From assembly GCA_965197475.1 (NCBI GenBank), contig CBDANF010000003.1, positions 1,920,001-1,984,000 on the forward strand: DNA of 64,000 nt, read 5' to 3'. Numbering within the stretch: position 1 is the first letter of the stretch; each line of letters opens with the position of its first letter. The notes beneath the pieces were generated by a model. It did not search any database, was not told the origin of the DNA, and saw nothing but the letters and a program-made list of their open reading frames with translations. This DNA comes from Candidatus Poribacteria bacterium (GTDB taxonomy: Bacteria > Poribacteria > WGA-4E > WGA-3G). The position numbers were made by a program, and so were the translations under genes. Positions 1 to 64,000 of this stretch are shown piece after piece.

Positions 1-838
1 CAGCAAGGTCAAGTAATTCTGTAATAGGATCAATAATCCAATGCAACTGCGTCAATTTTTGGATAGATACCCAAAGAAGTTGTGAGAGAAAAGGGTTCAT
101 CTCGTCAAGAGTTTCTATCGCGTTAGTTCGAGTAAACGTCCCGTGGGTATGATGGCACCTTGCAGCGAAAAGACTGTAGGTTATCGTCTGTGCCATCATA
201 TCTGCGAAGTCTGCTTCAGACAAATCTGCAATGAGGTGTTCACGGAACGCTGCCAACCGATTCTGGAGTTCGTTATTTGATGTGTCCTTAAGGAGGTTGT
301 CAATTGCAGCCTTAAGCAATTGTGCTTTGCCACTGAGCATCCGCGCTAAGTCTGATGCTTTACCAATCCTGGGAGGCTCCGCACCAAAAAACGCGGTTAA
401 AAAGATTGAGACTTCGGAGTCATCTGTGTTTTGATGTATCACGCGTTGATCGGTATCATTTATGTCTGCGATACGGACAGATAGACAATTTTCACCAGCA
501 CTATAGAGACGAAATTCCAAATAATCAGTTAAAATAAGATTTGGAAACGCTCTGCGATACCGTTGAAGTTGTTCTGATGTTTCTTCAGTATCTAAGCCTG
601 TACCTGGAGGTTTTGTCTCAATCCATCCCAAAGAAACCTCCCCACGCCGCACGAGGAAATCAGGTGCATTTCCTGCGATACGTTTAGGTTCGTTAGTAAT
701 GCTGTAATTATTCGGAGGTGAAAAGTTTTGACTCCACTTATCTAAAAACTGCTGGAGGATAGGACGATAGGAATGCTCGGTTGCATTACCACTTTGGAAT
801 GCAGTCTCAATTCTATTAAGATAGTCAGAAATTGTCAT
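1..838 (-). CDS. N-terminal part of a Type ISP/IIG-like restriction-modification enzyme (N-6 DNA methylase family); runs off the window edge
   Basis: Not in the ORF track because it has no stop in the window. ATG at 838 reads MTISDYLNRIETAFQSGNATEHSYRP...EPKRIAGNAPDFLV...GWIETK...QLQRYR...NLILTDYLEFRLY...FADMMAQTITYSLFAAR...NPFL, motifs typical of these enzymes. Confidence 0.8.
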   Translation of the reverse strand, partial: MTISDYLNRIETAFQSGNATEHSYRPILQQFLDKWSQNFSPPNNYSITNEPKRIAGNAPDFLVRRGEVSLGWIETKPPGTGLDTEETSEQLQRYRRAFPNLILTDYLEFRLYSAGENCLSVRIADINDTDQRVIHQNTDDSEVSIFLTAFFGAEPPRIGKASDLARMLSGKAQLLKAAIDNLLKDTSNNELQNRLAAFREHLIADLSEADFADMMAQTITYSLFAARCHHTHGTFTRTNAIETLDEMNPFLSQLLWVSIQKLTQLHWIIDPITELLDLA

Positions 839-845
839 AATATAC

Positions 846-1871
846 TTACCCATTAGCGAAAATAAGTCGTTGTCTATTTTGACATGGCAGGTTTATTGTC
901 TGCCCAGTGATGCCGCTCTCAATAGTGGCAAAGCCGATTTCATTGACAGCAGTATAATCATCACCTGAACAATCGGGTGGTGGTCCACCGTCAAGATAGT
1001 CGGTAATTTGTTTATACGCCACCTTAAACGGACTTGCGTTTTCAGGGAGATCAAGGGTTGCATTGTCAATCAGTTTACCCTCTTTATGTACGGTTGTGCC
1101 GCTATAGAACCCTGCTTGAACTGTGCCTTCGCTACCAAGAACATCAACAGAAAATCCATCTCGGACACCATGTTTTCCGGCATGGAAACCAATAGCCCCG
1201 CTTTCAAACTGGATAGTTGAACCGACGATTGCAGGTTCAGGTTCGTAAGGTTCTGGCACATCCCTGCCCCCTTCAACGAAACCAGTGACCGAAACAGGGT
1301 CGTATCCAGCGAACTGACAAATCATGTCCGTAGTGTGTATAGAAAAGGATAGTACGCCACCACCACAATAGCTGATAACGCTCTGCCCCTCACCAATGAG
1401 TCCGTCCTTAATCAGCGATTGTAGACGAATCAGATGCGGTCCCCAATGGCGCGTATAGTCAACAACGATTGGAATGCCTTTTGCGTCAGCACCCGCTGTC
1501 ATTGTGTCTGTTTCCTCAAGTGAACACCCTGCGGGTTTTTCAAGAAAGATGGCTTTGATGTCTGCTCTCAAGACGTTCTGCATCACTTGAAAATGGTGAG
1601 GTCCTCGCACACAGACAGCTACGATGTCTAACTTTTCACTTTCCAGCATCTGGATGTCTGTTTCGTAGTAATTGATGGAATTGTCTGGGAAACCTGGTCC
1701 CCACGTTCTCTTAAAGTCTGCTTGGCGTTCAACAGACATATCTGCGACTGCTACCAGTTCGGTTGTTTCACAAAAACGGATGCCGCCTGCATGGCAATAG
1801 GGGTAGGCATCATCTGGTGTTGAATAGCGGGCGGCGATACTGCCTAACCCGATAATACCGACACGACACAT
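846..1871 (-). CDS. Gfo/Idh/MocA family oxidoreductase
   Basis: GIIGLGSIA Rossmann motif and LEKP motif. Confidence 0.9.
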   Translation of the reverse strand: MCRVGIIGLGSIAARYSTPDDAYPYCHAGGIRFCETTELVAVADMSVERQADFKRTWGPGFPDNSINYYETDIQMLESEKLDIVAVCVRGPHHFQVMQNVLRADIKAIFLEKPAGCSLEETDTMTAGADAKGIPIVVDYTRHWGPHLIRLQSLIKDGLIGEGQSVISYCGGGVLSFSIHTTDMICQFAGYDPVSVTGFVEGGRDVPEPYEPEPAIVGSTIQFESGAIGFHAGKHGVRDGFSVDVLGSEGTVQAGFYSGTTVHKEGKLIDNATLDLPENASPFKVAYKQITDYLDGGPPPDCSGDDYTAVNEIGFATIESGITGQTINLPCQNRQRLIFANG

Positions 1872-2061
1872 TGGAATTGCTCCTTTTTTGATGGGTTGTT
1901 AAGAGAGTAGCATAAATAGGGTAAATAGGCAAGGGGTATAAAAATTTTGTCATCTGAATTCTGGATTACACGAATTATGGGGAAATCGTGACTGGGAGGT
2001 AGTTCCTACAAAGAGGCGCAATAAATTGCGCGATTACAAACGCGGCGTATTTTAAAATCGG

Positions 2062-2143
2062 GCTTACAAAGCCCTCCCATAAGGGATATTTCACATATCA
2101 AGCTTATAAGGATATTTCACATATCAAGCTTACAAAGCCCTCC
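2062..2143. repeat. 16-bp direct repeat enclosing a tandem 26-27-bp duplication
   Basis: gcttacaaagccctcc at 2062 and 2128; ataag(g)gatatttcacatatcaagctt at 2079 and 2106. Confidence 0.85.
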
Positions 2144-2319
2144 TACAAGAGTGGTTCGTGAGAATTGAATGGCTCTGAATAGATTTCTAAATGTTTTTGG
2201 CATAGAACTGGGAAATATGATATAATAAGATGGATATATCAATTTTGTGATTTTGGCGCATGGAACGCACAAGGACTCGTTCTATTGTGCGGACAGACAC
2301 ATCTCTACAGGAGGGAGAT

Positions 2320-3027
2320 ATGTCGGAAACAAATTTGAAACAGCGTATCCGTGATGGTGAGCATATCTTTGGGGCTTCAGTTTCAATGACAATAGATCGT
2401 GACAGTCTTGCTGAAAAAGTTGAACAAGGCGGTTACGATTTTGTCGCTGTAGATAGTCAACATTCTGCGTACAATGAAGATAGACTTGTCGCATTCTGCA
2501 ACATGGCAGACGAATTGGATATCCCCGTTAACTTTCGGATAAAACATACCCGAAATGCCTATCTCATCGGCAACTACCTCGACCTCGGTCCCTCTGGCGT
2601 AGAAGTGCCACAGGTTGAATTGGAGACGACGGTAGATGAAGCGGTTGCTGCGTTCTACTATCCGCAGCAAGGTATACGAAGTTGGGGTGGTGCGGCACGG
2701 AAAAATTCAGCAGATAGGGAACGGCTTGAATACGCTGACTGGTGGAATAATTACGGTATGCTCTGGATGCAGATTGAGTCAATAGAGGCTGTAACACACG
2801 CGCGAAGGCTTGCGAAGGCAGGTGTGGATTGCCTTTCCTTTGGTCCTACAGATTTGACGTTTAGCATGGAGAGCCATCCGAATCACGCACTTCAAACAGT
2901 AGATGCCTGTGTGCAGTATGTCGCCAATGAACTGGAAGGGAGCTCAACTGCTGTCTGCTTTAGAAACGGCAACCCAAGTACGCGTGAAAAGTATGCGGAT
3001 ATGGGTGTTACTGTCTTTTTAGAATAG
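2320..3027 (+). CDS. HpcH/HpaI aldolase family protein
   Basis: YDFVAVDSQH, LDLGPSGVEVPQV, MQIES and FGPTDL motifs; RBS ggaggga before ATG 2320. Confidence 0.85.
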   Translation: MSETNLKQRIRDGEHIFGASVSMTIDRDSLAEKVEQGGYDFVAVDSQHSAYNEDRLVAFCNMADELDIPVNFRIKHTRNAYLIGNYLDLGPSGVEVPQVELETTVDEAVAAFYYPQQGIRSWGGAARKNSADRERLEYADWWNNYGMLWMQIESIEAVTHARRLAKAGVDCLSFGPTDLTFSMESHPNHALQTVDACVQYVANELEGSSTAVCFRNGNPSTREKYADMGVTVFLE

Positions 3028-3035
3028 TCTAAAAA

Positions 3036-4430
3036 ATGTTATATTATGGACTTGTAAGCACAGCGATAGCTGAAGATAGGCAGGAATTACGAGATGGCAT
3101 GCGCCTTTTAGCAAAAATGGCGCATAAATACAATATTCCGATTACGTGGGCAATCGTTGCTGATACAGCGCAATTTCTGTCAAAGGATCTGACTGAGTGG
3201 CATAACGAGTTTGGAGACGAACCTTTGCTGATGCTGGATATCAAGTCGTTATGGGAGACAAACTGGGCTGCAATCACTGAACAACCTATATCAGACAGCG
3301 AAAATATAAATACGCTGCAGGCATCCGCTTCACCGGAAGTCATAGCGGAGCATCTCGTGAAAATGCGGGAAATTTTACCACAGTATATCAGGACAGAATG
3401 GAAAAAAATTGAGCGTGCAATACCGTGGACAGTGCCGAGTGTGGTAGGCGCAGAATGGAAAAACCGTGTTTTAGTTCATGCGCTGGAACAAGTCGGTTTC
3501 CGTGGATTGTGGGATTATCGCTGGGACGAACGTGGTTCAGTAGCAGAGGTTGATCGTGGCTGCCCGTTTGGATGTTTTTATCCGTCAGCAGAGCAACATA
3601 ATTTTAGCGCGCCTGCTGCGGGGAGTATCACTGGCATTCCTTATCAGACCGCAGCCCACCTTGATGATGAAGTGGATAACCTTCGTGCCGCACTAATAAA
3701 TGACACAATTCAAAAGAATTACAATGTCTATGTAGAAAATGAGAAATGGAATCGGTGGCTCAGTTATGTGGAACATATCAACGCTTTGGAGGTTACACAG
3801 TTAGGACAGGAAACATTAGAGAAACTTGATGCATACTTGGCACACGTAGGAAGCAATGAAAGGACGAAATTGTTACCGCTCTCTGAAATCGTTGATGATT
3901 ATTGGACAAGTTGTCAACAGACTGAGCCAACGTTCATAATTGCTACTACTTATGACTCTCAAAATAACTTTGAATCTGTGGACACAGGTTTAGCTGCATC
4001 AGATGAAAAAGCATCAACAGATCGAAATGGGAAAAAGGTGTTTTTCTACTATGACGCTGAGTGTCAGTTCACCTTTTTAGAAGGCACGCTGGAACCAGTT
4101 GACATGAAAAACTATATCTCACCGCCGGTTTTGGAAAATGTTGGGGTGGAAATTTCACATCAGAGTGCGTCTATTCACGGCATTGAGTATTATTTACCGA
4201 AGGTAGTGGGCTTTAGACCTAATAGAAAACGTTCGCGATTGCATGTCACTTTTACAATTGAATCTACTAAAGCGATGCCTTACGGTGTAGCGATATGGGG
4301 CAACCACCTCGGTTTGCAATTAGCAAATTCTAATGCCGAGGTAGTTACATGGGTGGATAAACATTTGCTTTTTGTCCGTGTTGCGTTGAAACAAGGGAAC
4401 AACGAATTTGAAATCGTCCTAACAATATGA
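3036..4430 (+). CDS. Hypothetical protein, possibly carbohydrate-active (NodB-like barrel)
   Basis: 464-aa ORF with IPITW and RGCPFGCFYPS segments; family not recognised with certainty. Confidence 0.55.
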   Translation: MLYYGLVSTAIAEDRQELRDGMRLLAKMAHKYNIPITWAIVADTAQFLSKDLTEWHNEFGDEPLLMLDIKSLWETNWAAITEQPISDSENINTLQASASPEVIAEHLVKMREILPQYIRTEWKKIERAIPWTVPSVVGAEWKNRVLVHALEQVGFRGLWDYRWDERGSVAEVDRGCPFGCFYPSAEQHNFSAPAAGSITGIPYQTAAHLDDEVDNLRAALINDTIQKNYNVYVENEKWNRWLSYVEHINALEVTQLGQETLEKLDAYLAHVGSNERTKLLPLSEIVDDYWTSCQQTEPTFIIATTYDSQNNFESVDTGLAASDEKASTDRNGKKVFFYYDAECQFTFLEGTLEPVDMKNYISPPVLENVGVEISHQSASIHGIEYYLPKVVGFRPNRKRSRLHVTFTIESTKAMPYGVAIWGNHLGLQLANSNAEVVTWVDKHLLFVRVALKQGNNEFEIVLTI

Positions 4431-4570
4431 AATCAGTCAGAGATACTTTTGTAAGAAATACATATCACCACTAATGCCAGAGCCATTCAATTGTCGCAAA
4501 GCACTCTTATAGGAGGGCTTTGCTGTTAATATTTACACATCTTACTGAAATTATAATATTTGGAGGCAAA

Positions 4571-5803
4571 ATGGAAAAAGTTTTAGGCTTAAAATGCCGC
4601 GAATGTGAACGCGAGTATCCTAAGGAGCCGCTTCATGTTTGCGAGTTCTGTTTCGGTCCATTAGAGGTAAACTATAATTACGAGGCGATTCAAAAATCGA
4701 TCTCAAGACGCTCAATTGAGCAGGGACCCGAAAGTTTATGGAGATACATTGATCTGTTGCCGATTGATGGTGAACCGACAGACGGACTCAACTCTGGTTG
4801 GACACCTTTAATTCATGCAAAGAATCTTGGCGATGCGCTTGGTGTTAAGGAACTCTATATAAAAGACGATTCTGTGTGTCATCCGACACTTTCTTTCAAG
4901 GACCGGGTGGTAGCGATCGCTTTGAGCAAATCTAAAGAATTCGATTTTGACACAGTGTCGTGTGCGTCCACAGGCAACTTAGCTAATTCAGTCGCTGCGC
5001 ATGCTGCTATCGCAAATCTGAACTGTTACATTTTTATTCCTGCCGACTTAGAACATGGCAAAGTAGTTGCTTCATTGGTTTACGCACCGACAGTCGTAGG
5101 CATTATGGGGACTTATGACGAAGTGAACCGTTTGTGTAGCGAGATTGCCGGTGTCTATCCGTGGGCATTTGTAAACATTAATATCCGTCCGTATTACGCA
5201 GAAGGTTCAAAGACACTCTGCTTTGAATTGGTTGAACAACTCGGTTGGGAAGCACCGGATCATATCATTGCCCCAGCCGCTGGCGGGTCACTCGTCACAA
5301 AGATCGGCAAGGCACTAAAAGAATTTCACCTATTGGGTTTGATTGATAAACCGAGGACTAAAATTCATGTCGCGCAGGCAGAAGGTTGCGGTCCGATTGT
5401 GAATACTTACAAGGAAAATAGTGATTTTGTCAAACCGGTGAAACCGGACACGATTGCCAAATCCCTTGCAATTGGAAATCCCGCAGACGGTATCTATGCC
5501 GTGGATACAGTTCGGAATTCTGGCGGTGCAGGGGAGCATGCGACTGATGACGAAATCGTTGAAGCAATTCAACTACTTGCTGCTACTGAAGGTATTTTCA
5601 CTGAGACAGCGGGTGGCGTGACGCTTGCTGCAACCAAAAAACTCATTGAGAGTGGACATATCGGTTGTGATGAAAGGGTTGTTGTGGCTATAACGGGCAA
5701 CGGCTTTAAAACGATAGAAGCACTTGAGAATAAAACGGATGAGCCGCATATTATCGCGCCACAACTCAATGCCTTTCGGAAACTGATGGCGAACATTGAA
5801 TAA
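4571..5803 (+). CDS. thrC: Threonine synthase (PLP-dependent)
   Basis: PTLSFKDR PLP lysine motif, CASTGN, ITGNGFK, N-terminal CxxC..CxxC; RBS ggagg before ATG 4571. Confidence 0.9.
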   Translation: MEKVLGLKCRECEREYPKEPLHVCEFCFGPLEVNYNYEAIQKSISRRSIEQGPESLWRYIDLLPIDGEPTDGLNSGWTPLIHAKNLGDALGVKELYIKDDSVCHPTLSFKDRVVAIALSKSKEFDFDTVSCASTGNLANSVAAHAAIANLNCYIFIPADLEHGKVVASLVYAPTVVGIMGTYDEVNRLCSEIAGVYPWAFVNINIRPYYAEGSKTLCFELVEQLGWEAPDHIIAPAAGGSLVTKIGKALKEFHLLGLIDKPRTKIHVAQAEGCGPIVNTYKENSDFVKPVKPDTIAKSLAIGNPADGIYAVDTVRNSGGAGEHATDDEIVEAIQLLAATEGIFTETAGGVTLAATKKLIESGHIGCDERVVVAITGNGFKTIEALENKTDEPHIIAPQLNAFRKLMANIE

Positions 5804-5853
5804 TCTTTTTAATTTAGAGCTTTAACGCATTACCGTTCGCGGAGAATCATAGT

Positions 5854-6423
5854 ATGACGCATTTGGAAACGCACGACCCTTTGCAGGATATATCCATTCC
5901 AGCACCTGGCACGATGACGTTAGAGGAATTCCTTGAGAACGATGTAGAAGGGTATGAATATGTGAAAGGAGAATTAATTCCTATGGCTGCAGCCTCAAGG
6001 AGACATGGTAGAATAAGTGTAAATATCCTACGGTATTTAGATCCGCAGGTCTATGAAAATAACCTGGGAGAATTGTATACATCAGAAACATCATTTAAGG
6101 TTGGAGAACGTGTGCTAAAACCGGATGTTGCGTTTGTTGCATCAGAACGGTTGGATGTAGACGAAGACAAAGGACTACCGATACCACCTGACCTTGCAAT
6201 TGAGGTGGTTTCTCCTTCAGATATTCATTCTCGTGTCATTGGAAAGGCACTTGTTTATCTGGATGCAGGCACACGCTGCGTTTGGATTGTTGACCCCGTA
6301 TCAAAAACCGTGACGGTGTATAAATCTGAGACAAACATCAAGACACTTACGCGTGAAGATACACTTACTGGGGATGATGTAGTCCCGGGTTTTTCCTGTC
6401 CGGTTGCACAACTGTTTGAGTAG
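5854..6423 (+). CDS. Uma2 family endonuclease
   Basis: YEYVKGELI, KPDVAFV, PPDLAIEVVSPSD, VWIVDP, VVPGFSC. Confidence 0.92.
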   Translation: MTHLETHDPLQDISIPAPGTMTLEEFLENDVEGYEYVKGELIPMAAASRRHGRISVNILRYLDPQVYENNLGELYTSETSFKVGERVLKPDVAFVASERLDVDEDKGLPIPPDLAIEVVSPSDIHSRVIGKALVYLDAGTRCVWIVDPVSKTVTVYKSETNIKTLTREDTLTGDDVVPGFSCPVAQLFE

Positions 6424-6433
6424 TGATAAGAAT

Positions 6434-8704
6434 ATGGAAACACTTACCGGCATTCTTGAACGGATTGTTTTTGAAAATCCTGATTCAGGGTTTACTATCG
6501 GCAGGTTTTCTGCTCGTGGTAATCCCGAACTCGTCACCATCGTAGGCAACTTAGCGTCTGTCAATGCGGGTGAGAGTTTGTTGCTTAAAGGGGAATGGAT
6601 AAACAATCCGAAATACGGTATGCAGTTTCAGATTGATAGGTATGAAACTATCCAGCCAGCGAACGTTGTCGGGATAAAAAAATACCTCGGTTCTGGGTTG
6701 ATTAGTGGTATCGGTCCTAAGATGGCATCGCGAATTGTTAACCGATTCGGTATGAACACAATTGATGTGATTGAGCAGCAACCTGAAAAATTGGCGGGAG
6801 TCCCTGGAATTGGTCGGAAGCGCGTTAAAATGATCCAGCAAGCGTGGGAGGAACAGCGTGAGATAAAAAATGTCATGCTTTTTCTGCAATCACATGACGT
6901 GAGCACAGCGCATGCTGCAAAAATTTACAAGACATATCAAAATGAAGCTATCCCAATTGTTACCGAAAATCCTTACCGTCTTGCCGATGATATTTACGGT
7001 ATCGGGTTTGTCACAGCGGATACGATCGCACAAAAACTTGGCATCAATAAAGACGCACCGCATCGGGTGCAAGCCGGAATCAAATACGTCCTTAGCCAAA
7101 AAGCGGATGACGGACACGTTTTTCAACACTACCCTGAATTGATTGAGTCATGTCAAGATATTCTTGAACAGACACCGGAGGCAGTTGAGGCAGGCATTCT
7201 TGAACTGACGAAAAAAGAGGAAATCATCCTTTCGCAAAAAGATGACCCAGCAGAAACCGTCACTGAGTCAGGTGTTGGGCTAAAAGATTATATCAGCGAA
7301 GAAAATAGCGAATACACGGAAGAAGACGTTGCGGCAGCGGAACCCTTCAGCAGCCCAAGTGCTGTTTATCTTGCCCCCTTTTATTACGCTGAGATAGGCA
7401 TCGCAAATCAGTTTTTAAGACTACTATCAAAGGCAAAACAAAACACACCTCAATTGAACATTGACGCATCGCTAACGCAGTTAGAAAAAGAGATGGACAT
7501 CCAATTTGCGCCTCAGCAACGGGAGGCAATTCGGACTGCACTTACGGAACGTGTGATGATTCTCACAGGAGGACCAGGAACAGGCAAAACCACAACAACA
7601 GTCGGTATGATTCAGTTGTTTGAGGCAGAAAGGCGGCGTATCGTTTTGGCTGCGCCGACAGGACGCGCGGCGAAACGGCTCAGTGAAACAACAGGGAGAG
7701 AAGCGAAAACAATACACCGTCTACTTGAATTTTCACCACAAAATAACGGGTTCAAACGTAATCGGCAGAATCCTTTGGATGCGGATGTTGTGATTGTAGA
7801 TGAGATGTCAATGGTGGAACTTGTCTTGATGAATAGTCTTATGCAGGCAATCCGGCAAGATACTACCGTCGTCCTTATCGGTGATACGGATCAACTTCCA
7901 TCTGTTGGTGCAGGTAATGTGCTAAAATCTCTAATTGATTCACAAAAGATACCGGTTGTCAAACTCACCGAAATTTTCCGGCAAGCACAAGAGAGCATGA
8001 TTGTCATGAATGCACATCGGATTAACACGGGAGAGTTCCCGAAGTTTTCCGGTCCAAAAGATAGGAACTTTTTCTTTATTGAGGAAGAAGACCCTGAATC
8101 GGCAGTCAACCTAATTTCTTCTCTGATTGCAGAAAGACTACCCGGCCATTACAACTATCATCCTATAGACGATATTCAGCTGCTATGTCCGATGCGGCGC
8201 GGTACCCTCGGTGCTGAAAACCTTAACAAATGCCTACAAGATGTGCTCAACCCGAACACAGATCAAGTTGTGAGAAGTTGGCAAGCTTTTCGCCTCGGTG
8301 ATAAGGTTATGCAGGTGCGTAATAACTACGATTATGAGGTGTTTAATGGGGATATCGGACGGATCGTCGAAATTGAACCGGTTGACAAGGAGGTACGGAT
8401 TAGATTTCCTGATAAACTGGTAGCGTACGATATGGCAGACCTAAACGAACTCGTCTTGGCGTACGCAACGACTATCCATAAGGCACAAGGTAGTGAGTAT
8501 TCCGCAGTTGTCATACCTTTACACACCCAACACTATTTGATGTTACAGCGGAATCTACTTTATACAGGTATCACGCGTGCGAAAGAACTCGTGGTGATTG
8601 TTGGCACCAAAAAAGCACTTAATATCTGTATCAATAATAATCAGGTGATGTGGCGCAACAGTTACCTCGCCGCACGTATCCAAAACAATATAAGCGAGTT
8701 CTAA
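6434..8704 (+). CDS. recD2: ATP-dependent RecD2-like DNA helicase
   Basis: GIGP HhH motifs, TGGPGTGKTT Walker A, LAAPTGRAAKR, VDEMSMV, YATTIHKAQGSE, LYTGITRAK. Confidence 0.95.
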   Translation: METLTGILERIVFENPDSGFTIGRFSARGNPELVTIVGNLASVNAGESLLLKGEWINNPKYGMQFQIDRYETIQPANVVGIKKYLGSGLISGIGPKMASRIVNRFGMNTIDVIEQQPEKLAGVPGIGRKRVKMIQQAWEEQREIKNVMLFLQSHDVSTAHAAKIYKTYQNEAIPIVTENPYRLADDIYGIGFVTADTIAQKLGINKDAPHRVQAGIKYVLSQKADDGHVFQHYPELIESCQDILEQTPEAVEAGILELTKKEEIILSQKDDPAETVTESGVGLKDYISEENSEYTEEDVAAAEPFSSPSAVYLAPFYYAEIGIANQFLRLLSKAKQNTPQLNIDASLTQLEKEMDIQFAPQQREAIRTALTERVMILTGGPGTGKTTTTVGMIQLFEAERRRIVLAAPTGRAAKRLSETTGREAKTIHRLLEFSPQNNGFKRNRQNPLDADVVIVDEMSMVELVLMNSLMQAIRQDTTVVLIGDTDQLPSVGAGNVLKSLIDSQKIPVVKLTEIFRQAQESMIVMNAHRINTGEFPKFSGPKDRNFFFIEEEDPESAVNLISSLIAERLPGHYNYHPIDDIQLLCPMRRGTLGAENLNKCLQDVLNPNTDQVVRSWQAFRLGDKVMQVRNNYDYEVFNGDIGRIVEIEPVDKEVRIRFPDKLVAYDMADLNELVLAYATTIHKAQGSEYSAVVIPLHTQHYLMLQRNLLYTGITRAKELVVIVGTKKALNICINNNQVMWRNSYLAARIQNNISEF

Positions 8705-8829
8705 CGCAAATGACTTAGAAGCAATGGAAACATTATCAATAACGTGAGTTCGAAATAAGGAATCAAGTGTAGGCACGCCTACAAAGTGGAATCAAGTTAA
8801 TTTGATTTCATACATAGAAGGAGAAAAAT

Positions 8830-10371
8830 ATGAAAATAGTGGTCATGATTCTTATCAGTTCCGTACTATTCTTCTTGCAAACATTCGCGTTTGCCGAGGT
8901 TAAACTACCGCGTGTTTTCGGTAATAACATGGTGTTACAACGGGATATGCCTGCTCCGATTTGGGGTTGGGCAGCTCCAGGTGAAGCAATTACTATTGCT
9001 TTAAGTAAGCAAGATGCTGACAGTGAAATTGACACATATATAGTAAAAGCTGATGAAAAAGGAAATTGGCGGGCAGTGCTTCAAGCCACACCCACAGGGG
9101 GTCCATATACGCTTAATGTTGTTGGTAATAACGTTATCAAACTTACAAATATCCTTTTTGGTGAAGTGTGGGTTTGTTCCGGACAGTCAAATATGCAGTG
9201 GACGGTTAACGCATCAAATGACAGTCAGGCGGAAATCGCCGCCGCAGATTATCCGAATATCCGATTGTTCAATATTCCCAATATCTCTTCCGGGCTACCG
9301 AAATTGGATGTTAACACTGAATGGAGACCAACTTCACCAGATACAATCAGACACTTCTCAGCTGTGGCATACTATTTTGGTAGACATCTCCACAAAGAAC
9401 TTGATGTACCAATTGGTTTAATTAACACTTCATGGGGTGGAACACGGATTGAACCTTGGACACCGCCGGAAGGATTCGAGACAGTTCCTGCACTTTCATC
9501 AATATCAGAAGAACTCAAGGATATTGACGATAACTATAGGATGCAGCTTGGAGAGAAGATCAAGGAAATTGAAGACTGGATTGCACAAACACGAGATGCA
9601 TTGGAAAGCGATGATGTTATCCGTCAGATGCCAGAGAATAGTCATCCTTTGACACCTCATCAAAGCCCGACAGCACTTTACAACAGCATGGTACATCCAT
9701 TTGTGCCTTTCGCAATTCGTGGTGCGCTTTGGTATCAAGGCGAATCAAATATGGGTGAAGGTATGATGTACCATGAGAAGATGAAGGCACTGATAAACGG
9801 ATGGCGCAAGGTCTGGGGACAGGGAGATTTCCCATTCTATTTTGTTCAACTTGCACCTCACAACTATAGTGGTGACCGGCATAATGCGACTCGTCTTCCA
9901 AGATTCTGGGAGGCACAAACTGCAACGTTGGCATTGCCAAATACGGGTATGGTGGTAATAACAGACGTTGGTAACATTAGAGACATTCATCCGCGAAATA
10001 AACAGGATGTAGGCTTGAGACTTGCATTGTGGGCACTCGCTAAAGATTATGGCAAAACGGATCTTGTCCATTCTGGACCTCTCTACAAATCCATGAAGGT
10101 TGAAGGTAACAAAATCAGGCTCAGTTTTGACCATGTTGGTGGGGGTTTGATGGCAAGGGATGAAAAACCGCTTAACTGGTTTCAAATTGCTGGTGAAGAT
10201 AAGCAATTTGTTGAAGCGGTGGCAGAAGTAGACGGGAATACGGTGGTTGTGTCAAGTGATTCGGTTGAGTCACCTGTCGCTGTGAGGTTCGGTTGGCATG
10301 AGATTGCAGAACCAAATCTTGTGAATAAGGAAGGTTTACCCGCTTCACCGTTCCGTACTGATTCGTGGTAG
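8830..10371 (+). CDS. Sialate O-acetylesterase (SASA family), secreted
   Basis: Signal peptide; GEVWVCSGQSNM, WGGTRIE, WYQGESN, DIHPRNKQDVG, LPASPFRTD. Confidence 0.92.
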   Translation: MKIVVMILISSVLFFLQTFAFAEVKLPRVFGNNMVLQRDMPAPIWGWAAPGEAITIALSKQDADSEIDTYIVKADEKGNWRAVLQATPTGGPYTLNVVGNNVIKLTNILFGEVWVCSGQSNMQWTVNASNDSQAEIAAADYPNIRLFNIPNISSGLPKLDVNTEWRPTSPDTIRHFSAVAYYFGRHLHKELDVPIGLINTSWGGTRIEPWTPPEGFETVPALSSISEELKDIDDNYRMQLGEKIKEIEDWIAQTRDALESDDVIRQMPENSHPLTPHQSPTALYNSMVHPFVPFAIRGALWYQGESNMGEGMMYHEKMKALINGWRKVWGQGDFPFYFVQLAPHNYSGDRHNATRLPRFWEAQTATLALPNTGMVVITDVGNIRDIHPRNKQDVGLRLALWALAKDYGKTDLVHSGPLYKSMKVEGNKIRLSFDHVGGGLMARDEKPLNWFQIAGEDKQFVEAVAEVDGNTVVVSSDSVESPVAVRFGWHEIAEPNLVNKEGLPASPFRTDSW

Positions 10372-10501
10372 AGGCTTATCCTGTAACTCAGTAGGCGCGG
10401 TTTCAAACTGCGCCGACTACTGCTTTGTCAAAACTTAAATGAGGGGTGTGCATAATTATTTGGCGTATTAAAAGCTACTATTGTTACTGAAAGTTTACAT
10501 C

Positions 10502-10574
10502 GTAGGTCGGGTAGAGCTTGCGAAACCCGACATATACCAGACGTGTCGGGTTTCGCAAGCTCTACCCGACCTAC
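10502..10574. repeat. Inverted pair of GTAG-type REP elements (REPIN-like)
   Basis: Perfect 31-bp inverted repeat gtaggtcgggtagagcttgcgaaacccgaca (10502-10532 / 10544-10574); related copies near 18550, 18670, 29290, 44252, 56885. Confidence 0.9.
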
Positions 10575-10716
10575 AGGTGGTTATATTGAAATGTGAAAAA
10601 TATAGCAGAAAGCCGAAAACTAAATAACCCTGTAAACAGACGAAACGAATTGATATTTATTTGCGGACATGATATAATATAAAAAACACTGTAAGGTAGT
10701 ATGCAGAAGTAGGAAA

Positions 10717-11145
10717 ATGCGACATCTAAACGATCAAGATTTAAAAACCCTTTTACAGTCTGAAGAGAATTATTACAATTCCAAGCGAGCAAATAACCAG
10801 TCCTTTCAAAATTTTTTACGTATTCTTATTGTTGCTTTTTTAGGTGCATTTATTACTAACATACCGTGGGATTCTTTACATGTCCCCGTCCTAGCTTACA
10901 TTGGAACTGCCTCGCTTATATTATCTCTAATTATAAATATATATTCATTCCCAGTTGCGCAGAAATCATTAGAACTAGTCCGAGAGCTTACACATAAAAT
11001 ATACGATGAAAACGATACTATATACTTGGATGAAATAGAAAATATAGATAAAAAATTATACAGACTATCGGTTCTATTAAGATTGTTTCTTGCCATCGGT
11101 ATTATAATCTGTCCCATTTCTTATATTGTTGAAAAAATTTATTGA
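10717..11145 (+). CDS. Hypothetical membrane protein (about 3 TM segments)
   Basis: AT-rich 142-aa ORF with three hydrophobic stretches. Confidence 0.7.
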   Translation: MRHLNDQDLKTLLQSEENYYNSKRANNQSFQNFLRILIVAFLGAFITNIPWDSLHVPVLAYIGTASLILSLIINIYSFPVAQKSLELVRELTHKIYDENDTIYLDEIENIDKKLYRLSVLLRLFLAIGIIICPISYIVEKIY

Positions 11146-11164
11146 TCAAAGGAGGTGACACAAA

Positions 11165-11392
11165 ATGGCTAAAGAGAAAAAGTCAACCCAACAACCCAGT
11201 AAAAAAGTTGATAGACAAAAAATAAACAAATCATGGGATACGCCCTCCCGTCCGATAACGCCAACCCCTGCGGGTTCTGTTCCCCCTGATACACGGACAC
11301 CACCTGCAGCAAAACCTGCGGATACACCGGCACATCCTGCACCAAAACCTGCGGATACACCGGCGAAACCACAACCCCGCGACAAAAAATAG
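11165..11392 (+). CDS. Small Pro/Lys-rich disordered protein with KPADTPA repeats
   Basis: Strong RBS aaaggagg; internal 33-bp period repeat. Confidence 0.6.
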   Translation: MAKEKKSTQQPSKKVDRQKINKSWDTPSRPITPTPAGSVPPDTRTPPAAKPADTPAHPAPKPADTPAKPQPRDKK

Positions 11393-11499
11393 TAATAGTC
11401 TTGGTAAACAGGCATAAGGCACGTCTCATTCATTGCGGACGTGCTTGCCCAAATCCACTGCCACAAACGCCCCTCAAATAATTATCGTTTAGACATCAC

Positions 11500-11528
11500 T
11501 TGACACAATCTATCCTCCATGCTATCCT
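11500..11528 (+). promoter_or_regulatory. Sigma70-type promoter, copy 1
   Basis: TTGACA-17 bp-TATCCT with TGn extension; near-identical to 13591-13619. Confidence 0.7.
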
Positions 11529-11606
11529 TTACCAAAAAACACCGCACGGAAAACACCGATGACACAAAACTTTTCCAACAACGCACTATTATGAATAGGA
11601 GAAACT

Positions 11607-11960
11607 ATGTCCAAGTTTCAAAGCGAACAAATTATATTTTATGTGCAAGGTTCTGAAAGTGAGCCTTATGAGGTTATTTTTACCCGAAGTGGAAAAGATA
11701 TGACCGCAACTTGCACGTGCCGCGCGGGGCTAATGCGCATGCCCTGCAAGCATAGGCGAAATATTCTTGAAGAAAAAACGGCAAATATTGTTGATGTGAA
11801 TCCCGAAGACATGGAAAGAATATCTGAAATGTTGGATGGGACGCATCTTGAAAAGGCAATTGAGAATGTCAAGGAAGCAGAAAAAGAAGCAAAATTGGCA
11901 AAAGAGAGACTTGATGATGCTAAAGGTGAACTCTCGATAATTATGCATGTTGGAGGTTGA
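11607..11960 (+). CDS. SWIM zinc-finger domain protein
   Basis: VQGS..PYEV...CTCRAG....CKH motif followed by a coiled coil. Confidence 0.8.
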   Translation: MSKFQSEQIIFYVQGSESEPYEVIFTRSGKDMTATCTCRAGLMRMPCKHRRNILEEKTANIVDVNPEDMERISEMLDGTHLEKAIENVKEAEKEAKLAKERLDDAKGELSIIMHVGG

Positions 11961-11962
11961 TT

Positions 11963-12463
11963 ATGAAAAAAGCATTACAAATTACCGGTTTGATTGCCTT
12001 AGTTCTCTTTATCATGTGTATGGCTATCTTTATATTTGCGGTGATGAATGAATCCACAGAGGCTGCCCCACAAGATGATGTTCAAGATTTGAAAAAGCAA
12101 ATATTAGAACTACAAACCGAAATAAAGCAAATGAAGTCTCAAATTCAAGACCTATATTTCATGACCGAACCGCTGCGATTTCGTGTTGTAGATAGATTGG
12201 AGGGAAGCTTCTATTATTCAAAAACAGATAACGCGGGTGTATATGGCATGTTGCCTTCGCAGCTGCCTTATGCCGAACTTTATTACGATCTTAGATCTGC
12301 CAATAATTTGGGATGGACGCAAGAAAAGATAAAAATGATGAGTGATAGATTATTGAAAATGCCTAAAAATCCATTTCTTCAATCTTACGATCCAGCTCAT
12401 AATGTTTTAAAAGCCAAATTGAGATACGATCCAGACGGGAAAATGTACTTCGTAATACCTTAA
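11963..12463 (+). CDS. Hypothetical protein with N-terminal TM/signal segment and coiled coil
   Basis: Hydrophobic N-terminus, then VQDLKKQILELQTEIKQMKSQI heptads. Confidence 0.65.
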   Translation: MKKALQITGLIALVLFIMCMAIFIFAVMNESTEAAPQDDVQDLKKQILELQTEIKQMKSQIQDLYFMTEPLRFRVVDRLEGSFYYSKTDNAGVYGMLPSQLPYAELYYDLRSANNLGWTQEKIKMMSDRLLKMPKNPFLQSYDPAHNVLKAKLRYDPDGKMYFVIP

Positions 12464-12658
12464 AGGAGGTAAATGCGGATACACCGGCGAAACCACAACC
12501 CCGCGACAAAAAATAGTCCTATTCTTGGTAAACAGGCATAAGGCACGTCTCATTCATTGCGGACGTGCCTGCCCAAAGAACACAAAACAGTCGTTACAAT
12601 CATACGGAATTTAGTCAGGACGGACGCATTCCCCCTTGATAAGGGGGTGTGGCTCAAT

Positions 12659-13114
12659 CTAAATCTCAAGTGCAGCACGGATATCAGCAAGACGATCTAC
12701 ACCATCAATGCGATGGATGCAGTTGCGAGTATCAATATAACACTGCTCTTCACCATCTATGTGATGCTCACAAAAATTACACTTGAGAGTGAAGACCGTC
12801 ATCCCACTAAACTCAAAAGGTCGTTGCAGTACCTTACCGACAAAAACCCACCGGGCTTGTACCGTTTCGCCTTGCTCGTTTTCAAGTGTTCCCCGCACCT
12901 CCAAACGCGTGTTCGGATTCCCGAATACGGAAATCACATCAGGATCAATGCCCCTTACCTTCAACTCGACATCAAACGTTTTTTGATGGAGCACATCGAT
13001 CTCTTCTATGTCTCCACGTAGGATCTCTTCTATCTTGCCAAGCAGGATCGAACCGTTCAAAAACACGTTATACTCTTTCAATTGTTTTACTATGTCAGTA
13101 TAATGTAAAAACAT
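12659..13114 (-). CDS. Phage major tail tube protein (P2 FII-like), orphan and divergent
   Basis: LKEYNVFLNG..LGKIEEI at the N-terminus and IDG....IDTRN....IDGVDRLADIRAAL at the C-terminus match the P2-type contractile tail tube pattern. Confidence 0.7.
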   Translation of the reverse strand: MFLHYTDIVKQLKEYNVFLNGSILLGKIEEILRGDIEEIDVLHQKTFDVELKVRGIDPDVISVFGNPNTRLEVRGTLENEQGETVQARWVFVGKVLQRPFEFSGMTVFTLKCNFCEHHIDGEEQCYIDTRNCIHRIDGVDRLADIRAALEI

Positions 13115-13590
13115 GATTATCTCCATTTTGTTGCATAAACTTTAGTTTGTGGTGCATTCCGTTTCATTTCTAACAACCGGTTATGAGATATATGAAAATA
13201 ATTATACACTCTCACCTCAAGGTAGGTACGGTTTCCTAACTGCACCTTATTTTGCATAGAAAGATTGAAGGGGGTAAAAAAATTAGAGGGGGTAGGTTCG
13301 CGCGAATCCGATACTTTTGATTTTACTATTAAAACATGAAATTATATTTTTGTCAAGGAAAATATAACCGGTTATCATGAAGTCTATTGAAACTTGCACG
13401 GGTTTCACTTTATATAACGTTATGATAACATACGTCCGAAATTAAGTCAACCGTAATTATTCTTGTAGGAGGGGTTTGTAACCCCGATGCGACTGTTTGT
13501 AGTCGCGCAATTCATTGCGCCTCATACACCCAGTAGTAAGGCTTTTCTCTTGTGGGAGGGGTTTTCAACCCCGATGCCCGACACCGATAC

Positions 13591-13619
13591 TTGACACAAT
13601 TCTGCTACCATGCTATCCT
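13591..13619 (+). promoter_or_regulatory. Sigma70-type promoter of the methyltransferase gene, copy 2
   Basis: TTGACA-17 bp-TATCCT, 30 bp upstream of ATG 13650. Confidence 0.7.
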
Positions 13620-13649
13620 TTACCAAAAAAACACCGCAGGAAAACACCA

Positions 13650-15269
13650 ATGACACAAAACTTTCCCGACAACGCACTATACGAAATGGACAATCTCGAA
13701 GTGCTACGCGGCATGAACAGCGACACCGTACACCTCATCGCCACCGACCCGCCCTTCAACATCAAACGCAACCGAAGCGGCACAGCCGGACATTATGTAG
13801 ACAACTGGAAATGGGGAGACACCGGCATATTACCAGATCAGTGGAAATGGAACGAAGTGCATCCCAAATGGCTTGAAGAAATCAAAGACAACCACACCGA
13901 ACTATACCACGCCATAGACGCAGCCAAACACTGTCAAGGCGAAGATACCGCCGCGTTCTTATGCTTTCTCAGTGTTAGATTGATAGAAATGCACCGTATC
14001 CTAAAAGAGACGGGTAGCATCTATTTGCATTGTGACCCTACCGCAAGCCACTACATCAAAATGTGCTTGGATGCGATCTTCGGTAGAAAAAACTTTAGAA
14101 ATGAAATCGTGTGGAAGCGTCAGACAGCAAATAATGCTGTTTCTAAGAAATATGGTCGTATTGTGGACTACCTGCTTTTCTATACGAAGGGCAACAAATA
14201 CACATGGAATCAGCAATACGGTGCCCGATCCGAAAACGCTCAAAAAGAGTTCCGACACAAAGATGCTGACGGTCGGGTGTACAGAACTCACGATCTCACG
14301 GCCCCAGGCAGAGATGCTAATCGAATGTTCGAATGGCGAGGAACAATTCCCTATCGAAACTGGGCATATTCAAGAGAAACGCTTGATAAGATGTTGTCCA
14401 AGGGTGAGATTCTCTTGCGAAAAGATGGAACGGTGTCAGCAGCACGAGGACACAAGATATATCTTGACGAGCAACCTGGGGTGAAGTTGCAGACGATTTG
14501 GGATGATGTGGCAAAAGTAGGCACATCTAAAGAACGCACCGGCTCACCAGACCAAAAACCGGTCGCCCTTTACAAACGGATAATCAAAGCGTCATCCAAC
14601 GAAGGCGACCTTGTCCTAGACCCGTTCTGCGGATGTGCAACAACGATCATCGCAGCAGATGATCTCAAACGTAGGTGGGTAGGTATAGACAGGCGCGTAG
14701 ATGCCCGCTACCACATCATAACGCGTCTGATGGGTATTAGCAAAAAAGAACGCGAACGAATAGAGGAATACGCTACAGATAAAAATTGGTTGGATAGACA
14801 AACAGCAAAATATGAAATTCACTACCAAACAGCGCCGCCCGTCCGTACCGATGACCCCGAGACAACGTCCCCTGAATTATCCCATGTCTATCAGCACCAT
14901 CTCGAACCGCTGCACAGCCATGCCGAGATGCACCAAATCCTTGTCGATCAGTTCGGATTGAAATGTTGGGGGTGTAACTTTGTCCCTCCCGACAAACGCT
15001 ATTTACACCTTGACCATATCGTCCCAAAAAGCGATGGCGGCACCAACGACATAGACAATCGCGCGCTCTTATGCCAACCGTGTAATAGCAAAAAATCTAA
15101 TACGATGAGTCTCACGTCGCTACGCAGACAAAACAAAAAGGAAGGATATATCCAACAGGGCGAAGCGATAGATCTCCCGGCTGCTTTAGCGTGGACGCGA
15201 TCCCTTTTAGTCCAAACACTCCGCGAAACACCCTATCAAGGACCACTACCGCTTGAAAGTGAAAGATAG
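13650..15269 (+). CDS. Beta-class amino DNA methyltransferase (N6A/N4C) fused to a C-terminal HNH endonuclease domain
   Basis: DPPF motif IV precedes LDPFCGCATT motif I; FRNEIVWKR; QKPVAL; C-terminal CWGC...HLDHIVPKSDGG...N..LLCQPCNSKK. Confidence 0.9.
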   Translation: MTQNFPDNALYEMDNLEVLRGMNSDTVHLIATDPPFNIKRNRSGTAGHYVDNWKWGDTGILPDQWKWNEVHPKWLEEIKDNHTELYHAIDAAKHCQGEDTAAFLCFLSVRLIEMHRILKETGSIYLHCDPTASHYIKMCLDAIFGRKNFRNEIVWKRQTANNAVSKKYGRIVDYLLFYTKGNKYTWNQQYGARSENAQKEFRHKDADGRVYRTHDLTAPGRDANRMFEWRGTIPYRNWAYSRETLDKMLSKGEILLRKDGTVSAARGHKIYLDEQPGVKLQTIWDDVAKVGTSKERTGSPDQKPVALYKRIIKASSNEGDLVLDPFCGCATTIIAADDLKRRWVGIDRRVDARYHIITRLMGISKKERERIEEYATDKNWLDRQTAKYEIHYQTAPPVRTDDPETTSPELSHVYQHHLEPLHSHAEMHQILVDQFGLKCWGCNFVPPDKRYLHLDHIVPKSDGGTNDIDNRALLCQPCNSKKSNTMSLTSLRRQNKKEGYIQQGEAIDLPAALAWTRSLLVQTLRETPYQGPLPLESER

Positions 15270-15493
15270 CATCATCTCAAACATCTGGTAGAAAACGGAC
15301 CTTGCTGCACACTGCACGCCTTATTTTCAATTGTAGACTGGCAACTCAAAAATTTTCCCAACGCAGATAAAAACAGACGCTGTGCAGCCCCTGCAAAGTA
15401 AAATATTCAGAAAGTATCCTATTATTGCAAAAGACAAATATCGAACTCGTTCCAAGAATACTTAATCGCCATCTATCCGATCTGATAGCACCT

Positions 15494-16258
15494 TTAATCT
15501 TCTGATGTGAGAAGTTCGCGGGTGTATGATTTATAAAATTGAAGATGCTTTACTTCACCTCCTCTACCTGTAAATACAAAATAAGCTTCAGATAAAAAAT
15601 AAAAAAGTTTTACACTTAGAAGTCCCATTGCAGCTTGTCCACGATATTCATCATTATACGTTCCATGTTTATCAAAACTCCAATATAATCCAACCATAGA
15701 ATTACCATGAACCCGTTCATTTAAATTCTTAAATATAGGGACTATTATGGCAGCAAAAGATTGTTGTTCACTATATTTTGGATACTTCAGTATACCCTGA
15801 TTTATCTTTTCCTCTCTTGATTTCCCAGACCAATAGTCCCCTCTCAGTTTTCCATATTTTTGTTCAAAAGCTTTTTGTTCCCGATCGCGTTCCTCACCTT
15901 CGATGTTTGCAATCGACATAAAGTGTCTACGTCGTTCTGCTACAGAGTCACCATTCTTAGAAATATAGAAATAATCTATCGTATGTTCCCAAAGCAGTCT
16001 GTTAGCAGCCTCCATTCCACGAGAAAAAAAATGCCTATCATTATTTAGCAATGATTCTGCTAAAACACATATATCATACACAGTAGTCCTCGCATCCATA
16101 AATAAAAATCTGAGTATCCTCTCCTTATCAGTAGCACGAGAACTAACTGGTGTAAGGTCAATGATTTCGTCTACGGCTGCAAGGAATTTCTTACTACAGT
16201 CTAACCATTTTTGCATATCAGAATTTGACAAAACCTCCCAAATAGCTTTTTTCGACAT
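15494..16258 (-). CDS. Hypothetical protein (DUF5677/HEPN-like)
   Basis: AT-rich ORF; RLLWE..IDYFYI and NERVHGN segments. Confidence 0.5.
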   Translation of the reverse strand: MSKKAIWEVLSNSDMQKWLDCSKKFLAAVDEIIDLTPVSSRATDKERILRFLFMDARTTVYDICVLAESLLNNDRHFFSRGMEAANRLLWEHTIDYFYISKNGDSVAERRRHFMSIANIEGEERDREQKAFEQKYGKLRGDYWSGKSREEKINQGILKYPKYSEQQSFAAIIVPIFKNLNERVHGNSMVGLYWSFDKHGTYNDEYRGQAAMGLLSVKLFYFLSEAYFVFTGRGGEVKHLQFYKSYTRELLTSED

Positions 16259-16439
16259 TACTGTTCCTCCTTATGTAATTTTTAGGTTATTTTAGGACGT
16301 TGCCCACAGAAATTGCACAGACCCAAACATCAACACGCAACCGCCCCCAACAAAATTCACCAGAAAAAACCTAAACATCAAGGGAAATTATGAAACTACC
16401 GATATTTATGACTTACCAATAGTAATAAATGTACATTTT

Positions 16440-16470
16440 ATAGGCGCGGTTTCAAACCGCGCCTATTTTT
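16440..16470. terminator. Hairpin (REP-like / intrinsic terminator) downstream of uxuA
   Basis: ataggcgcggttt-c-aaaccgcgcctat palindrome with adjacent T runs. Confidence 0.55.
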
Positions 16471-16494
16471 CTATAGCCGGAAGAGCTTAATAAT

Positions 16495-17433
16495 TTATGC
16501 TGCCAACGCAGCGAACAGTGCCTTAATGTAACCGACTGAGTAAGCTAACCCCACATTACCTTCTAACCTCGGAATATGGTCGGCATTAATACATCCATCA
16601 AACCCGACCTTTTGGAGTTCTCGCACAATTTTGTACATATTCATATCACCATCGTCAAGAAGGGTTTCCTCAAATGCACCTGCTGTTGCAAGGCTGCCGC
16701 GCACATTCCTTAAGTGAACCATAAAGATACGACCTTTTCGTCCATAATTGTTAATCTCATCAAGCACAATAGCACTTCCACCAGCTTCAGCACGGGTTCC
16801 GCAACAGTAAAGGTAGCCGACATTTCTGCTTGGAAAAGCATCTATCACGCGATGAAAGCCAAGACTACCGAGAGGTGTATCTGGGTTCGGCACATCTGAT
16901 GGGTGAATGGCAAGTTTGATGTCGTGTTCATCAGCAATTGGCACCAACGCGCCATAAACTTCGCAGAAACGTTTCCACCATTCATCAAGCTCTTCCATTG
17001 TTGGCGTAGCAGACGGGTTCTGTGTTGCAGCACGGCTTTCTCCACGCGAGGTATAACCACCACGATGCACTGATGAATAGCGCGTCATCAAGTAGTCGAA
17101 CGTATCACCCCAGAACCTTTGGCGTGCTATAGGCACACCTGCTTCAGCGAATACTTTGAGAGCGTTGCACGTATTTTCTAATTCCTTTTCGCCATCGGGT
17201 TGTCCTTTCATGAATTTTTCTGTAATGTTCGGAAGTGTCACGCGATTGATGTCCAAGCCGAAAGAGCGAATCAGCTTTCTCATTTTGAGCAGTTCATCTA
17301 AATCGGGATAACCCTGCTCTTTAACGCCGGGGAAAGATCCACCATTTCCAAAATCAATGCAGTCTGCACCGAGTTGTGTAACCTGTTTGAGATAGGTGTC
17401 TGTGAGTCCACCGTCCCAGACTGAAATTTTCAT
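16495..17433 (-). CDS. uxuA: Mannonate dehydratase
   Basis: LAIHPSDVP, HLRNV, EETLLDDGDMNM, DHIP, AYSVGYIKAL. Confidence 0.8.
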   Translation of the reverse strand: MKISVWDGGLTDTYLKQVTQLGADCIDFGNGGSFPGVKEQGYPDLDELLKMRKLIRSFGLDINRVTLPNITEKFMKGQPDGEKELENTCNALKVFAEAGVPIARQRFWGDTFDYLMTRYSSVHRGGYTSRGESRAATQNPSATPTMEELDEWWKRFCEVYGALVPIADEHDIKLAIHPSDVPNPDTPLGSLGFHRVIDAFPSRNVGYLYCCGTRAEAGGSAIVLDEINNYGRKGRIFMVHLRNVRGSLATAGAFEETLLDDGDMNMYKIVRELQKVGFDGCINADHIPRLEGNVGLAYSVGYIKALFAALAA

Positions 17434-17442
17434 ATTATTCCT

Positions 17443-18447
17443 CTATAACGGTAAAGCAACGGGTTGTCCCGTTTCAACGGATCGATATGCGGCTAAAGCA
17501 ATTTCGACTGCAGCGCGACCATCGGCACCTGTAATCGGTGGTGCTGTATCTTTACGGATAGCATCAACAAATACACGTATTTCCTGCTGGACAGGCGGTG
17601 GCACCTTAATATTTCCTATTCGGATGCTTCTGCCTTCCCCTTCAAATGGTTTTACTTGAATAGATGCATCACCACCCCAAATTTGTGGGAAGTAGATGGA
17701 GCCTTTTTCGCAATCAACACGTCCGCCGTATCGGCCAACCGCTGCTGCATGGCTGGAATGCAGCAATCCGACAGCCCCGTTCTCAAAATTTAATGATGCA
17801 AGTACGACATCTGGATAGTCTGTATCTTCTTGGACGTATTGTCCGCCTGCAGCATAGACAGAGGCGACATCCCCACATGTCCACCGCATAAAGTCAATTT
17901 CGTGTGCATTGATTTCCATGAGGCTTCCACCAGATTTGGCGCGTTCTAATCGCCACGGCGTGCGGTGTCCGCCTCGCCACGGTCCGCCGATGCGATGCAC
18001 CATCATATTGACAGGTGTCCCCAACTCCCCACTATGAACAATTTCGCGGACTTTGGAATGCGTTGCATGGTAGCGGCAGACTAAACCGATTGTGAGTTTG
18101 ACTCCGTTTGCAGAAGCTGCAGTAATCATTGCATCACAATCTTCCAATGTCGGTGCCATCGGTTTTTCGGAGAAGACATGTTTACCTGTATTGGCAGCAT
18201 CAACAGCCATCTGTGCATGTAGGAACGGAGGCGAAGCGATTAGGACAGCGTGAATGTTGTCATTATCCAGCAATTCATGATAATCGGTCGTGTAATTTGT
18301 GCCAAGATTTTTTGCAAGGTTTTTTGCCAATTCTTCTTGTAAATCACTAACGCAGATAACCTCTATACCTTCAACAGCGTTTGCGCCATTTGCAAGACTT
18401 CTGCCCATGCCACCACAACCGATAACACCAATTCCAATTGATTCCAT
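17443..18447 (-). CDS. Gfo/Idh/MocA family oxidoreductase
   Basis: GVIGCGGMG, HVFSEKP, GGSLMEINAHEID. Confidence 0.92.
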   Translation of the reverse strand: MESIGIGVIGCGGMGRSLANGANAVEGIEVICVSDLQEELAKNLAKNLGTNYTTDYHELLDNDNIHAVLIASPPFLHAQMAVDAANTGKHVFSEKPMAPTLEDCDAMITAASANGVKLTIGLVCRYHATHSKVREIVHSGELGTPVNMMVHRIGGPWRGGHRTPWRLERAKSGGSLMEINAHEIDFMRWTCGDVASVYAAGGQYVQEDTDYPDVVLASLNFENGAVGLLHSSHAAAVGRYGGRVDCEKGSIYFPQIWGGDASIQVKPFEGEGRSIRIGNIKVPPPVQQEIRVFVDAIRKDTAPPITGADGRAAVEIALAAYRSVETGQPVALPL

Positions 18448-18646
18448 TGTCGTTATCTCCGTCTTGCCTTAATAGACATTATAATGATTTAATCGTCCGT
18501 CCCTGATATCACTAAGACCGAAATATAGTCTAAACGCTAATGGCTTGTCCGTCGGGTAGAGTTTGCGAAACCCGACATGTTTGTTCTGAATGTCAAGTGT
18601 TCAGATGGTGGAAGTTACCGTTTTATAGATTGCGAAATCTGCTATA

Positions 18647-19576
18647 TTATCTCTGGAACCCTGATATTGTCGGGTTTCGCTGCGCTCTACCCGACCTACG
18701 AACTTTAGATTTTATTATAGACCAGTAACAACACACAATTAAAACGTTATAATGTCTAATGTGTCCCCACGTGACGCTCAGATGATTTGATGTAGGACTG
18801 ACATCAAGTCCTTGAGCATTCATGTTTTTCTGTACTTCTGCTCCTGTGAGCGCGCGTTCATAGATGCGGAATTCGTCGACATATCCCTGAATAGCATCGG
18901 CATTGACACCGTCAGAACGATCTCCAATAGCAAGTTTAAGTCCGCCTTTTGGGAGTTTACCTCCTGGAACCGCATACTTTTTCTCTTGTTTTCCGTTTAC
19001 ATAGTAGTGAACTGTCGCACCATCGTAGGTGCCGACAAGATGGATCCATTGCTCAAGCGGGATGTCCTCCAGCACATTATGTTGTGCTGCCTTTGTTTCT
19101 TGACCCCCAGCTCTTATGAAAAAACCGTGCTGGTTGTCGTCATCATCATAATACAGACTGGCAACTGCACTATTTGTTGGCTGGTCGTCAAGTGAGATAA
19201 TTCGATTCCAACTATCATCTAAAGCAGTGATATAGACCCAACACTCCAATGTGATTTCATTCCAATCACGGTCAATTTTCGGTGGATCTGAATCCTCAAC
19301 GAGTAAATTATCATCAACACCGTCAAATAGGATACACTCTCCAACTTTACAATCGGCAGCAAGGGCAAGTTCAGGGTCACCTTTGACAATAGCGGATAGT
19401 CCAGAGAATATATCCTCTGCCTGTTTTGCGATTTGCACTGTGTCTTTATCAAACGACCAGTAAGCAACTAAGCCATCTTCAACTGCGCCAACGATAGCAT
19501 CTGCAGGATGTGTTAATACTGTGAAAAACACGAAAAGTATCAAAATTGCGTAGCCTAATGTTGTTTTCTGGATCAT
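18647..19576 (-). CDS. Secreted LamG-like (concanavalin A) domain protein
   Basis: Signal peptide, LVAYWSFD, WIHLVGTYDG, GYVDEFRIYERAL, tail VSPTSNHLSVTWGHIR; the 3' end runs on into a REP. Confidence 0.88.
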   Translation of the reverse strand: MIQKTTLGYAILILFVFFTVLTHPADAIVGAVEDGLVAYWSFDKDTVQIAKQAEDIFSGLSAIVKGDPELALAADCKVGECILFDGVDDNLLVEDSDPPKIDRDWNEITLECWVYITALDDSWNRIISLDDQPTNSAVASLYYDDDDNQHGFFIRAGGQETKAAQHNVLEDIPLEQWIHLVGTYDGATVHYYVNGKQEKKYAVPGGKLPKGGLKLAIGDRSDGVNADAIQGYVDEFRIYERALTGAEVQKNMNAQGLDVSPTSNHLSVTWGHIRHYNVLIVCCYWSIIKSKVRRSGRAQRNPTISGFQR

Positions 19577-19704
19577 GATGTCTCCTTTAATGGTAGGCTT
19601 GTTAGACATCTTTTGAAGTCTAACAAGCCTTGCTGAGATTCAAAATCTGTTATGCAATAAAACTTCGTTATTGAACACCATGTCCGCAAATTTACCGGGG
19701 ATGT

Positions 19705-20049
19705 TCAACCTTCAATCTTAATTGAGGAAATGGAATTACCGATATTCTGTAGGAGCGGATGAAGATTCGGTAACTCTTTTTTGTATTCCATCGTTTCCAT
19801 ACGGATGGGTAAACTCACACCTTCAAAATCGGGGTGTCCATAAAACACAATTTCCGCACCATCAGGTGGAAAATTCTGACCTTTTAAAATACGAATAGAT
19901 GAGATACGGTTTTCAAACCCTGAACGCTCCAGACTATCTTGAAGGTTCGCCATATCTTGAAAAACGGTAATTTTTCTCCCTTTAAATTCGACTTGCTCAT
20001 AGCATTCAACTATGATTGGAATGGTGGCGGATTTCATTCTTTCATTCAT
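19705..20049 (-). CDS. Beta/gamma-crystallin domain protein
   Basis: YEQVEFKG, NRISSIRI, HPDFEG, NSISSIKI; close paralog of the second crystallin domain of the neighbouring gene. Confidence 0.85.
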   Translation of the reverse strand: MNERMKSATIPIIVECYEQVEFKGRKITVFQDMANLQDSLERSGFENRISSIRILKGQNFPPDGAEIVFYGHPDFEGVSLPIRMETMEYKKELPNLHPLLQNIGNSISSIKIEG

Positions 20050-20118
20050 GATTTAACTCCTTTCTACAGTGATTAGTTATCAATGTTCAATGTAGCCGAA
20101 TTCACGTTATACTTCAGT

Positions 20119-21510
20119 CTAAAATACATCACGCATCGCGCGCCTGCGGTCATCGGCAAGTTCACGTTCTCTTTCTTCGTCAGACCTTTCGTCAAGCTGC
20201 TCAGCAGTGATTGGACGATATTGTGCAGCTTCACTTCTGCGTTTAAAGAGTCGGAAGTAGTCAAATCTCGTTAAAGTCGGTGGGATATTCCCGGGGCAGA
20301 GCGAGTGTAATCCGACTTGTACCCGAGGTCCCATCGCAACACGAGTGACCCCTACACCCTTCCAATGGATACCGTCCTGACTCGCATAAGCGGTGAACTG
20401 ATTGCCACGTCGTTCAAGACGTAGGAATAGTTCACGGACTCTCCGCATCCCGCCGCGTGCTACAAGACCAAACCGACGGTTGACATGCCGTTCAAAACGA
20501 ACATCCCCTCTAAAAGCATGCGGTCCCGATGTTTTCTCTAATCGGAGGAACTGGTTTTCATTTTTCCAAACAATTAAACCACCGTGTTCTCTAAGTTGCG
20601 GTGAGATACGCATGCGGGTTTCAATCGCGAAATCCTCAGAAACTTCCATAAGGAGCCGGGGAGCATCCATATCTCCACCGCTGCCGTTTGGTCCGTGCCA
20701 TAAGTCTTGTCCGGAGTCTGTTCGCATTTCAAGGTAGCCTTGGCGTTCAGTCCATGATCCACCGCCTTGCGGGTCTTCCCAACGCCATTCTGGACGCATA
20801 TCGTTCCCGATAAATTCATCATCAAACACCATTTCAGTGAATTCACCGGACGATGCCCACCCTTCAATTTTAATAGCAGAGATCGAGTCGCCGAAACTTT
20901 GCGGCAGCAGATGGAGGTTTGGCAACTCCTTTTTATATTCGGAAGGCTCCATACGGATATGCAACTTTTGCCCTTCAAAATCAGGGTGTTCATAGAAAAC
21001 AACCTCAGCACCATCTGGCGGGAAATTTGGACCTTTGAAGATACGGATAGACGAAATTCTATCTTCAAACCATGACCGTCCCTGCGGGTCTCGCAGGTTC
21101 GCTATATCTCGTAAGATCGTAATCTTTTTGCCTTTAAATTCAACATGCTCATAACAGTCAACAATCATCGGTATAGTGCCCCACTCTGGACCCACTACGT
21201 CAATGGTTGAACCGAAGTTGATAGAGGAAACCCTATCAGCAAAGTTGTAGGCTACATCATGTAAGTTAGGATAAAATCCAGGACCGAGAGCCAATTTCTT
21301 TCCCTTATAGTTAACATGCTGATAAAGGAGCACCTTATAATTTGGACTTCCTGAAAAATTTGGACCTTTGAAAACTCGAAGGGAAGATATATTGTCTTGA
21401 AATCCGATGCGCCCAGTATGTGGAACTGGTTCTAAGACATATCCCATCCGACCACGAAAATTTGTATGTTGAAAGACTTCAACGATAAGGCGGGGTATTA
21501 CAACTGGCAT
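20119..21510 (-). CDS. Two beta/gamma-crystallin domains fused to a DUF1349/ConA-like domain
   Basis: FQHTNFRG..DNISSLRV, YQHVNYKG..DRVSSI, YEHVEFKG..DRISSIRI, then DAPRLL...LRLERRGNQFTAYASQDG..W; RBS aggaga before ATG 21510. Confidence 0.85.
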   Translation of the reverse strand: MPVVIPRLIVEVFQHTNFRGRMGYVLEPVPHTGRIGFQDNISSLRVFKGPNFSGSPNYKVLLYQHVNYKGKKLALGPGFYPNLHDVAYNFADRVSSINFGSTIDVVGPEWGTIPMIVDCYEHVEFKGKKITILRDIANLRDPQGRSWFEDRISSIRIFKGPNFPPDGAEVVFYEHPDFEGQKLHIRMEPSEYKKELPNLHLLPQSFGDSISAIKIEGWASSGEFTEMVFDDEFIGNDMRPEWRWEDPQGGGSWTERQGYLEMRTDSGQDLWHGPNGSGGDMDAPRLLMEVSEDFAIETRMRISPQLREHGGLIVWKNENQFLRLEKTSGPHAFRGDVRFERHVNRRFGLVARGGMRRVRELFLRLERRGNQFTAYASQDGIHWKGVGVTRVAMGPRVQVGLHSLCPGNIPPTLTRFDYFRLFKRRSEAAQYRPITAEQLDERSDEERERELADDRRRAMRDVF

Positions 21511-21590
21511 TTTTTCTCCTATTTGTTGGTATGTTTTCAATTTACTTTTACTTACGTTTTTTACACTAATTGCACCTATTCTATCTGTTA

Positions 21591-21712
21591 TATCAAATTA
21601 ACCCGATTTGTAGTGCAAGGTCCCTACCGAATACCATACGCGTATTCGGCGTTGATTCGGTGCATCGCAATGCTGACTTTATCAGAAAACTTCTAATCAA
21701 GTTAATTTGGTA
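21591..21712. mobile_element. MITE-like element, TIR ta(c/t)caaattaac
   Basis: Inverted ends tatcaaattaac / gttaatttggta; the same ends bound 57097-57186. Confidence 0.6.
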
Positions 21713-21796
21713 TTAGTTAAACTTTTCGAAAACTAAAGTCGGGGGTACTGATAATCCATATTGAAATTTCATGTGAGTTTGTTAAAATCAACAATT

Positions 21797-22894
21797 TTAC
21801 ACATTGGCAAGAGTCGCTTCATATATTTGTGCATATCCACTTCTATCCGAAGTAAACACAATATATTTACCATAAGGACTAAAAGAGGGATGCGGATGTG
21901 TATGTTGTGGTGTATATACTTGCACCGGCCCGTTTGCATAAGGAAAAGGTCCGTTCCAGTGTTCACCGATGGACGCAGCACCCGGATAACAAAGTGTTTT
22001 CGGTTTACCAAATCCATCACGTGGGTCAAACGTTAGGATACCAATATCGGGAAAATTCGTATCTGCTACCATCAAAGTTCCATCTTTGTTGCAAATCGCA
22101 TGCCAAGTGTTAAATGTCGTTAGCTGTCGTTCCGCTTCGGTGTCAACGTTAATGCCCCTTACACCGTTAGGCCAATCAACAAAAGCAAGTTCTCGTGTTC
22201 CTGGAATCCAAGTTTCGTGCGTGATCCACTCGTTTTTTTCGACATTACGTGCATAAAGTCTACGATTTCCAGTACCATCCCTGTGAATAACCCAAACGCG
22301 GTCGGTTAAAGGACCAGCATAATAGAGCAGATTAGAATCATCGGGGCAGAATTGGAGGTGTCCGATACTATCTCTGCGGAATATAATCTCGTGATCGCCA
22401 GTGTCTGTATTGACAATAGCGAGTGCAGACTCTGTGCCAACATTGAAGCGCACTGCCCACCATTTATCATCGTGACTGAGAGCGGTTGTTCCCATTGCTG
22501 CCCCGACCATTCCCTTCTCACGCATCTCAGTTGCAGCGAAGTTAACCAGTTCGTGTTCTTCTAATGTTTCCAAATCAAGTCGCCACCCACCAGTGCCAGC
22601 AGTAAAAAACACCGACTTACTATTGTGTGAGGGATGTGCAGACCATTCACTGATGTCAGACCTGTCGGTCAGTTGACGTAGTTCACCTGTGCTGCGTTCT
22701 TCAGCAAAAATTTGTGGTGCGCCGCTCCGATGCGATACAAAGATCAGTCGCTGCATTGCGTCATCATACGCGGGAATAATAAAGAACGGATGATGGTGTT
22801 GTGCAGAAGCCATCGTCACTTGCCGAATGCGTGTGCCAGTACGTCTATCGTAAAACGTCCGAGATTCGGCTGAGTAAACAGAGCCTTTCGCCAT
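21797..22894 (-). CDS. Oligogalacturonate lyase family protein (beta-propeller)
   Basis: DRRTGTRIRQVT, GHLQFCP, THETW, HTHPHPSFSP..KYIVFTSDRSG. Confidence 0.85.
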   Translation of the reverse strand: MAKGSVYSAESRTFYDRRTGTRIRQVTMASAQHHHPFFIIPAYDDAMQRLIFVSHRSGAPQIFAEERSTGELRQLTDRSDISEWSAHPSHNSKSVFFTAGTGGWRLDLETLEEHELVNFAATEMREKGMVGAAMGTTALSHDDKWWAVRFNVGTESALAIVNTDTGDHEIIFRRDSIGHLQFCPDDSNLLYYAGPLTDRVWVIHRDGTGNRRLYARNVEKNEWITHETWIPGTRELAFVDWPNGVRGINVDTEAERQLTTFNTWHAICNKDGTLMVADTNFPDIGILTFDPRDGFGKPKTLCYPGAASIGEHWNGPFPYANGPVQVYTPQHTHPHPSFSPYGKYIVFTSDRSGYAQIYEATLANV

Positions 22895-22957
22895 CTACAG
22901 TCCTTTGCGAAGCGTATATGATATGGGCAGATATTTCATATCCGCCCAATACAATTA

Positions 22958-23956
22958 CTATTCTTCAAAAGCAGCGTCAAAAGCTACAGCAGAGGGTTCA
23001 AAATCATAACCCTTCACTGCACCGCACGCCTCGCGCGCACCATGTTCTCTATCCATACCACTGTCTTCCCATTCAATGGAAAGCGGCCCATTGTAGCCGA
23101 TATTGTTAAGCGCACGGACGATCTCTTCAAAATCGATATTCCCGCGTCCGATAGAACGGAAATCCCAGAAACGTTTTGAATCGCCGAAATTCAGATGTCC
23201 GCCAAACACACCAGACAACCGTGGTGTGTCTGCCCACCAGACATCCTTCATGTGAACGTGATAAATGCGATCACTTAAACGTTCAATGAATGCCACATAA
23301 TCAACGCCTTGATATCCGAGGTGACTTGGATCATAGTTGAAACCAAACGTTTCTCTACCATCAAGTGCCTCTATAGCTCGTTCAGCGGTGACAATGTCGA
23401 AAGCGATTTCAGTGGGGTGGACTTCAAGACCGAACTTAACACCGACTTCATCAAAGACATCAAAAATAGGGTTCCAACGGTCGGCAAAATCCTTGAATCC
23501 AGCATCAATTTGCGCCGAGTCAACCGGTGGAAAAGAGTAGAGCAGGTGCCAGATAGAACTTCCAGTAAAACCGTTTACGACATTGACACCGAGTTTCGCT
23601 GCGGCACGTGCCGTATTTTTCATCTCTTCTGCAGCACGTTCCTGAACACCTGACAGATCGCCATCATCCCAGACATCTTCTGATAGAATACCTTGGTGAC
23701 GACTGTCTATATTGTCACAAACTGCTTGCCCGACAAGGTGATTGCTTATCGACCAGACTTTCAATCCATATTTTGCGAGTAGGTCATGTCTACCTTGACA
23801 ATAGCCATCGTCTGAGAGTGCTTTGTCTACTTCAAAATGGTCGCCCCAGCAAGCGAGTTCTAAACCGTCATATCCCCACCCGCTGGCTTTCTGTGCTAAA
23901 TCTTCGAGTGTTAAATCTGCCCATTGTCCTGTAAACAGTGTCACAGGTCTTGCCAT
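22958..23956 (-). CDS. Sugar phosphate isomerase/epimerase (xylose-isomerase-like TIM barrel)
   Basis: [35 protein letters not shown]. Confidence 0.92.
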
Positions 23957-24064
23957 ATCAAATCTCCTTTATTTTGTGCGGGATTGTAACCCCGATTTGC
24001 CTATCTCATTCTTGTAGGAGGGGTTTTCAACCCCGATAGATAGCCTTAGTTAAGTATCTTCTCC

Positions 24065-25249
24065 TTACGTTGGCGGTGTATAACTTGCATCAACCCAAGC
24101 GCGCTGATTTCCACTTTCTACTGCAGTATTGATGAAGTGGACACCGCGTGCCCCATCCTGCACAGTTGGAAAATCAGTGTCAAAGTTATCCGGTGACTCA
24201 CCAGCAATTTTAGCAGCCATCGTGCGGGAAGCGTTGACATAGATATTCGCGAATGCTTCAATGAATGCCTCAGGATGCCCAAACGGAATTCGGGAATTAT
24301 GTTGTGCAATCTCTGTGAGGTAGTCGTTCCCACGTTTGTAGACCTGTTCCGGTCCATCTGGGAAACGGACATAGAGGTAATTCGGGTTTTCCTGATGCCA
24401 TTCTAATGATGCTTCTGTTCCGTAAACACGAATACGTAGATTATTTTCTTCACCTACAGAGATTTGTGATGCATAGAGTACACCGCGGACACCTTTTTCA
24501 TAATGGACCAAGATATTTCCATCGTCTTCTAACAAGCGTCCTTGGACAAAGGTGGTCATGTCTGCACAGATCTCTTCCATTTCAAGACCAGTGATATAAT
24601 GCGCCAGATTTTCAGCATGAGAACCGATGTCTCCGATACACGATGAAGCCCCTGCTTGTTTAGGGTCTGTCCGCCAGACAGCTTGCTTTGCACCTTCGTT
24701 TTCAAGAAACGTGGAAAGCCACCCTTGTGGATATTCAACGACTATTTTGCGAATTGTTCCGAGTTTTCCCTCTTTAACAAGTTCGCGCGCTTGCTTGACC
24801 ATCGGGTAGCCTGTATAATTGTGGGTCAACGCGAAGATTATATCATGCGACTTAACGAGATGACAGAGGGTTTCGGCATCTTCAATTGTTATTGTCATCG
24901 GTTTATCACAGACAACGTGGAATCCTACTTCTATGAAGGTTTTCGCGACATCAAAATGAACATGATTGGGGGTGACAATTGAGACAAAGTCAATGCGTTC
25001 ACCTTCGGGGAGCTGCCTCTCTTTTTCTGCCATCTCTTTATACGAGCCATAAACCCGATTTTCATCAAGAAAGAGTTCTGCACCCTGCTGTTTCGATTTC
25101 TCAGGCGAGGATGAAAATGCGCCAGCGACCAAATCAATTTCACCATCAAGTGCAGCAGCTTTCCGATGCACTGCCCCGATGAAGGCATCCGGTCCACCGC
25201 CTACCATTCCGTAATGTATTTTCCTACCAAGTGGCATAGTGCGTTCCAT
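24065..25249 (-). CDS. Gfo/Idh/MocA family oxidoreductase
   Basis: GMVGGGPDAFIGAVHR, VTPNHVH, CDKP, GDIGSH. Confidence 0.92.
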   Translation of the reverse strand: MERTMPLGRKIHYGMVGGGPDAFIGAVHRKAAALDGEIDLVAGAFSSSPEKSKQQGAELFLDENRVYGSYKEMAEKERQLPEGERIDFVSIVTPNHVHFDVAKTFIEVGFHVVCDKPMTITIEDAETLCHLVKSHDIIFALTHNYTGYPMVKQARELVKEGKLGTIRKIVVEYPQGWLSTFLENEGAKQAVWRTDPKQAGASSCIGDIGSHAENLAHYITGLEMEEICADMTTFVQGRLLEDDGNILVHYEKGVRGVLYASQISVGEENNLRIRVYGTEASLEWHQENPNYLYVRFPDGPEQVYKRGNDYLTEIAQHNSRIPFGHPEAFIEAFANIYVNASRTMAAKIAGESPDNFDTDFPTVQDGARGVHFINTAVESGNQRAWVDASYTPPT

Positions 25250-25468
25250 TCCTTATTCGGTGTGTGATGACATTTGTGTGCTACTACCAGACATATATCA
25301 ACACACGTGATAAAATAATTTCATTGTTTTTAAATTATCTCATGTTTTCTGGTTTTTTTCAAGGTAATTTTGTAGTGCTTACCTCATAATCCAGTTGTTA
25401 GTTGTCTGAACCAGGATTTCCAGGATTATCGGATTTCCAAGATTGTTGAACATTATCACACGTACTTA

Positions 25469-25822
25469 TAGGGTTTTTTAGTTTTCCGAATATTGTAGGA
25501 GCGATCTCCGAATCGCGACCTTCAACCTCCGAATACGCTTTGTCGGGAATCGGAGTTCCCTCCTACAGGAAACTACATCTGTTGTAGGTGCGTCGGGAAT
25601 CGGAGTTCCCTCTTACCGCGATAGGTCGGGAATTGGGCTTCCCTCCTACTTTTGACAAACACGGATAAAAACCGAAAACTAAATAGCCCTGCACGTACTT
25701 ACAGGACTATTTAGTTTTAGACTTTTGTCCGATTTATCCGAAAAGTCGCGATTCGGAGATCGCTCGGACAGCGGAAAGTCTTAAATTGAAAATCTAAATA
25801 TCCGGAGAACTAAACAGCCCTG
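25469..25822. mobile_element. Two tandem MITEs (25469-25691 and 25702-25822) with TIR of the cagggctatttagtt type, carrying REPs
   Basis: Ends tagggttttttagtttt/aaaactaaatagccctg and caggactatttagtt/aactaaacagccctg; flanking direct repeats cacgtactta (25459, 25692) and acgcactta (25823). Confidence 0.75.
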
Positions 25823-25840
25823 ACGCACTTATTAAAATAC

Positions 25841-25870
25841 TTGACGAATTCCAAATATATATGATATACT
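25841..25870 (+). promoter_or_regulatory. Sigma70-type promoter upstream of the LamG / selenoprotein region
   Basis: TTGACG-18 bp-TATACT with TGn extension. Confidence 0.6.
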
Positions 25871-25953
25871 TATTTTGTTAATCTGAAAATGTTTGTAGTG
25901 AAACAGTATCATGAGAAAGTTTTTACAGAAACGAATTCGACTTAGAAGGTAAA

Positions 25954-26755
25954 ATGAAGTATTTTATAACAATGGGTATTATGGTGCTTGTTGCTGTCTG
26001 TTTGCTGATCGTTCCAACCCATGCCGCTATAAATCCCGACAATATCATGGGAATGTGGCTCTTTAATGAGGAGAACGGCGACACGGCAAAAGATTCGTCA
26101 AACAACAAGAATGATGGTAAAATCAACGGTGGTGCCAAGTGGGTTGATGGTAAGTTTGGGAAGGCACTTGAATTTGATGGAACAGACGATTGGGTTGAAG
26201 TTCCGCATTCAGACAGTCTTGGGTTTTCAAAAGGGACTTCTTTTTCTATCACGCTCCACTATAAAGGCACAAAAATAGGTGGTTCTCTCGTAGGCAAAAA
26301 CTATGAAGACACAACGCAGGCAAAACCTTGGTATCTTCTTTGGAACGGAGGAGTGGGTAATACAATATCCATCTATCTGCGTACTAATAATGACCAGAAT
26401 TCAAGAATTGATGGAACGTTGAATGTATCAGATGATAATTGGCATTTTATTGCTGCAATAGCAGATACGGATACAGAGAAGATTTCATTGTAGATTGATG
26501 GAGAAAAGAATGTTGAGGGTAACATGAATACCACCGATGGTTACGGAACTAGTGAAGGTGTGTTTCATATTTGGACATCATTCTGACAGGTATACCGCTG
26601 GCATCATTGACGATGTCACACTCTTCAATATCGCCTTAAGTGAAGACGAGATGGAAACTATCATGAACAATGGTGTTGAAGAAGTTGCGGTTGTTGACGC
26701 TATTGGCAAACTTACAACGACATGGGCTACAATTAAACATCGTGTATCTCAATAG
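25954..26755 (+). pseudogene. LamG-like domain protein with an in-frame TAG and a +1 frameshift
   Basis: ISL*IDG (TAG 26491-26493 where Y is expected); frameshift near 26572 (FHI/GHHSDRY); tail KLTTTWATIK. Confidence 0.8.
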
Positions 26756-26858
26756 AATTCATAAATAAATGTGGATACTGACACGAACATAAGTTTGTTC
26801 GTGCCAGTATTCTCAATAATATTATGAAGCAAACCACAAGTTAAAGGAACATATAATC

Positions 26859-27953
26859 ATGAAACAGATATTGACACTCCTTGCATTGGCGTTTTTGCTA
26901 TTTGCTGGATTAAGTTGTCAGGAAACCACAGAAGACCCAGATCCAATAGTTGACACATTAACGGGCAGCCTCCAAGGGGAGGTGCAATCAATTGAAGGCG
27001 TATCAATTCAGGTGCGCTTGTTAAAAGACGGACAACTCGTCGCGCAAACCGAAGCAGATGGAAGTTATGAGTTTGTTGAGTTTGAAGAAGGTGATTACAC
27101 GATTCAAATATCAGCAAAAGGCTATGAAATGACAGAAATGAACGTGACTGTCGTGGCGGGGGAAACTGTTTCATTGGACAAAGTGACACTGGAGGCGTTG
27201 GCGGAACCAGTATCACACCTGCGCGGCATTTTAACAGATATGAAAACAGGAAATCCACTGTCCGATGTGCTTGTGCGACTTACCGATAAAGCGGGTGAAG
27301 CGAACGAAGCGTTAACGACTAAAGAAGGTGTTTTCACCTTTGAGAATCTTCCAGTAGATCAAGCATTTACCTTGACGATCATGCATGCAGGTTATGAAGA
27401 TCACGAAGTTGCCGTGCAACCGATTCCCGCTGGTGAGACCTTTGAACAAAATATAGAACTCACCACAGGACCTGAACCGGTGGAACTGGATCCTGGTGAA
27501 GGGCTAAGCACCGGCAGCCAGGCACCAGCTTTTGAGTTGCCTGACGGTAAAGATAAGAAACATGCACTTGCAGATTATATTGGTAGCAAAAAGGTAGTAA
27601 TCGTGTTTTACCGGGGCAGGTTCTGACCGTATTGCCGCGAGCAACTCGGTGAGTTGCAAAAAAAATACGATAAAATTCAAGCTGAAGGCGCAGAACTTAT
27701 CGCTATCAGTTCTGATAGCGTAAAAGAAACGAAAAAGACGACTGATGATGGAAATCTCAAGTATCTGGTACTAGCTGATAATGACATAGAAACGATTAAC
27801 GCTTACAATGTTGTTGATCCAGCGAACAAGAGAATAGCACGAGCATCAAGTTTTGTCATAGATCTGGATGGGAAAATCACGTGGGTATCACTTGACGAAT
27901 GGGATCAGCGCGTACCAACTGCCGAAATTATATCAGAATTAGGTAAGTTCTAA
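26859..27953 (+). CDS. Selenoprotein 1: lipoprotein, two carboxypeptidase-regulatory-like beta-sandwich domains plus a peroxiredoxin-like (AhpC/TSA) domain, UxxC (364 aa, U256)
   Basis: ORFs 26859..27626 and 27654..27953 are in one frame across TGA 27624-27626: VFYRGRF-U-PYC-REQLGELQ; lipobox GLSC (C20). Confidence 0.9.
27641..27657 (+). promoter_or_regulatory. Putative SECIS hairpin 1
   Basis: GCAACTC-GGT-GAGTTGC, 14 nt after TGA; possible lower stem cgtatt/aatacg (27628 / 27664). Confidence 0.82.
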
Positions 27954-28142
27954 TGAATTTTACGATACGGCAACAACAAACACCCGTGCCGACAACGGTA
28001 GAAATAGCGTGGTAAGCAAGTACGTTTACGATGCTAATTCCTGAGTCGGCTCGGACTATTGAAGAGAGTAATACGCTTAGGGGTTGAGGGACGCGTATAA
28101 CCTGAAACACTACAAAACAGATTTTAAATAGGAGTTTTAACT

Positions 28143-29258
28143 ATGGAACGCGTATTGACACCCCTTGGATTAGGACTTTTACTTTTGGTTGCATTGGGTT
28201 GTGGGACGGCGGATAATCCCGTCAGTAAGATTACAGAAATTGAGACTACAACAGGCGCACTACGAGGAAAGGTACAACCAATTGATGGCGTATCATTTCA
28301 GTTCCGCTTATTAAAAGACGGACAACTTGTGGCGCAAACAGAAGGAGATGACGACTTCGTACTAAGAAAGATTGAAGCAGGGGATTACACACTCCGTATC
28401 TCAGCTCAAGGCTACCAAAAAACGGAACTCAACGTGACTGTTATAGTGGGGGAAACTGTTTCATTAGATGAAGTGGTACTTGTGGAATTAGCAGAGCCTG
28501 TCTCGCAACTACATGGGCTTTTAAGGAACGCGAGAACAGGAATACGGCTTCGTAAGGTACTTATCACACTTAGCGATGAGGCGGGAAAAGAATATGAGAC
28601 GTTGACGACAAATGAAGGTGTTTTCACTTTTGAGAATTTGCCCACTTTACAGACATTTATCTTAACAGTCAAGTACGCCGATTACAAACAATACGAACTC
28701 ACGGTGGAACCCATACCTGCCAACGAGACGGTTAAATTGTATATCAAACTTACACCATTGGTGAAAGCAAGGGAATTGGAACCCCTGGAGCCCGGCGAAG
28801 GCTTAAGGATCCATAGCGATGCACCAGAATTTGAATTACCTGATGGCAACGGTGTGTTGCACACACTCGCGGACTATCTTGAAGATGGCAAAAAAGTGGT
28901 ACTTGTCTTTTATTGGGGCAGTGGGTGAGCTGCTTGTCTAACGCAACTCGGTGAGTTGCAAAAGAATTATGACAAAATTCAAGAGGCAGACGCTGAAGTA
29001 ATCGCTATTAGTGTTGATACTATAGCGGAAACAAAACAGACAGTTGAAAATGAAGGTCTTGAGTTCCCGGTACTCTCTGATCAGGAAATGGAAGCAATTT
29101 CCGCTTACAATGTAGTAAATCAAGAAAACCGCAACGTTGCACGACCAGCTACTTTTATTATTGAGTCAGATAGAACAATTGCATGGGTATCTCTTGATAC
29201 TGTGAATGAGCGGGTACCAATAGCAAAAATTCTTATGGAATTAGGTAAACTTTGGTGA
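28143..29258 (+). CDS. Selenoprotein 2: paralogous lipoprotein, beta-sandwich domains plus peroxiredoxin-like domain, UxxC (371 aa, U262)
   Basis: In-frame TGA 28926-28928: VFYWGSG-U-AAC-LTQLGELQ; lipobox ALGC (C20). Confidence 0.88.
28943..28959 (+). promoter_or_regulatory. Putative SECIS hairpin 2
   Basis: GCAACTC-GGT-GAGTTGC, 14 nt after TGA. Confidence 0.82.
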
Positions 29259-29268
29259 AATCTTTTAA

Positions 29269-29655
29269 AACGTGAGTTCGACAAATGCCGTAGGTTGGGT
29301 AGAACAACGTGAAACCCAAAAGGTTGAATTGTTGGGTTTCGCTGTGCTCTACCCATAGGTGTCAATTTAGTGTGCTATATGCAAAAAAGATGCTGATTTG
29401 TGATGAAAGCAGCCCCAGCGGGGCAGCATGCGCGCATGGCATGCTGCATGAGGTGTCTGACAACACGTACACATACACACCTTTCGCCCCGCTGGGGCTT
29501 GAGTTTGGTAGGGGTCGCGTGTCTGGACACCTTTCGCCCCGCTGGGGCTTAGATATCTGAAATATAGGTTTATTTCCTTAAATTGACACCTATGGGTTTC
29601 GCTGTGCTCTACCCAACGGACATCTACATTTGGAACTTATTATTGAACTCACGTT
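29269..29655. mobile_element. REP-carrying MITE (TIR aacgtgagttc) with a second element nested at 29356-29592
   Basis: Outer element is the reverse complement of 56851-56990; inner TIR taggtgtcaattta/taaattgacaccta flanked by a 23-bp direct repeat tgggtttcgctgtgctctaccca. Confidence 0.8.
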
Positions 29656-29693
29656 TTTAAAAACTAATACATACATAAAGGGGTTGTTAATAC

Positions 29694-30260
29694 ATGAAAC
29701 AGACGCAGATATTCTTTGCGTTGGCACTTTTTCTGTTGGGTGCTTTGAGTTGTGGAACAACAGATAATCTTATCAATCAACCGGAAAAGTTGGAGCCGGG
29801 TGAAGGATTGAATATTGGTAGTCAAGCACCAGATTTTGAGTTGCCAGATGGAAACGGTGCGTTACATGCTCTTGCGGATTATATTGGAAACGACAAAAAG
29901 GTGGTAATCGTCTTTTACCGAGGCGGTTGGTGAGGGTCGTGTCTAACGCAACTCGGCGAGTTGCAACAGAACTACGGAAAGATTCAAGCTGCAAACGCAA
30001 AACTTATTGCTATCAGTTCCGATGATGTAAACGCGACACAAACGACGGTTGAAAATAAAGGACTCATATATCCTGTGCTTGCAGATAGCAACAAAGACGT
30101 GATTAACGCCTACAACGTCCTTGATCAAAGCGACACAACTATAGCAAGACCTGCATCTTATATTATTTCGCCGGATGGAACGGTTGCCTGGAAATCGATT
30201 GATACTGCGGCTGTACGGGTGCCAACAGCTACAATCCTCACAGAATTAGGTAAACTCTAA
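29694..30260 (+). CDS. Selenoprotein 3: short lipoprotein with the peroxiredoxin-like domain only, UxxC (188 aa, U80)
   Basis: In-frame TGA 29931-29933: VFYRGGW-U-GSC-LTQLGELQ; lipobox ALSC (C20). Confidence 0.9.
29948..29964 (+). promoter_or_regulatory. Putative SECIS hairpin 3
   Basis: GCAACTC-GGC-GAGTTGC, 14 nt after TGA. Confidence 0.82.
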
Positions 30261-31375
30261 TGAAGTCTTACGATAAGGTAATAGAAAACATTATTGCAGA
30301 CAGTGAAGCGGCAGCACTTAAGCAAGGGACGCTCAACCGCCGCCAATTCCTAAGTCGTATTGGTACTATTGGCGGTGTTGCGCTTAGCGCAGTTCCTGCA
30401 TTCGCGCAAATTGGTGGTGGACGGGTGCTAACCCCTACGACACAAATCGCGGCACTTACACCGGTTGTTGAAGTGATCGGGAAACAAGTTTGGGAAAACG
30501 ATAGACTCAACGAAGATGCTGTTAGCGAGATGGTTGACCGAGCGATGATGAAACTCACTGGTCGAGATACTGCTAAAGAAGCGTGGCGAGACTTTGTACT
30601 GCCGGACCATATTGTCGGCATAAAAATTAACCCGCTTGCCGGTCCAAAGTTAAGCACACACTCCGTGGTCGTCAATAAAATTATTGAGGGTTTATTCAGT
30701 GCGGGCGTTCTCAGAAAACAGATAATTATTTGGGATCGATTTGAGGAACATCTGCTTAATGCCGGCTATCCGATTAAGACAGATGAAGGGGATGTGCGGA
30801 CGCTCGCGTCTGATATGGACGACATCGGCTACGATGATGAAGTGTTCTATGAAACTGAAAAAGATAGTGTTACCAGACGAGAGAATGAAAGCACCCGTTC
30901 TCGATATTCGCGAATTGTCACAGAACAGGTAGATGTGGTTATTAATGTGCCTATCTTGAAACAGCATGATATGGCGGGTGTGAGCGGGTGTTTAAAAAAC
31001 ATGGCTTTCGGCAGTGTGGATAACACGCGGCGATTCCACGGTAAACCGCTTTACTGCAATCCTGCTATTGCCGAAATTTTTGAGCATAAGGTACTGAAAA
31101 AGAAGATCGTTCTAAATATTGTTGATGGATTGGTAGCGTCATTTGATCAAGGACCGACATATCATGCTGAAAGCACGTGGCAATATGGTGGGTTGTTTGT
31201 GAGTGCTGACCCCGTCATTCTTGATACGCTTATCCTTCAAACTGTTAATCAAAAACGCGAAGAATTGGGATTAAGTTCTATGTCAAAATATGCTAACCAC
31301 ATCACCTCAGCAAGCGGTCTCGATTTGGGCAAAAACTCACTTGACCAGGTCAATCTTCAGAAAATTGAGGTATAG
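30260..31375 (+). CDS. DUF362 domain protein with a twin-arginine signal
   Basis: LNRRQFL plus hydrophobic stretch; VGIKIN, INVPILKQH..AGVSGCLKN, ADPVILD; start overlaps the upstream stop (TAATG). Confidence 0.85.
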   Translation: MKSYDKVIENIIADSEAAALKQGTLNRRQFLSRIGTIGGVALSAVPAFAQIGGGRVLTPTTQIAALTPVVEVIGKQVWENDRLNEDAVSEMVDRAMMKLTGRDTAKEAWRDFVLPDHIVGIKINPLAGPKLSTHSVVVNKIIEGLFSAGVLRKQIIIWDRFEEHLLNAGYPIKTDEGDVRTLASDMDDIGYDDEVFYETEKDSVTRRENESTRSRYSRIVTEQVDVVINVPILKQHDMAGVSGCLKNMAFGSVDNTRRFHGKPLYCNPAIAEIFEHKVLKKKIVLNIVDGLVASFDQGPTYHAESTWQYGGLFVSADPVILDTLILQTVNQKREELGLSSMSKYANHITSASGLDLGKNSLDQVNLQKIEV

Positions 31376-31379
31376 TTTC

Positions 31380-31622
31380 ATGAAACGTAAATACATCTCT
31401 ATGCTTATTCTGTTGAGCGTGCTTCTAATCACAGTTGTATTCTCAGGATGCACCGTGACATTTACTCCTAACGACGCGCTGCAGTTTAACCTCTCGGAAC
31501 CGACGGATAAAGCGGTATCCCTTGTTGCGGAATTTGAATCGGGTGAAGAGGATAACGTTGCTGGTGATGTCACACAGAAGACGGGCAGTGTGTGTGCTGG
31601 CGGGGCATGCATCATCTATTGA
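31380..31622 (+). CDS. Small lipoprotein (80 aa) with C-terminal CAGGAC motif
   Basis: Lipobox FSGC (C24), acidic linker, ends GSVCAGGACIIY; ATG 4 nt after the DUF362 stop. Confidence 0.72.
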   Translation: MKRKYISMLILLSVLLITVVFSGCTVTFTPNDALQFNLSEPTDKAVSLVAEFESGEEDNVAGDVTQKTGSVCAGGACIIY

Positions 31623-31630
31623 ATAAGGGT

Positions 31631-31863
31631 TCATTTTCCTTTATTCTTGATCTCTGCTTTTCTCTTAGCAGCGATTTTCTCCCAATCCCATAATAAAACT
31701 GTACCATCATCGCTGCCACTTGCAAGCGTTTTACCATTTCCAAGACGTGCAATTGCCCCTTCAGGTAAACCGACTTGTGTGTTGTCTTGGGCAAAGCTGG
31801 TTGAGAACATCGCTGCTATCAATAGGAACAGGAACGTGATGAAAAAAGTCTATTGGTTCTCAT
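31631..31863 (-). pseudogene. Internally deleted WD40 gene remnant
   Basis: N-terminal AQDNTQVGLPEGAIARLG joined directly to C-terminal GKTLASGSDDGTVLLWDWEK; frameshift in a T run of the signal peptide. Confidence 0.8.
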
Positions 31864-31866
31864 GCG

Positions 31867-34197
31867 TCAATCTCCTTTTTGAGATGGTTGGCTTTCCTCA
31901 TTGGTATTCTCGTGTTTAAGGTTGCCTTTCTGATCAAACTTGAAGGTGCCCGATCCTACACCCTCAACACGAATCTTGAGAACGCCTCTTCTGTCAACCG
32001 TGACATTGACATCATTAACCCTCATTGTACCTCCACCTGAACCAGAAATTGTGGAACTACTTCCATTATGTGTTAGTCTGTATCCTAACCGAAGTTCCTT
32101 AACTTGATAACCGTTCTTATTCAACCAGTTTATTATTGCTTTTGCTTCCTCATTTTTTCCTGCGTATTTTATCGATTTTTGCGGAGTTAACAAACTTCTG
32201 TCAAGGTCTTTTCCTATGTTATCAATTCTTGCTTTAGCAACGATTTTGTCCCAATCCCATAATAGTACTGTACCATCCTCACCCCCGCTATCGAGTATTT
32301 TCCCGTCATGTGAAAACACAAGCGTTTCTACCGATTCTGTATGTCCGGATAGCATTCCCAAACTTTTACCTGTTTCTACATCCCATAACTTAATTGGAGT
32401 GCTCCACATATCCATTCCAGACCCAATAAGAATGGTACCATCAGGTGAAAATACCAATTCATTTTTAAATCCATCTAAATTACCTGGGATTAAGGTAGGT
32501 CCGTCTTCTGATTCTGTGTCTAATTTCCATAAGTGAATACCGTCCCTGCTTACCGTTGCAACCACAGAACTGTCGGGTGAAAATGCCAACGCACTTGTAC
32601 CCTTGATATTGGATGGTGTGATATCACGCTGTGTAGAAATATCCCAAACTTGTGGGTTGCGATGTTCACTTATCGCAGCGAGTCTTTTTCCATCAGGTGA
32701 GAACATCAACTTCCCCCTGAACATACGTTCTTTTGTGTTAAGTTGGAACAATTCAATTCCGGTATTCAGGTGCCACGCTCGAATTTCTTGGCGACTGCTT
32801 CCAGCAAGCATGTTGTCCGGTGAGAATCCAACTGCTGAAGACCAGTTGGCAACTTCCTGCAAAGGAGGGGAAAGTTTTTCGCCTGTCATTATATTGAATA
32901 ATTGAAGAGAGTTAGTACCTCCAGCTCTACTATGCATTCCGAATCCAACCGATTTAAACGCAATCATACCTTCGCTACCACAACACGCAAAAAACTTAGC
33001 ATTTGGTGATAACGCGACTGTCTCGGTGGCATCGCTATGTGCAGCAGAGAAGGTAGACAATTCCTGCCGAGTCTTGAGGCTCCATACATCTACAGTGCCA
33101 TTAAAGGCTGCACTCGCGAGGGTCCCACTTTCTGAAAATGCGACTGCTTTTACCCATTCTGTATGTCCAATGGTAAAAGTAGTAAATTCCTCTCCGTTCT
33201 CTGGATTCCAGAAACGGATTGTTCCATCTGCACTGCCACTGGCAAGACACATACCATAAAGAGGTGTTCCCAAAGGTGCAAAGGCTAAGGCATTGATGGT
33301 GTTTTTGTGTCCCATAAGAGTGGCACGTTCTTGTTTTGTGTCTAAATCCCAGAGTTTGATTACCTTACCAGCATCACCACTGGCAAAAGTATTTCCGTCC
33401 TCTGAGAATGCAACAGCGGTAACCCACGCTGCATGTCCTTTTAGCGTCCCAAGTTCGGCGTGGTTTTGGGTATCCCATAATTTCACAGTTTTGTCCTCAC
33501 TTCCGCTGGCAAATAGTTTTCTATCCGGTGAGAACGCTAACGCCAAAATAGCTGTGTCTCTGCCACGCGCATGCCCCTTGAGAGTTCCCAGATGGCTTTT
33601 CGTGGTTGTGTCCCATAGGTGAATTTCTCCGCCTCGGTCTGCCCGAGCAAGATTGTTGCCATCTTGAGAAAAAGCAATCTTATCGGATAAATTATCTATA
33701 TTGGACTCCGATAATTTTTCACCGGTGTCAGCATGCCAATAGGTCATTTCCTGACCTCTATTTATACTGATTAGTGTCCTGCCATAGAATACCAATGCAG
33801 ATAACACTGTGGGACCCCGAGTTAATGTAATCGTTGAGAGGTTGCTTTTAGTTTCTACGTCCCAAATTTGGATAATAGGGTTGTTAAATCCGCCGCTTGC
33901 GAGCATTTTTCCATCTGGCGAGAATGCAAGTGCGTTCACATGCCCTGTATGTCCAGTGAATAAAGCTGTCTCTTTTCCATTTGGTACGTCGTATAGCCAA
34001 ACTCCAACATCCGTACCAACAGCAAGGCGCGTGCCATCCGGTGAAAACTGCATAATATTGATCCCGCCTTTTCCGAGCCGTGCGATTGCACCTTCAGGTA
34101 AACCTACTTGTGTGTTATCTTGGGCAAAACTGGTTGAGAATATCGCTGCCGTAAATAGAATAGTTAGTAATAATGTGTGTCTATATTTCATTTTCAA
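31867..34197 (-). CDS. Secreted WD40-repeat protein
   Basis: Signal peptide, LPEGAIARLGKG, many GH...LAFSPDG..LASG..D.TV.LWD repeats. Confidence 0.95.
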   Translation of the reverse strand: MKMKYRHTLLLTILFTAAIFSTSFAQDNTQVGLPEGAIARLGKGGINIMQFSPDGTRLAVGTDVGVWLYDVPNGKETALFTGHTGHVNALAFSPDGKMLASGGFNNPIIQIWDVETKSNLSTITLTRGPTVLSALVFYGRTLISINRGQEMTYWHADTGEKLSESNIDNLSDKIAFSQDGNNLARADRGGEIHLWDTTTKSHLGTLKGHARGRDTAILALAFSPDRKLFASGSEDKTVKLWDTQNHAELGTLKGHAAWVTAVAFSEDGNTFASGDAGKVIKLWDLDTKQERATLMGHKNTINALAFAPLGTPLYGMCLASGSADGTIRFWNPENGEEFTTFTIGHTEWVKAVAFSESGTLASAAFNGTVDVWSLKTRQELSTFSAAHSDATETVALSPNAKFFACCGSEGMIAFKSVGFGMHSRAGGTNSLQLFNIMTGEKLSPPLQEVANWSSAVGFSPDNMLAGSSRQEIRAWHLNTGIELFQLNTKERMFRGKLMFSPDGKRLAAISEHRNPQVWDISTQRDITPSNIKGTSALAFSPDSSVVATVSRDGIHLWKLDTESEDGPTLIPGNLDGFKNELVFSPDGTILIGSGMDMWSTPIKLWDVETGKSLGMLSGHTESVETLVFSHDGKILDSGGEDGTVLLWDWDKIVAKARIDNIGKDLDRSLLTPQKSIKYAGKNEEAKAIINWLNKNGYQVKELRLGYRLTHNGSSSTISGSGGGTMRVNDVNVTVDRRGVLKIRVEGVGSGTFKFDQKGNLKHENTNEESQPSQKGD

Positions 34198-36328
34198 TTT
34201 CCTTTGTTTTCTTTTGCTTTGGAGATGATTTTTTCCCAGTCCCAGAGGAGAACGGTGCCATCTTGGCTACCACTCGCGAGTATCTTCCTATCGTGTGAAA
34301 ATACTAATGTTTCTATCGGTTGTGAATGTCCTAACAGGATTCCTAATTTACAACCTGAATCTACATCCCATAATTCAATTTCATCATCCCAAGCATCCGA
34401 TTTTGGATCAAGAAGGATTCTTCCATCGGGTGAGAAAAGTAACATGTTACCTCTCCAATCAAATTTTTTAGGACGAATTTCTGTACGTACCTGCATGCCT
34501 GTATGTGTCACACTGCACAAATCAATGCCTTTAATATGTTTGATAGCAAGCAGAGAACTATCAGGTGAAAATGCAATTCCCGTTACCCAATTGATGTCAG
34601 GCGGTGTAATTTTGTGTTGCGTGAAAACATCCCACACTTCTGGCTTAGAACCAGACCCAGACATAGCCAGGAACTTCCCATTAGGTGAAAACATCAATTT
34701 ACTTTCAAATGATGATAACGATTTAATGCGGAACATCTCAAGTCCAGAGTCAATGCTCCACAAACGTATACCTTGACGACGAGTACCGGCAGCAAGTATT
34801 TTTTTATCTGGTGAGAATGCAAGTGAATTCGGTTCCAGTGTAAGAGAGATAAGTTTGTCTCCTGTGGGTAGAAGCCATAGATGCGTTTCTTTATGTGGTT
34901 TTGAAGTCGCACGTGTGTTTCCACTAATTGAACGTACAATAGTATCAGCACCGTGGCTTGCAAAAAGCGTGGCATCCGCCGTGAAAGCAGATGCTTCAGT
35001 TTTATCGTGATGCGCGATCGATGGAATTGGTAGTTGTCGTCCAGTTTTTACATTCCACATTTGCACTGTACCATTAGATGCTGCACTGGCAAGCGTTGTA
35101 TTATCCGTAGTGAATGCCACCGCCTTAACTCCCGACGTATGTTCTGTGGTAAAAATAGATTGTTCTTGCCCAGTATGTGTGTTCCAGAAACGTATTGTAC
35201 CATCCCAACTCCCACTGGCGAGGATATCTTTGTCAACAGGTGAGAACGCTAAGGCTCTAATGCTGCTCTTATGTCCTGTAAGCATAGCCTTCTGTTCTCC
35301 TTTTTGAACATTCCACAAAAGTATTCGGTTAGCTGTTCCACCGCTTGCGAGTATTGTACTGTCGGGTGAAAAAGCCAATGCATCAACCTTTTCCGTATGT
35401 CCCTTAAGAACAGCACGTTCGGTGCTCGTAGTAGTATCCCATAATCGTACAGTATTGTCATCATGTCCTTGCAACAGTTTTCCTGTCCGGTGAAAATGCC
35501 ACTTGCAACAGTTTTCCTGTCCGGTGAAAATGTAAGTGCATTAACCCCTTTTTGAGGTATCCGCTTTTTCCACGACAGTAACGCGAATGGGGTTTTTGCT
35601 TTGAAAATAGCTAGTTGATACCCTGTGACTGCATCCCATAAGCGGATTTTGCCATTTTCTGGATCACCACTTATAAAGGTTTTATTATCATGGGTAAATG
35701 CTATTAGGTCGCGATAATGTTCGCCATAATAGCCATCTTCCAGTGGCTCATTATCAGCACTTCTACCCTTGTGCTTAGTTATAAGTTTACCGTCGGTAAC
35801 ATCCAAATGGTAAATACAGCTGAATTGGTTGGGAGTAATAAGGGTTTTACTATCCTTAGAAAATGTCATCGCTGGCACACCATCACTACTGCTATATAAA
35901 GGTATGTATAAAAGTTCATTACCAGTTTCGATTTCCCACAGACGTATAACTGAGTTTGATGATCCACCGCTTGCGAGTATGCGATTGTCAGGTGAAAACG
36001 CTAAGGAGTCCACTTGCGCGATTGTATGTACATTCCATTCTTCAAGTACTACCGATTCGATTTCATGATTGTTGACACGAGTTGGCTGCGCGGGGAACAA
36101 AGCCTTAGCGTTACGGGTATTCACATCGTATAACCACACCCCGATGCTCGTTCCAACTGCAAGATACTTGCCATCAGACGAAAACTGCATCACATTTATA
36201 CTGCCTTTTCCGAGGCGTGCAATTGCACCTTCTGGCAGACCGCCTTGTGTGTTATCTTGAGCGAAAATAGTTGAAATTGGAACAAGACTCAGAACTATAA
36301 TTGAGATATATGTATATATTCGGCTCAT
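34194..36328 (-). pseudogene. Secreted WD40-repeat protein frameshifted by a 31-bp duplication
   Basis: cttgcaacagttttcctgtccggtgaaaatg at 35468 and 35502; removing the extra copy restores TFSPDRKTVASGHDDNTVRLWD. Confidence 0.85.
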
Positions 36329-36506
36329 TTGTTTTTTCCATATTAGGGAGTAAGATATGCGTATTGAATAGGTAAATACGGTTAGAATTAGACAAAAAAC
36401 TTGAGAAAAAACAGCGTTTGTGAGATACTAATAGTATATACCAAATGTCTCAAAATTTTCCACCACAAAAATTTGAGACATTCAGAGTAAAAAATAGGAA
36501 AAATAT

Positions 36507-36806
36507 ATGGTTGAACATATTGTCTTACTTAAGTTGAAGTCGGATGTCACCTCAGCACAATTAGCTGCTTTACCTGATGCCTTATTGGAAATGGCTAATG
36601 AAATACCCGGTATTGAATCGATTACTGCTGGCACTAACAACAGTCCTGAAGGCAAAAGTCAAGGATATAGTTACGGCTTTATCGTTAGATTTACAGACGA
36701 AGCGGCGCGAGACGCGTATCTTCCGCATCCGTTTCACCGTAAAGTGGCGGGTGAACACATTCGTCCGCTCGTTGAGGATGTTCTTGTTTTTGATTATTCA
36801 GTTTAA
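36507..36806 (+). CDS. Dabb family (stress-responsive A/B barrel) protein
   Basis: HIVLLKLK, IPGIE, RDAYLPHPFH, VFDY. Confidence 0.9.
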   Translation: MVEHIVLLKLKSDVTSAQLAALPDALLEMANEIPGIESITAGTNNSPEGKSQGYSYGFIVRFTDEAARDAYLPHPFHRKVAGEHIRPLVEDVLVFDYSV

Positions 36807-36880
36807 TTAAAAACGATTCAGTGTTGTATAATTTGCAACTAAACTATAATAAATTCCATAAATCTTTTTGGAGGTAATAC

Positions 36881-38272
36881 ATGAGTTGGAACATTGTCGT
36901 TGTTGTTTCAGATACACTTCGGACAGCATATTTAAGCCCCTATGGTAACGATTGGGTACATACACCGAATTTGGCGCGGTTTGCCGATCAGGGTGTCCGA
37001 TTTACAAATGCACATCCTGAATGTTTGCCAACAATTCCGACACGCCGCACCTTACATACAGGTAGACGTGTTTATCCATTTAGTTCTTATAACCCTGTGC
37101 CATGGGATAATGTCTATACCCCCGGTTGGCAGCCGATGTCTTCGGATGAACCGGCAATCGCTGAATCACTTGTCCGAAATGGGTATCACACAGGCTTTTT
37201 CGCGGATGTGCCGCACTATTTTGTGCCGGGAATGAATTTCACACGCGGATTTCGTCAATGGCAGTTTGTCCGAGGACAAGCCGAAGATAGATACCGTGGT
37301 GGCGCGCACGCTGACCCAAGCCAAGTTGCACGATACCGTGGAAATACAGAGCGAGTCCGCTCTCATATCGTTAACGTTCAACCCGAACGTGCGGAGGAAA
37401 CCTGGCCCACCGCGAGATTGTTCCGATCCGCAATCGAATTTGTAGAACACAATCATAATAATACACCATTTTACCTATATGTTGATGGGTTCACGCCGCA
37501 CGAAACATGGGAAGCACCCATCCACTACTACGACCTTTACGGTAGCCGAGAAGATCGGGAACCCATCTGTCTGAACTTGCCCTACGGTTCACTAAATAAT
37601 GAGGAACTTGAAGCTCGCATTCCAAGCGTTAAAGCTAACTATGCTGGTTTGGTCACCCTTGTGGATACATGGTTTGGAAGATTGGTAGATACCATTGATC
37701 GACTCGGATTGCGCGACAACACGTTGATCGTTTTCCTCAGCGACCACGGCACAAACTTCGCAGAGAATCCTGATAAAGCGACTGGAAAACCAGCAAACTT
37801 CATGTACCCCGGCACGATGGATATTCCGCTGATAGTCAGGCATCCATCTGGTGTAAACGGAGGAACAACGTGTGATGAATTCGTCTATACGCTTGATGTG
37901 CCTGCAACTGTTATGGCAGCAAGTCAAGTTGAACCTACAGGTGAAATTCAAGGACAAAGTCTACTTCCCCTCGTTGAAGGCAAAAGTGGATTTACGTCAC
38001 GTGAATACCTGACTTGTCGCTATGTCAACTCTGTTTGGTATAAAGACGCGAAAAACTGGTATTTTTCAAGCGTTGATCTCAATAATGGAACACGTCTCTT
38101 TGATCTTGAGGCGGACCCGACATGTCAGAATAACATCTCGGGTCAAGGTGCCGAACGGATTGCACTTGCACATGAGCGGATTTTAGCTGATGCTGGCGGA
38201 CATTTACCACACTACTATAAACGTCAGGGCAGAACGGATGCGCTCGGCAGACCACAGTTCGCTGAGGAATAG
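36881..38272 (+). CDS. Sulfatase-like hydrolase (alkaline phosphatase superfamily)
   Basis: VVSDTLR, TPNLARFA, PTIPTRR, PHE, FLSDHG, IPLIVRHP. Confidence 0.88.
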   Translation: MSWNIVVVVSDTLRTAYLSPYGNDWVHTPNLARFADQGVRFTNAHPECLPTIPTRRTLHTGRRVYPFSSYNPVPWDNVYTPGWQPMSSDEPAIAESLVRNGYHTGFFADVPHYFVPGMNFTRGFRQWQFVRGQAEDRYRGGAHADPSQVARYRGNTERVRSHIVNVQPERAEETWPTARLFRSAIEFVEHNHNNTPFYLYVDGFTPHETWEAPIHYYDLYGSREDREPICLNLPYGSLNNEELEARIPSVKANYAGLVTLVDTWFGRLVDTIDRLGLRDNTLIVFLSDHGTNFAENPDKATGKPANFMYPGTMDIPLIVRHPSGVNGGTTCDEFVYTLDVPATVMAASQVEPTGEIQGQSLLPLVEGKSGFTSREYLTCRYVNSVWYKDAKNWYFSSVDLNNGTRLFDLEADPTCQNNISGQGAERIALAHERILADAGGHLPHYYKRQGRTDALGRPQFAEE

Positions 38273-38421
38273 TCTTTTGGGCAGGGCTTCGGCTCCGCCC
38301 ACGCTATTTTCGTTTGTATCAGCGTTTACATACAAATCATCTATTCATTTGGCAGGCAAATTCAAACGATTGAAGTTTCCGTTTAAGATTTGTACAATTG
38401 CCTATAAAGGCTTTTGATGAT

Positions 38422-40266
38422 ATGAAATTTCACTATTCCCAACTTAGCCATCACCTATATATCCATCACGGGCATGTCAATACCGGCATTCTTCGCGATG
38501 GACACCGCGCTCTTCTCATTGATCCGAGTGGCACATCACTTCAAACAACACTTGCCAAACTGGGAATTACCAACATAGAGCAAATTCTATATACACACCA
38601 CCATCGAGACAATACAGCGGGATTCCCGATTCCAGAAAATGTCCGTATCGGCGTTCCAGAGGCTGAGGCGCAGTGGTTTACGGAGGTAGAACCCTTTTGG
38701 AACGATCCAAAATACCGATGGCATCTCTACAATTGCCACCCACACAATCTCATGCTTGTCAATTCTATCCATGTGACAGATACTTATACCGAAGGCGCGC
38801 AGATTGAGTGGGGACCGGCATCCATAAAAGTGCTTGAAACACATGGACATACCGATGGGAGTGTCACCTATCTCGTTGATGTTGACGAACAGCGTTTCGC
38901 TTTTTCGGGCGATCTCATTTATGACGAAGGTAAAATATGGGAGCTCTATAGTTTACAAAAAGGACAACAGACTACCGACTATCACGGATTTCTTGGCGCG
39001 CGAGATGAGCTAAAAGAAAGTCTTGAGAAGGTTCGCGAGTTATCGCCAACGGCACTTATTCCTACACACGGTGTTGTCATAAAAAATCCTGACGCTGCGA
39101 TTGACAAACTATTTGAGCGATTGACGTATTGTTATGATAAATATGTGCCAATCTCTGCCCTCCGCCACTATTTTCCGAAACTTTTTACCGAATTTGAAGG
39201 ACGCGCTGACCACATGCCTATCCGAGCAGGCAAGCCTCCACCTGATTTCTTGCGCCACTTTGGCACAACATGGTTGATTATATCCAAAACTAAAGAGGCT
39301 TTCGTGATGGATTGCGGTTCACCGAATGTGACAAAACAGATTCAGCAGCTGCAAGCAGACGGTGAAATTTCTGAGGTGACACAGTTCTGGGTGACCCATT
39401 ACCACGATGACCACGTTAATGCTATCCCCGAATTCCAGGACACCTTTCCGTGTGAAACGATAACCGATGCGATTGTTGCTAAAGTAATCACGAATCCAAA
39501 GGCTTTTCGACTCCCTTGTATTTCTCCTGCTGTTACACGAGTGGATCGCGCCACTCATGACGGCGACTCATGGCAGTGGAATGAATTCACGATGACCGCC
39601 TATCATTTTCCGGGACAAACCTATTATCACGGTGGATTGCTTGTTGAGGGACGCGGGACACGGATGTTTTTTGCTGGTGATTCCCTTACAATGGCTGGGA
39701 TTGACAACTACTGTTCAGGCAATCGGAATCTTCTTGGCAAAGATGTCGGTTACGAAAATTGCCTGCGGCGCATTCAACAACTTAAGCCAACCCATATTTT
39801 TAACTGCCATGTCGATCCAGCATTTGACTTTACCGATAAAGAGATCGCCTTTATGTTAGACACCCTTGCTGAACGGGAAAAATGTTATACCGATCTCTTT
39901 CCTTGGGATCACGCAAACTACGGCATGGATGATCAGTGGGTGCGATGTTATCCTTATGAACAGGAAGTTGCTCCTGGTGAAACGGCAGCGTTGCAGGTTG
40001 AGATAACAAACCATTCACTTAAGCCTTGCACGGCAATTGCACAACCTATTCTGCCTGAATCATGGAATGCTGAGATTTCCTCTGCGGAGACAATTATTCC
40101 ACCGAAAGCGGATGGACACATCCAGTTTTCTATTCCGATACCCAAAGTAAAATCCATCTCTGGCAGCAAATCTTCAGAACGGATTGTAATCCCTGTCAAC
40201 ATGACTTATGACGACAAACCATTGGGACAATTTCGTGAAGCGATCTTTGTTCTCACGAGAGGTTAA
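38422..40266 (+). CDS. Tandem double metallo-beta-lactamase-fold hydrolase
   Basis: THHHRD..GHT..GD..PTHG and THYHDDH..PGQT..GD..NCH. Confidence 0.88.
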   Translation: MKFHYSQLSHHLYIHHGHVNTGILRDGHRALLIDPSGTSLQTTLAKLGITNIEQILYTHHHRDNTAGFPIPENVRIGVPEAEAQWFTEVEPFWNDPKYRWHLYNCHPHNLMLVNSIHVTDTYTEGAQIEWGPASIKVLETHGHTDGSVTYLVDVDEQRFAFSGDLIYDEGKIWELYSLQKGQQTTDYHGFLGARDELKESLEKVRELSPTALIPTHGVVIKNPDAAIDKLFERLTYCYDKYVPISALRHYFPKLFTEFEGRADHMPIRAGKPPPDFLRHFGTTWLIISKTKEAFVMDCGSPNVTKQIQQLQADGEISEVTQFWVTHYHDDHVNAIPEFQDTFPCETITDAIVAKVITNPKAFRLPCISPAVTRVDRATHDGDSWQWNEFTMTAYHFPGQTYYHGGLLVEGRGTRMFFAGDSLTMAGIDNYCSGNRNLLGKDVGYENCLRRIQQLKPTHIFNCHVDPAFDFTDKEIAFMLDTLAEREKCYTDLFPWDHANYGMDDQWVRCYPYEQEVAPGETAALQVEITNHSLKPCTAIAQPILPESWNAEISSAETIIPPKADGHIQFSIPIPKVKSISGSKSSERIVIPVNMTYDDKPLGQFREAIFVLTRG

Positions 40267-40270
40267 AATT

Positions 40271-40690
40271 TTGCTAAACTTATCCCATTCAACAGTTGAC
40301 ATCGCTATAACGTGTAGCAACTTTGAGGAGTCGTTAGACTTCTACCACAACAAATTGGGTTTTGAGATCGTGTTGGACCTTGAGATTCCGGACGCATTAG
40401 CGCAAAATGTGGGACTTGCGCCAACAGGATTTCGACAAGTGCGCCTAAAGGCAGGCAATACGCTTATCAAGCTGATGGATATAGAATCGCCACCGCCGAC
40501 ACCAGCAAACAAATTCTCTGCAGGTGTTCGTTGGCTTACCTTTTTTGTAGTGGATATTCAGCAAACTATCGAAAACTTGAAACAGAACGGTGTGGAATTT
40601 CTTTCTGAACCCGTAAGCGCACCGGACGCTGCTGGCGTGGTGTGCGCAAAAGACCCTGACAGCATTCTAATTGAACTTGTGCAGATATGA
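40271..40690 (+). CDS. VOC (glyoxalase) family protein
   Basis: ESLDFYHNKLGF, LKQNGVEF, KDPDSILIELVQ. Confidence 0.85.
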   Translation: MLNLSHSTVDIAITCSNFEESLDFYHNKLGFEIVLDLEIPDALAQNVGLAPTGFRQVRLKAGNTLIKLMDIESPPPTPANKFSAGVRWLTFFVVDIQQTIENLKQNGVEFLSEPVSAPDAAGVVCAKDPDSILIELVQI

Positions 40691-40799
40691 TACTAAATTA
40701 CTTTAAATCATAGGGTAGGTCCCTGTGCCCGCCCATGTTCTACCTGCAAAAAAACTGTAAGAATCAGTCTAATTCGGTGGCGTAAAAAGGAATAGAATA

Positions 40800-41357
40800 A
40801 TGCGTAAGTTTAAACTCTTAACCCCATTTTTTATCGTTCTTGTCCTGATGATGAGCGGTACTAAACCGACAACCGAAGTGCCCAAACCGAAGGAAGTTGA
40901 ACTCCACGGTAAAATCGTCTGCTTAGCGGAAGAGATGCACACGCACTACAAAGTTGAACTCTCTGGAGAGCATGAACATCTATACGGAGTTAAGACCAAG
41001 GATGGTAAATACTACATCCCTCATCGCCGCCGATGATGACGTTTCTATTCCAAAGTTAAGACCAAGGATGGTAAATACTACACCCTACTGCGGACATCAT
41101 TATCTGAGGCACTTTTTGTTGATAAACGACTGCATGAGAAAGACTTGATTATCAAAGGTCGTGTCTTTCCAAAAACACAATTGCTGGAGGTTATCCGTAT
41201 TCGGTCAATCCGTGATGATGTTGTTCATGAACTCTATTACTACTGCGACACATGTTATATTCGCACAGTTGCGCCGGGAAATTGTGATTGTTGCCAGGCA
41301 CCGGTTGTGCTGATTGAGAAACCGCTCAATGTTGATTCCTTAATCCCGTCCCCTTAG
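40800..41357 (+). pseudogene. Exported Cys/His-rich (metal-binding) hypothetical protein interrupted by a 66-bp insertion
   Basis: Removing one 29-bp repeat plus the 37-bp insert gives an uninterrupted 163-aa ORF ending YYYCDTC..PGNCDCCQAP. Confidence 0.85.
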
Positions 41358-41664
41358 GTGTGTAAATATTTTGTCACATAGGTTTAATTTATGAAGAATC
41401 CTCCGCCTTTAACTGTAGGACGGGTCTATCATTAAAAGGGATAGACCAATCTACGGAAACACGATCCTCCGCCTTTAACTGTAGGGCGGGGTCCCTGTGC
41501 CCCGCCATGTGTCAGGCAACGGGCGGGCACAGGGACCCGCCAAATCATGTAGAATCATGTAGAATCATGTAGAATGCCATACGCGCATTCTACCACGCGC
41601 ATTTGGCGTTGATTTGGCCCCACAATAAGAGATGGACAGTTTTTGTCAAAAACTTTACACACCC
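41356..41664. mobile_element. MITE with the same TIR as the ISKra4/ISLre2-like element at 50028-53571
   Basis: aggtgtgtaaa...aaaactttacacaccc; flanks gtcccctt/gtcccttt; contains REPs and a 10-bp tandem repeat (aatcatgtag x3). Confidence 0.75.
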
Positions 41665-42006
41665 GTCCCTTTAATACATTTGCATGTTGCCAAAAGGTTA
41701 TGTTATAATTATTCTAAGTTTGTTGGATAGCATTTTGCATTGTGGCACTCTCTGCCACCCAGCACTATCCATGGCTGTTAAAGCGGGAAATACAGGTAAC
41801 AGGTGCAACCCTGAAAAATACTAAGTGCAGGAAAATTGTTCCTTGCTCTTAGGCAGTGGGTCGGCATCACGGATTGTATAGGACCGCATTAGTAGCAACT
41901 TAGGTTATAAAAGACGAGCCTTTTTGACATAATCAGTCAAAAGTAACAAAATTAAAATTTAAACAAAACACACACATAAACAGATAAATTAAAATAGGAG
42001 AAAATC

Positions 42007-42348
42007 ATGAAAACTCAGGTTCGAGAGAAAAATGGCATCACAATTTTGGAACCCAATGGAAAAATAATGGGGCACTCCGCATCAGAATTCAAGAAAACTA
42101 TCTCACCGCAGATAGAGGCTTCCAATAAACCACGTATCCTCATCAATCTTGAGGGTGTTGATAAGATGGACAGTTCAGGGCTCGGTGTCCTCATCGGCGC
42201 GTATGCCGCTGTAACACAGAAACAAGGTCGTATAGGGATCATCCATGTCGGAAAAAACATCAAAAATCTGATTGTTATTAGCCGACTTGTAAGGCTCTTT
42301 GAACATTTCGACACTGAGGAAGCTGCTCTCTCTGCATTGGCAGCTTGA
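42007..42348 (+). CDS. STAS domain anti-sigma factor antagonist
   Basis: INLEGVDKMDSSGLGVL motif. Confidence 0.92.
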   Translation: MKTQVREKNGITILEPNGKIMGHSASEFKKTISPQIEASNKPRILINLEGVDKMDSSGLGVLIGAYAAVTQKQGRIGIIHVGKNIKNLIVISRLVRLFEHFDTEEAALSALAA

Positions 42349-42755
42349 CAAACCCACCCCATATTTGGAGCGTCCATAGTTTTGCTATGTGACGCTCCAA
42401 ACTTTTTAGACTCAACAGATTTTTATTTGTATGTGTCGCTAACCCACACAATTATCCTACCTTTCCTCTCCTCCAAAAAACATATCTACTGTTTATCTCA
42501 TAAATCATTATACTTGTTCCTTCAGAGAATCCAACTTCACCGTAGGAGGCTCTGTAACTACCCGTTGTTTCCGTTCATCAGACATGGCGAGGCACAGTGC
42601 CCTCGCCCTACAATTGCTTTTAGAAATGTGACAAAAGATTTTGAATAATGTGATATAATGTTGTAGATAGTGAGTTTTGACTGTTATCAGGTTATCTGAA
42701 GTAGAAATGCTGACGAAAACTAAATTACATTGTTCGTTTTCACAGTAGGAATGTT

Positions 42756-43730
42756 ATGAGCATGTCTAAAAATCAAAAACTGAAAGTGCCGTTTGCCTAT
42801 GATGGTGAAAAAAGGTTATATGACCCGCAGACAGCAGAAAAGGGAAAACAGTATTTTTGCCCTGCCTGTAAAGATACTGTAATTCTCAGAAAAGGTGAGA
42901 TCAAGACTGCTCACTTTGCCCACAAGGTGAGTGAAACCTGCAATCAAGAAACAATCATCCATAAAATTGCTAAACAACTGATTTTTAATGCTATTTCTGA
43001 TTGGAAGTCTGGTAAAATTGATGTTCCTACATTGAGAAGAACGTGTAATATTTGTTGCAAATTCACGAATCAGTCTCTACCGGATAAAGTAGAGTCCGCG
43101 ATTTTGGAATATAGAATGCCTGATGGTTTCATTATAGATGTTGCTTTAATGGTTGAAAACGAACCTGCTGCCGCGATAGAAATTAAAGTTAGTCATGCTG
43201 TGGATGAAAATAAGGCAAGATTATTACCGATTCCATTTATAGAATTAGATGGTCAAGCTGTCATAGACAATCCTACAATTTTTCAGCCAGTTAGAGACTG
43301 TTTTAAGGAATTTACTTGCAAAAGATGCAAGCAATCTATGAAACAATATGATGTCAAAGTTAACGAAATTGCAAAACAAACTAATGTTGACCTGCCTGAC
43401 CGGTACTATCGATATGGATTTTGGGAATGCTGGAAGTGCAAACGCGAAATTATTTTATTTGCTTGGCCCAAAACTTCTGATTGGGACAAATCTGCACCGA
43501 AAGTAAAACCGATACCTCGAACGATTCAATATCGTTATTCTAAAACCGTTGCTGACAGGTATTGGGTTAACACATGTCCATACTGCAAATCTATCCAAGG
43601 TGATTGGTTTCTTTTTGCTTACCCTGGTCCATTTTTCGGGGTTCACTATAAAGAAGATTCGCAAGATGCGTATAATAAGGATATGCAAGATATTGTGGTT
43701 GGCTACGCAGAATACAAAAGTGAGTTATAG
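42756..43730 (+). CDS. CoiA-like protein (Zn finger plus PD-(D/E)xK nuclease-like domain plus Cys clusters)
   Basis: YFCPAC..VILRKG..AHFAHK, ETIIHKIAK, IDV...AIEIKVSH. Confidence 0.75.
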   Translation: MSMSKNQKLKVPFAYDGEKRLYDPQTAEKGKQYFCPACKDTVILRKGEIKTAHFAHKVSETCNQETIIHKIAKQLIFNAISDWKSGKIDVPTLRRTCNICCKFTNQSLPDKVESAILEYRMPDGFIIDVALMVENEPAAAIEIKVSHAVDENKARLLPIPFIELDGQAVIDNPTIFQPVRDCFKEFTCKRCKQSMKQYDVKVNEIAKQTNVDLPDRYYRYGFWECWKCKREIILFAWPKTSDWDKSAPKVKPIPRTIQYRYSKTVADRYWVNTCPYCKSIQGDWFLFAYPGPFFGVHYKEDSQDAYNKDMQDIVVGYAEYKSEL

Positions 43731-43824
43731 ACAGTTAAGTTTCTATTTTTACAAAAACATGATTCTCTGTTTTGAGAGGAGTTAATGAACGAACAAGAAT
43801 AGGAATGTTTGAAAGTCTACTATT

Positions 43825-43982
43825 ATAACCCAAGTTGCCACCTTTGTAGCATAATCTGTTAGATTGTGCCAGCGAGTGCGCAAACTGACAGTTTGCGCTA
43901 CAATATTTCGCGAATAATGAACTTTTTCGGTTAAAAACGGTGTCTGCATGTCTAAAATCTTGTCCGTAGCAACTTAGGTTAT
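43825..43982. mobile_element. MITE-like element
   Basis: 17-bp TIR ataacccaagttgccac / gtagcaacttaggttat (2 mismatches) enclosing REPs; solitary end near 41893. Confidence 0.65.
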
Positions 43983-43986
43983 TATA

Positions 43987-44087
43987 TAGGACTTACGCAT
44001 TCCCCTCGCTTGCGGGGGGATAAAGGGGGGTAAAATCCTTGAAAGAACAAAATTCTAAATAGGGCACCCAAATTTGCGTAAGTCCTG
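43987..44087. mobile_element. MITE with IS701-type ends
   Basis: (t/c)aggacttacgca...tgcgtaagtcctg, matching the ends of 51039-52129; 5-bp TSD ttata. Confidence 0.8.
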
Positions 44088-44381
44088 TTATAGTAAAGCT
44101 TACAATTACTTATACACCGCAACTTAACGAAAACGCCACGGTTTCCCCACTGAAAAGGGGGTCAGGAGGTTAACCTCCTTTATATGTGTCAACGTATTTT
44201 CAGATTTTACTATAATACCATTTTTAATTGACAAATTGTCATAACAGATTGTAGGTCGGGTTTCGCTATCGCTTCAACCGACCTACAAAATAATGTCCTG
44301 TTATCACATACGCAATGGTATAATAGTGCTCAAGAAGTGCAAATACAGCATGAGCAAATACCTGAATGATGCTTAGAATAG

Positions 44382-45599
44382 GTGATAATTATGAGGATTG
44401 AATGGGAAAACAATTGGGGTGAACCAATAGATGAATCTGAGACTTGGAAACTCCGAAATCACACTTTTGAACTTCTACGAAAATATGCTCGTGAACATTA
44501 CTCAATTTTGAAAAAAATCAAGGAGCGAGAATATGAGGTCGAAGGACTTGCTACAAGACACATAGCAAAAGAAGTGGACTTACCAGAAGGTAGTGGGCTA
44601 TATACGTTGGAACGTGTTCATAAGGAAATTTGTGAAGAACAAGGGTGCCATACCGAACGCGCAAAGATATTTCGTGCTGCGATGGCGTGGTCGGAAAAGC
44701 GTGACGAGATAGACAAACTTAAACAGAAAGCACAAGAGGTATTATATTATTATCAATATTCGGGGTTCTGTTATCCCTGGTATCACCTGAATATAGAAAT
44801 AGACCCGTGGGATTATAGAGAAGAGTATGAAGCAAGAACTTCATTAGAGCACACTATAAGAGATGTTATGACAGAACACAACGACGATTGGGATAAAAAC
44901 TATCAGTTCAGAGAGGATCTTGAGATTTTTTTAGGTGTCCTTGCATCACAGCGTTGCTGTATCAGAGGAGTTTTTGAAAGTTCTTTTCTTTGTATGAACA
45001 TCAATAGATACTTAGAAAATCCTTCGTGGCATTCTCCTGAAATAACTGATTTCCTTTTGGTAGATATTATTGATACAAATCTTATTGATTTGGAAAGAAC
45101 TTATCATTTTGGCTTATTTCCTGCCAATTTGGCAGAACAGATTCATAACTTTATTATTCCTCCACAATTCTCCACAAAATTAGAAGAGTCTAATAAACGT
45201 TATATCCGCAGAGGTTCGCTCGTTTTTGGGATATTATTCGCGATAATGTCAGTAGTAAGAAATTATATGACAGTTCAACATAAAAGCTGGTGGGTTTTTG
45301 ATAAAGTTGAAGGTCCTTGGCAACTTGAACTCATAAATGTTTTGATCGAAATGGGGCTATTTGGAACATGTTCAATCGTAATATGGAGTTTTCTAAAGTT
45401 GTACCTACCTCTAAAAAAGCGGGCTGCGTATAAGGGACTTGAAAAACTTGCTCGGAAATTTACTAAGATCCGTTTTGAGATTACCTCGGAGACTTATCAT
45501 GCAAAGAGATTAATTGAAAGACTGCAAAAGTTGGAAGAGCAAGATATAGTGATACATAGTTTAACTTACGCCTTATTAGAATTGCGTGCAAAACAATGA
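44382..45599 (+). CDS. Hypothetical protein with two C-terminal TM helices
   Basis: 405-aa AT-rich ORF; no recognised family. Confidence 0.7.
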   Translation: MIIMRIEWENNWGEPIDESETWKLRNHTFELLRKYAREHYSILKKIKEREYEVEGLATRHIAKEVDLPEGSGLYTLERVHKEICEEQGCHTERAKIFRAAMAWSEKRDEIDKLKQKAQEVLYYYQYSGFCYPWYHLNIEIDPWDYREEYEARTSLEHTIRDVMTEHNDDWDKNYQFREDLEIFLGVLASQRCCIRGVFESSFLCMNINRYLENPSWHSPEITDFLLVDIIDTNLIDLERTYHFGLFPANLAEQIHNFIIPPQFSTKLEESNKRYIRRGSLVFGILFAIMSVVRNYMTVQHKSWWVFDKVEGPWQLELINVLIEMGLFGTCSIVIWSFLKLYLPLKKRAAYKGLEKLARKFTKIRFEITSETYHAKRLIERLQKLEEQDIVIHSLTYALLELRAKQ

Positions 45600-45626
45600 A
45601 CCTACGAGAAGTCTAGAGGAGGAAGC

Positions 45627-46820
45627 ATGGAAAAACGCCCACAAATTGCTGCAATTGCGACAATATACCACAAATACTCACACGCGCAACACATCGTCGA
45701 TCGATTTTTGGAAGGATACGGGTGGAATAGTCGGCACCATTATCCACCGATGGACCTCGTCTCGCTATACGTTGAACAGGTCAAGGACAATGATCTCAGC
45801 CGTGACCGATTGGAACGTTTTCCCACAGTGAAGGGATATCCAACAATCGCGGAGGCACTCACCCGCGGCGGCGAGGAATTGACTGTTGATGGCGTTCTGC
45901 TTATCGGGGAACACGGTGAATATCCCTCTAACGAAAAGGGACAACGTCTCTATCCGCGTTATGAACACTTCAAGCAGATGGTTGAGGTTTTTGAGCGGAG
46001 CGGGCGTGGGGTGCCGATATTCAACGATAAACACCTCTCATGGAATTGGGAGTGGGCACGTGAAATGTACGACATCTCTCAAAACATGGACTTCGCGTTT
46101 ATGGCGGGGTCTTCACTGCCTGTTACGTGGCGCACGCCTTCAATTGACATGCCGCGCGGCATTCGTGTATCAGAAGCGGTGTGTGTTGCTTACGGTGGTG
46201 TGGATAGTTACGATTTCCACGCTTTAGAGACGTTGCAGTGTATGGTAGAACGACGCGAAGGCGGTGAAAGTGGAGTAAAATGGTTACAGACATACCGTGG
46301 CGATGCGTTTTGGCAAGCACATCATTCTGAACTTTGGTCGCGAGAACTCTTTGAATCTGCGCTCTGTCGGAGTCATACGCTTACACCATCACGCCAAGGG
46401 TTTAACAATCCGTTTCCCACGTTAGACGAGATGAAGGAGATTGTGAAAGACCCGATAGCGAATCAATATGAACATCACGATGGGCTTAAGTCTACCATGA
46501 TTCTGATGAACGGGTTGGTGCAGGATTTCAACTTTGCCGCGTATATCGGATCGGACAACGAAACTCTTTCAACGCAGATGTATCTTCCAATGCCACCCGC
46601 ACGGACAACATTGGCAAACTTCTTCTCGCCTTTGGTGAACAATATTGAGAAAATGTTTTTGACAGGTAAAGCGACCTATCCGGTTGAACGCACGTTATTG
46701 ACAACGGGGCTTGTTGCATCAGGTGTTGACAGCCTCTTTGCCGATGGTGCAAAACTGGATACACCGCATCTGGACATCGCCTATCAACCCACTGAAGACT
46801 CAACTTTCTGGAGGACATGA
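45627..46820 (+). CDS. Conserved hypothetical protein, putative oxidoreductase (paralog A)
   Basis: SHAQHIVDRFL.GY, DGVLLIGEHG.Y, PIFNDKHLS, AGSSLPVTWR, YPVERTLL. Confidence 0.75.
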   Translation: MEKRPQIAAIATIYHKYSHAQHIVDRFLEGYGWNSRHHYPPMDLVSLYVEQVKDNDLSRDRLERFPTVKGYPTIAEALTRGGEELTVDGVLLIGEHGEYPSNEKGQRLYPRYEHFKQMVEVFERSGRGVPIFNDKHLSWNWEWAREMYDISQNMDFAFMAGSSLPVTWRTPSIDMPRGIRVSEAVCVAYGGVDSYDFHALETLQCMVERREGGESGVKWLQTYRGDAFWQAHHSELWSRELFESALCRSHTLTPSRQGFNNPFPTLDEMKEIVKDPIANQYEHHDGLKSTMILMNGLVQDFNFAAYIGSDNETLSTQMYLPMPPARTTLANFFSPLVNNIEKMFLTGKATYPVERTLLTTGLVASGVDSLFADGAKLDTPHLDIAYQPTEDSTFWRT

Positions 46821-46824
46821 GGTT

Positions 46825-48000
46825 ATGAAACGAATCGCTGTTATCACCACGATCTACCGTTATCTGTCGCATGCACAACACTTTGCTGATCGATTTCTCG
46901 TCGGTTATCCAAAAGAAGGAAGATGGCATCGCCCAGATATGAAAGTCGTTTCTCTCTATGTTGACCAGAAACCAGAGGGTGACCAGAGTGAGGACCGTGC
47001 CAGAGAATTCGGCTTTTCTGTATATCTTACCATTGCCGAAGCACTTCGATGTGGTGGCGATAAACTTGCTGTGGATGCAGTGCTTCTGATCGGTGAACAC
47101 GGAGATTATTCTATCAATGAAAAAAACCAAGTACTTTATCCACGGCATGAATTTTTTAAGGAATGCGTGAAGGTTTTTGAGGCAGATGGACGTGCCGTGC
47201 CAATCTTCAACGACAAACATCTCTCCTACAGTTTTGAGAAAGCGAAAGAGATGGTAGATGATGGACATCGCCTCGGTTTTGGGTTGCTTGCGGGGTCATC
47301 GCTACCTGTTACGTGGCGATTACCTGATGTCGAATTGCCGTTGGAGTGTGAGATAGAAGACGCGCTGATGGTAGGTGTTGGTGGTTCAGATCCGATGGAT
47401 TATCACGCTTTAGAGGCGATGCAATGTATGGTTGAACGCCGAAAAGGTGGCGAAACAGGTGTTGCTGCTGTGCAACTAATTGACGGTGAGGAAGTCTGGA
47501 AAGCCAGTGAAGAAGGGCGATGGTCTCTGGAATTGTTGGAGGCGGTACTCTCTCGAAGCGATACGCCGTGCGGTTTAACAGATGAAGACGGTAGAACGCA
47601 AGATATGATCGGTAATGGTGAACTCCAACGACTCGTTGAAAATCCATCTGCCTATTTCATAGAATATAATGACGGATTCAAAGCAACACTTTTGATGCTA
47701 AATGGCGCGGTGCGGGATTACTGCTTCGCAGCGAAACTTAAGAATGAACCGGTACCAGTATCTACACAGTTTTTCTTAACGCCAACACCGAACGTTACCT
47801 ATTCTGCATGTCTTATCGCCAAGATTGAGGAATTTTTTGAAACTGGCGTTGCGCCGTATCCTGCGGAACGAACCTTGTTGGTAAGTGGAACATTGGAGAG
47901 TTGTCTAACTTCTCGCCATCAAGGGCATATCCATTTGGAAACGCTACATCTTAATGTTGAATACCGTGCACCTGCGGAGTCGCAGCATGCAAGGCGTTAG
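46825..48000 (+). CDS. Conserved hypothetical protein, putative oxidoreductase (paralog B)
   Basis: Same motif set as the upstream gene. Confidence 0.75.
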   Translation: MKRIAVITTIYRYLSHAQHFADRFLVGYPKEGRWHRPDMKVVSLYVDQKPEGDQSEDRAREFGFSVYLTIAEALRCGGDKLAVDAVLLIGEHGDYSINEKNQVLYPRHEFFKECVKVFEADGRAVPIFNDKHLSYSFEKAKEMVDDGHRLGFGLLAGSSLPVTWRLPDVELPLECEIEDALMVGVGGSDPMDYHALEAMQCMVERRKGGETGVAAVQLIDGEEVWKASEEGRWSLELLEAVLSRSDTPCGLTDEDGRTQDMIGNGELQRLVENPSAYFIEYNDGFKATLLMLNGAVRDYCFAAKLKNEPVPVSTQFFLTPTPNVTYSACLIAKIEEFFETGVAPYPAERTLLVSGTLESCLTSRHQGHIHLETLHLNVEYRAPAESQHARR

Positions 48001-48083
48001 TCAATCCTGCTGGTGCCGAATGCTAAACGTGCATTTTTATGATATACAAATAGCGATATTTACGATTTTAGGAGGAGAACTGA

Positions 48084-49055
48084 ATGAGTGAATCTGAAAG
48101 AAAATGGGATGGAACGATTACCCGATATCCTGACCCGGCGATTGAAGTCCTTGACCCTCGTTTTGGAAAATACAAAATCGGCAATTCTCTTGTTGAACGC
48201 TTGTGGACGGGGGCGAGGTGGTCTGAGGGACCGGTCTGGTTTGGGGATGGTGGATACCTCCTCTGGAGCGATATTCCAAACAATCGGATTCTAAAATGGG
48301 AAGAAGCCACAGACAAGGTGAGCGTATACCGCAAACCATCTAACTATAGTAACGGCCATACCAGAGATCGGCAAGGTAGACTCATCAGTTGCGAGCACGG
48401 CGCACGCCGCGTAACACGAACCGAATATGATGGGACGATTACCGTGCTAATGGACAACTTTGACGGGAAACGACTCAACGCACCAAACGATGTGGCTGTC
48501 CATCCCGATGGACATATCTGGTTTACCGATCCAGGATACGGAATTATGCTCAATTACGAAGGGCATATTGCGGAATTTGAATTGCCAACCTCTGTTTATC
48601 GACTTAATCCGGATACCGGAGATGCTACAGTTGTAACAGATGAACTTGAAAAACCGAACGGGATATGCTTTTCGCCTGATTATGAAAAATTGTATGTCGT
48701 AGATACCGGGGTTACGCATAAAGAGGGAACACCAAGATACATCTATGTCTTTGATGTCGTAAACGGTGAGCGGTTAGACAACAAGGAAGTATTCTGCGAT
48801 ATGGCACCTGGCATTGCTGATGGTATCAGGTGTGATATTGATGGTAATCTATGGGCAAGTGCAGGTTGGGTTGGCGATGGTTACGATGGTGTCCATATTT
48901 TCGCAGCAGACGGAACACTTATGGGTAAGATTCATCTTCCAGAAATTTGCGCGAACCTCTGTTTCGGCGGCGTGAAACGAAATAGACTGTTTATGACAGG
49001 CAGTCAATCTCTTTACTCAGTATATGTGGAAGCACAAGGACTGCCATTATTCTAA
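48084..49055 (+). CDS. SMP-30/gluconolactonase family protein
   Basis: WSEGPVW, LNAPNDV, PNGICFSPD, DGIRCDIDGNLW. Confidence 0.93.
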   Translation: MSESERKWDGTITRYPDPAIEVLDPRFGKYKIGNSLVERLWTGARWSEGPVWFGDGGYLLWSDIPNNRILKWEEATDKVSVYRKPSNYSNGHTRDRQGRLISCEHGARRVTRTEYDGTITVLMDNFDGKRLNAPNDVAVHPDGHIWFTDPGYGIMLNYEGHIAEFELPTSVYRLNPDTGDATVVTDELEKPNGICFSPDYEKLYVVDTGVTHKEGTPRYIYVFDVVNGERLDNKEVFCDMAPGIADGIRCDIDGNLWASAGWVGDGYDGVHIFAADGTLMGKIHLPEICANLCFGGVKRNRLFMTGSQSLYSVYVEAQGLPLF

Positions 49056-49079
49056 TAGACAGCAGGTTAGAAATGCAGA

Positions 49080-49547
49080 TTAACCCTGCGGCTCGCGATA
49101 AGAGAACGTTTGGATAACATCATTCATCAAAAGCCGTTGGGCAATAGTCTGAATTATTTCTGCATTCAAGGTGCCGCTGAGCCAGAACTTTTGTCCAGTG
49201 CGGACAACGTTGACACCCGTAATGCCTATGTCTTTAATGCCTTTGACTGTACTATCCCCGACTGCGTCTGTAACACCGGGTTTGAATTGTACTTCAATCG
49301 TCCAATCTTTAACGTTTTCGTTTTCAGTGTCAAAGGTGAAGATTTGTGTAATCGGATCCGTGAGGAGTTCTGTGCCAATCTGATTGATAGTTTTGACATC
49401 AAGGGTGCCTTCAATCCAATAAATAGTAGCAGTTCGCAAAGATTCAACACCGCTGATGCCTAAGTCAGCAATATCTTCAAGAATTCCTTGTCCAATAGTG
49501 TCAGGAATTTCAGGTTTATAGAAAACTTCAACTTTCCAGTTTTTCAT
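49080..49547 (-). CDS. purS: Phosphoribosylformylglycinamidine synthase subunit PurS, tandem two-domain form
   Basis: Two repeats: VEVFYKPEIPDTIG...LLTDPITQ and IEVQFKPGVTDAVG...LLMNDVIQ. Confidence 0.75.
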   Translation of the reverse strand: MKNWKVEVFYKPEIPDTIGQGILEDIADLGISGVESLRTATIYWIEGTLDVKTINQIGTELLTDPITQIFTFDTENENVKDWTIEVQFKPGVTDAVGDSTVKGIKDIGITGVNVVRTGQKFWLSGTLNAEIIQTIAQRLLMNDVIQTFSYREPQG

Positions 49548-50044
49548 AGGCAGTTAAAATCGGTTTTTACGAATTCTCCTTTGAGAAAAATTATTATTAG
49601 TATACTAAATTAACTTGATTCCAATCTATCGGTGCATCGATTCTATTAACTCGTTTTGAGAGATTCCTATCTCATTTGTAACTTTGTCAATGTGCATAAA
49701 TGTCAGAGAAAAGTTTTATCATATTGATGCGGTGTAACGTCGCCTGCCACGATGCACAGCGTTGCTATATCTATTTCTGGAGCAGTAATTACCTGTTCAT
49801 TCTGGTTTATCTCAACATCAACAATGTTATTTTTATTTAGGATATTGATTATGCCGATAAGGTTATAATCCGGAATTTTCAGATCTTTTGATAAGGTAGA
49901 AACCTCTCTTTGGCTATGCATTAAGTCCCCTTGCATAAAAGCAATCGATTGATATGTTGATGTCTGTTGATATCTGCTTTGCTACAATACGGGTATTATA
50001 TCATTGACGCATCAGTATGTCAAATGCGGGTGTGTAAAGTTTTT

Positions 50045-51030
50045 CGCTCATGTCAAGAGTAAGTGCTTTTGACGAGTTTTGCTATAAAATCAACACTGAC
50101 AGCTTTTAGATTCATGACGAACTCACAGATTGCGACGTAACCGGCGAGGAACTTTTTATGAACGCCACGAAAGGGACGAAGGAAGTTTCGCAGCGTCGTC
50201 CAGGCACCTTCAATCGTCCTTGTATGGATCTCGTAAAGACCATCACCGTCTGCGTCTCTTGCCCACTCGCCATCCTTATGGAGAACAATCTCACGGGCGC
50301 GCTGAATACGGTTATAGCCACGCCAACCATCCGTATACACCGTTGAAGTCGGCAACGTCCACTGATGAACGTGTGTTGAAAGCGTCGCAGAATCGGTGTG
50401 CCGCACAACACGTAATCTCAGGAGACCGCTTTCGCGACCTTTCGTCCCAACAATAGGCGGACGATCATTGTCATAAGTCCCATGTCCCCTGCGTTTATTG
50501 CCACGCCGACGCGGCGGATCCGAAGCATCAACGTGCTTATCGCCTTTTTCACCGGCGTTTTGAAACATCTCATCTGTTTCGACTTCAGCATCAGGTAAAG
50601 CAGCTTCGGGTTGTATCTGCTCTGCCGAAGTTTGGAGTTTACGTCTTATAGAAAGAACGGTTTGACGACTTAGACCCAGTTCACACCCGAGTTGTGCACT
50701 TGAAACACCTTGACAGACACCGCGCAAAAGCAGAACGACCTGTGAGGGACGAAACTGCGTGCCAGCAAAGACCGTCCCGGTATAGAGGTTGTAGATGCTC
50801 TCACAGTGTTTGCAGCGATACACTTGTAGACCACTTGTTTCAGTCGGACGGAACTTGCGTGCCTCCGCCACGCTCGCTTGGCATTTTGGGCAACACAGCC
50901 CTTGAAGGTGGAAATGATCCAACACCCACGCTTGAGTTTTTTCTTCATCCAGGAGAGATTGTATTGGAAAGTCCATAGGTAACACGCTAACATAACTTTG
51001 AAAAAATAGCACTTACTTTTTACATGAGCC
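50045..51030 (-). mobile_element. IS1595-family insertion sequence (transposase 50053..51012)
   Basis: Zn ribbon CPKC/CKHC, VETDE, VYTDGW, IEGAW; TIR gctcatgt.aa.agtaagtgct; 8-bp TSD aagttttt. Confidence 0.9.
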
Positions 51031-51038
51031 AAGTTTTT

Positions 51039-52129
51039 CAGGACTTACGCAATAATCTACAATTATGTTATACTGTTCTATTATGACTACATTTACACTT
51101 TCTAAAAAGAAGCACCACTTATTTTCTGATTATTGTCAATTTTTGTTAGCGAGTTTCACTAATTTTACACAAACCTATTTTGCAAACCATACGGAGAAGT
51201 GGAGCCATGATCAACTCAATCGTTTCCTGAGAAACGAAAACATTCCTTCAAGCGAACTCTGGGAATCTGTCAAAGACGACATTGCGTTTGATAAAGATGG
51301 ATACCTTATCTTTGACGATGTTGTGCTGTCAAAAATATATTCAAAACTGATTGAAGCTGCCTACCCTCAATGGAGTGGTAGCGACAAAAAGGTCATTGAA
51401 GGCATCGGTATTGTCACGTGTGTCTATGTTAACCCAAAGACACACGAGTATTGGATCATTGATTACCGCATTTTTGACAAAGACCCTGATGGTAAATCCA
51501 AAATTGATCATTTACTTGATATGTTGCACGATGCTTACTTCAAGAAACAACTCTCGTTTCGGACAGTGCTAATGGATGCTTGGTATGTATCCATGAAAGT
51601 AATGAAAGCGATTGCGGCACTTTCCAAGGTCTACTATGCGCCCCTGAAACGAAACAGGCTTGTAAATGATACGGATGGTGTTGAACCGCACCAGCAAGTC
51701 CAAGATTTATCTTGGTCTCCATCAGAAACGACACAAGGCAAACGCGTGCATATCAAAAGGTTTCCAAAAGGGTATCAAGTGAAGTTGTTCCGGATTGTGT
51801 CTGATACAGGACGCACGGAATATATTGTGACAAACGATTTATCTCAATCGGATGCGAAAGCGACAAAACAACAGTGTCGGGTTCGCTGGAAGATTGAGCA
51901 ACTTCATCGTGAAATCAAACAATTAACCGGTATTGACAAATGTCAATGCCGCAAACTGCGTGCCCAACGAAACCATATTGCGTGTTGTTTCCAGGTCTGG
52001 GTCTGCTTGAAGCGTGCTGCCCGGAAAATCACTCAAACGATTTACGAACTCAAACAAAGTTTATTGGATGATTACGGACGACATCAACTCTCTAATCCTT
52101 CAATAATCTTCAAAACTGCGTAAGTCCTG
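51039..52129 (+). mobile_element. IS701-family insertion sequence (transposase 51065..52123)
   Basis: IFDD, LMDAWY, RWKIEQLHREIKQ; TIR caggacttacgca; TSD gttttt. Confidence 0.9.
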
Positions 52130-52225
52130 GTTTTTGTACAGGTATGAATTGGAAAGATGTTACAAGTTTACCCAAAAATGGTATCCTATCCTAATAAATT
52201 ATGAACAAAATAGGAGAGGATACCG

Positions 52226-53545
52226 ATGTTTAGTATATCATTAGAGCGTTGTGAAGTCAAAGCGTTTGAAGGCGTATTTCAGAAGTTTGTAGAAGAATTC
52301 AACGATTTTGCGGGAGAGATGTTTTCCGATCCGTGTATACCGTTAGAAGAAGCGGAGTTTCGTGTATTTGAGGCATCTCGTTCGTGGTGTCAAAAGTTTT
52401 TAGAGATATTTATTTCTCAAAAAGCGAGTGAACAGTCTGGTGAACCTGTTGAATGTCCCGAACATCAGGAAGCGTGTCGTCCGTGGTGTAAAAGAGAGCG
52501 GCGTATTACGACCTTGTGTGGTGTTATCCGTGTAAAACGTTGGGTGTATCGTTGTCCTTGTGGTCATAATCATGTGCCGTTTGATACCAAACAGAAGTTG
52601 CGAGGTCAATGGACGCATCGTGTTGCTGAGGCGATGTGTCGTTTGGCGGCACTTCTTGACTTTAGAGAAGCGTCAGAAGAGTTATCTCGTCAGGGAATAG
52701 AAGTCCGCCACACGACACTTCATCAAAAAGTGTGTGAGTGGTCAGAAGATTTGAGCGTTTGTGAACAAGTGGAAACCCAAAAGCTTGTAGAAAATCAGCG
52801 ATGGTATGTGAGTTGTGATGGCTGTCGGACGAACTCACTGGATGGTTGGAAAGAAGTAAAAGTTGGTTGTATTTATAGGGATTATCCGCAACAAGGTTCT
52901 GGGGCGATACCGAGTGCCAGAACATCCAGTATCCGTTATGTTGCGTCTCGTCCTGATGTGGCACATTTTGGTAAAGAGTTGTTTGCGTTAGCGACAAACA
53001 GCGGTATCTATCAAGAAGCTATAGATACCCAGGAGATTGTGTTTATTGGCGATGGTGCTGCGTGGATATGGAACTTAGCCGATGAATACTTCCCCAATGC
53101 GGTTGAGATTGTGGATTACAGGCAGGCCAAATCTCATCTGTATGATGTTGCCAAACACGCATTTGGTGAGACTGAAATAGAAGCGATTGGTGCGTGGATA
53201 AAAGCGACGGAACCGCATCTTTTTGATGGCCACATCACAGAAGTGGTCGCACGCATCCGCACCTTAGGAGCACAGAACCCGGAAGTTTCGGATATTTTAG
53301 AAAGAGAAGCGAAGTATTTTGAAAAACACGCGAAGCGTATGCGGTATCAAGCGTTTAGAGAAAAAGGATATCAGATTGGCAGTGGTGTGATTGAGAGTGC
53401 CTGTAAACATGTTATCGGGCAAAGATGTAAACAGGCTTCTATGAGGCGGGAGAAACCGGGTATCAACGCTGTACTTGGGTGGCGATGTTTGTATAAGAAT
53501 AATGCTTGGGATAGTTATTGGTATCTAAACACAAAAGCCGCATAA
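52226..53545 (+). CDS. ISKra4/ISLre2-family transposase, possibly inactive
   Basis: CDG, WKEVK, IGDGAAWIW, YQIGSGVIESACK; the usual DxxH appears as DYRQ. Confidence 0.85.
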   Translation: MFSISLERCEVKAFEGVFQKFVEEFNDFAGEMFSDPCIPLEEAEFRVFEASRSWCQKFLEIFISQKASEQSGEPVECPEHQEACRPWCKRERRITTLCGVIRVKRWVYRCPCGHNHVPFDTKQKLRGQWTHRVAEAMCRLAALLDFREASEELSRQGIEVRHTTLHQKVCEWSEDLSVCEQVETQKLVENQRWYVSCDGCRTNSLDGWKEVKVGCIYRDYPQQGSGAIPSARTSSIRYVASRPDVAHFGKELFALATNSGIYQEAIDTQEIVFIGDGAAWIWNLADEYFPNAVEIVDYRQAKSHLYDVAKHAFGETEIEAIGAWIKATEPHLFDGHITEVVARIRTLGAQNPEVSDILEREAKYFEKHAKRMRYQAFREKGYQIGSGVIESACKHVIGQRCKQASMRREKPGINAVLGWRCLYKNNAWDSYWYLNTKAA

Positions 53546-53572
53546 TCTTTGTACAAAAACTTTACACACCCC

Positions 53573-53740
53573 TGCCCGAAACCGAAACTCTCCTTGGACA
53601 AGATATTCAACTATATCCTCTATGTTTTACATACGGGTATTCAATGGAATCAACTCCGAACCCGGTGTCCTGAACTCCATTGGTCTAATATCTATAAATG
53701 GCATAATCGGTGGTCAAAAGATGGCTCGTATCAGAGCCAT
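53573..53740 (+). pseudogene. IS5-like transposase N-terminal fragment
   Basis: IFNYILYVLHTGIQW..L.......IYKWHNRWSKDG. Confidence 0.7.
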
Positions 53741-53825
53741 TTTAATTTGGTTTTCGGCATGATATGTGGTATCATTTAAAGAGAAAATCATTTATCATTT
53801 CACGAGTCACTATAGGAGGTTTTTA

Positions 53826-54290
53826 ATGGCAGAAATAGGAAAAGCTGCTCCAGATTTCAATTTATCAGGATCTACAGATCAGGAAGATACAGATGTTGCG
53901 TTGGCTGATTTTGAAGGGAAAAAACTCGTAGTTTTGTTTTATCCACTCGATTTTTCACCTGTGTGTTCGGAGCAAGTTCCAGATTTTAATGAGAACTTAG
54001 ATGCTATCCGTGCAAAAGGTGCGGATGTCATCGCTATTAATCGCGACTCAACGTTTGCACACAAAGCATGGAGTGCGGCACTCGGTGGTATCGGTTTCCC
54101 GCTACTCTCAGATATGAATCTTGAAGTATCAAAACAATATGGAATGGCACTTGAAGAAGTCGGTATAACGACGCGCGGCGTTTTTATTATTGACGGAACA
54201 GGTAAAGTAGCCTTCAAACACGTTGAAGATGCACCACCAGACAATACACTGACAGCAGAACAGGTCTTAAGCGAACTTGACAAACTTTAA
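53826..54290 (+). CDS. Peroxiredoxin (AhpE/AhpC-TSA type, Cys form)
   Basis: APDFNL, FYPLDFSPVC, FPLLSD, RGVFIID. Confidence 0.9.
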   Translation: MAEIGKAAPDFNLSGSTDQEDTDVALADFEGKKLVVLFYPLDFSPVCSEQVPDFNENLDAIRAKGADVIAINRDSTFAHKAWSAALGGIGFPLLSDMNLEVSKQYGMALEEVGITTRGVFIIDGTGKVAFKHVEDAPPDNTLTAEQVLSELDKL

Positions 54291-54498
54291 GCGACATTCT
54301 GACACCTAACGGTGGCGAAGGCGGGTAAGCAGATTGCCCGTCTTCTGTTATCTTATTTATGGTGTGTTATTCTTAGTAGAATGCTTTAGAAAACAGAAAT
54401 TCTCATGGGATCGGACACATAGCGAATCTTGTCATTATTAAGACATCATTGACAGTGCTTTTGCCAAAATATTATACACCGTTTTTGCATCTTTTATC

Positions 54499-54528
54499 TT
54501 GACAAACCCCTATCAGGTATAGTATAAT
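54499..54528 (+). promoter_or_regulatory. Sigma70 promoter of tRNA-Gly
   Basis: TTGACA-18 bp-TATAAT. Confidence 0.75.
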
Positions 54529-54540
54529 TGTCTAAAGGGT

Positions 54541-54612
54541 GCGGGTGTAGCTCAGCGGTAGAGCATCAGCTTCCCAAGCTGAGGGTCGCGGGTTCAAGTC
54601 CCGTCACCCGCT
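54541..54612 (+). tRNA. tRNA-Gly (CCC), CCA not encoded
   Basis: Cloverleaf; anticodon arm tcagc-tt-CCC-aa-gctga; T loop ggttcaagtc. Confidence 0.95.
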
Positions 54613-54640
54613 TGAATGTGAATAAGATACCGAGGAAATC

Positions 54641-55804
54641 ATGGCGCAAAACAAACGATTGACCAAAGAGGAAATCCAAGAAGACAAATTTATTGAATTT
54701 GTTCTGAAATTTTACACTTTTCTGAAGGGTAATGTTAGAACTATCAGCATCACACTTGCAGTTATCACTGTCGGTGTGGTTGGCTATTTAGTTTACACAC
54801 AAAATCAGGAAAAAACACACGCAGAAGCTGCTGCGAACTTCTCTAAGGCTACCGAAACTTTTAAAGAAGCTGAAACCAGTTTTTTAGATGTTTCTGCACC
54901 CAGCGAAAGTGAAGATGACACTGACGATGAAGCGAACGCAGAAAAAACTACCTTTCCAGATGCTGAGGAGAAACTGCAGTTAATTATTGAGAAATACCCG
55001 AATACTGCCTTTGCTGACAAAGCACGATTTACTTATGCAAAAAGCCTCTATTATCAAGGCAAATATCCTGAAGCACGCACGGAATTTGAAAAAGTTATTA
55101 AAACGCATAAGCCTGAAAATGAGATTTACGCGTTGTATGCACAGAAGGCAATAGGCAATTGCTACGAACAGGAGGGAGACTACGCAAAAGCGATTGAGAC
55201 TTATGAGACGAGGGAATTTCAATTTCCTAAGACATCTCAAATTTCCCCCGAAATTCGTCAGTTTGTTATCACCAATGCCAAGTACAATCAAGCACTTTGT
55301 CATGAAAAATTGAATGCTGTGGAAGATGCGAAGGCAGCTTACCAAGAGATTATTGACGAGTTTCAGAAAACGCTTGATTTCGGAATTGAGCAGAGAAGCC
55401 AGGATCTGATTGAAGATGCAAGAGAAGTACTTGTAGTTATTGATGAACCCCTTGAACTCACAAAAGCTGAGCAGTTGGAAAAGGAAGAGCTTTACTATGA
55501 AGCACTCATAGCATATACAGATGCAATTCGCACTTATAAAGTGAAAAAAGATATCGGTGGCGGATTGTTACCGGATGTGCGAAAACGTATCCGTAGTTTT
55601 GAAGATGTTGCCACTACGATCATCGGCAACGTACAATCAGCCCGCAAGTCTCAAAAATCTGGATACCAAAGTTCGGCACTGAATAGTTATGACCAGGTTG
55701 TGGGCTTTGATAAATTCGGATTAAGCCGTGATCTCTATGAGAATGCTCTTCTCAACTACGAACGTCTCTCAATTGCTGTAAAAAAGGAGTCAAATGAAAA
55801 ATAA
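54641..55804 (+). CDS. Membrane-anchored tetratricopeptide repeat protein (YfgM-like)
   Basis: N-terminal TM helix; TPR-like KYPNT..ADKARFTYAKSLYYQG repeats. Confidence 0.8.
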   Translation: MAQNKRLTKEEIQEDKFIEFVLKFYTFLKGNVRTISITLAVITVGVVGYLVYTQNQEKTHAEAAANFSKATETFKEAETSFLDVSAPSESEDDTDDEANAEKTTFPDAEEKLQLIIEKYPNTAFADKARFTYAKSLYYQGKYPEARTEFEKVIKTHKPENEIYALYAQKAIGNCYEQEGDYAKAIETYETREFQFPKTSQISPEIRQFVITNAKYNQALCHEKLNAVEDAKAAYQEIIDEFQKTLDFGIEQRSQDLIEDAREVLVVIDEPLELTKAEQLEKEELYYEALIAYTDAIRTYKVKKDIGGGLLPDVRKRIRSFEDVATTIIGNVQSARKSQKSGYQSSALNSYDQVVGFDKFGLSRDLYENALLNYERLSIAVKKESNEK

Positions 55805-56810
55805 AAACAGTTTCTTTTTTATTAGTACCGCTGAAACCGTAAGCCTGTTAGGTTTTGGACTAATTTTTGTGCTTCTCTGTCTACCTTTCATCGTACATGC
55901 TGAGCTTACAGGACGTATCGCTTATTCTGTCAGAGGTTTCAATGAACAACTTGGAAGATTTGATTACAACCTGCACACGACTGCTTTCACTCCAAACGGA
56001 GATTTTAAGACGACACCTTTGAACCAACCCGGACTATACGCAGTATGGGGACCAGAAGATGACATGCTCTACTTTGTCCAGCGTGTGGACACTGACTCAC
56101 ACATCTTTTCTATTGATGTAAATAGACCCGGGAAAAAGACGCAGCTTACGGAGATTGGTGGTACTTATCGGTTCCTTGCCGTTTCGCCAAATGGAAAGAA
56201 ACTTGCTTTTAACGGATATACAAAAGATCAGCTACAAACAGAAAACCAAATTTGGGTAATGGATCTTGATACAGGCGAAATGGAGGTAATGACAGCAATA
56301 CCGCATCCCGGAAGAAACTTCTTTTTTGAAGGAATCTCTTGGGGACCTACCAGCAAAAAACTGGTGTTTTCACTTGAAAGACCAGGTGGCCTGCACCAAC
56401 TCTTTCTCTTGAATATTGAAACGAAAGAGATAGAAGTATTAACTAATGTCAATAATGATTTTTATCCTGTGTGGTCACCTGATGGGCAGAAGATTCTGTT
56501 CCGAAGATGGGACAGAGAATTTGACACAATGTATACAATTGATGTTGAAACAAGAGCAATAACACCACTTTTTGACATGGATAAAAATGCTGGCAGGTGG
56601 ACAGACTGGTCATTCGATTCACAATCAATTCTCTACTCTTTCTGGGGATCGTTTTATCTGTACGAATTTGGTGCTGGAAGGGCAGAAAAATTGTTTGAAG
56701 TGGACGGTGGCATTTTTGGAATTTCTTGGTGGGAACATGAAGTGCTGCCTGTTGAACCTAAACAGAAATTAACTACAACTTGGGGAGATGTCAAACGCAC
56801 TTTGAGATAA
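55794..56810 (+). CDS. Secreted TolB-like beta-propeller protein
   Basis: SPNGKKLAF, PVWSPDGQKILF; tail VEPKQKLTTTWGDVK. Confidence 0.85.
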   Translation: MKNKNSFFFISTAETVSLLGFGLIFVLLCLPFIVHAELTGRIAYSVRGFNEQLGRFDYNLHTTAFTPNGDFKTTPLNQPGLYAVWGPEDDMLYFVQRVDTDSHIFSIDVNRPGKKTQLTEIGGTYRFLAVSPNGKKLAFNGYTKDQLQTENQIWVMDLDTGEMEVMTAIPHPGRNFFFEGISWGPTSKKLVFSLERPGGLHQLFLLNIETKEIEVLTNVNNDFYPVWSPDGQKILFRRWDREFDTMYTIDVETRAITPLFDMDKNAGRWTDWSFDSQSILYSFWGSFYLYEFGAGRAEKLFEVDGGIFGISWWEHEVLPVEPKQKLTTTWGDVKRTLR

Positions 56811-56850
56811 GAGTTTTATGGGTGCCTCTGGCACCAAGAATCTTTATATT

Positions 56851-56990
56851 AACGTGAGTTCGATAATAAGATCCAAATGTAGATGTAGGTTGGGTAGAGC
56901 GCAGCGAAACCCAACAACTCAACCGTTGGGTGTGAAATAGTTGGGTTTCACGTTGTTCTACCAACCTACGGTATTTGTCAAACTCACGTT
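56851..56990. mobile_element. REP-carrying MITE
   Basis: TIR aacgtgagtt/aactcacgtt enclosing an inverted GTAG-REP pair. Confidence 0.75.
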
Positions 56991-57235
56991 ATATTATCCT
57001 TTCTATTCTTAATTCATCTCAAATACATTTGACAGAGCTCTCCACATATCGTAGCGAGAGGTTCTTATACCTCGCAGCTTTTTCTTTATGAGATAATACC
57101 AAATTAACGGGATTTGTCCTATTTTCCGGACGGTAGGTGCGGTTTCCTAACCGCACACTCTTGATTGGAATGAAGTTAATTTGGTATAACTTCTAAATAA
57201 GACTTGTCATCACAAGAAAAAAGAAGGTCAGAGCA

Positions 57236-59698
57236 ATGCTGCCTAACGTGGAAAAAGCCTTAGAATACGATAAACTCAAACTCCTTATAAAAAATTATAC
57301 CACTTCAGGGTTGGGAAATGCTCGGGTGGACAAGCTTGCACCGTCGGATTCACCGGATACCGTCCATAACCTATTGAAGTTATGTTCCGAGGTGAAAACC
57401 TTTCACCAATGGTCCGGCGGGATATCGTTAGATGGATTAATGGATATCAGTGATATACTTCGGCATGCTTCCAAAACAGGTGCTATCTTAGAACCGCAGG
57501 AGTTCCTAAATATTGCAAAGGTAGCACGAATTCCATCTGTGATAAAAAAGAAATTCAGGAATCAGGATCGTAATGAGGTTCCTCGATTGCGATCTATTAT
57601 AGACGCGCTGCCTATTTTTGACGAACTCATTGAATCTATTGCCTCCTGCATCAGTTATGAAGGAACTGTACTTGACCAGGCAAGCCCTGAATTACGTTCT
57701 ATTCGACGCAAACTTCTAAGAATTCGTGAAAATATTCTTGAAAAATTGGAAGCGATCCTCCGTTCTCCTGATCACCAAAAATCAATTCAGGAATCAGTTA
57801 TTACCTCTCGAAACAACCGTTATGTAATTCCTATCAGGCAAGATGCCAAGCCGTTTTTCAGTGGTGTTGTTCAAGGTCAGTCCACCAGCGGTGCAACATA
57901 TTTTATGGAACCGTTGGCAATAGTTGAAATGAACAACGATCTTCATGAAACCGTTGAAGCCGAACAACGTGAGATTCGTAGAATTCTCTTGGATTTAACG
58001 GACCAACTTCGTGAACGGCTTACCGATTTTGAACTTGCACTTGACATACTTGCAGAACTTGACTTTTTAAACGCAAAAGCCCGATTTAGTCTGGCACTAA
58101 ATGCTGTCGAACCAAAATTAAATGTGAACGGCGTTGTTAATCTCTTAGAAGCACGACATCCTCTACTTGAATTCCAAACGCTCGCAAATATCCAATCTAA
58201 AAAACAGAAAAAAACAGAACTTGACAATACAGCAGATTCTTCAGAGCATAATCCGAAACATAAACCCCCTATAAAAGTTGTTCCCACAAATGTCCGCGTT
58301 GGAAAAGACTTTAAAACACTTGTTATCACCGGTCCGAATACAGGAGGCAAAACAGTTGTCCTCAAAACAGTAGGATTATTGTGTATGATGGCACAATCTG
58401 GCTTGCATATTCCGGCAGCACACGGTAGCGAACTTCCCATTTTTCATCACATTTTTGCCGATATCGGTGACGATCAGAACATTGAACAGAATCTCAGCAC
58501 TTTTTCCTCACATATAACGAAAATTGCAGAGATGCTGAAGTCAATTGAAGATTCTGCATCAACACACGCGTTAGTATTATTGGATGAAGTTGGTGCGGGG
58601 ACTGATCCGACCGAAGGAACTGCACTCGGTATGGCAATCTTAACCTGGCTAAGCGAACGAAATGTCAGCACGATTGTTACAACACATTATAGTGCACTTA
58701 AGGCTTATACCCACACGCAGAACAACATGGAAAACGCTTCAATGGAATTTGATTGGAGCACGTTACGACCAACATATCGACTGAAGATAGGTGTTCCCGG
58801 CAGTAGTAACGCAATCAAAATTGCCGAACAACTCGGTCTCCCAGAACGTATTCTCACTGACGCAGAAAATAACTTAGGCAGTAATAACATCGCTGTAGAA
58901 GACCTGCTAATCCAATTGCAGCAAACACAACATAAATTGGATACAGAACGTGAACAACTTCATGAGAAGATTCGCCTCACAGAAATAGAATATCAAAAAC
59001 ATAAAGTACTTATTGAAACATTTGAGGTTGAACAGAAAACACTTCAACAAAACGCAGAAAAAGAGGCGTTGGAAATCGTTTCCGATGCGCGCCGAACGGT
59101 AGATAACGTCGTCGCTGATATACGTCAAGATCAAGCCTCAAAAGCCAGTATTCGCGAAGCATTCTCAAAAATCGAAACCGCTAAAAAACAACTGAAGCCT
59201 GCCCCACCCAAAAAACGACAGAAAAAACCCAAACCCAACGTCAATATTGGCGACAAAGCCCGAATTATACAGTTAAATCGATTCGGAGAGGTCACTGCAA
59301 TTAATAAGCAGAGCAATACCCCTTTGCAGATACGTGTTGGTAGCATGCAAATGCAGCTATCCTACAACGATATTGACTCGGTTTTGCCGAAAAAAGAGTC
59401 TCAACATCTCACTGGATCTGTGCTGGACATTCAATACAACAAAGCAAATTCTGTTAAAGATGAACTCTCTATTCACGGCATGCTTGTTAAAGAAGGGTTA
59501 GACATCACTGATAAATATCTGGATGATGCGTACCTTGCAGGATTATTAACCGTTAGGATACTTCATGGGAAAGGGACTGGTGCTCTACGTAGTGCAGTTC
59601 GCAAGGCATTGGATGTGAATCCACTCGTCGTTGATTATCAATACGCTCCACATAGTGAAGGTGGAGAGGGTGTAACAGTCGTTAAATTCAAAGAATAA
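57236..59698 (+). CDS. mutS2: Endonuclease MutS2
   Basis: ITGPNTGGKTV, IGDDQNIEQNLSTFSSH, LDEVGAGTDPTEG, C-terminal Smr ILHGKGTGALR. Confidence 0.96.
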   Translation: MLPNVEKALEYDKLKLLIKNYTTSGLGNARVDKLAPSDSPDTVHNLLKLCSEVKTFHQWSGGISLDGLMDISDILRHASKTGAILEPQEFLNIAKVARIPSVIKKKFRNQDRNEVPRLRSIIDALPIFDELIESIASCISYEGTVLDQASPELRSIRRKLLRIRENILEKLEAILRSPDHQKSIQESVITSRNNRYVIPIRQDAKPFFSGVVQGQSTSGATYFMEPLAIVEMNNDLHETVEAEQREIRRILLDLTDQLRERLTDFELALDILAELDFLNAKARFSLALNAVEPKLNVNGVVNLLEARHPLLEFQTLANIQSKKQKKTELDNTADSSEHNPKHKPPIKVVPTNVRVGKDFKTLVITGPNTGGKTVVLKTVGLLCMMAQSGLHIPAAHGSELPIFHHIFADIGDDQNIEQNLSTFSSHITKIAEMLKSIEDSASTHALVLLDEVGAGTDPTEGTALGMAILTWLSERNVSTIVTTHYSALKAYTHTQNNMENASMEFDWSTLRPTYRLKIGVPGSSNAIKIAEQLGLPERILTDAENNLGSNNIAVEDLLIQLQQTQHKLDTEREQLHEKIRLTEIEYQKHKVLIETFEVEQKTLQQNAEKEALEIVSDARRTVDNVVADIRQDQASKASIREAFSKIETAKKQLKPAPPKKRQKKPKPNVNIGDKARIIQLNRFGEVTAINKQSNTPLQIRVGSMQMQLSYNDIDSVLPKKESQHLTGSVLDIQYNKANSVKDELSIHGMLVKEGLDITDKYLDDAYLAGLLTVRILHGKGTGALRSAVRKALDVNPLVVDYQYAPHSEGGEGVTVVKFKE

Positions 59699-59749
59699 GG
59701 TCGCAGTTTTCCCACTGGAATGATGGACATACTAATTTAGAGGCACGTC

Positions 59750-61618
59750 ATGGCAACAAAAAACTATATTCCCCCTGAAACTATTGAGGAAATTCGGAGT
59801 CGGAACAATATAGTGGATGTCATCTCAGAATGTGGTGTCCCTCTTAAACAAGTCGGACCGAACTACAAAGCACTATGTCCTTTTCATCAAGAAAAGACAC
59901 CCTCTTTTTCGGTGTCACCAGAAATGCAGGTATTCAAATGTTTTGGGTGCGAAACAGGCGGTAATGTCTTCGGTTTCCTGCAAAAACATGAAGGGAAAAC
60001 CTTCATAGAAGCAGTTGAATGGCTTGCAGATCGAGCGAATATTCCGTTGCCAACACGAGACCCACAATCCAGCGCACGTCAAAAACTCATCAACGACTTA
60101 AGTGAACTTAACAAGTTTGCCGTGAAATACTACCATGAGTTACTTCGCACTGGACAACACAGTCTTCAAGCACGTGAATATCTCAAAAACCGCGGTGTAC
60201 TTTCACAAACCGTACATCATTTCCAACTCGGTTATGCAAAACCGCAACGGCGTGATTTGGTAAAAGCAGCAACACATGAGGGGTGGACAGTTCAGCAATT
60301 GGTTGACGCTGGGTTGATTAAGAACGAAGATCAAGGTCCTCAGGATCGTTTTTGGAATAGAATTTTGTTCCCTATTCATAATGAGCGAGGCGTACCTGTC
60401 GGTTTTGGAGGACGCTCACTATCTGATGAACATCAACCGAAATACCTAAATTCACCCGGAACAGTCCTATATAATAAAAGCAAAATCCTTTTCAATCTTG
60501 ACAAAGCGAGACAATCTATATCCAGAAAACAGTCGGCGATTCTTGTAGAAGGGTATATGGATGTACTGATGCTGAATCAACACGGTATTGAAAACGTCAT
60601 TGCTTCATCAGGAACATCTCTAAGCGTAGAACACGCGGCACTGTTGAAGCGGTATACGCCCGAAGTCGTCATCGTTTTTGATGGTGATGCCTCTGGATTG
60701 CAAGCTGCGCAACGTGGGTTGCATAGGCTCATCGGTGAAGAGATACGTGTGCGTATAGCCTTAATGCCGAAAGGTGATGATCCGGATTCGTTTGTTAAGC
60801 AGAACGGTGCCGATGCTTTTAACGACCTAATTGGCAAAGCGATAAACCTTGTTGAATTTCAAATTCAATCTGCAATTCAAGGAAACAACATCCGACACCC
60901 CGAAGTCAAGACTCAAGTCGTTAAAGATATTAGCGCGATCCTTGTAAATATCAAAAACCGTGTTGAACGGACAGAATATGTAAAATACACCGTGCGAGAA
61001 CTTGAGGTAGACGAAGGATTACTTTGGCGTGAATTGCAAGATTTAGGGTTAAAAGAATCCCCCGCTCGCGCTAATGCGGCAAGCCGAAAAACAACCTCAA
61101 AAAAGTTGTCGGCACGCGAACAAATCGAACTGCAATTCGTCCAATCTTTAATCCAAGATCCAGAACATATTTCCACCATTAAAACGCAGTTTGATTGTCA
61201 AGATATTACCGATCCGGACCTCGCAAAAATCGCACAAATGCTCTGGGATGCAACCGAAAACGATGAAGCCATTGATATTCACCACATTCTCAATACTTGT
61301 CCAGATGAAACTCTCAAAAGCATTATCTCAAACGCACTAATCAGTAAAAAGAACATTCCCAACTATCATGTGAGGATAAAGGGGTGTCTCAATAAACTAA
61401 AAAGCTATATGATACAAGACCTTGAACAATCTGTCCGTTCGAACGCTTTTGCAGAAGGGAACGATGATCTTGAAAAGCTTAAGGAACTCGTAGAGCTATC
61501 AAATGAAAGGCGCGCTGTTGTTCAAAAAAATCGTATCAAACAAGCACAAAATTCACAGCAGTCTGACGAGGAAATAAAAGCCTTAGAAAGTACTAACAAC
61601 ATTAAAAAGGAGAACTAA
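59750..61618 (+). CDS. dnaG: DNA primase
   Basis: CPFHQEKTPSF..CFGC, KYLNSP, VEGYMDV, FDGDASG, DPD. Confidence 0.97.
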   Translation: MATKNYIPPETIEEIRSRNNIVDVISECGVPLKQVGPNYKALCPFHQEKTPSFSVSPEMQVFKCFGCETGGNVFGFLQKHEGKTFIEAVEWLADRANIPLPTRDPQSSARQKLINDLSELNKFAVKYYHELLRTGQHSLQAREYLKNRGVLSQTVHHFQLGYAKPQRRDLVKAATHEGWTVQQLVDAGLIKNEDQGPQDRFWNRILFPIHNERGVPVGFGGRSLSDEHQPKYLNSPGTVLYNKSKILFNLDKARQSISRKQSAILVEGYMDVLMLNQHGIENVIASSGTSLSVEHAALLKRYTPEVVIVFDGDASGLQAAQRGLHRLIGEEIRVRIALMPKGDDPDSFVKQNGADAFNDLIGKAINLVEFQIQSAIQGNNIRHPEVKTQVVKDISAILVNIKNRVERTEYVKYTVRELEVDEGLLWRELQDLGLKESPARANAASRKTTSKKLSAREQIELQFVQSLIQDPEHISTIKTQFDCQDITDPDLAKIAQMLWDATENDEAIDIHHILNTCPDETLKSIISNALISKKNIPNYHVRIKGCLNKLKSYMIQDLEQSVRSNAFAEGNDDLEKLKELVELSNERRAVVQKNRIKQAQNSQQSDEEIKALESTNNIKKEN

Positions 61619-61621
61619 CCG

Positions 61622-63229
61622 GTGGATTTAGGAAATACACACCCGCTTGATTTTAATGAATCTGAAAACACGGATCAGGTCGAATTTGATGATTTATCCG
61701 AATTTTCTCCAGGCGAGATCAGCGAACGCGAGGATCCGATTAAAGTCTATCTACGCGACATAGGGAAAATTCCGTTGATTGATAAAGAAAAAGAGATCGA
61801 ATTATCTCAACAAATTGAGATGGGACTACGCCAAGAACAAGAAGCAACATTCGCTACGCGACTCGCAGCAGCAGAGGTGCGAAAACTTCTATACAAAATC
61901 ATTATCGCTAAAAAACGAGCCTCTGATATTATTGATATGCAGGTTTCCAGTAACTCAACCCAAGATAAGGAGCGAAAACTGCGCGGAAAAGTAGAAAAGA
62001 TGATGGGGATCATCGAAAAGTTAGAATTGGAATATCTTGTTGCTGCCAAGGAAGCTGCTAAGAACAATTCGTTTGTGGAATTTGAAAATGTTCGAAGCCA
62101 CGCCACTTTTGTCAAAAACTTGGAGCGACTGAAGATTGACCGAGAAGAAATTAGCAAAATCTCAGGACAGGTCATAGAGGTTGAACGTAATATCAGTGAA
62201 CGAGAACAAGAAATCGCACGACTCCAAAAACAACATAATATCCCATCAGAATGGTTAGACGGAAGACTCAACTCCAAAACGCATAATTTCAAAACGGATG
62301 TTGTAAAAGAGGCATATATCATCATTGTCCGCTATCAACGCGAAATTCAACAATATATCAACACTATCGGTATCTCACGCGACGCGCTCCAAGCTATTAG
62401 CAAACAAATTCGTATCGGTGAAGCCAATGCTGAAGATGCCAAAAATGCAATTGTTGCAGCAAACCTCAGGTTAGTCGTTAGTATTGCCAAGAAATATAGG
62501 CAGCAAGCCCCCGGTCTTGAATTTCGTGATCTAATTCAGGAGGGTAACATCGGTTTAATGAGAGCTGTTGAGAAGTTTGATTATCAACGCGGCTACAAGT
62601 TTAGCACTTACGCCACTTGGTGGATAAAACAGGGCATCAGCCGTGCTATTGCAGACCAAGGACGCACTATTCGCATTCCAGTGCACATGCATGAGCGAAT
62701 TAACAAAATGAGGCGGACTGAACGCTCACTACTCCAAGAATTGGGACGGCGACCTACACCAGAGGAGGTCGCTGAAGATATGGGAATTCCACCAGAAAAA
62801 GTCAGGGAAGTTTTGAGAATTGTGCCAGAAACCGTATCATTAGAAACGCCAATCGGGGACGAAGACGATGACAGTCAGTTGGGCGATTTCATTGAAGATG
62901 CGACTGTCCTATCGCCAGCCACAGAAGCTGAGCTTAGCATTCTCAAAGAACGTATCCAAGAAGCTCTTACCGATCTGTCTGAACGTGAACGGGAGGTAAT
63001 TATCCTCCGATTCGGTATTGAGGACGATCCTGTGAACCCATTGTTGTCTGAAACAACTCGCAAACGGATTGCTATGCTTTGCATTACAACCGGTTATCCA
63101 AAGACGCTTGAAGAGGTCGGTGTCGTTTTTGATGTCACCCGTGAGCGTATCCGCCAAATTGAGGCGAAAGCCCTCCGCAAGCTCCGCCATCCTATCCGAA
63201 GCCATCGCCTGCGCGGCTTCATCGAATAA
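61622..63229 (+). CDS. rpoD: Primary RNA polymerase sigma factor
   Basis: [48 protein letters not shown]...[17 protein letters not shown]. Confidence 0.96.
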
Positions 63230-63318
63230 TCGCAATTATCATTTCAAAATACCAACTACCAGAATTGCATTAAAACTTGATCTTTAATTAGAAACAAGGT
63301 ATAATTAAAAAACAGTAA

Positions 63319-63391
63319 GGGTCCATAGCTCAGTGGTTAGAGCCGCCGGCTCATAACCGGCTGGTCCTAGGTTCGAGTCCTAGTGGGCCCA
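63319..63391 (+). tRNA. tRNA with CAT anticodon, most likely tRNA-Ile2 (lysidine)
   Basis: gccgg-ct-CAT-aa-ccggc; body resembles Ile2 tRNAs, has a paired 1:72 position and lacks the initiator GGG/CCC anticodon stem. Confidence 0.85.
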
Positions 63392-63402
63392 TCTCCTCAC
63401 AT

Positions 63403-63475
63403 GGGGCGTTAGCTCAGGGGTACGAGCACTACCTTCACACGGTAGAAGTCACTGGTTCAAATCCAGTACGCCCCA
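63403..63475 (+). tRNA. tRNA-Val (CAC)
   Basis: ctacc-tt-CAC-ac-ggtag; acceptor stem ggggcgt/acgcccc. Confidence 0.93.
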
Positions 63476-63777
63476 TTGGTTAAGCGAAAGTGCCCCACCT
63501 ACCGAACAAAGATGTTTCGGATTAAATTCTGACAAATTGTGTAAATCCTAAAATCTACCTTTTTGGAGGAATAAAAAGTGCATTATCCAACCCTATTATC
63601 TGTTATTCCCTTTTGCAAACATAACCTTGTCATAACGTTTGATGTTTTCGCTTTGCAAAAAAGCTAAACTTTTTCTGGTGAAACGTATATATTAAGTATA
63701 ATAGGTGATCACTATGTTATTTTATAGTTGAAACGATTTGATTTTCTCGCAATTCCACCTTTGAAGGGAGTCAACTG

Positions 63778-64000
63778 ATGATGCTTCAACGCGGTCCACA
63801 TAACTCAGGTAAGTGTCCGTTCCATATTGTTCCCGAAGCCCCGCTCTCTGCTAAGGCATCAATATATCATTGTGTTGATTGTGTTATAGCAAACAACGCG
63901 CGGTTGGAAAGTCGCAGGGAAGACTTCCATCAAATTGCCATGTTAACGGTTCTGGAAGCAATGTCAAAGTATGATCCGAACCATCAAAGCGGTGCCAGTT
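63778..64000 (+). CDS. Probable sigma-70 family sigma factor, N-terminal part (truncated by the window edge)
   Basis: RBS gggag; MMLQRG...REDFHQIAMLTVLEAMSKYDPNHQSGAS resembles sigma region 2. Confidence 0.55.
   Translation, partial: MMLQRGPHNSGKCPFHIVPEAPLSAKASIYHCVDCVIANNARLESRREDFHQIAMLTVLEAMSKYDPNHQSGAS

Follow-up and report, generated by a model that had tools for sequence, protein, structure and literature searches.

The locus described here raises the question of whether three neighbouring genes with in-frame TGA codons, a DUF362 gene, and a very small lipoprotein gene belong together and, if so, what they might do in the cell envelope of Poribacteria. The window, meaning the whole 64-kb stretch of DNA that was analysed, carries these genes on one strand (Table 1), and the cluster is a conserved, tightly coupled unit of Poribacteria that joins envelope selenoproteins, an exported DUF362 protein, and a two-cysteine lipoprotein. 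A previous sequence-only reading of this DNA had pointed to two tight junctions, and both were found: the TAA of the third selenoprotein gene (30258–30260) shares one base with the ATG of the DUF362 gene (30260–30262), forming TAATG, and the DUF362 stop (31373–31375) lies 4 nt before the ATG of the small lipoprotein gene at 31380. The export signals that it had assigned to all five genes are also present, as motif pattern matches rather than as the output of a predictor or an experiment. Specifically, hydrophobic N-termini are followed by the lipoboxes LSC, LGC, LSC, and SGC in the three Sec proteins and the small lipoprotein, and the DUF362 protein has a Tat-type signal (RRQFL within NRRQFLS, then an h-region and AFA-Q). 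The operon as such was not found in the searchable literature, as that reading had supposed for the combination, although the Sec protein family itself is known.

Table 1. Positions of the genes and other features of the cluster within the 64-kb window
Feature	Positions	Strand	Basis or remarks
LamG / Laminin_G_3 pseudogene	25954..26755	+	first gene of conserved module, secreted type
Selenoprotein 1, long form	26859..27953	+	in-frame-TGA ORF, 364 aa with TGA=U
SECIS-like hairpin, gene 1	27641..27657	+	predicted fold, GCAACUC-GGU-GAGUUGC; starts 14 nt past UGA
Selenoprotein 2, long form	28143..29258	+	in-frame-TGA ORF, 371 aa with TGA=U
SECIS-like hairpin, gene 2	28943..28959	+	predicted fold, frozen codons
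Nested inverted-repeat (MITE/REP-like) insertion	29263..29661	.	between genes 2 and 3
Selenoprotein 3, short form	29694..30260	+	in-frame-TGA ORF, 188 aa with TGA=U
SECIS-like hairpin, gene 3	29948..29964	+	predicted fold, loop GGC, frozen codons
Tat-signal DUF362 protein, 371 aa	30260..31375	+	PF04015 match; NRRQFLS, h-region, AFA-Q
80-aa lipoprotein	31380..31622	+	..FSGC signal, C-terminal C-x4-C

Translation table 11 breaks all three genes, each at a single TGA (27624–27626, 28926–28928, and 29931–29933 in genes 1, 2, and 3, respectively), and reading TGA as U restores single ORFs, with U in the contexts FYRGRF-U-PYC, WGSG-U-AAC, and RGGW-U-GSC. All three matched the AhpC-TSA Pfam domain (E = 8e-32, 1e-31, and 9e-33). 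In genes 1 and 2, two Ig-like domains (CarboxypepD_reg, 3e-23 in gene 1) lie between the signal (..GLSC and ..ALGC) and the AhpC/TSA domain, and gene 3 (..ALSC) has the AhpC/TSA domain only. The active-site codon was TGA in 120 of 120 Sec genes and a Cys codon in none, and distant homologues have WCPYC where the Sec genes place U. Lipobox-like signals were present in 113 of the 120 genes, and U is accompanied by only one Cys in 108 of 113 mature Sec proteins. The codons that form the predicted hairpins were fixed at synonymous sites among 105 distinct sequences (CTC, GAG, and TTG in 105 and CAA in 100); in the adjoining DUF362 genes, the usage of CTC, GAG, TTG, and CAA is 25%, 42%, 14%, and 47%, respectively. 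Because the stem is invariant, it displays no compensatory covariation, and its 3-nt loop is shorter than that of the classic E. coli fdhF element. The true stop of gene 2 is itself TGA (29256–29258). In a FastTree phylogeny, gene 1 groups with distal long copies, which nest with single-copy long genes, whereas the "middle" paralogue represented by gene 2 is confined to the window and the five three-copy loci, which together form a clade of six tips (support 0.96).

The linkage of these genes was retained in relatives, as the sequence-only reading would predict. In all 80 Poribacteria loci, among which pairwise DUF362 identity reaches down to 62%, the gene immediately before DUF362 is Prx-like and contains a TGA, and the small lipoprotein gene follows DUF362 in 79, the sole exception being a contig end; the next DUF362 relatives beyond these loci have 55% and then 30–42% identity. 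The junction geometry is kept as well, with the one-base overlap between the Sec gene stop and the DUF362 start in 71 of 81 loci, overlap or abutment (-8, -4, or 0 nt) in six others, and a spacer of 1–5 nt after the DUF362 stop in 76 of 80. With TGA, overlap, spacer, and C-terminal Cys pair all repeated across 80 related loci, the pattern goes beyond chance, but as all these loci come from one phylum, part of the conservation reflects shared descent. Sec genes occur as one copy in 48 of the 80 loci, two in 27, and three in five, so the three Sec lipoproteins claimed earlier describe the window but not the module core, which contains one Sec gene, with a copy number of one to three. The five genes put forward as a module do form a conserved unit but an incomplete one, since the module begins upstream with a secreted LamG gene that is a pseudogene in the window. 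In 77 of 81 loci, the ORF immediately upstream on the same strand belongs to this LamG sequence cluster, and tblastn found LamG in 72 of 77 assessable loci. Intact relatives (261–289 aa) match Laminin_G_3 at E-values of 1e-15 to 5e-15; compared with these, the window copy has TAG (26491–26493) in place of Trp and one extra base near 26571.

The Sec proteins fall in the known "Prx-like thiol:disulfide oxidoreductase" selenoprotein family (PF00578, UxxC/UxxU), which is listed as "predicted with high confidence" (PMC13188914) and counted in PMC1794560; Sec-containing proteins had also been predicted from Poribacteria MAGs (PMC13582414). The AhpC/TSA fold, the TGA giving U-x-x-C, Cys homologues with CxxC (WCPYC), and a hairpin after the UGA are common to both, but the Poribacteria proteins are lipid-anchored, usually with two N-terminal Ig-like (CarboxypepD_reg) domains, are strictly Sec (120/120), and are encoded by a gene joined by overlap to an operon with Tat-DUF362 and the two-Cys lipoprotein. 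No specific NCBIfam model matched them at its cut-off. The best NCBIfam match of genes 2 and 3 was ResA, at 57–60 bits against a cut-off of 170 bits, and several ResA structures match the Sec protein. Like TlpA, ResA, and CcmG, which are membrane-tethered, periplasm-facing thioredoxin-fold reductases with a dedicated client, these proteins may serve a partner outside the cytoplasm, but their nucleophile is Sec, not Cys, and no CcdA/DsbD partner and no cytochrome or copper client was found near the operon. Among solved structures, the best relative for the Sec domain is the BCP peroxiredoxin 2cx3 (E = 9e-15); in the alignment of gene 3, U occupies the Thr/Ser position, and the second Cys coincides with the peroxidatic Cys. 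These sequence comparisons support the view that the selenoproteins are of the thiol:disulfide oxidoreductase type, in which U takes the place of the exposed nucleophile in a motif resembling CxxC. Operons with several selenoprotein genes, presumably serving one pathway, have been reviewed (grdA-grdB, prdB-prdC, frhA-frhD-hdrA, SAO, and Tso; PMC13188914, whose text mentions neither DUF362, Poribacteria, lipoprotein, nor periplasm); in Poribacteria, in contrast, the Sec genes are all paralogues from a single family, and the constant partners (DUF362, the small lipoprotein, and LamG) are non-selenoproteins.

The DUF362 protein (Pfam E = 3e-20) belongs to a clade in which 105 of 116 members have the RR motif. 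It contains exactly two Cys, C244 and C266, both invariant in 81 of 81 Poribacteria sequences. The wider clade conserves His236, His260, Cys266, Asp289, Asp317, and Asp322, but C244 is present in only 37 of the 116 members, which rules out a Cys pair as the general mechanism of the family. In other DUF362 proteins, Fe–S-binding domains are frequently attached (PMC5742341), and the sequence-only reading had noted that the family is often linked to Fe–S genes; in the present protein, however, Pfam identified no ferredoxin domain, and two Cys leave no Fe–S site. Instead, the predicted model (pLDDT 91.3) is LarA-like: among the Foldseek PDB matches listed with E ≤ 4e-4, 12 of 13 were LarA, LarA-like proteins, or malate racemase, and one was an unnamed T. 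maritima protein. The LarA superfamily (nickel-pincer nucleotide enzymes) shares a Pfam clan with DUF362 (PMC11770544). The Foldseek matches to LarA nevertheless have TM-scores of only 0.34–0.40 and identities of 11–17%, DUF362 gave no DUF2088 Pfam match even at E ≤ 10, and its profile searches recovered no LarA sequence. LarA enzymes are cytoplasmic, whereas this DUF362 clade carries Tat signals for export.

The small lipoprotein has a mature part of 57 aa with an acidic middle, and its C-terminus reads GSVCAGGACIIY. The ending C-x4-C-[IL]-[IV]-Y is invariant in 79 of 79 complete copies (CAGGACIIY in the window), and EFE and GD motifs are invariant too; the exact CAGGAC by which the protein had been singled out holds for the window but for only 59 of the 79 copies. 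It had no Pfam or NCBIfam family match, and among its 262 relatives, all named ones are from Poribacteria. In a low-confidence AF2 model of the protein alone (pLDDT 62), the two Cys flank a hairpin turn. By analogy only, it resembles DsrC/TusE, in which a small protein bears a Cys pair at its extreme C-terminus and its gene adjoins that of the enzyme it would serve; the spacing differs (C-x4-C versus C-x10-C), the lipoprotein lies outside the cytoplasm, and the likeness implies no relation in sequence or fold.

Our leading interpretation, plausible but falling short of probable, is that the envelope operon specifies an exported thiol/selenol relay in which the selenoprotein resets the DUF362 enzyme and/or the Cys-arm lipoprotein; every redox step in it is one that we infer. 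The components would be, in order, the secreted LamG protein, one to three lipid-anchored U-x-x-C selenoproteins, the Tat-exported LarA-fold DUF362 protein, and the small lipoprotein. DUF362 would be the catalytic unit, acting on a putative extracytoplasmic substrate, and the lipoprotein may bind it as a co-substrate or dedicated partner; the dithiol/disulfide arm at the C-terminus of the lipoprotein would cycle during turnover with a logic like that of the DsrC Cys arm. The selenoprotein, supplied in fixed ratio through translational coupling, would reset the Cys pair of the lipoprotein and/or C244/C266 of DUF362 via a selenenylsulfide intermediate, if electrons flow in that direction. Outside the cytoplasm, such a chain might fill the role presumed, on the inside, for the fused ferredoxin domains of other DUF362 proteins. 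In favour of a relay, the operon has little to offer beyond three candidate redox pairs (U-x-x-C, the two Cys of DUF362, and C-x4-C); against it, no CcdA/DsbD-type electron source and no sel or lar genes were found in the window or the flanks, and LarA enzymes catalyse redox-neutral racemisation, for which no external reductant is needed. The overall interpretation of the sequence-only reading is partly supported.

It is unlikely, though worth weighing, that the selenoproteins are instead envelope peroxidases or repair reductases that, in an oxic periplasm, protect a site of DUF362 sensitive to oxidation, either a thiol or a cofactor such as a sulfur-containing one of the LarA type, with the lipoprotein as a structural DUF362 subunit rather than a redox carrier. 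The proximity to 2cx3, with the UxxC Cys on the peroxidatic Cys and an Arg adjoining the catalytic Arg position, is consistent with this, as is the LarA-like fold predicted for DUF362; Tat export suits a protein that folds, and perhaps takes up a cofactor, before it leaves the cytoplasm, and a dedicated protector would fit the fixed stoichiometry to which the overlap points. However, U replaces the Thr/Ser of the Prx motif PxxxT/SxxC, giving a thioredoxin-like arrangement, no NCBIfam peroxiredoxin model reached its cut-off for the Sec proteins, no DUF362 has a demonstrated cofactor, and the invariant C-x4-C tail is left unexplained. That tail, together with the acidic patch, would find a use if the lipoprotein were a metal chaperone or buffer for a DUF362 metal centre and the selenoproteins kept the ligand thiols of the lipoprotein reduced, which we regard as improbable. 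The invariant C-x4-C, EFE, and GD motifs, the metal-binding types of the residues conserved in the DUF362 clade, and database descriptions of LarA relatives as nickel enzymes argue for it, but Tat substrates usually receive their cofactors before export, the lipoprotein matches no known metal-binding family, and a C-x4-C over a tight hairpin turn (low-confidence AF2) suits a disulfide at least equally.

Slightly less probable again is that the genes, co-inherited in one phylum (80/80 loci are Poribacteria), are merely co-transcribed for economy and have unrelated targets. The wider neighbourhood is indeed partly conserved in sub-clades, as 47 of 76 loci have a WD40 gene downstream and identical upstream clusters recur in up to 14 of 75, but the core persists in 80 of 80 loci despite changing flanks (on the upstream side, the first gene beyond the module fell into 35 different clusters for 75 loci, and on the downstream side into 12 for 76), the overlap and the 1–5-nt spacers outlast Sec gene duplication and domain loss, and the small lipoprotein gene directly follows DUF362 in all 79 loci that have it, with named relatives in Poribacteria only. 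It is very improbable that the TGA codons mark split or truncated genes or encode another residue, as public gene calls that break at TGA or print W and the failure to find tRNA-Sec and sel genes in the window or any of 58 loci might suggest, because all 120 TGAs lie exactly at the first Cys of the homologues' CxxC, a conserved in-frame domain continues on either side with the frozen hairpin downstream, and TGA terminates 48 of 81 proximal genes and gene 2 of the window and thus does not act as a sense codon in general.

The spacer between genes 2 and 3 measures 435 nt and is enlarged by the inverted-repeat insertion. A 23-nt unit of this insertion is also present at positions 18671 and 56891 of the window.

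Under the standard code, a single TGA breaks each of three genes on the + strand of the window, and when this codon is read as selenocysteine (Sec, U), all three products carry an AhpC/TSA (PF00578) thioredoxin-like fold as their C-terminal domain, according to Pfam. A DUF362 gene with a twin-arginine (Tat) signal and a gene for a small lipoprotein follow. At the level of the DNA, the sequence-only reading of this region was accurate: the three TGA-interrupted ORFs, the TAATG overlap, the 4-nt spacer, and export motifs in all five products were recovered. The LamG gene upstream is a pseudogene in the window, and cut LamG copies were also found in some relatives (loci L006 and L029). The inverted-repeat element between Sec genes 2 and 3 contains two exact copies of a 23-nt unit that recurs at two other sites of the window, where shuffled sequences gave an expectation of 0. 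The element resembles a dispersed repeat of the REP/MITE type, which could break the co-transcription of these two genes; pattern scans for promoters and terminators gave results near the shuffled expectation. The region was compared with 80 related loci, all from Poribacteria MAGs, which were the best 80 of 214 confirmed relatives and encoded DUF362 proteins 69–87% identical to that of the window.

Features of the module and of other parts of the window
Feature	Position	Strand	Description
LamG gene	25954-26755	+	Pseudogene; TAG at 26491-26493 in place of Trp in relatives; one extra base near 26571 causing a frameshift
Sec gene 1	26859-27953	+	364 aa once TGA is read as Sec; two CarboxypepD_reg Ig-like domains, then AhpC/TSA (E 8e-32)
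Sec gene 2	28143-29258	+	371 aa once TGA is read as Sec; two CarboxypepD_reg Ig-like domains, then AhpC/TSA (E 1e-31)
Nested inverted-repeat element	29263-29661		Within the 435 nt that separate Sec genes 2 and 3
Sec gene 3	29694-30260	+	188 aa once TGA is read as Sec; AhpC/TSA (E 9e-33)
DUF362 gene	30260-31375	+	371 aa; ATG inside TAATG (30258-30262), overlapping the stop of Sec gene 3
Pre-Tat stretch of DUF362	30260-30340	+	DUF362 residues 1-26
Small lipoprotein gene	31380-31622	+	80-aa ORF; ATG 4 nt past the DUF362 stop
WD40-repeat genes	31867-36328	-	Downstream of the module, convergent; the first with a signal-peptide-like N-terminus
Further copies of the 23-nt unit	18671-18693; 56891-56913		Intergenic; 1-3 mismatches
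AhpC/TSA peroxiredoxin	53766-54290		Ordinary Cys type; AhpC-TSA E 2e-36; no linkage to the module
Mobile/defence-type genes	5854-6423; 13515-15269; 50053-52123		Uma2-family endonuclease; N6/N4 DNA methylase-HNH fusion; two DDE transposases (IS1595-like, DDE_Tnp_1)

Every Sec protein, like the small protein, begins with a hydrophobic signal that ends in a lipobox-like Cys, and a PROSITE-like lipobox pattern fitted all four proteins of the window as a pattern match. Across the Sec genes adjacent to DUF362, the strict pattern was found in 71 of 120 copies and a relaxed one in 113, with Gly (62), Asn (37), Ser (13), or Ala (1) at position -1, where Asn is unusual. By pattern, therefore, the Sec proteins and the small protein are predicted lipoproteins. 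The best solved relative of the Sec proteins was the BCP peroxiredoxin 2cx3, on which the second Cys of the UxxC active-site motif fell on the peroxidatic Cys and U fell on the Thr/Ser of the Prx motif. UxxC is laid out as in thioredoxin, Sec being the exposed nucleophile, and its Cys was the only one in 108 of 113 mature Sec proteins. Assignment to the typical peroxiredoxins (BCP/PrxQ) was rejected, because U replaces the Thr/Ser of PxxxT/SxxC and no NCBIfam peroxiredoxin model reached its cut-off; no other NCBIfam model did so either, ResA and BCP giving the best partial matches. Selenoproteins described as a "Prx-like thiol:disulfide oxidoreductase" (PF00578, UxxC/UxxU) are listed in the accessible text of PMC13188914 and PMC1794560, and the Sec proteins of the window appear to correspond to this family. 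It is unlikely that these proteins act as guardians, that is, as peroxidases or repair enzymes, a reading that accords with the match to a BCP peroxiredoxin and less readily with the thioredoxin-like UxxC.

The small lipoprotein had 262 relatives, of which the named ones came from Poribacteria. It matched no family in Pfam or NCBIfam, and the best ESM Atlas match (0.76) gave no lead. The lipobox G-C, EFE, GD-T, and G-S were invariant, and C-x4-C-[IL]-[IV]-Y formed the C-terminus of all 79 complete copies; thus the Cys pair of what had been described as a CAGGAC lipoprotein stands as an invariant feature, whereas the exact CAGGAC was present in only 59 of 79. Alone, the protein gave a poor AF2 model (pLDDT 62), in which the two Cys flanked the turn of the terminal hairpin. 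The C-I-I-Y end was considered as a CaaX-type prenylation box and set aside, given the lipoprotein export signal. A role as a metal chaperone, which might also account for an invariant Cys pair, seems quite improbable.

Among the Poribacteria loci compared, a TGA-containing Prx-like gene lay directly 5' of DUF362 in 80/80 loci, and the small lipoprotein gene lay directly 3' of it in 79/80, the exception (L074) being a sequence that ends 88 nt past DUF362. The linkage of DUF362 and the small lipoprotein to the Sec genes, proposed from the window alone, therefore holds in these relatives. The junctions were similarly constant: the Sec-gene stop and the DUF362 start overlapped by one base in 71 of 81 loci (relatives plus window) and overlapped or abutted in 6 more, with gaps of 7–387 nt in the other 4, and the spacer between DUF362 and the small gene was 1–5 nt in 76/80. 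As a control for mere shared descent, all flanking ORFs were clustered. The first gene upstream of the module fell into 35 clusters among 75 loci (the commonest in 14), and the first gene downstream into 12 clusters among 76 loci, the commonest of which, in 47 loci, was a convergent WD40-repeat gene. This neighbour may be there by chance, because the WD40 family is very large and multi-copy in these genomes. The functions of 30 flank representatives examined with Pfam were unrelated, including sulfatase, Dabb, metallo-beta-lactamase, PcfJ-like, E2 of 2-oxoacid dehydrogenase, Gfo/Idh/MocA, DNA methylase, and PIN proteins, and no CcdA/DsbD or selenium genes were among them. The core of the module is retained while its surroundings vary. 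Since all loci come from one phylum, the pattern demonstrates selection inside Poribacteria rather than recurrence by independent events. Co-location without joint function would be compatible with descent within a single phylum and sits poorly with the turnover of the flanks; we regard it as improbable.

The reading of TGA as Sec is consistent with several features of the genes. The active-site codon was TGA in 120/120 DUF362-adjacent copies from the 80 loci and the window, with a Cys codon in none, and UxxC was present in all 120. The sole non-TGA site was a TCA (Ser) in the unrelated ordinary peroxiredoxin of the window. Distant Cys homologues have WCPYC at the matching site, where U corresponds to the first Cys of CxxC. 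About 14 nt past each TGA lies a hairpin, GCAACUC-GGY-GAGUUGC, with a 6–7-bp stem and a G-containing 3-nt loop, and the synonymous sites of its codons were frozen in 105 distinct sequences when the codon usage of the adjacent DUF362 genes was taken as the baseline: Leu CTC, Glu GAG, and Leu TTG were each used in 105/105 (25%, 42%, and 14%, respectively, in DUF362 genes) and Gln CAA in 100/105 (47%), the remaining five giving G-U pairs. Such freezing is characteristic of an RNA element under constraint, although the stem was invariant, without compensatory changes, and the candidate SECIS hairpin matched no Rfam family at gathering score. TGA also serves as the stop of Sec gene 2 (29256-29258) and of 48/81 DUF362-proximal Sec genes, where it overlaps the DUF362 ATG (TGATG); hence TGA is not generally read as sense. 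Neither selA, selB, selD, nor tRNA-Sec was found in the 64-kb window or its flanks, and a tRNA scan of 58 loci gave no tRNA-Sec. That the TGA codons are not Sec, to which these searches might lend some weight, is hardly credible beside the uniform TGA and the frozen hairpin. In public gene calls (P0391-P0455), the Sec proteins are cut at TGA into N- and C-terminal pieces, and a few records (P0393, P0395, P0396, and P0398) show W in place of Sec, as though TGA were Trp.

In terms of copy number, 48 loci had one Sec gene, 27 had two, and five had three, the window being a further three-copy case. The "three Sec lipoproteins" of the sequence-only reading are thus real in the window but not general, as 48/80 loci have a single copy. 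In a midpoint-rooted FastTree phylogeny of 113 redoxin domains, the distal long copies grouped in one 30-tip clade (support 0.88), itself nested with the long genes of single-copy loci (75 tips, 0.90); the "middle" copies formed a clade of 6 tips (0.96), and the DUF362-proximal short or medium copies lay across the root from the long copies. The ancestral state was likely one long Sec gene overlapping DUF362, and the short Sec gene 3 of the window is likely a derived paralogue that has lost the Ig-like stalk. Directly upstream of the Sec gene, on the same strand and often as two genes in tandem, was a secreted LamG gene (Laminin_G_3, E about 1e-15), found in 77/81 loci by ORF clusters and in 72/77 assessable loci by tblastn, with a gap of about 10–15 nt to the Sec gene in single-copy loci. 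A conserved motif K-L-T/A-T-T-W-G/A-x-I-K occurred a few residues from the LamG C-terminus in L001, L003, L005, L011, L018, L021, L039, and L057. An in-frame tandem 12-residue unit (..SVQLANRKLAIQ..) preceded the Sec signal peptide in L034, L036, L068, and other loci; this unit probably reflects repetitive DNA of the LamG–Sec spacer and not coding sequence.

The DUF362 protein of the window scored 73.5 bits with PF04015 (gathering cut-off 24). Its predicted Tat signal consists of NRRQFLS, then IGTIGGVALSAVP, then AFA-Q; of 116 clade members, at least 90% have R27 and R28, and 105 have an RRxFL-like motif, suggesting that the clade is nearly uniformly Tat-signalled. This clade comprised 1915 representatives at E <= 0.001, and the next relatives had 55% and then 30–42% identity. 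The 16 relatives scanned for domains, the longest included, carried only DUF362 repeats, a T9SS tail, FlgD_ig, or DUF6599, with no redoxin fusion. A link of this DUF362 protein to Fe-S chemistry had been entertained and was not borne out, as the protein has two Cys, no cluster motif, and no Fer4 domain. These Cys (244 and 266) were invariant in 81/81 Poribacteria copies, and C244 was not conserved clade-wide. The conserved polar residues were K122, N124, D159, R160, N229, K234, H236, K246, N247, N255, H260, K282, D289, D317, D322, and R333. With an AF2 model of DUF362 (pLDDT 91.3, pTM 0.83) as the query, 12 of the 13 PDB matches listed by Foldseek at E <= 4e-4 were LarA, LarA-like, or malate racemase chains, and the other was an unnamed T. 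maritima protein; the LarA-family chains matched with a probability of 1.00 and E values of 2.6e-6 to 4e-4, at TM-scores of only 0.34–0.40. These model-based matches fit the Pfam clan that DUF362 shares with LarA, according to the accessible text of PMC11770544. Membership of LarA by sequence was rejected: no Pfam match beyond DUF362 appeared at E <= 10, and no LarA appeared in the PDB-sequence profile search. Neither single-sequence nor profile searches of PDB sequences yielded a relative, NCBIfam had no family for the protein, the window contained no lar-type Pfam families, and the best ESM Atlas match with PF04015 left out (0.88) was an unnamed cluster that gave no lead. In the Poribacteria copies, the twin-arginine motif follows a conserved stretch of 25 residues predicted to be helical (MKxxDKVIxxIxxDS..), and some relatives have repeat insertions in this stretch. 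Speculatively, a Tat proofreading chaperone might dock there.

Three redox-capable pairs are present in the module, namely U-C in the Sec protein, the C-x4-C tail of the small lipoprotein, and C244/C266 of DUF362, with almost no other Cys, and the three proteins share a predicted envelope destination and coupled reading frames. Our tentative model, which we hold as a serious possibility short of being probable, is that DUF362 would be the enzyme of the module, the small lipoprotein its dedicated partner with a dithiol arm that cycles, and the selenoprotein the component that resets this arm and/or the Cys pair of the enzyme. The thiol/selenol chain would then be an envelope substitute for the electron partner of DUF362. 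Fe-S-binding domains are often joined to other DUF362 proteins, as stated in the accessible text of PMC5742341, a hint that the family needs such a partner. The LamG protein and the Ig-like stalks of the long Sec proteins suggest, more weakly, a glycan or surface target. If this relay operates, it would place a selenium-dependent branch alongside Dsb and TlpA among the redox systems of the envelope. It is doubtful that DUF362 is an extracytoplasmic redox enzyme served, in Poribacteria, by a dedicated selenium-based supply chain, for electrons or repair, running from the lipid-anchored U-x-x-C protein through the C-x4-C lipoprotein to DUF362. Were it so, the chain would stand in for the ferredoxin domains that cytoplasmic members of DUF362 carry; it would constitute a new three-component thiol/selenol pathway and provide the first lead on function for a family in which this clade alone has >1900 detectable relatives.

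To our knowledge, DUF362 is a large family whose function is not known, and no function for DUF362/PF04015 was found in the searchable literature; the constant, translationally coupled trio provides concrete partners to test for it. NCBI names bacterial proteins via NCBIfam, which has no model for either partner of the Sec proteins. In many selenoprotein families Sec and Cys replace one another, which makes the strict retention of Sec seen here (120/120, no Cys) unusual. Such absolute retention points to a need for selenium chemistry as such in the oxic envelope of these bacteria. Poribacteria are uncultured, so a conserved module of the envelope that includes lectin-like LamG and Ig-like domains may be relevant to how they deal with their environment. 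The searchable literature contained no operon that combines Sec genes with Tat-DUF362, LamG, and a two-Cys lipoprotein, and in it Poribacteria and selenoproteins occurred together for hydrogenases only. The accessible text of a 2026 selenoproteome review (PMC13188914) mentions neither DUF362, Poribacteria, lipoproteins, nor the periplasm. Sec proteins have already been predicted from Poribacteria MAGs by others, according to the accessible text of PMC13582414, and those described here appear to be new members, lipid-anchored by predicted signal, of an already known predicted family. Elsewhere in the window, mobile and defence-type genes were observed at three places.

Follow-up and report, generated by a model that had tools for sequence, protein, structure and literature searches.

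What do three consecutive genes encode when each is interrupted by an in-frame TGA? The question is raised by a locus within a 64-kb stretch of DNA, analysed as a whole and hereafter called the window, whose host is a sponge-associated Poribacteria-like bacterium. Under translation table 11 the region yields six ORFs, which fall into the pairs 26859-27626/27654-27953, 28143-28928/28956-29258 and 29694-29933/29961-30260. A sequence-only reading of this DNA had interpreted them as three TGA-interrupted genes, and the TGA codons were found at 27624, 28926 and 29931 exactly as it stated; reading through them merges the six ORFs into three, of 364, 371 and 188 amino acids. The genes and their proposed selenocysteine (Sec, U) codons are:

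26859..27953, + strand: gene 1, 364 aa; signal peptide with Cys20, two beta-sandwich (CarboxypepD_reg-like) domains, peroxiredoxin (Prx)-like domain with U256-P-Y-C259
27624..27626, + strand: proposed Sec codon TGA of gene 1 (U256)
28143..29258, + strand: gene 2, 371 aa; signal peptide with Cys20, two beta-sandwich domains, Prx-like domain with U262-A-A-C265
28926..28928, + strand: proposed Sec codon TGA of gene 2 (U262)
29694..30260, + strand: gene 3, 188 aa; signal peptide with Cys20 fused straight to the Prx-like domain, U80-G-S-C83
29931..29933, + strand: proposed Sec codon TGA of gene 3 (U80)

The three sites, FYRGRF-U-PYC in gene 1, FYWGSG-U-AAC in gene 2 and FYRGGW-U-GSC in gene 3, occupy a single alignment column. 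As gene 2 also terminates in TGA (29256-29258), one TGA of this gene is read through and another is a stop.

TGA is present at the Sec column in all 27 Poribacteria copies (the three of the window and 24 from 15 related genomes, loci L001-L015); the reading frame is conserved on both sides of the codon and the alignments continue through it. Nine further copies, from metagenome-assembled genomes of Acidobacteriota, Eisenbacteria, Rokubacteria and 'Clostridia', have TGA at the same position, bringing the TGA copies to 36 and their sources to 25, namely the window plus 24 loci. TAA or TAG in close orthologues, which the sequence-only reading had named as an observation that would speak against recoding, was looked for and is found in none of the 36 copies, and the Cys form is found in none of the 27 Poribacteria copies. 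The Cys-for-TGA homologues that it had proposed to seek do exist: among 79 protein matches, 24 are full-length with Cys at the Sec column (FYRGGWCP[YFH]C), these being more distant homologues, 41 are N-terminal fragments that stop just before the column and 3 are C-terminal fragments that begin just past it; locus L021 has TGC there. An alternative genetic code, in which TGA would specify Trp or Gly, is excluded: the window otherwise uses TGA as a regular stop, at the end of 12 of the 46 ORFs counted (17,046 codons), and the codon occurs in frame solely in the three genes. Two ORFs at 44382-46820, which share one frame across a TGA, were considered as a fourth selenoprotein and rejected, as the second ORF has its own Met nine codons on and no family or motif spans the codon.

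Downstream of each TGA lies a hairpin resembling a bacterial SECIS element:

27641..27657, + strand: SECIS-like hairpin of gene 1, GCAACUC-GGU-GAGUUGC
28943..28959, + strand: SECIS-like hairpin of gene 2, GCAACUC-GGU-GAGUUGC
29948..29964, + strand: SECIS-like hairpin of gene 3, GCAACUC-GGC-GAGUUGC

The stem begins 14 nt and the loop 21 nt past the UGA; the stem has 7 bp, the 3-nt loop starts with G-G, and the minimum free energies (MFE) are -14.0, -10.5 and -13.1 kcal/mol for genes 1, 2 and 3, respectively. The published bSECIS model (PMC13188914, legend of Fig. 2) has a loop of 3-9 nt with a G in its first two positions, a stem of 4-16 bp, a UGA-to-loop distance of 16-37 nt and an MFE of -7.5 kcal/mol or lower; compared by hand, the hairpins agree with all four. 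The synonymous sites of the stem are frozen over the 27 Poribacteria copies (CAA in 26, CTC in 27, GAG in 27, TTG in 26); elsewhere, conserved Leu columns vary over 3-5 codons and conserved Glu columns favour GAA. Pairing is found in 89.9% of the pair cells of the stem, versus at most 48.7% when the partners are slid. Covariation lends weak support: one compensatory A-U to G-C pair is present in 4 sequences, and the both-side change in 1 of 7 pairs is equalled in 410 of 500 shuffles, the score being reached by 26 of 500. Despite their lower G+C, the 36 TGA copies fold more strongly after the codon, at a mean of -9.34 against -6.07 for 57 non-TGA relatives, although the sequences compared are not independent. 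Taken singly, two of the three sequences do not fold significantly better than shuffles (z -0.92 and -1.11), and RNAalifold returned no consensus structure from all 36 Sec-flanking sequences; the hairpins are shifted in the non-Poribacteria copies. As the stem codes for a conserved peptide, QL(G/V)ELQ, that is also found in some Cys homologues (P0039, P0075), its nucleotide conservation is partly at the protein level. The hairpin starting 14 nt past the UGA would recruit SelB with Sec-tRNA(Sec), so that UGA would be read as selenocysteine and not as a stop.

TGA kept in 36 copies, Cys at the column in 24 of the 79 matches, the bSECIS-compatible hairpin and the frozen synonymous sites thus bear out the proposal of the sequence-only reading that the interruptions reflect recoding and not decay. 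The recoding itself is real. The analysis shows the recoded TGA and how well it is conserved, the hairpin and, for the proteins, domain content and fold; that selenocysteine rather than another residue is inserted is what we infer. It is very likely, then, that the three genes are functional selenoproteins in which UGA is read as selenocysteine in exported Prx-like redox proteins.

The domain that contains the motif is AhpC-TSA (PF00578), detected by Pfam in genes 1, 2 and 3 with E values of 8e-32, 1.2e-31 and 8.7e-33 and scores of 110.2, 109.7 and 113.3 bits against a gathering cut-off of 26, and U-x-x-C is present in all three (UPYC, UAAC, UGSC). In the model of gene 3 (pLDDT 90.4), U80 lies directly ahead of helix 81-92, and the best PDB matches are Bcp4 (3hjp, E 2e-16) and AhpE (1xxu, TM 0.91 by target). 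In the alignment the Sec falls on the Thr/Ser of peroxiredoxins and the peroxidatic Cys on the Cys of the motif, three residues on; the motif is therefore of the thioredoxin type. The claim that TGA sits exactly at the attacking Cys consequently holds in the sense of a thioredoxin CxxC and fails for the peroxidatic Cys of peroxiredoxins. U-x-x-C lies where the first helix begins. Its Sec would be exposed and act as nucleophile on an oxidised substrate, which may be a hydroperoxide or else an envelope protein oxidised to a disulfide or sulfenate; the adduct would be resolved into a selenenylsulfide by the Cys of the motif, and an extracytoplasmic reductant would regenerate the redox centre.

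That the proteins are instead peroxidases whose Sec attacks the peroxide, so that hydroperoxides of host or seawater origin would be detoxified at the cell surface, and not protein thiol-disulfide oxidoreductases, is a serious alternative to which we give roughly one chance in three. The closest folds and sequences are indeed peroxiredoxins (BCP 2cx3, E 8.7e-15; Bcp4 and AhpE, TM 0.88-0.91), the second Cys occupies the peroxidatic position, and selenols react quickly with peroxides. However, in the alignment with 2cx3 the canonical PxxxT/SxxC is not retained, its Pro being replaced by Arg or Trp and its Thr/Ser by Sec, with the Cys alone kept. The Arg that is invariant in the Poribacteria copies (AR[PAS]) lies close to the peroxiredoxin Arg, one residue ahead of that of 2cx3, and can be read either way, as proximity or as an offset. 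Most copies also have a Pro at the position of the cis-Pro of thioredoxin-fold proteins; ResA-type oxidoreductases match as well (2.6e-10), and a TlpA-like WCxxC gene lies directly upstream in loci L003 and L005.

How do these proteins relate to families already described? The sequence-only reading had assigned them to a recognised class of UxxC AhpC/TSA-like selenoproteins, and the literature agrees: 'Prx-like 1' (pfam00578, UxxC) is a listed selenoprotein family with 225 Sec sequences and 2,740 Cys homologues in GOS (PMC2398784, Table 2), and a 'Prx-like thiol:disulfide oxidoreductase, PF00578, UxxC' is listed in a table of PMC13188914. As this family is already published, the genes of the window are new members with a new architecture. 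They share with it the PF00578 domain, U-x-x-C, homologues in the Cys form and a SECIS hairpin within the coding region, and tandem and operonic selenoprotein genes are reported in the same two sources. Residues between U and C commonly vary in this family, and the three different active-site dipeptides can no longer be held unusual, as had been suggested. Unlike the published family, the genes of the window add a signal peptide with a lipobox-like Cys and between zero and two CarboxypepD_reg-like beta-sandwich domains, and are found in arrays of 2-3 copies; a DUF362 gene and a gene for a small CxxxxC lipoprotein complete the conserved cluster.

Other relatives are more remote, and all three proteins score below every cut-off of the NCBIfam models PrxU (NF040737), SelL-related (NF040769), ResA (NF002854), WAxxUGC (NF041054) and TUGYCR (NF053656), the curated selenoprotein and redoxin models being far from reached. 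With PrxU (TxxU) they share a peroxiredoxin fold and one Sec in the active-site helix region; however, the Sec of PrxU takes the place of the peroxidatic Cys, whereas here it replaces Thr/Ser and the Cys is retained, and the scores are 39-41 bits versus a cut-off of 270. ResA, TlpA, StoA and the 'ResA-like WAxxUGC' proteins are likewise membrane-tethered, exported thioredoxin-fold proteins with CxxC or UxxC at a helix start, but have W-C-x-x-C where the window has FYRGxW-U-xx-C, and the fold here is nearer to BCP and AhpE; the scores are 52-60 versus 170 for ResA and 18-29 versus 300 for WAxxUGC. Another of the five NCBIfam models scores 36-42 against a cut-off of 120. The motif context and the domain are also shared, at 28-42% identity, with Cys-form 'peroxiredoxin-like family proteins' carrying FYRGGWCPYC (P0029, P0047, P0058, P0069 and others), which presumably correspond to PRX_like2 of CDD; these differ in having Cys for Sec and no beta-sandwich, and in many of them a helical extension at the N-terminus stands in for the lipobox.

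All three proteins of the window have a hydrophobic N-terminus followed by an invariant Cys20, and a signal peptide with a conserved Cys is present in 3 of 3 window genes and 23 of 23 complete Poribacteria locus copies. The lipoboxes announced by the sequence-only reading were recognised as GLSC, ALGC and ALSC, which fit a PROSITE-style lipobox pattern; in 74 of the best 120 database relatives the corresponding stretch is GLNC, with Asn before the Cys, which is not a classical lipobox, and the non-Poribacteria Sec homologues have plain signal peptides. To judge by these motifs, the three proteins are exported via a Sec-type signal peptide and probably lipid-modified on Cys20; lipidation would provide the anchor that tethers them outside the cytoplasm. 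Pfam detects two CarboxypepD_reg-type stretches in gene 1 and likewise in gene 2, whereas gene 3 has no such match, and the AlphaFold2 model of gene 1 (pLDDT 87) agrees, with two all-beta domains (strands 35-105 and 119-201) N-terminal to the redox domain; the two extra beta-sandwich domains reported for genes 1 and 2 are thereby corroborated. In these two proteins the redox domain would be carried on the beta-sandwich domains, taken as a spacer or binding module, whereas that of gene 3 would be attached directly.

Within the Poribacteria array, gene 1 corresponds to the type 'a' orthologue and gene 3 to the type 'b' orthologue (80% identity to L004b across the redox domain), from which the beta-sandwich domain was lost. 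The redox domain of gene 2 groups with type 'b' on a long branch, and gene 2 is the additional copy when the window is set against other genomes. In related Poribacteria a two-gene array is followed by a Tat-signal DUF362 gene and then by a small CxxxxC lipoprotein gene, and the window has one copy more. The combination of triplication, lipid anchor and stalk had been put forward as unusual. This is correct for the third copy and the domain-less gene 3, which alone are local; tandem arrangement, signal-peptide Cys and beta-sandwich are the rule across Poribacteria.

Is the residue inserted at UGA selenocysteine? Neither selA, selB, selD nor a tRNA-Sec was found within the 64-kb window, and no tRNA-Sec was found in the 24 loci scanned for tRNAs. 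Ca. Poribacteria WGA3G is listed with two SelA, one SelB and one SelD (PMC5649159, Table S4, columns counted by hand), and a passage of PMC13582414 places Poribacteria among the phyla with Sec-type group 4 hydrogenases. By analogy with its phylum, the host would possess the Sec machinery. Cys insertion through SelB and SECIS with a tRNA of the SelC* (tRNA-ReC) type, or another residue inserted by a suppressor, would give CxxC rather than UxxC; we regard this as improbable. SelC* genes are described in genomes with Sec-type hydrogenases, again in a passage of PMC13582414, and the window sequence reads the same for Sec and for Cys insertion; yet TGC or TGT would yield Cys without special machinery, and TGA is kept in 36 of 36 copies and is a normal stop elsewhere in the window. 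Eight other database proteins have a Trp at the Sec column, but these are 58-66% identical to locus L014, whose DNA reads TGA, and lie on contigs no longer than 1,580 bases; the Trp is thus most simply a TGA translated under code 4 by the gene caller, and spurious. That the TGAs are real stops, left by decay or assembly error or separating N-terminal beta-sandwich lipoproteins from independently started C-terminal pieces, might be argued from the broken genes of the window, from TTG starts 27-30 nt past each TGA under table 11 and from the pieces stored as separate proteins in public databases, but has a negligible probability, because one codon at one column in 36 copies from 25 sources makes independent damage impossible, frame and sequence are conserved across the TGA, a split would halve the redox motif and the fold, and the second halves have no conserved start codon or ribosome-binding context, their nucleotides being fixed as a hairpin instead. 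With UGA thus read most probably as selenocysteine, we turn to the surroundings of the genes:

29263..29661, no strand: repeat-rich spacer between genes 2 and 3, not part of a protein; outer inverted repeat 29263-29284 / 29640-29661
30260..31375, + strand: DUF362 protein, twin-arginine signal RRQFL; one-base overlap between its start and the gene 3 stop
31380..31622, + strand: small lipoprotein-like gene, mature part of 57 aa; conserved end GSVCAGGACIIY

The spacer includes a 22-nt REP-like repeat that occurs four times in the window, and scanning 26000-32000 against Rfam, with E values up to 1 allowed, gave only two chance microRNA matches, both in the spacer. The window also contains broken genes elsewhere: a LamG gene is interrupted at 26493/26537, and WD40 ORFs overlap one another at 34194-36328. 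Of 15 related loci, 13 have a DUF362 gene behind the Sec genes, and 13 of 15 have the small lipoprotein gene conserved after DUF362. The DUF362 protein has two invariant Cys and four invariant His, and the small lipoprotein ends in CAGGACIIY, with its CxxxxC pair. NCBIfam gave no match for either protein, and a protein atlas queried with the DUF362 protein returned DUF362 clusters only, one with a minority Lar_N label. The TGA that closes the small lipoprotein gene (31620-31622) was rejected as a Sec codon, as 12 of 13 orthologues stop there with TAG or TAA.

The DUF362 protein and the 57-residue CxxxxC lipoprotein may be partners or clients of the Sec proteins. A bolder proposal, on which we would put about one chance in four, is that the Sec genes are the catalytic part of an undescribed, Poribacteria-wide, selenium-dependent envelope redox module with these two proteins, the DUF362 gene being co-transcribed with them; in it, the stalked UxxC lipoproteins could for instance protect the CxxxxC pair, or else a metal or cofactor that is bound, from oxidation in the sponge mesohyl, an oxidising environment. 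If so, as the Cys form is absent from the 27 copies, the phylum would be wholly committed to Sec for the job of this module.

The prediction that standard annotation would yield fragments is matched by the databases: each of the 120 best relatives of gene 1 breaks off immediately ahead of the Sec column and goes by the name 'hypothetical protein' or 'redoxin domain-containing protein', and this family is represented in public protein collections almost exclusively by stumps. The understanding of Sec decoding and of UxxC chemistry is unchanged by these genes. Once the recoding is recognised, Poribacteria, a phylum of sponge symbionts that is widespread and uncultured, regain a conserved set of envelope redox enzymes. 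The known biology of these symbionts also gains a use of selenium that is exported and apparently obligatory, and the defined cluster of UxxC genes, DUF362 gene and small CxxxxC lipoprotein gene offers a setting in which the DUF362 family can be studied.

Under the standard bacterial code, the 26859-30260 segment (+) is divided into six ORFs. Reading through TGA yields three ORFs of 364, 371 and 188 residues (genes 1, 2 and 3), in which the in-frame TGA is translated as U, a predicted Sec:

26859-27953, + strand: gene 1
27624-27626, + strand: sole internal TGA of gene 1, context FYRGRF-U-PYC
28143-29258, + strand: gene 2
28926-28928, + strand: sole internal TGA of gene 2, context FYWGSG-U-AAC
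29694-30260, + strand: gene 3
29931-29933, + strand: sole internal TGA of gene 3, context FYRGGW-U-GSC

The three TGAs occupy a single column of the protein alignment (U256, U262 and U80; hereafter the column), and Cys20, which follows a hydrophobic N-terminus, is invariant. Pfam assigned an AhpC/TSA domain to all three genes (E 8e-32 to 8.7e-33) and two CarboxypepD_reg-type beta-sandwich stretches to each of genes 1 and 2 only; the AlphaFold2 model of gene 1 (pLDDT 87) has two all-beta domains N-terminal to the redox domain. A Shine-Dalgarno-like purine-rich stretch lies 8-11 nt 5' of each ATG. The sequence-only reading had paired the six ORFs into three genes, placed the TGAs (27624, 28926 and 29931) at the same aligned position, and noted Cys20 in all three and two beta-sandwich domains in genes 1 and 2 with none in gene 3; these observations were right in every detail.

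Its interpretation is supported as well, with corrections. Recoding of the in-frame TGAs, rather than decay, is real on five lines of evidence: TGA in 36 copies, Sec/Cys pairs, a downstream hairpin, the frozen codons of its stem, and the use of TGA as a stop elsewhere. Otherwise TGA works as a normal stop codon in this organism: it terminates 12 of the 46 ORFs counted in the window (17,046 codons), occurs in frame only in genes 1-3, and table 11 leaves long conserved genes such as recD2, mutS2, dnaG and rpoD unbroken. Gene 2 itself ends with TGA. Species-representative genomes were scanned once with the three-paralogue alignment, yielding 80 loci, of which 14 (L002-L015) belong to Poribacteria MAGs and one (L001), from an "uncultured bacterium", has the same cluster. 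Six-frame translations of all loci retained TGA as a letter, and each AhpC/TSA-like segment was aligned to gene 3. The column held TGA, never TAA or TAG, in 24 of 24 copies of L001-L015, and TGA again in nine copies from Acidobacteriota, Eisenbacteria, Rokubacteria and two "Clostridia" MAGs, for a total of 36 once the three of the window are counted. TGC stands at the column in one Bacteroidia relative, and the other, more distant ones are ordinary peroxiredoxins or TlpA-like proteins.

We also sorted 79 database hits to gene 3 by their state at the column: 41 are N-terminal pieces stopping directly before it, 3 are C-terminal pieces starting just past it, 24 are full-length with Cys (FYRGGWCP[YFH]C, identity 28-42%), 8 are full-length with Trp, and 3 did not fit the sorting pattern. 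Cys-for-TGA homologues, which the sequence-only reading had proposed to seek, are therefore present in these 24 hits and in the Bacteroidia TGC locus. The Trp forms (P0006-P0013, public metagenome proteins) are 58-66% identical to the product of L014, whose DNA has TGA at the column, and all eight source contigs are at most 1,580 bases long; their Trp probably arose when a gene caller applied code 4 to these short contigs and so translated the Sec TGA.

In genes 1-3, a SECIS-like hairpin, GCAACUC-GGU/GGC-GAGUUGC, starts 14 nt past each UGA and agrees with the four constraints of the published bacterial SECIS model in Fig. 2 of PMC13188914: its loop of 3 nt begins GG (model: 3-9 nt, G at its first two positions), its stem has 7 bp (4-16 bp), UGA and loop are 21 nt apart (16-37 nt), and the MFE is -14.0, -10.5 and -13.1 kcal/mol for genes 1, 2 and 3 (at or below -7.5). 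The stem doubles as coding sequence for a conserved peptide, and among 27 Poribacteria copies its codons are nearly fixed (CAA 26/27, CTC 27/27, GAG 27/27, TTG 26/27), compared with three to five codons for other conserved Leu columns and a preference for GAA at other conserved Glu columns. The stem thus appears to be selected at the RNA level. In the alignment of 36 sequences, 89.9% of the pair cells are paired versus at most 48.7% with slid partners, and one pair undergoes a compensatory A-U to G-C change in four sequences. True covariation is thin, however: pairs changed on both sides are not above shuffles (410 of 500 reach the count), RNAalifold returned no consensus structure from this mixed set, and two of three single-sequence folds were no better than shuffled sequence. 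The mean MFE of the post-codon segment was -9.34 kcal/mol in the 36 TGA copies versus -6.07 in 57 non-TGA relatives (p = 4.8e-7, overstated because the sequences share kinship); G+C is lower in the TGA copies, yet their fold is stabler.

Neither selA, selB, selD nor tRNA-Sec was found within the 64-kb window, nor tRNA-Sec in the 24 loci scanned for tRNAs. Support for the machinery is confined to the phylum level: PMC13582414 names Poribacteria as one of nine phyla having Sec-type group 4 hydrogenases. SelA and SelB are reported for most sponge-symbiont bins in PMC5649159, the Table S4 of which, by our own count of its columns, gives SelA 2, SelB 1 and SelD 1 for Ca. Poribacteria WGA3G.

The nearest sequences to the redox domain are BCP-type peroxiredoxins (2cx3, E 8.7e-15), then ResA (2.6e-10), and the best superpositions of the gene 3 model (pLDDT 90.4) are with Bcp4 and AhpE (TM 0.88-0.91 by target). 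The fold is accordingly peroxiredoxin-like. The active site, examined by alignment to 2cx3 and a column table of 57 non-Sec relatives, is not peroxiredoxin-like: in the window proteins the second Cys takes the place of the peroxidatic Cys of PxxxT/SxxC and Sec that of its Thr/Ser, and its Pro is replaced by Arg (genes 1 and 3) or Trp (gene 2). In the gene 3 model U80 directly precedes helix 81-92, the site that the exposed, attacking Cys occupies in a thioredoxin CxxC motif. Most copies have Pro at the thioredoxin-fold cis-Pro site, and gene 1 has Ala. The earlier placing of TGA at the attacking Cys hence stands in the thioredoxin sense and fails for the peroxidatic Cys. The thioredoxin-type placing of Sec and Cys favours reading the three products as Sec-based thiol-disulfide (or sulfenate/peroxide) reductases, in which Sec would attack and Cys resolve; their natural oxidant may be a protein disulfide or a hydroperoxide, and a pure peroxidase function is somewhat doubtful. 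No curated NCBIfam selenoprotein or redoxin model reached its cut-off for genes 1-3. Elsewhere in the window, 53766-54290 (+) encodes an ordinary Cys-type peroxiredoxin (FYPLDFSPVC, AhpC-TSA E 2.3e-36) without in-frame TGA.

Nine related loci carry two tandem Sec genes, type a (366-390 aa, two beta-sandwich domains, GGW-U-PFC) and type b (274-295 aa, one beta-sandwich domain, TGG-U-xxC or GGW-U-GSC). A maximum-likelihood tree built from the redox domains places gene 1 with the type a sequences and assigns genes 2 and 3 to the type b clade (support 93/96), where gene 2 has a long branch (0.48); the closest sequence to gene 3 is the b copy of L004 (80% identity). The window accordingly carries the usual a/b pair and an additional divergent copy, gene 2, in which a two-domain N-terminus is joined to a b-type redox domain. 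Gene 3, the window's b copy, lacks the beta-sandwich domain through a clean in-frame deletion in the alignment. The 435-nt spacer between genes 2 and 3 contains a repeat-rich insert of ~400 nt (29263-29661), bounded by a 22-nt inverted repeat, with nested palindromes and two copies of the 22-nt core GGGTTTCGCTGYGCTCTACCCA inside. This core occurs four times in the window versus 0 expected, the other copies lying at 18672-18693 and 56891-56912 (-). No Rfam family matches the insert, which resembles a REP or MITE element of this genome.

Two further genes lie 3' of gene 3:

30260-31375, + strand: DUF362 gene with a twin-arginine signal, its start overlapped by the gene 3 stop
31380-31622, + strand: small lipoprotein-like gene, mature part of 57 residues ending GSVCAGGACIIY

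In 13 of 15 Poribacteria loci, among them the two most distant (L003 and L005), these two genes come after the Sec genes. RRxF is kept in 14/14 DUF362 orthologues, which share two invariant Cys (C244, C266) and four invariant His (H134, H164, H236, H260). NCBIfam has no family for either protein; in the protein atlas, one DUF362 cluster bears a minority Lar_N label. In L003 (5848-6399) and L005 (near 5757-6430, WATWCKPC), a Cys-type TlpA/ResA-like WCxxC gene directly upstream of the single Sec gene occupies the slot held elsewhere by the second Sec paralogue; the L003 ORF matches AhpC-TSA, Thioredoxin_8 and Thioredoxin in Pfam. Two upstream LamG genes and opposite-strand WD40 genes are common only to closer relatives. 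Conservation of the core (Sec genes, DUF362, small lipoprotein) suggests a common envelope redox task.

Other features of the window were recorded. The LamG-like gene directly 5' of gene 1 is split between two frames (25954-26493, ending TAG, and 26537-26755, +), and both halves match single intact proteins of 264-296 aa in related loci, where two such genes stand in tandem; the split reflects either a frameshift in a pseudogene or a fault of the assembly. On the minus strand, two WD40 ORFs (34194-35474 and 35249-36328) overlap in different frames and resemble a single gene broken by a frameshift, the upstream one sharing its signal peptide and N-terminus with the intact 776-aa WD40 gene at 31867-34197. 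Three adjacent transposase genes (50053-53545: IS1595-like on the minus strand, DDE_Tnp_1 and ISKra4-family) adjoin tRNA-Gly (54541-54612), and a single ORF fusing an N6/N4 DNA methylase to an HNH endonuclease domain (13515-15269, +) lies near a Uma2-family endonuclease gene (5854-6423, +).

The signal peptides of genes 1-3 end in GLSC, ALGC and ALSC (Cys20), which fit a PROSITE-style lipobox pattern, as had been claimed. In each of the 23 complete copies from Poribacteria loci, the signal peptide terminates in Cys followed by G/S-T/S-x-D/E; one further copy is interrupted by a contig end. However, 74 of the best 120 database relatives have GLNC (Asn before Cys), which is no classical lipobox, so that lipidation is likely, short of proof. 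Outside Poribacteria, the signal peptides of Sec homologues are plain; export thus belongs to the family as a whole and the Cys anchor to Poribacteria.

The UxxC Prx-like family is already known and abundant in marine metagenomes. The sequence-only reading had called it a recognised selenoprotein class, in agreement with Table 2 of PMC2398784 ("Prx-like 1, pfam00578, UxxC"; 225 Sec sequences and 2,740 Cys homologues in GOS data) and the table of the 2026 review PMC13188914 ("Prx-like thiol:disulfide oxidoreductase, PF00578, UxxC"). The portions seen of the full-text literature on Poribacteria and selenocysteine or selenoprotein yielded no account of these genes. Within that literature, three features appear new: the architecture, in which an anchor Cys and 0-2 beta-sandwich domains precede a UxxC domain (the supplementary GOS fusion lists might hold similar fusions), the exclusive Sec form in every Poribacteria copy found, and the conserved cluster with DUF362. 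As had been anticipated, such genes are annotated as fragments: among 285 database relatives of gene 1, the best 120 all end at the Sec column, and the UxxC family is thus systematically mis-annotated in databases.

Follow-up and report, generated by a model that had tools for sequence, protein, structure and literature searches.

Three tandem Prx-like genes and their in-frame TGA codons

The window, by which we mean the whole 64-kb stretch of DNA that was analysed, carries three tandem Prx-like genes on the forward strand, each of which contains an in-frame TGA followed by a short hairpin. A fourth gene with the same redoxin domain lies outside this element and serves as an internal contrast. 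The features are as follows.

26859..27953, + strand: gene 1, Prx-like, 364 residues, exported-looking; TGA translated as U
27624..27626, + strand: in-frame TGA of gene 1, read as Sec
27641..27657, + strand: SECIS-type hairpin of gene 1, 7-bp stem GCAACTC/GAGTTGC, loop GGT
28143..29258, + strand: gene 2, Prx-like, 371 residues, architecture as gene 1
28926..28928, + strand: in-frame TGA of gene 2, read as Sec
28943..28959, + strand: SECIS-type hairpin of gene 2, loop GGT
29694..30260, + strand: gene 3, Prx-like, 188 residues, signal-peptide-like N-terminus and AhpC/TSA domain only
29931..29933, + strand: in-frame TGA of gene 3, read as Sec
29948..29964, + strand: SECIS-type hairpin of gene 3, loop GGC
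53766..54290, + strand: fourth AhpC/TSA gene, ordinary S-x-x-C, BCP-like

Gene 1 joins two CarboxypepD_reg-like domains (Pfam CarboxypepD_reg, E 2.9e-23) to an AhpC/TSA redoxin domain, and the AhpC-TSA match (Pfam, E 8e-32, residues 219-342) crosses the TGA. When this codon is translated as U, the Sec of gene 1 is residue 256, in the motif U-P-Y-C. The corresponding residue of gene 2 is 262, in the motif U-A-A-C, with AhpC-TSA matched over residues 225-348 (E 1.2e-31) and a true TGA stop at 29256-29258. In gene 3 it is residue 80, in the motif U-G-S-C, within an AhpC-TSA match to residues 41-166 (E 8.7e-33); the ATG of a DUF362 gene (30260-31375) shares one base with the stop of gene 3. All three AhpC-TSA matches lie above the Pfam curated cut-off. 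In all five of the Cys homologues that were aligned, the Sec column is occupied by the leading Cys of CxxC, and BCP-type structures have Ser or Thr at the equivalent position. The fourth AhpC/TSA gene (site 53955, 32% identity) has S in this column, encoded by a TCA in place of the TGA, and is without the hairpin, its downstream sequence reading GCAAGTT CCA GATTTTA.

A hairpin at a fixed distance from each TGA

A pattern search of the 64-kb window located three + strand copies, GCAACTCGGTGAGTTGC at 27641-27657 and again at 28943-28959, and GCAACTCGGCGAGTTGC at 29948-29964. The remaining matches in the window were only the reverse-strand images of these same palindromic sites, and the observed count was reached by none of 100 dinucleotide-preserving shuffles (mean 0.02). 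The hairpin begins 14 nt after the TGA and its 3-nt loop 21 nt after the TGA in all three genes, and the third base of the loop (T, T, C) is the sole difference among the copies. Read in frame, the element encodes (x)Q-L-G-E-L(Q) through the codons CAA CTC GGY GAG TTG, and a three-way DNA alignment of the paralogous domains (82% mean column identity) contains no longer conserved stretch. The earlier note had claimed just such an element, GCAACTC-GGY-GAGTTGC, behind three TGAs, with a 7-bp stem and a G-initiated loop 21 nt downstream, with differences confined to the loop, and with no counterpart at the true stop of gene 2. Each of these points was confirmed, the last by a scan for 7-bp stems after every TGA in the window, which returned no such hairpin for the TGA at 29256-29258, where the predicted fold is unrelated.

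The bare 17-mer hairpin of the window copies folds at -7.7 kcal/mol, right at the -7.5 threshold of the bSECIS model. The 67-nt contexts of the three copies fold at -14.7 to -16.4 kcal/mol, energies that are ordinary when compared with shuffles (z = -1.47, -1.73 and -0.32), and the outer pairs drawn by RNAfold are not alike among the three. A scan of the window against Rfam at the gathering threshold matched three tRNAs only, and no SECIS family.

Conservation among relatives

Prx-like domains were collected by tblastn from 79 loci, representing the best 80 of 170 confirmed relatives (977,365 nt; 77 of the 79 titled Poribacteria), together with the window. TGA occupies the Sec site in 104 of the 106 domains in this set, three of the 104 being the window genes, and protein identity to gene 3 ranges from 45 to 80% among the locus domains listed. 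In every TGA-bearing domain from these best 80 of 170 relatives and the window (104/104), NCAACTC-NNN-GAGTTGC stands exactly 14 nt after the TGA. Conversely, the motif occurs 104 times in the 977,365 nt, and each copy lies 14 nt after an in-frame TGA.

The earlier note had also read QLGEL as being written in fixed codons while its flanks diverge, and the relatives bear this out. CAA is used in 100, CTC in 103, GAG in 104 and TTG in 103 of the 104 genes (best 80 of 170 relatives plus the window), and 98 of these 104 genes carry the full CAA-CTC-x-GAG-TTG set, where codon usage in the flanks predicts 0.31. Some of these codons are not the preferred ones, GAG and TTG accounting for only ~17% and ~10% of flanking usage in the matches listed. 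Glu elsewhere is mostly GAA (93% at +23), and other invariant residues in the matches listed use their codons freely, as seen for F (TTT, 62%), Y (53%), C (TGT, 65%) and R (six codons).

What variation exists is slight. Of the 104 listed genes, 88 have the full 7-bp stem, 15 a stem of 6 bp and one a stem of 5 bp, and in all of these genes the loop has 3 nt and lies 21 nt from the UGA. Among the stem changes in this set, pairing is kept where A-U becomes G-U (four genes) and where C-G becomes U-G (one gene); an inner pair is broken in one gene, and the outer pair is lost in 16, in which the bare hairpin folds at -2.5 to -5.4 kcal/mol. The loops of the 104 listed genes read GGT in 59, GGC in 16, GGA in 12, GTT in 8, GTG in 7, and GGG and AGT in one each, such that the encoded Gly is replaced by Val in 15 genes and by Ser in one. 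G is the first loop base in 103 of 104 genes and the second in the remaining one (best 80 of 170 relatives plus the window).

Because the stem hardly varies, compensatory covariation across related genomes, which the earlier note had put forward as a check, is absent. In the matches listed, none of the seven pairs changes on both sides, three are invariant and two vary on one side only; shuffles equal the observed covariation scores, and the RNAalifold covariation term is -0.04. Nor is there a conserved lower stem, as RNAalifold yields only a 6-bp core. The case for an RNA structure therefore rests on conservation and on comparison between gene families. The Cys-containing relatives P0039 (WCPHCKKQLGEL) and P0075 (WCPHCQHQLGEL) keep the QLGEL peptide. 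A tblastn search of plasmids with P0039 returned 75 records, all below 32% identity and thus too distant for testing codon conservation.

A second family with a hairpin of the same design

Outside the window, the same loci contain a second Sec family, consisting of HMA-domain proteins with the motif GMT-U-xx-C, in which the Pfam HMA domain crosses the TGA. These proteins are either small and lipoprotein-like or multi-HMA, and Sec and Cys repeats are mixed within them. A hairpin of the form GTGCA-GGN-TGCAC, starting 18 nt after the TGA, is present at 56 of 69 complete sites in the loci listed. Among four Cys-type repeats of these HMA proteins, three are without it and one (L037:2148) retains a weakened version.

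This second family bears directly on the suggestion in the earlier note that the Prx-like hairpin could serve as a probe for the rest of the selenoproteome, a use for which it proved unsuited. Whether taken exactly or with one mismatch, the motif finds Prx-like genes only across the 977 kb. A covariance model built from the 104 copies (R1) scores those sites at 43-75 bits and recovers no HMA site, its next best match scoring 16.2 bits (E 5.8). Motif and model alike miss ~70 HMA Sec sites in the same DNA, which were recovered solely with a loose structural descriptor. When the sequences around 1,701 in-frame TGAs across the 977 kb were grouped into 203 clusters, no further Sec family was seen by eye among the top 15; the viewed clusters other than Prx-like and HMA resemble conserved genes translated off frame and are without a hairpin.

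Stem sequence is specific to the gene family, and what the lineage shares is a design, namely a short perfect stem with a G-first triloop 21-23 nt after the UGA. The different stem of the HMA family, built to the same design, is the only 'covariation' to be seen between families. Of the lineage SECIS that the earlier note had proposed, the bacterial SECIS at the U-x-x-C TGAs has strong comparative support, and the notion of one lineage-wide SECIS sequence falls away.

TGA usage and selenocysteine machinery

TGA ends 16 of the 54 long frames in the window, including a WD40 gene (31867-34197) and a glyoxalase gene (40208-40690). Since TGA is also an ordinary stop in this DNA, a genetic code in which TGA is sense does not apply. 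Three other frames were considered as read-through candidates and set aside: frame 41998-42648, where the domain of a STAS gene is complete before its TGA at 42346, and frames 31275-31919 and 36936-37445, in which no domain was found.

The 64-kb window contains neither a tRNA-Sec (ARAGORN) nor sel genes (Pfam on 42 ORFs). SelB and tRNA-Sec were found in one related locus only, the Poribacteria locus L033. SelB there scores 354.7 bits against TIGR00475 (cut-off 242) and has SelB winged-helix domains. The tRNA-Sec that follows it scores 78.1 bits against Rfam RF01852 (cut-off 47); it matches the tRNA-Sec model over its full length and is called by ARAGORN as tRNA-SeC with anticodon tca. The pair lies 1 kb downstream of a hairpin-bearing member of the family.

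The hairpin as a probable bacterial SECIS

We consider it very probable that the 17-nt hairpin is the bacterial SECIS of the three tandem U-x-x-C genes for Prx-like thiol:disulfide oxidoreductases. This reading is well supported, though unproven, since the hairpin is present in 104 of 104 listed TGA-bearing homologues, its codons are nearly fixed, its geometry fits the known model and the lineage possesses SelB and tRNA-Sec. It is further strengthened by the use of the same design in the unrelated HMA selenoprotein family.

There is a slim chance that the hairpin does recode UGA via SelB, but that the residue inserted, always or when selenium is scarce, is Cys delivered by a SelC*-type tRNA(ReC). 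Such tRNA(ReC)-like tRNAs are described as decoding UGA as Cys with a downstream SECIS in several phyla, beside canonical SelC (PMC13582414), and sequence alone cannot separate Sec from Cys. However, the one tRNA found in this lineage has a full-length match to tRNA-Sec at 78.1 bits and the anticodon tca, and no second such tRNA occurs in the 977 kb, itself a tiny sample relative to whole genomes.

We regard as slimmer still the chance that the conservation is unrelated to recoding, being due instead to protein constraint with codon bias, to gene conversion among tandem paralogues, or to some different role of the RNA or DNA, for instance in pausing or in the binding of a factor other than SelB. 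The QLxEL peptide is indeed conserved even in the Cys relatives P0039 and P0075, the copies are tandem paralogues, covariation is absent and the fold z-scores are ordinary. The fixed codons, however, are non-preferred ones (GAG in 104/104 versus ~17%, and TTG in 103/104 versus ~10%, in the matches listed), and gene conversion cannot keep 17 nt constant over 79 species-level genomes while the flanks are synonymously saturated. The motif occurs 104 times in 977,365 nt, each time 14 nt after an in-frame TGA, and a same-design hairpin is present in an unrelated TGA family whose Cys repeats are mostly without it.

That the TGAs are real stops in split or decaying pseudogenes, or encode Trp or Gly under genetic codes 4 or 25, is the least credible alternative, for although public gene callers split these genes, the nearest database proteins end just before or start just after the site and some 216-residue database entries have W there, it is already contradicted by a Pfam domain that spans the TGA, by the TGA at the exact catalytic position in 104 of 106 listed homologues with frames intact on both sides, by the many ordinary window genes that end in TGA, and by the occurrence of SelB and tRNA-Sec in the lineage.

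Proposed mechanism and significance

On the SECIS reading, we infer that SelB binds these hairpins and that Sec is inserted at these TGAs. SelB bearing Sec-tRNA(Sec) together with GTP would bind the apical stem-loop (7-bp stem, G-G/U-N triloop) as the ribosome approaches, and, with the loop 21 nt downstream, the tRNA would be presented at the A site when the UGA arrives, such that Sec would be inserted in place of termination. The residue would stand where a ResA/TlpA-like CxxC redox motif has its N-terminal, nucleophilic Cys. The hairpin RNA is located within the frame and doubles as the code for the conserved helix residues Q-L-x-E-L, and its near-invariance in more than 100 genes is explained by the fact that amino-acid identity and base pairing both pin it.

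A broader proposal is more speculative, and we offer it as a possibility that we ourselves hold to be rather doubtful. Perhaps exported selenoproteins have been tandemly amplified throughout the phylum Poribacteria and, together with the HMA binders, constitute an undescribed extracytoplasmic system for selenium-dependent redox and metal handling. Its components might be U-x-x-C redoxins of the Prx-like/TlpA-like kind that bear Ig-like or CopC-like fusion modules and frequently sit beside HMA GMT-U-xx-C metal binders. Each family's SECIS might, in addition, be locked by coding for a conserved helix, and reversion from Sec to Cys would therefore be rare (104 of 106 listed domains keep Sec). If this proposal is true, ~175 natural SECIS variants would be available for reading the recognition rules of one SelB.

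The window most probably derives from a member of the candidate phylum Poribacteria. Poribacteria are a little-studied phylum of sponge symbionts, and the feature itself is what would be expected of a known selenoprotein family. The evidence gives good support to an ordinary bacterial SECIS in such a family that is new for this phylum, and the known mechanism of bacterial Sec insertion is left unchanged. SelA and SelB have been reported as enriched in sponge symbiont bins (PMC5649159), and the present work adds concrete selenoprotein genes to that report. There are also consequences for annotation, as nearly every public gene call for a member of the Prx-like family is either interrupted at the TGA or has W there, and the proteins are therefore missing from databases or halved in them. 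The rule 'TGA, 14 nt, NCAACTC-G[G/T]N-GAGTTGC' repairs all 104 listed genes. Finally, the family offers a clean natural case of dual coding that appears to freeze a SECIS (98 of 104 codon sets identical in the matches listed, versus 0.3 expected), within one lineage whose gene families differ freely in stem sequence but keep the G-first triloop and its distance to the UGA.

Comparison with known systems

A 'Prx-like thiol:disulfide oxidoreductase, PF00578, UxxC' is listed as a selenoprotein family in Table 1 of PMC13188914, and 'Prx-like 1' appears among the selenoprotein families in Table 2 of PMC2398784. The genes described here resemble Prx-like 1 in the AhpC/TSA domain that spans the Sec, in the U-x-x-C motif with U for the first Cys of CxxC, in the existence of Cys homologues and in their marine setting. 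They differ from it in that two of the window's three genes carry, after a signal-peptide-like N-terminus, a fused pair of CarboxypepD_reg-like domains, and in that the Poribacteria genes stand in tandem arrays of two or three. Under NCBIfam curated cut-offs the proteins fall below every model, including SelL_rel_redox, WAxxUGC_long, redoxin_TUGYCR and PrxU, the best scores for selenoprotein redoxins being 36-42 bits against cut-offs of 100-300. A search of the literature by phylum and family names found no description of these families in Poribacteria.

The HMA family is closest to the MerP/CopZ-type selenoproteins (NCBIfam UxxU_metal_bind and MerT_CopZ_Se), with which it shares the HMA domain and the Sec in a metal-binding GMT-C-xx-C motif; a 'Mercuric transport protein MerP' entry with two sequences is given in Table 2 of PMC2398784. 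In contrast to those proteins, the Poribacteria family has UxxC, not UxxU, and it scores below the NCBIfam cut-offs for CopZ_AFE_1862 (56 versus 85), UxxU_metal_bind (49 versus 95) and MerP (49 versus 92.6).

As set out again in PMC13188914, the bSECIS consensus model (bSECISearch) of Zhang and Gladyshev (2005) describes a loop of 3-9 nt on a stem of 4-16 bp, with a G within the first two loop positions and G[G|U]N preferred, a distance of 16-37 nt from UGA to loop and an energy limit of -7.5 kcal/mol. The Poribacteria element is likewise a coding-region element directly 3' of a Cys-aligned Sec UGA (104 of 104 listed homologues), and its 3-nt loop, 7-bp upper stem and UGA-to-loop distance of 21 nt are all within range. 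G[G|U]N with G first is found in 103 of the 104 listed genes, with AGU in one. The bare hairpin lies within the energy limit in 88 of them and outside it in the other 16. The Poribacteria hairpin departs from the model in being minimal, a triloop without bulge, internal loop or conserved lower stem, and in being nearly invariant in sequence over the whole phylum because it also encodes QLxEL.

In the SECIS of E. coli fdhF, SelB binds an in-frame apical hairpin whose loop begins with GGU ~20 nt after the UGA; the loop there has 4 nt, one U is bulged out and the lower helix is longer. The Poribacteria hairpin is without these last three features, and shares with fdhF the in-frame apical hairpin, the GGU-type start of the loop and its position ~20 nt after the UGA.

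Three tandem genes with a hairpin after an in-frame TGA

Four AhpC/TSA genes are found in the window, three of them tandem copies with an in-frame TGA predicted to encode Sec (U), and the fourth an internal contrast:

26859-27953, + strand: gene 1, in-frame TGA at 27624, Sec motif UPYC
28143-29258, + strand: gene 2, in-frame TGA at 28926, Sec motif UAAC, terminal TGA at 29256
29694-30260, + strand: gene 3, in-frame TGA at 29931, Sec motif UGSC
53766-54290: fourth, BCP-like gene adjoining tRNA-Gly, with S-P-V-C, no TGA and no hairpin

The AhpC/TSA domain crosses the TGA in all three read-through proteins (Pfam, E about 1e-32), and genes 1 and 2 additionally encode two CarboxypepD_reg-like domains. 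At the N-terminus of each protein, a hydrophobic segment resembling a signal peptide precedes a Cys, and the three products may be exported lipoproteins. In an alignment, the U of U-x-x-C falls on the first Cys of CxxC in five of five Cys-containing 'peroxiredoxin-like family' proteins, whereas BCP-type peroxiredoxins (structure 2cx3; window gene 53766-54290) have Ser or Thr at this position. A genetic code in which TGA is a sense codon is ruled out, since ordinary genes elsewhere in the window end in TGA. Among the established families of predicted selenoproteins is 'Prx-like thiol:disulfide oxidoreductase, PF00578, UxxC', which has 225 sequences in the table of the GOS survey (PMC2398784, Table 2) and also appears in the list of a 2026 review (PMC13188914).

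The sequence GCAACTCGGYGAGTTGC occurs at 27641, 28943 and 29948 (+ strand), each time exactly 14 nt 3' of the in-frame TGA. A pattern search of the 64 kb otherwise returned solely the reverse-strand images of these palindromic sites, and the count was equalled in 0 of 100 shuffles of the window. The element forms a fully paired 7-bp stem capped by a 3-nt loop (GGT, GGT and GGC) that starts 21 nt after the TGA; it reads Q-L-G-E-L in frame and is the longest conserved stretch in the domain alignment of the three paralogues. The earlier note had described these sites, their stem, spacing and peptide, the restriction of differences to the loop, and the lack of such a hairpin at the true stop of gene 2 (29256). 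Sequence, pattern search and folding bore out every element, and neither the fold nor a stem scan after TGAs found anything resembling the hairpin at that stop.

Genomic surroundings

Other features of the window include the following:

30260-31375: DUF362 gene, its ATG sharing one base with the TAA of gene 3
31867-36328, - strand: three consecutive large WD40-repeat genes (776, 426 and 359 aa), downstream of the selenoprotein cluster
50053-52123: two adjoining transposase genes, IS1595-like (DDE_Tnp_IS1595, - strand) and DDE_Tnp_1 (+ strand)

The one-base overlap suggests that the DUF362 gene and gene 3 may be co-translated in one operon. Sulfatase, GFO/IDH/MocA oxidoreductase and xylose-isomerase-like TIM barrel genes surround the WD40 genes, a gene content typical of Poribacteria. 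The spacer between genes 2 and 3 (29263-29661) holds nested inverted repeats, with outer arms at 29263-29284 and 29640-29661. Copies of a 23-nt unit lie at 29333 and 29593, and copies of a 24-nt unit at 29477 and 29527. The 23-nt unit has a 22-nt core that is present four times in the window against none expected, including 18672-18693 and 56891-56912, and the 24-nt unit is absent from 79 related loci. The spacer has the look of a small repeat, dispersed or MITE-like, that inserted between the two paralogues.

Conservation of the TGA and hairpin among relatives

A scan of species-representative genomes provided these 79 loci from the best 80 of 170 confirmed relatives; 77 are titled Poribacteria and two 'uncultured bacterium'. 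Using the gene 3 domain as a tblastn query against the loci and the window, we recovered 106 site-covering domains, 104 of which have TGA at the site (101 in the loci, three in the window). Every one of these 104 genes carries NCAACTC-NNN-GAGTTGC exactly 14 nt past the TGA, and protein identity to gene 3 is 45-80% for those in the loci, many of which hold two or three tandem copies, like the window. The two exceptions, a Cys paralogue (L077:5237, 30% identity) and a Ser paralogue (window 53955, 32% identity), have neither a QLxEL-type peptide nor the hairpin.

In the databases, the closest proteins are fragments, ending just before the site (…FYRGGW) or beginning just after it (MCLTQLGELQ…), while some public 216-residue entries (P0006-P0013) have W at the Sec position (…FGTWGFC…). 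We take both kinds of entry to be probable gene-calling artefacts at the TGA, the W probably arising where TGA was called as Trp under code 4 on short contigs. Two Cys relatives, P0039 and P0075, keep the QLGEL peptide; a tblastn search of plasmids with P0039 gave only matches below 32% identity.

Codon-level constraint on the hairpin

Across the 104 TGA genes (window plus loci from the best 80 of 170 relatives), the hairpin Gln is CAA in 100, the first Leu CTC in 103, Glu GAG in all 104, and the second Leu TTG in 103. Other invariant or near-invariant residues of the same genes vary their codons (Phe TTT 62%, Tyr TAT 53%, Cys TGT 65%), all six codons are used for Arg and for Leu at +24, and Glu outside the hairpin favours GAA (93% at +23, 85% at +15). 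Seventeen columns share a single residue in 90% or more of the genes, a residue with more than one possible codon; ranked by codon fixation, the four hairpin columns take places 1-4 by our count, an order with a chance of 1 in 2,380. CAA-CTC-x-GAG-TTG is observed in 98 of 104 genes against 0.31 expected from flank codon usage. Protein constraint combined with codon bias cannot explain fixed hairpin codons beside others that vary freely, and gene conversion cannot maintain this pattern across 79 species.

Of the changes within the stem, CAG in four genes yields G-U and CTT in one yields U-G, both preserving pairing; an inner pair is broken in a single gene (TTA, in L026). The outer pair uses the third base of the codon before Gln, a G in 88 of the 104. 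The loop residue varies (Gly 88, Val 15, Ser 1), with G first in 103 of 104 loops.

Sec machinery in the lineage

No tRNA-Sec or sel genes were found within the 64-kb window. One related locus, L033, contains both tRNA-Sec and selB:

L033:4870-6480: Prx-like Sec gene with hairpin, its N-terminal part matching Big_5 and, weakly, CopC
L033:7478-9493: selB, 671 aa, ~1 kb downstream of the Prx-like gene
L033:9528-9617: tRNA-Sec, anticodon tca, 35 nt after selB (Rfam RF01852, 78.1 bits against 47)

This SelB has GTP_EFTU, SelB beta-barrel, and SelB winged-helix 2 and 3 domains, and scores 354.7 bits on NCBIfam TIGR00475 (cut-off 242). The literature agrees with Sec use in the lineage, as Sec-type hydrogenase variants are reported from nine phyla, Poribacteria among them (PMC13582414), and SelA and SelB COGs occur together in most sponge-symbiont bins (PMC5649159).

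A second selenoprotein family and the hairpin as a probe

We scanned 977,365 nt of Poribacteria DNA (loci from the best 80 of 170 relatives). The core CAACTC-N3-GAGTTG, with up to one mismatch, gave 104 coding-strand sites, all Prx-like, and a loose structural descriptor gave 127: 103 Prx-like, 22 of a second family, and two spurious. This second family comprises small signal-peptide-bearing HMA-domain proteins with GMT-U-xx-C, in which Pfam HMA extends across the TGA, and multi-HMA proteins that combine Sec and Cys repeats, for example:

L074:1826-2224, L074:1367-1807 and L072:1858-3108, - strand
L037:1491-2339, + strand

The family has 71 U sites and four Cys repeats, all in loci L034-L078, where its genes lie a few kb from Prx-like genes; the window has no HMA-family Sec sites. 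On the NCBIfam models CopZ, MerP and UxxU_metal_bind, the proteins do not reach the cut-off. Among 69 complete sites, 56 have GTGCA-GGN-TGCAC, with its start 18 nt past the TGA, 11 have GTGC-AGGAA-GCAC, and two have other forms. Of the four Cys repeats, all within multi-HMA proteins, three have no hairpin and the fourth has a weakened form. This contrast, the nearest available Sec-versus-Cys comparison, favours a SECIS reading.

The earlier note had proposed the hairpin as a probe for the selenoproteome, a use for which its literal form fails, as both motif and covariance model are blind to HMA sites. The model, derived from the 104 Prx-like genes' hairpin sites, recovers those sites alone (43-75 bits) and misses every HMA site; its next best match scores 16.2 bits (E 5.8). 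The literal hairpin is thus specific to its gene family, fixed by the QLxEL code, and only the generic bacterial design passes between families. The two stems differ, and what they have in common is a short perfect stem with a G-rich triloop 21-23 nt past the UGA.

Structure tests and fit to the bacterial SECIS model

Covariation across relatives, which the earlier note had put forward as a check, was absent: no stem pair changed on both sides, the observed values equalled the shuffle control (104-gene alignment), and the RNAalifold covariation term was -0.04. Invariant pairs speak neither for nor against pairing. RNAalifold found no conserved lower stem beneath the hairpin, the 67-nt contexts of the three window copies are no more stable than shuffled sequence (z = -1.47, -1.73 and -0.32), and an Rfam scan gave the hairpin no match at gathering. 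The bare hairpin has -7.7 kcal/mol, and -2.5 to -5.4 kcal/mol in the 16 genes that lack the outer G-C pair.

With 104 of 104 conservation, frozen codons and the fit to the model, the earlier note's SECIS identification is correct as a call made from sequence. We are confident that the hairpin is an ordinary bacterial SECIS of the known Prx-like UxxC family, at which SelB would bind and direct Sec insertion. For Poribacteria the element is a new record, and it is notable mainly for its invariance, which follows from its dual coding. Our literature search found the family and the SECIS model described, and these Poribacteria genes and their hairpin not; paper supplements may hold an account.

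As set out in PMC13188914, including its Fig. 2 legend, the bacterial SECIS model allows loops of 3-9 nt on an upper stem of 4-16 bp, requires G among the first two loop bases (mostly as G[G|U]N), places the loop 16-37 nt past the UGA, and sets an MFE of -7.5 kcal/mol or lower. Loop and stem size, loop G and UGA distance agree in all 104 genes, and the window copies reach the MFE limit (-7.7 against -7.5 kcal/mol). The Prx-like hairpin lies at the minimal end of the bacterial SECIS model.

Follow-up and report, generated by a model that had tools for sequence, protein, structure and literature searches.

The locus described here raises the question of whether six short ORFs are the remains of decayed genes or the halves of intact selenoprotein genes and, if the latter, what the encoded proteins do. 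It is situated in a 64,000-nucleotide window (the whole stretch of DNA analyzed) of a sponge-symbiont bacterium whose relatives are Ca. Poribacteria; the source genome is a MAG, 93% complete with an estimated contamination of 7%. Translation table 11 yields the ORFs 26859-27626, 27654-27953, 28143-28928, 28956-29258, 29694-29933 and 29961-30260. When TGA is read as U, these pair into three forward-strand genes with one internal TGA each at an aligned site, which reproduces the original prediction. Based on this read-through and on Pfam, gene 1 (26859..27953) encodes a predicted lipoprotein of 364 amino acids with Cys20 and a Prx-like domain containing U256-P-Y-C259, gene 2 (28143..29258) one of 371 amino acids with Cys20, two stalk domains and U262-A-A-C265, and gene 3 (29694..30260) one of 188 amino acids with Cys20, U80-G-S-C83 and no stalk. 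The Sec UGA codons, at 27624..27626 (FYRGRF-U-PYC), 28926..28928 (FYWGSG-U-AAC) and 29931..29933 (FYRGGW-U-GSC), were assigned from read-through, homologs and contigs of a public sequencing run. The stop codon of gene 2 is a second, ordinary TGA (29256-29258), aligned with the TAA codons that end genes 1 and 3.

All three proteins match PF00578 (AhpC-TSA) with 110-113 bits (cut-off of 26) and carry a hydrophobic leader with the lipobox Cys20 that had been proposed (GLSC, ALGC and ALSC in genes 1, 2 and 3). Under an in-house rule, 124 of 126 homolog genes have a lipobox-type Cys, LspA is encoded in the genome, and the three proteins are predicted to be exported and lipidated. The two extra beta-sandwich domains claimed for genes 1 and 2 correspond to two PF13620 (CarboxypepD_reg) stretches in each; gene 3 has none. 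In gene 1 they span approximately amino acids 35-113 and 119-203, and a single-sequence structure model reached a pLDDT of ~70-85 for the stalks and <50 for the head, so that the stalks alone were interpreted; their matches were CnaB/pilin-type sandwiches with low TM. Outside the genes, an intergenic stretch (29263..29661) consists of nested palindromic, REP-like repeats that are highly repeated elsewhere, and upstream lies a broken LamG-domain gene (25954..26755, forward strand), identified by Pfam and comparison with relatives, disrupted by a TAG in place of a Trp codon at 26491 and by a frameshift close to 26575; it is intact in the relatives compared. A scan for promoters and terminators was not decisive (18 vs 11.6 +/- 3.6; 7 vs 5.7 +/- 2.3).

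The machinery for Sec insertion is present: selA (E 2e-160), selB, selC and selD were all identified above curated cut-offs, the tRNA-Sec (75 bits, cut-off of 47) adjoins selB, and selD carries a TGA of its own. Among the 150 matches listed from a search of 61 genomes, 137 contain one TGA and the other 13 cover the stalk only; the TGA is kept across four families. After the TGA, dN/dS is 0.18-0.31, indicating purifying selection. Contigs of the public run, possibly the source sample itself, span all three TGAs and show no differences there, and the homologs keep the TGA as well, so that chance and error are rejected as the origin of the TGAs. In three RNA-library runs of one study, short contigs were found over the genes, two of which cover TGA 1 and TGA 3 with no differences; being uninformative on transcription, strand and level, they were not counted as evidence of expression.

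The search for Cys-for-TGA orthologs, which had been suggested as a check, turned out differently: none was found in Poribacteria, the nearest Cys homologs being 28-42% identical, and this was counted against the favored explanation given below. In all 13 of these distant homologs that were used, U aligned with the first Cys of FYRGGWCPxC, a type of protein that we take to be PRX_like2 (CDD cd02970). Eight full-length database matches (P0006-P0013) were considered as Cys orthologs and rejected, having W at the Sec position; this W is probably a gene-calling artefact, because L130, a genomic relative, has TGA in the same motif. An absence of recoding, with pseudogenes, assembly errors, split genes or a genome-wide reading of TGA as Trp or Gly, is extremely improbable: it could draw on the adjacent LamG gene, a real pseudogene, on the eight W proteins and on the contamination of the MAG, but it was rejected on account of the TGA conserved in four families, dN/dS well below 1, the run contigs, a covarying hairpin, the use of TGA as a normal stop (711 of 3216 long ORFs) and the TGA of the W proteins' genomic relative. 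The locus thus almost certainly comprises three intact genes whose products are exported, lipid-anchored selenoproteins of the Prx-like type with a thioredoxin fold, and the original claim of recoding rather than decay is borne out.

Folding and covariation identified a SECIS-type hairpin on the forward strand after each UGA, at 27641..27657 in gene 1 (with a 7-bp stem and a GGU loop that begins 21 nt downstream of the UGA), 28943..28959 in gene 2 (identical to the gene 1 hairpin) and 29948..29964 in gene 3 (GGC loop). The SECIS criteria used were a loop of 3-9 nt with G in its initial two positions, a distance of 16-37 nt from the UGA, a stem of 4-16 bp and an MFE of <= -7.5 kcal/mol; the three genes have 21 nt, a 3-nt GGN loop, 7 bp and -9.8 to -11.2 kcal/mol. 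Of 116 distinct homolog sequences, 98 passed and 18 missed -7.5 kcal/mol, and the 6 inner pairs are intact in all 116. Fifteen double-sided, compensatory changes were found at 3 pairs, whereas none of 1000 column shuffles gave more than 4; some of the compensatory changes cost amino acid changes (L to F, E to Q). Pairing drops to 16-45% when the position is slid, and the hairpin codons show a synonymous divergence of 0.09-0.27, compared to 0.56-0.63 further downstream. In the genome control, a hairpin was present after 16 of 86 candidates for TGA read-through, compared to 2 of 96 for TAA, 1 of 80 for TAG and 20 of 711 ordinary TGA ends. On the negative side, besides the 18 sequences above the energy limit, folding of the full segment gave ordinary values in genes 2 and 3 (z of -0.69 and -1.18), with a z of -3.33 for gene 1.

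With PF00578 above its cut-off and a UxxC site, the proteins belong to the Prx-like UxxC selenoproteins; this recognized bacterial class, to which the original prediction had pointed, and exported selenoproteins are already in print. The label peroxiredoxin-like holds for the fold, which resembles peroxiredoxins more than TlpA/ResA (AhpE: Z of 25.0, rmsd of 1.5, 150 aligned; ResA: Z of 19.1, rmsd of 1.8, 134 aligned), but not for the peroxidase residues. The PxxxT/SxxC(U) site is absent from all three proteins, which have R/W-G-x-x-U-x-x-C instead, and so is the catalytic Prx Arg, the column, that of the putative cis-Pro, being Pro in genes 2 (RPATF) and 3 (Pro153, RPASY) and Ala in gene 1 (RASSF), with an Arg one residue earlier. 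Of 131 homologs, 102 have that Pro and 29 lack it; Arg152, which neighbours the Prx Arg position, is conserved in 111 of them, Arg76 in 123 and Arg175 in 122. The Cys at +3 (Cys83 of gene 3) is present in 131 of 131, a set selected on the U-x-x-C pattern. By these residues, the proteins are not true peroxiredoxins, and they carry Sec at the thioredoxin-type first position. The TGA had been placed at the attacking Cys; it occupies the first CxxC position, and the attacking Cys of true peroxiredoxins is the second. Other models stayed below their cut-offs: NCBIfam ResA/TlpA (52-60 bits vs 170; 17-31 vs 230), NF040769 for a SelL-related redox protein (36-42 vs 120), NF053656 (17-22 vs 100) and NF041054 (18-29 vs 300).

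The tandem array of three exists here, but relatives have 1-3 genes with 0-3 stalk domains (2, 2 and 0 here) within a larger conserved cluster that had been overlooked; according to a quick tree, the triplication appears to be as old as the genus. Similarly, the dipeptides PY, AA and GS are present here but not fixed among orthologs (gene 1 mostly PF; gene 2 AA, PA, PI, PP, PQ or LA; gene 3 GS, GL, TL, GA, AL or GF). The stop of gene 3 overlaps the start of a single-copy gene for a DUF362 protein (PF04015; 30260..31375, forward strand) with a twin-arginine-type leader (RRQFL; TIGR01409 below cut-off). It occurs in 142 of 151 genomes with invariant Lys, His and Cys residues; a search for a solved structural relative found none. 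There follows on the same strand (31380..31622) a single-copy gene for an 80-amino-acid lipoprotein with Cys24 and, from sequence and homologs, an invariant C-x4-C-x-[IV]-Y end. It matched no Pfam or NCBIfam family, its best Atlas match (0.76) was uninformative, and 7 plausible relatives were found among 1.84 billion representatives; 2 further matches were repeat proteins and judged spurious. Among 49 loci picked by the Sec gene, 45 have this lipoprotein gene next to it; conversely, of 20 loci picked by the lipoprotein, 15 have the Sec gene as a neighbour. The clusters of other families add an outer-membrane barrel and a TlpA-like CxxC lipoprotein that adjoins the Sec gene; the TlpA-like ortholog is found in 39 of 40 genomes of families f2-f4 vs 0 of 99 of the source genome's family. 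In one genus, TlpA was kept and the Sec gene lost from the cluster (4 of 4 loci). This complementarity amounts to about two events in related genomes, and most f2-f4 genomes keep both. The arrangement of the cluster varies: in f4, DUF362 is found at another place, the Sec genes and TlpA of G147 are apart from DUF362 and the small lipoprotein, and two further Sec-gene paralogs are in unrelated contexts. The cluster is conserved order-wide and apparently undescribed, as no description of these genes was found in the main texts of openly available papers.

We infer, with an even chance of being correct, that the U-x-x-C centres are DsbD-fed disulfide reductases of the envelope with thioredoxin/TlpA-like chemistry. 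To the almost certain reading given above belongs the preceding biogenesis: SelB bound to the hairpin after each UGA inserts Sec, and the precursor is predicted to undergo export, lipidation at Cys20 and cleavage by signal peptidase II. In the proposed mechanism, the selenolate would attack a disulfide or an oxidized Cys in a protein of the envelope, with resolution of the mixed bond by the second Cys, and the selenenylsulfide would be re-reduced by the single DsbD of the genome, the stalks holding the same catalytic head at different membrane distances. A reductase is suggested because U aligns with the first Cys, Cys83 is kept in all 131 homologs and Pro mostly occupies the Prx-Arg place, and because a TlpA-like gene adjoins the Sec gene and one genus kept TlpA when the Sec gene was lost. 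DsbD, the putative donor, is present, and DsbB was not found in the 93%-complete genome, which does not establish its absence. A DsbD-class protein keeps the exported PrxL of Caulobacter reduced (PMC3322552). As it adjoins the Sec gene at most loci, the C-x4-C lipoprotein is tentatively the likeliest relay or substrate, and would serve the DUF362 protein, predicted to be exported, or further clients in the envelope; FrnE is regenerated by a C-terminal CxxxxC (PMC8945050). The AhpE-closer fold, the Ala at the cis-Pro of gene 1, the few TlpA/Sec events and the loose cluster speak against a reductase, as does the view, inferred in PMC3514251, that PRX-like proteins are not disulfide oxidoreductases.

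The main rival, less likely though still to be reckoned with, is that the proteins are envelope selenium peroxidases, in which the first-position Sec would react with H2O2 or lipid hydroperoxide and the second Cys would resolve, with regeneration by DsbD, TlpA or the C-x4-C lipoprotein, the array forming an antioxidant shield at several heights. The AhpE/BCP-like scaffold, the mostly kept Arg152, Arg76 and Arg175, the TlpA-like neighbour in three families, the first-position Sec of glutathione peroxidase (UxxT) and the reduction of a periplasmic peroxiredoxin by Caulobacter TlpA (PMC3322552) are all consistent with it. However, PxxxTxxC and the Prx Arg are lacking, a distinct peroxiredoxin, exported and with two PxDFxxxU motifs, is encoded in the genome, and Caulobacter PrxL, of a different Prx-like class, has no detectable peroxidase activity (PMC3322552). 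Metal or cofactor handling seems quite improbable; here the heads and the C-x4-C lipoprotein would reduce thiols for, or pass metal to, the exported DUF362 protein in a ResA/Sco-like manner. The directly downstream position, stop/start overlap, single copy and wide occurrence of DUF362, its invariant residues and the Pfam clan common to DUF362 and LarA (PMC11770544) favor this, but DUF362 is unlinked in f4 and G147, no solved relative was found, and two Sec-gene paralogs sit in unrelated contexts.

Returning to the reductases, an extension unlikely to hold in full is an order-wide envelope redox module of Poribacteria, in which graded-stalk selenoenzyme heads would exchange electrons with the lipid-tethered C-x4-C peptide as a free-standing redox shuttle and thereby serve an exported DUF362 enzyme, and an ancestrally linked BBP2/Slam-like barrel may surface some lipoproteins to face the sponge matrix. 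If true, it would represent a selenol relay across the envelope for which no equivalent has been described, and would place DUF362 in a functional context for the first time. Independently of function, the annotation is corrected from six fragments to three genes, database relatives being cut at the TGA or having W there. Selenoproteins predicted to be exported were retained and amplified in an order of sponge symbionts, in line with the reported enrichment of selA/selB in sponge symbionts (PMC5649159). With its costly compensatory changes, the hairpin series provides a clean natural experiment on the bacterial SECIS model; a short, testable partner list for a selenoprotein class with predicted function is formed by the conserved neighbours, and paralogs differing in stalk number make a spacer function testable. 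No principle is overturned, as the class, selenoprotein operons and Sec-bearing lipoproteins were known; the lipid anchor with 0-3 stalk domains, the genus-old triplication and the order-wide cluster are new.

Several known systems invite comparison. The proteins resemble the 'Prx-like thiol:disulfide oxidoreductase' selenoproteins (PF00578, UxxC/UxxU; Table 1 of PMC13188914; 'Prx-like protein' in PMC1088965) in UxxC rather than TxxU, an in-frame UGA with an intragenic SECIS element and a function by prediction only, the match being by PF00578, UxxC and the description of the class, whose published representative is WP_010940744.1; relative to the sections covered, the lipoprotein leader, the 0-3 CarboxypepD_reg-like (or many Ig-like) stalks, the tandem paralogs and the cluster are additional here. 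The motif aligns column for column with that of the FYRGGWCPxC Cys proteins, which have CxxC without other Prx catalytic residues (PMC3514251), but here Sec replaces the first Cys, there is no insertion before the Pro strand and the proteins are predicted exported lipoproteins. The Caulobacter ScsB - TlpA - PprX / PrxL pathway also combines an exported Prx-like protein, a TlpA-like neighbour, a DsbD-class donor and an exported true peroxiredoxin, here predicted from the genes, whereas PrxL (cd02969) has distant Cys residues and no Sec, stalks, DUF362 or C-x4-C lipoprotein (PMC3322552). The fold is shared with AhpE/BCP and Sec-Prx (TM of 0.91 to the AhpE target), but Sec is at another position than in TxxU (NF040737: 39-41 bits vs a cut-off of 270). 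Clustered selenoprotein genes are also found in the SAO/Tso operons, which include Sec-variant lipoproteins (SaoX) and a small exported protein with a C-terminal Cys pair (SaoC) (bioRxiv 10.1101/2022.07.06.499078; PMC13188914, section 9); their protein families are unrelated to the present ones, whereas the clustered selenoproteins here are paralogs of one redox domain.

The six predicted ORFs do pair into three forward-strand genes, and ORF translation and Pfam searches bore out their in-frame TGAs at 27624, 28926, and 29931, Cys20 leaders, and complement of two, two, and no stalk domains, respectively. The read-through products of gene 1 (26859-27953), gene 2 (28143-29258), and gene 3 (29694-30260) comprise 364, 371, and 188 aa, and their heads share 54-61% pairwise identity. 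All three TGAs are covered by contigs of one public run with zero differences, and the RNA libraries holding the genes are sponge metagenomes. A gene 3 query retrieved 35 loci in named genomes, 29 of them close, and all 29 belong to Candidatus Poribacteria.

The original prediction that the TGAs reflect recoding rather than decay is upheld by their retention in homologs, low dN/dS ratios past the TGA, and a covarying hairpin. The genome possesses selA, selB, an adjoining tRNA-Sec, and selD, which itself carries an in-frame TGA; TGA also serves as an ordinary stop, closing 711 of 3216 long ORFs. Gene 1 was matched in 59 of 61 genomes searched, and the 150 matches listed, of 188, include 137 with one TGA and 13 that are stalk-only. 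Pooled dN/dS values 3' of the TGA, from pairs that share one sequence and with dS near saturation, were 0.25 for gene 1 (17 orthologs), 0.31 for gene 2 (7), and 0.18 for gene 3 (33). Among the Poribacteria loci examined, no Cys version was found, and the Cys homologs detected elsewhere are only 28-42% identical. Eight homologous database proteins (P0006-P0013) carry W at the Sec position, probably because their short contigs were translated with a code that reads TGA as Trp.

Genes 1 to 3 and two further paralogs (contig C3, 1591474 and 1881957) share an identical type of hairpin, the loop of which starts 21 nt past the UGA; its exact core occurs at five sites in the whole genome, only in these five genes. 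This hairpin conforms to the bacterial SECIS consensus given in PMC13188914. In 116 distinct homolog sequences, assembled with a U-x-x-C-x-x-Q filter that left out 7 records of other Prx subfamilies, the six inner pairs were intact throughout (116/116; slid partners pair in 16-45%), the outer pair was frequently open, and the loop read GGN, GTN, or AGT. Double-sided changes were seen at three pairs in 6, 3, and 6 sequences, and column shuffles, which ignore relatedness, yielded at most 4. Synonymous divergence was 0.09, 0.09, and 0.27 in hairpin codons versus 0.56-0.63 downstream, and genome-wide a hairpin followed the stop in 16 of 86 TGA read-through candidates versus 2 of 96 for TAA and 1 of 80 for TAG. 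The weak 50-nt folding z-scores of genes 2 and 3 count against the hairpin.

Both unlinked paralogs are forward-strand Sec lipoproteins outside the cluster: a U-PEC protein on an Ig-like stalk (C3, 1590524-1591803) and a stalkless U-TVC protein (C3, 1881699-1882289); their orthologs reach 772-982 aa through repeated Ig-like stalk domains. Other TGA-interrupted genes are an exported, signal peptide-bearing tandem BCP-type peroxiredoxin with two Sec residues in PxDFTxxU and PxDFGxxU (contig C2, 1239090-1240106, +), with relatives in three genomes (G037, G069, and G048); a leaderless UxxS Prx-like gene of thioredoxin fold (C3, 3922334-3922846, -); and a second thioredoxin-fold gene, whose exported TlpA-like product has a W-U-A-C motif and a TPR-like end (C2, 178310-179377, -). 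Further read-through candidates with a hairpin are three GMx-U-GAC sites (C3, 938589, 1876626, and 1877137, all -), which we take to be HMA-like, a presumably AhpD-like CxxU site (C3, 1211133, -), a U-HAP site assumed to be formate dehydrogenase-like (C3, 1054329, -), a U-PLC site (C3, 799944, +), and an unexplained C-U site (C2, 387990, +).

Of 61 long loci, several of which may share one genome, 41 have a single gene in the array, 15 have two genes, and 5 have three. In a quick tree of 146 rows, gene 1 grouped with first-position PF genes, and the gene-2 type (9 rows, SH-aLRT 99) and gene-3 type (34 rows, SH-aLRT 95) formed separate supported groups. Because each of these two groups spans many species, the duplications are older than much of the genus, and gene 2 was in many cases lost or did not spread. 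The active-site dipeptides, described earlier as different in the three genes, do differ from group to group but vary within groups; that they confer differing redox potentials is a reasonable inference. Upstream, a LamG-domain gene (25954-26755, +) has a TAG where a Trp codon would stand, as well as a frameshift; since public contigs cover it without gaps, it is probably a true pseudogene. Nested palindromic intergenic repeats (29263-29661 and 25500-25769) reach a summed contig depth of ~500-1270 versus ~14 nearby in one run, an excess that marks them as multi-copy elements.

Of the 126 genes, 124 carry a lipobox-type Cys, 3 of the 124 with Asp at +2; the E. coli sorting rule may not hold in this bacterium. 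Sec genes of the cluster carry 0-3 stalk domains, and in the model of gene 1 the stalks form two beta-sandwiches akin to CnaB/pilin domains. No NCBIfam model scored above cut-off against the three proteins. Directly 3' of gene 3 lie a single-copy DUF362 gene (30260-31375, +) with a twin-arginine-type leader, orthologous genes being present in 142 of 151 genomes, and an 80-aa lipoprotein (31380-31622, +) that belongs to no known family and is likewise single-copy. The latter was detected in 137 genomes out of 151; 136 of the 139 other members of the order have it, against 0 of 11 genomes outside. Its C-terminal C-x4-C stands unchanged in 63 of 63 sequences. In 39 of 40 genomes from the order's three other families, the Sec gene has a TlpA-like CxxC lipoprotein as its neighbor; no ortholog was found at E 1e-35 in 99 genomes of the family harboring genes 1 to 3. 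In two of these families, f3 and f4, the cluster continues with an outer-membrane barrel; in the genome with genes 1 to 3 the barrel lies apart, next to thiamine genes (C3, 2595793-2597070, or locus L106, 5793-7070; +), without a Pfam match, and Atlas clusters with BBP2_2 in 35% and SlipAM in 41% of members offer a BBP2/Slam-like identity as a lead only. One genus retains TlpA, DUF362, lipoprotein, and barrel and has lost the Sec gene from the cluster in 4 of 4 loci; a remnant between TlpA and DUF362 (locus L110, 5539-5800, -) has its leader, stalks, and UGA region deleted.

The heads had been described as peroxiredoxin-like, which holds for the fold, the predicted structure of gene 3 (pLDDT 89) matching AhpE and BCP best and ResA lower, but not for the peroxidase residues. 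In alignments with FYRGGWCPxC proteins, Sec falls on their first Cys, the first CxxC position, and where peroxiredoxins have the Arg, 102 of 131 Sec domains have Pro and gene 1 has Ala; this Pro is presumably the thioredoxin cis-Pro. The PxxxTxxC signature and Arg of true peroxiredoxins, as given in PMC3322552, are absent from genes 1 to 3. A putative Sec peroxidase, which the fold would suit, is a less likely reading and the main rival. A putative role in DUF362 maturation, suggested by adjacency, is unlikely. We give about even chances to the proposal that the U-x-x-C heads are envelope thiol-disulfide reductases that would draw electrons from DsbD, because of the motif, the Pro, the neighboring TlpA with the complementary pattern of loss, and a precedent from Caulobacter (PMC3322552). 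The single DsbD of the genome also carries a C-x4-C pair in its N-terminal domain. The C-x4-C lipoprotein is the best candidate partner of the heads, as predicted from gene order and from analogy of its tail with that of FrnE (PMC8945050).

Searches of the openly accessible literature found no description of selenocysteine or selenoproteins in Poribacteria, nor of this domain combination. Prx-like UxxC selenoproteins have already been catalogued in PMC1088965 and PMC13188914, and Sec-bearing lipoproteins and selenoprotein operons have been described in bioRxiv 10.1101/2022.07.06.499078.
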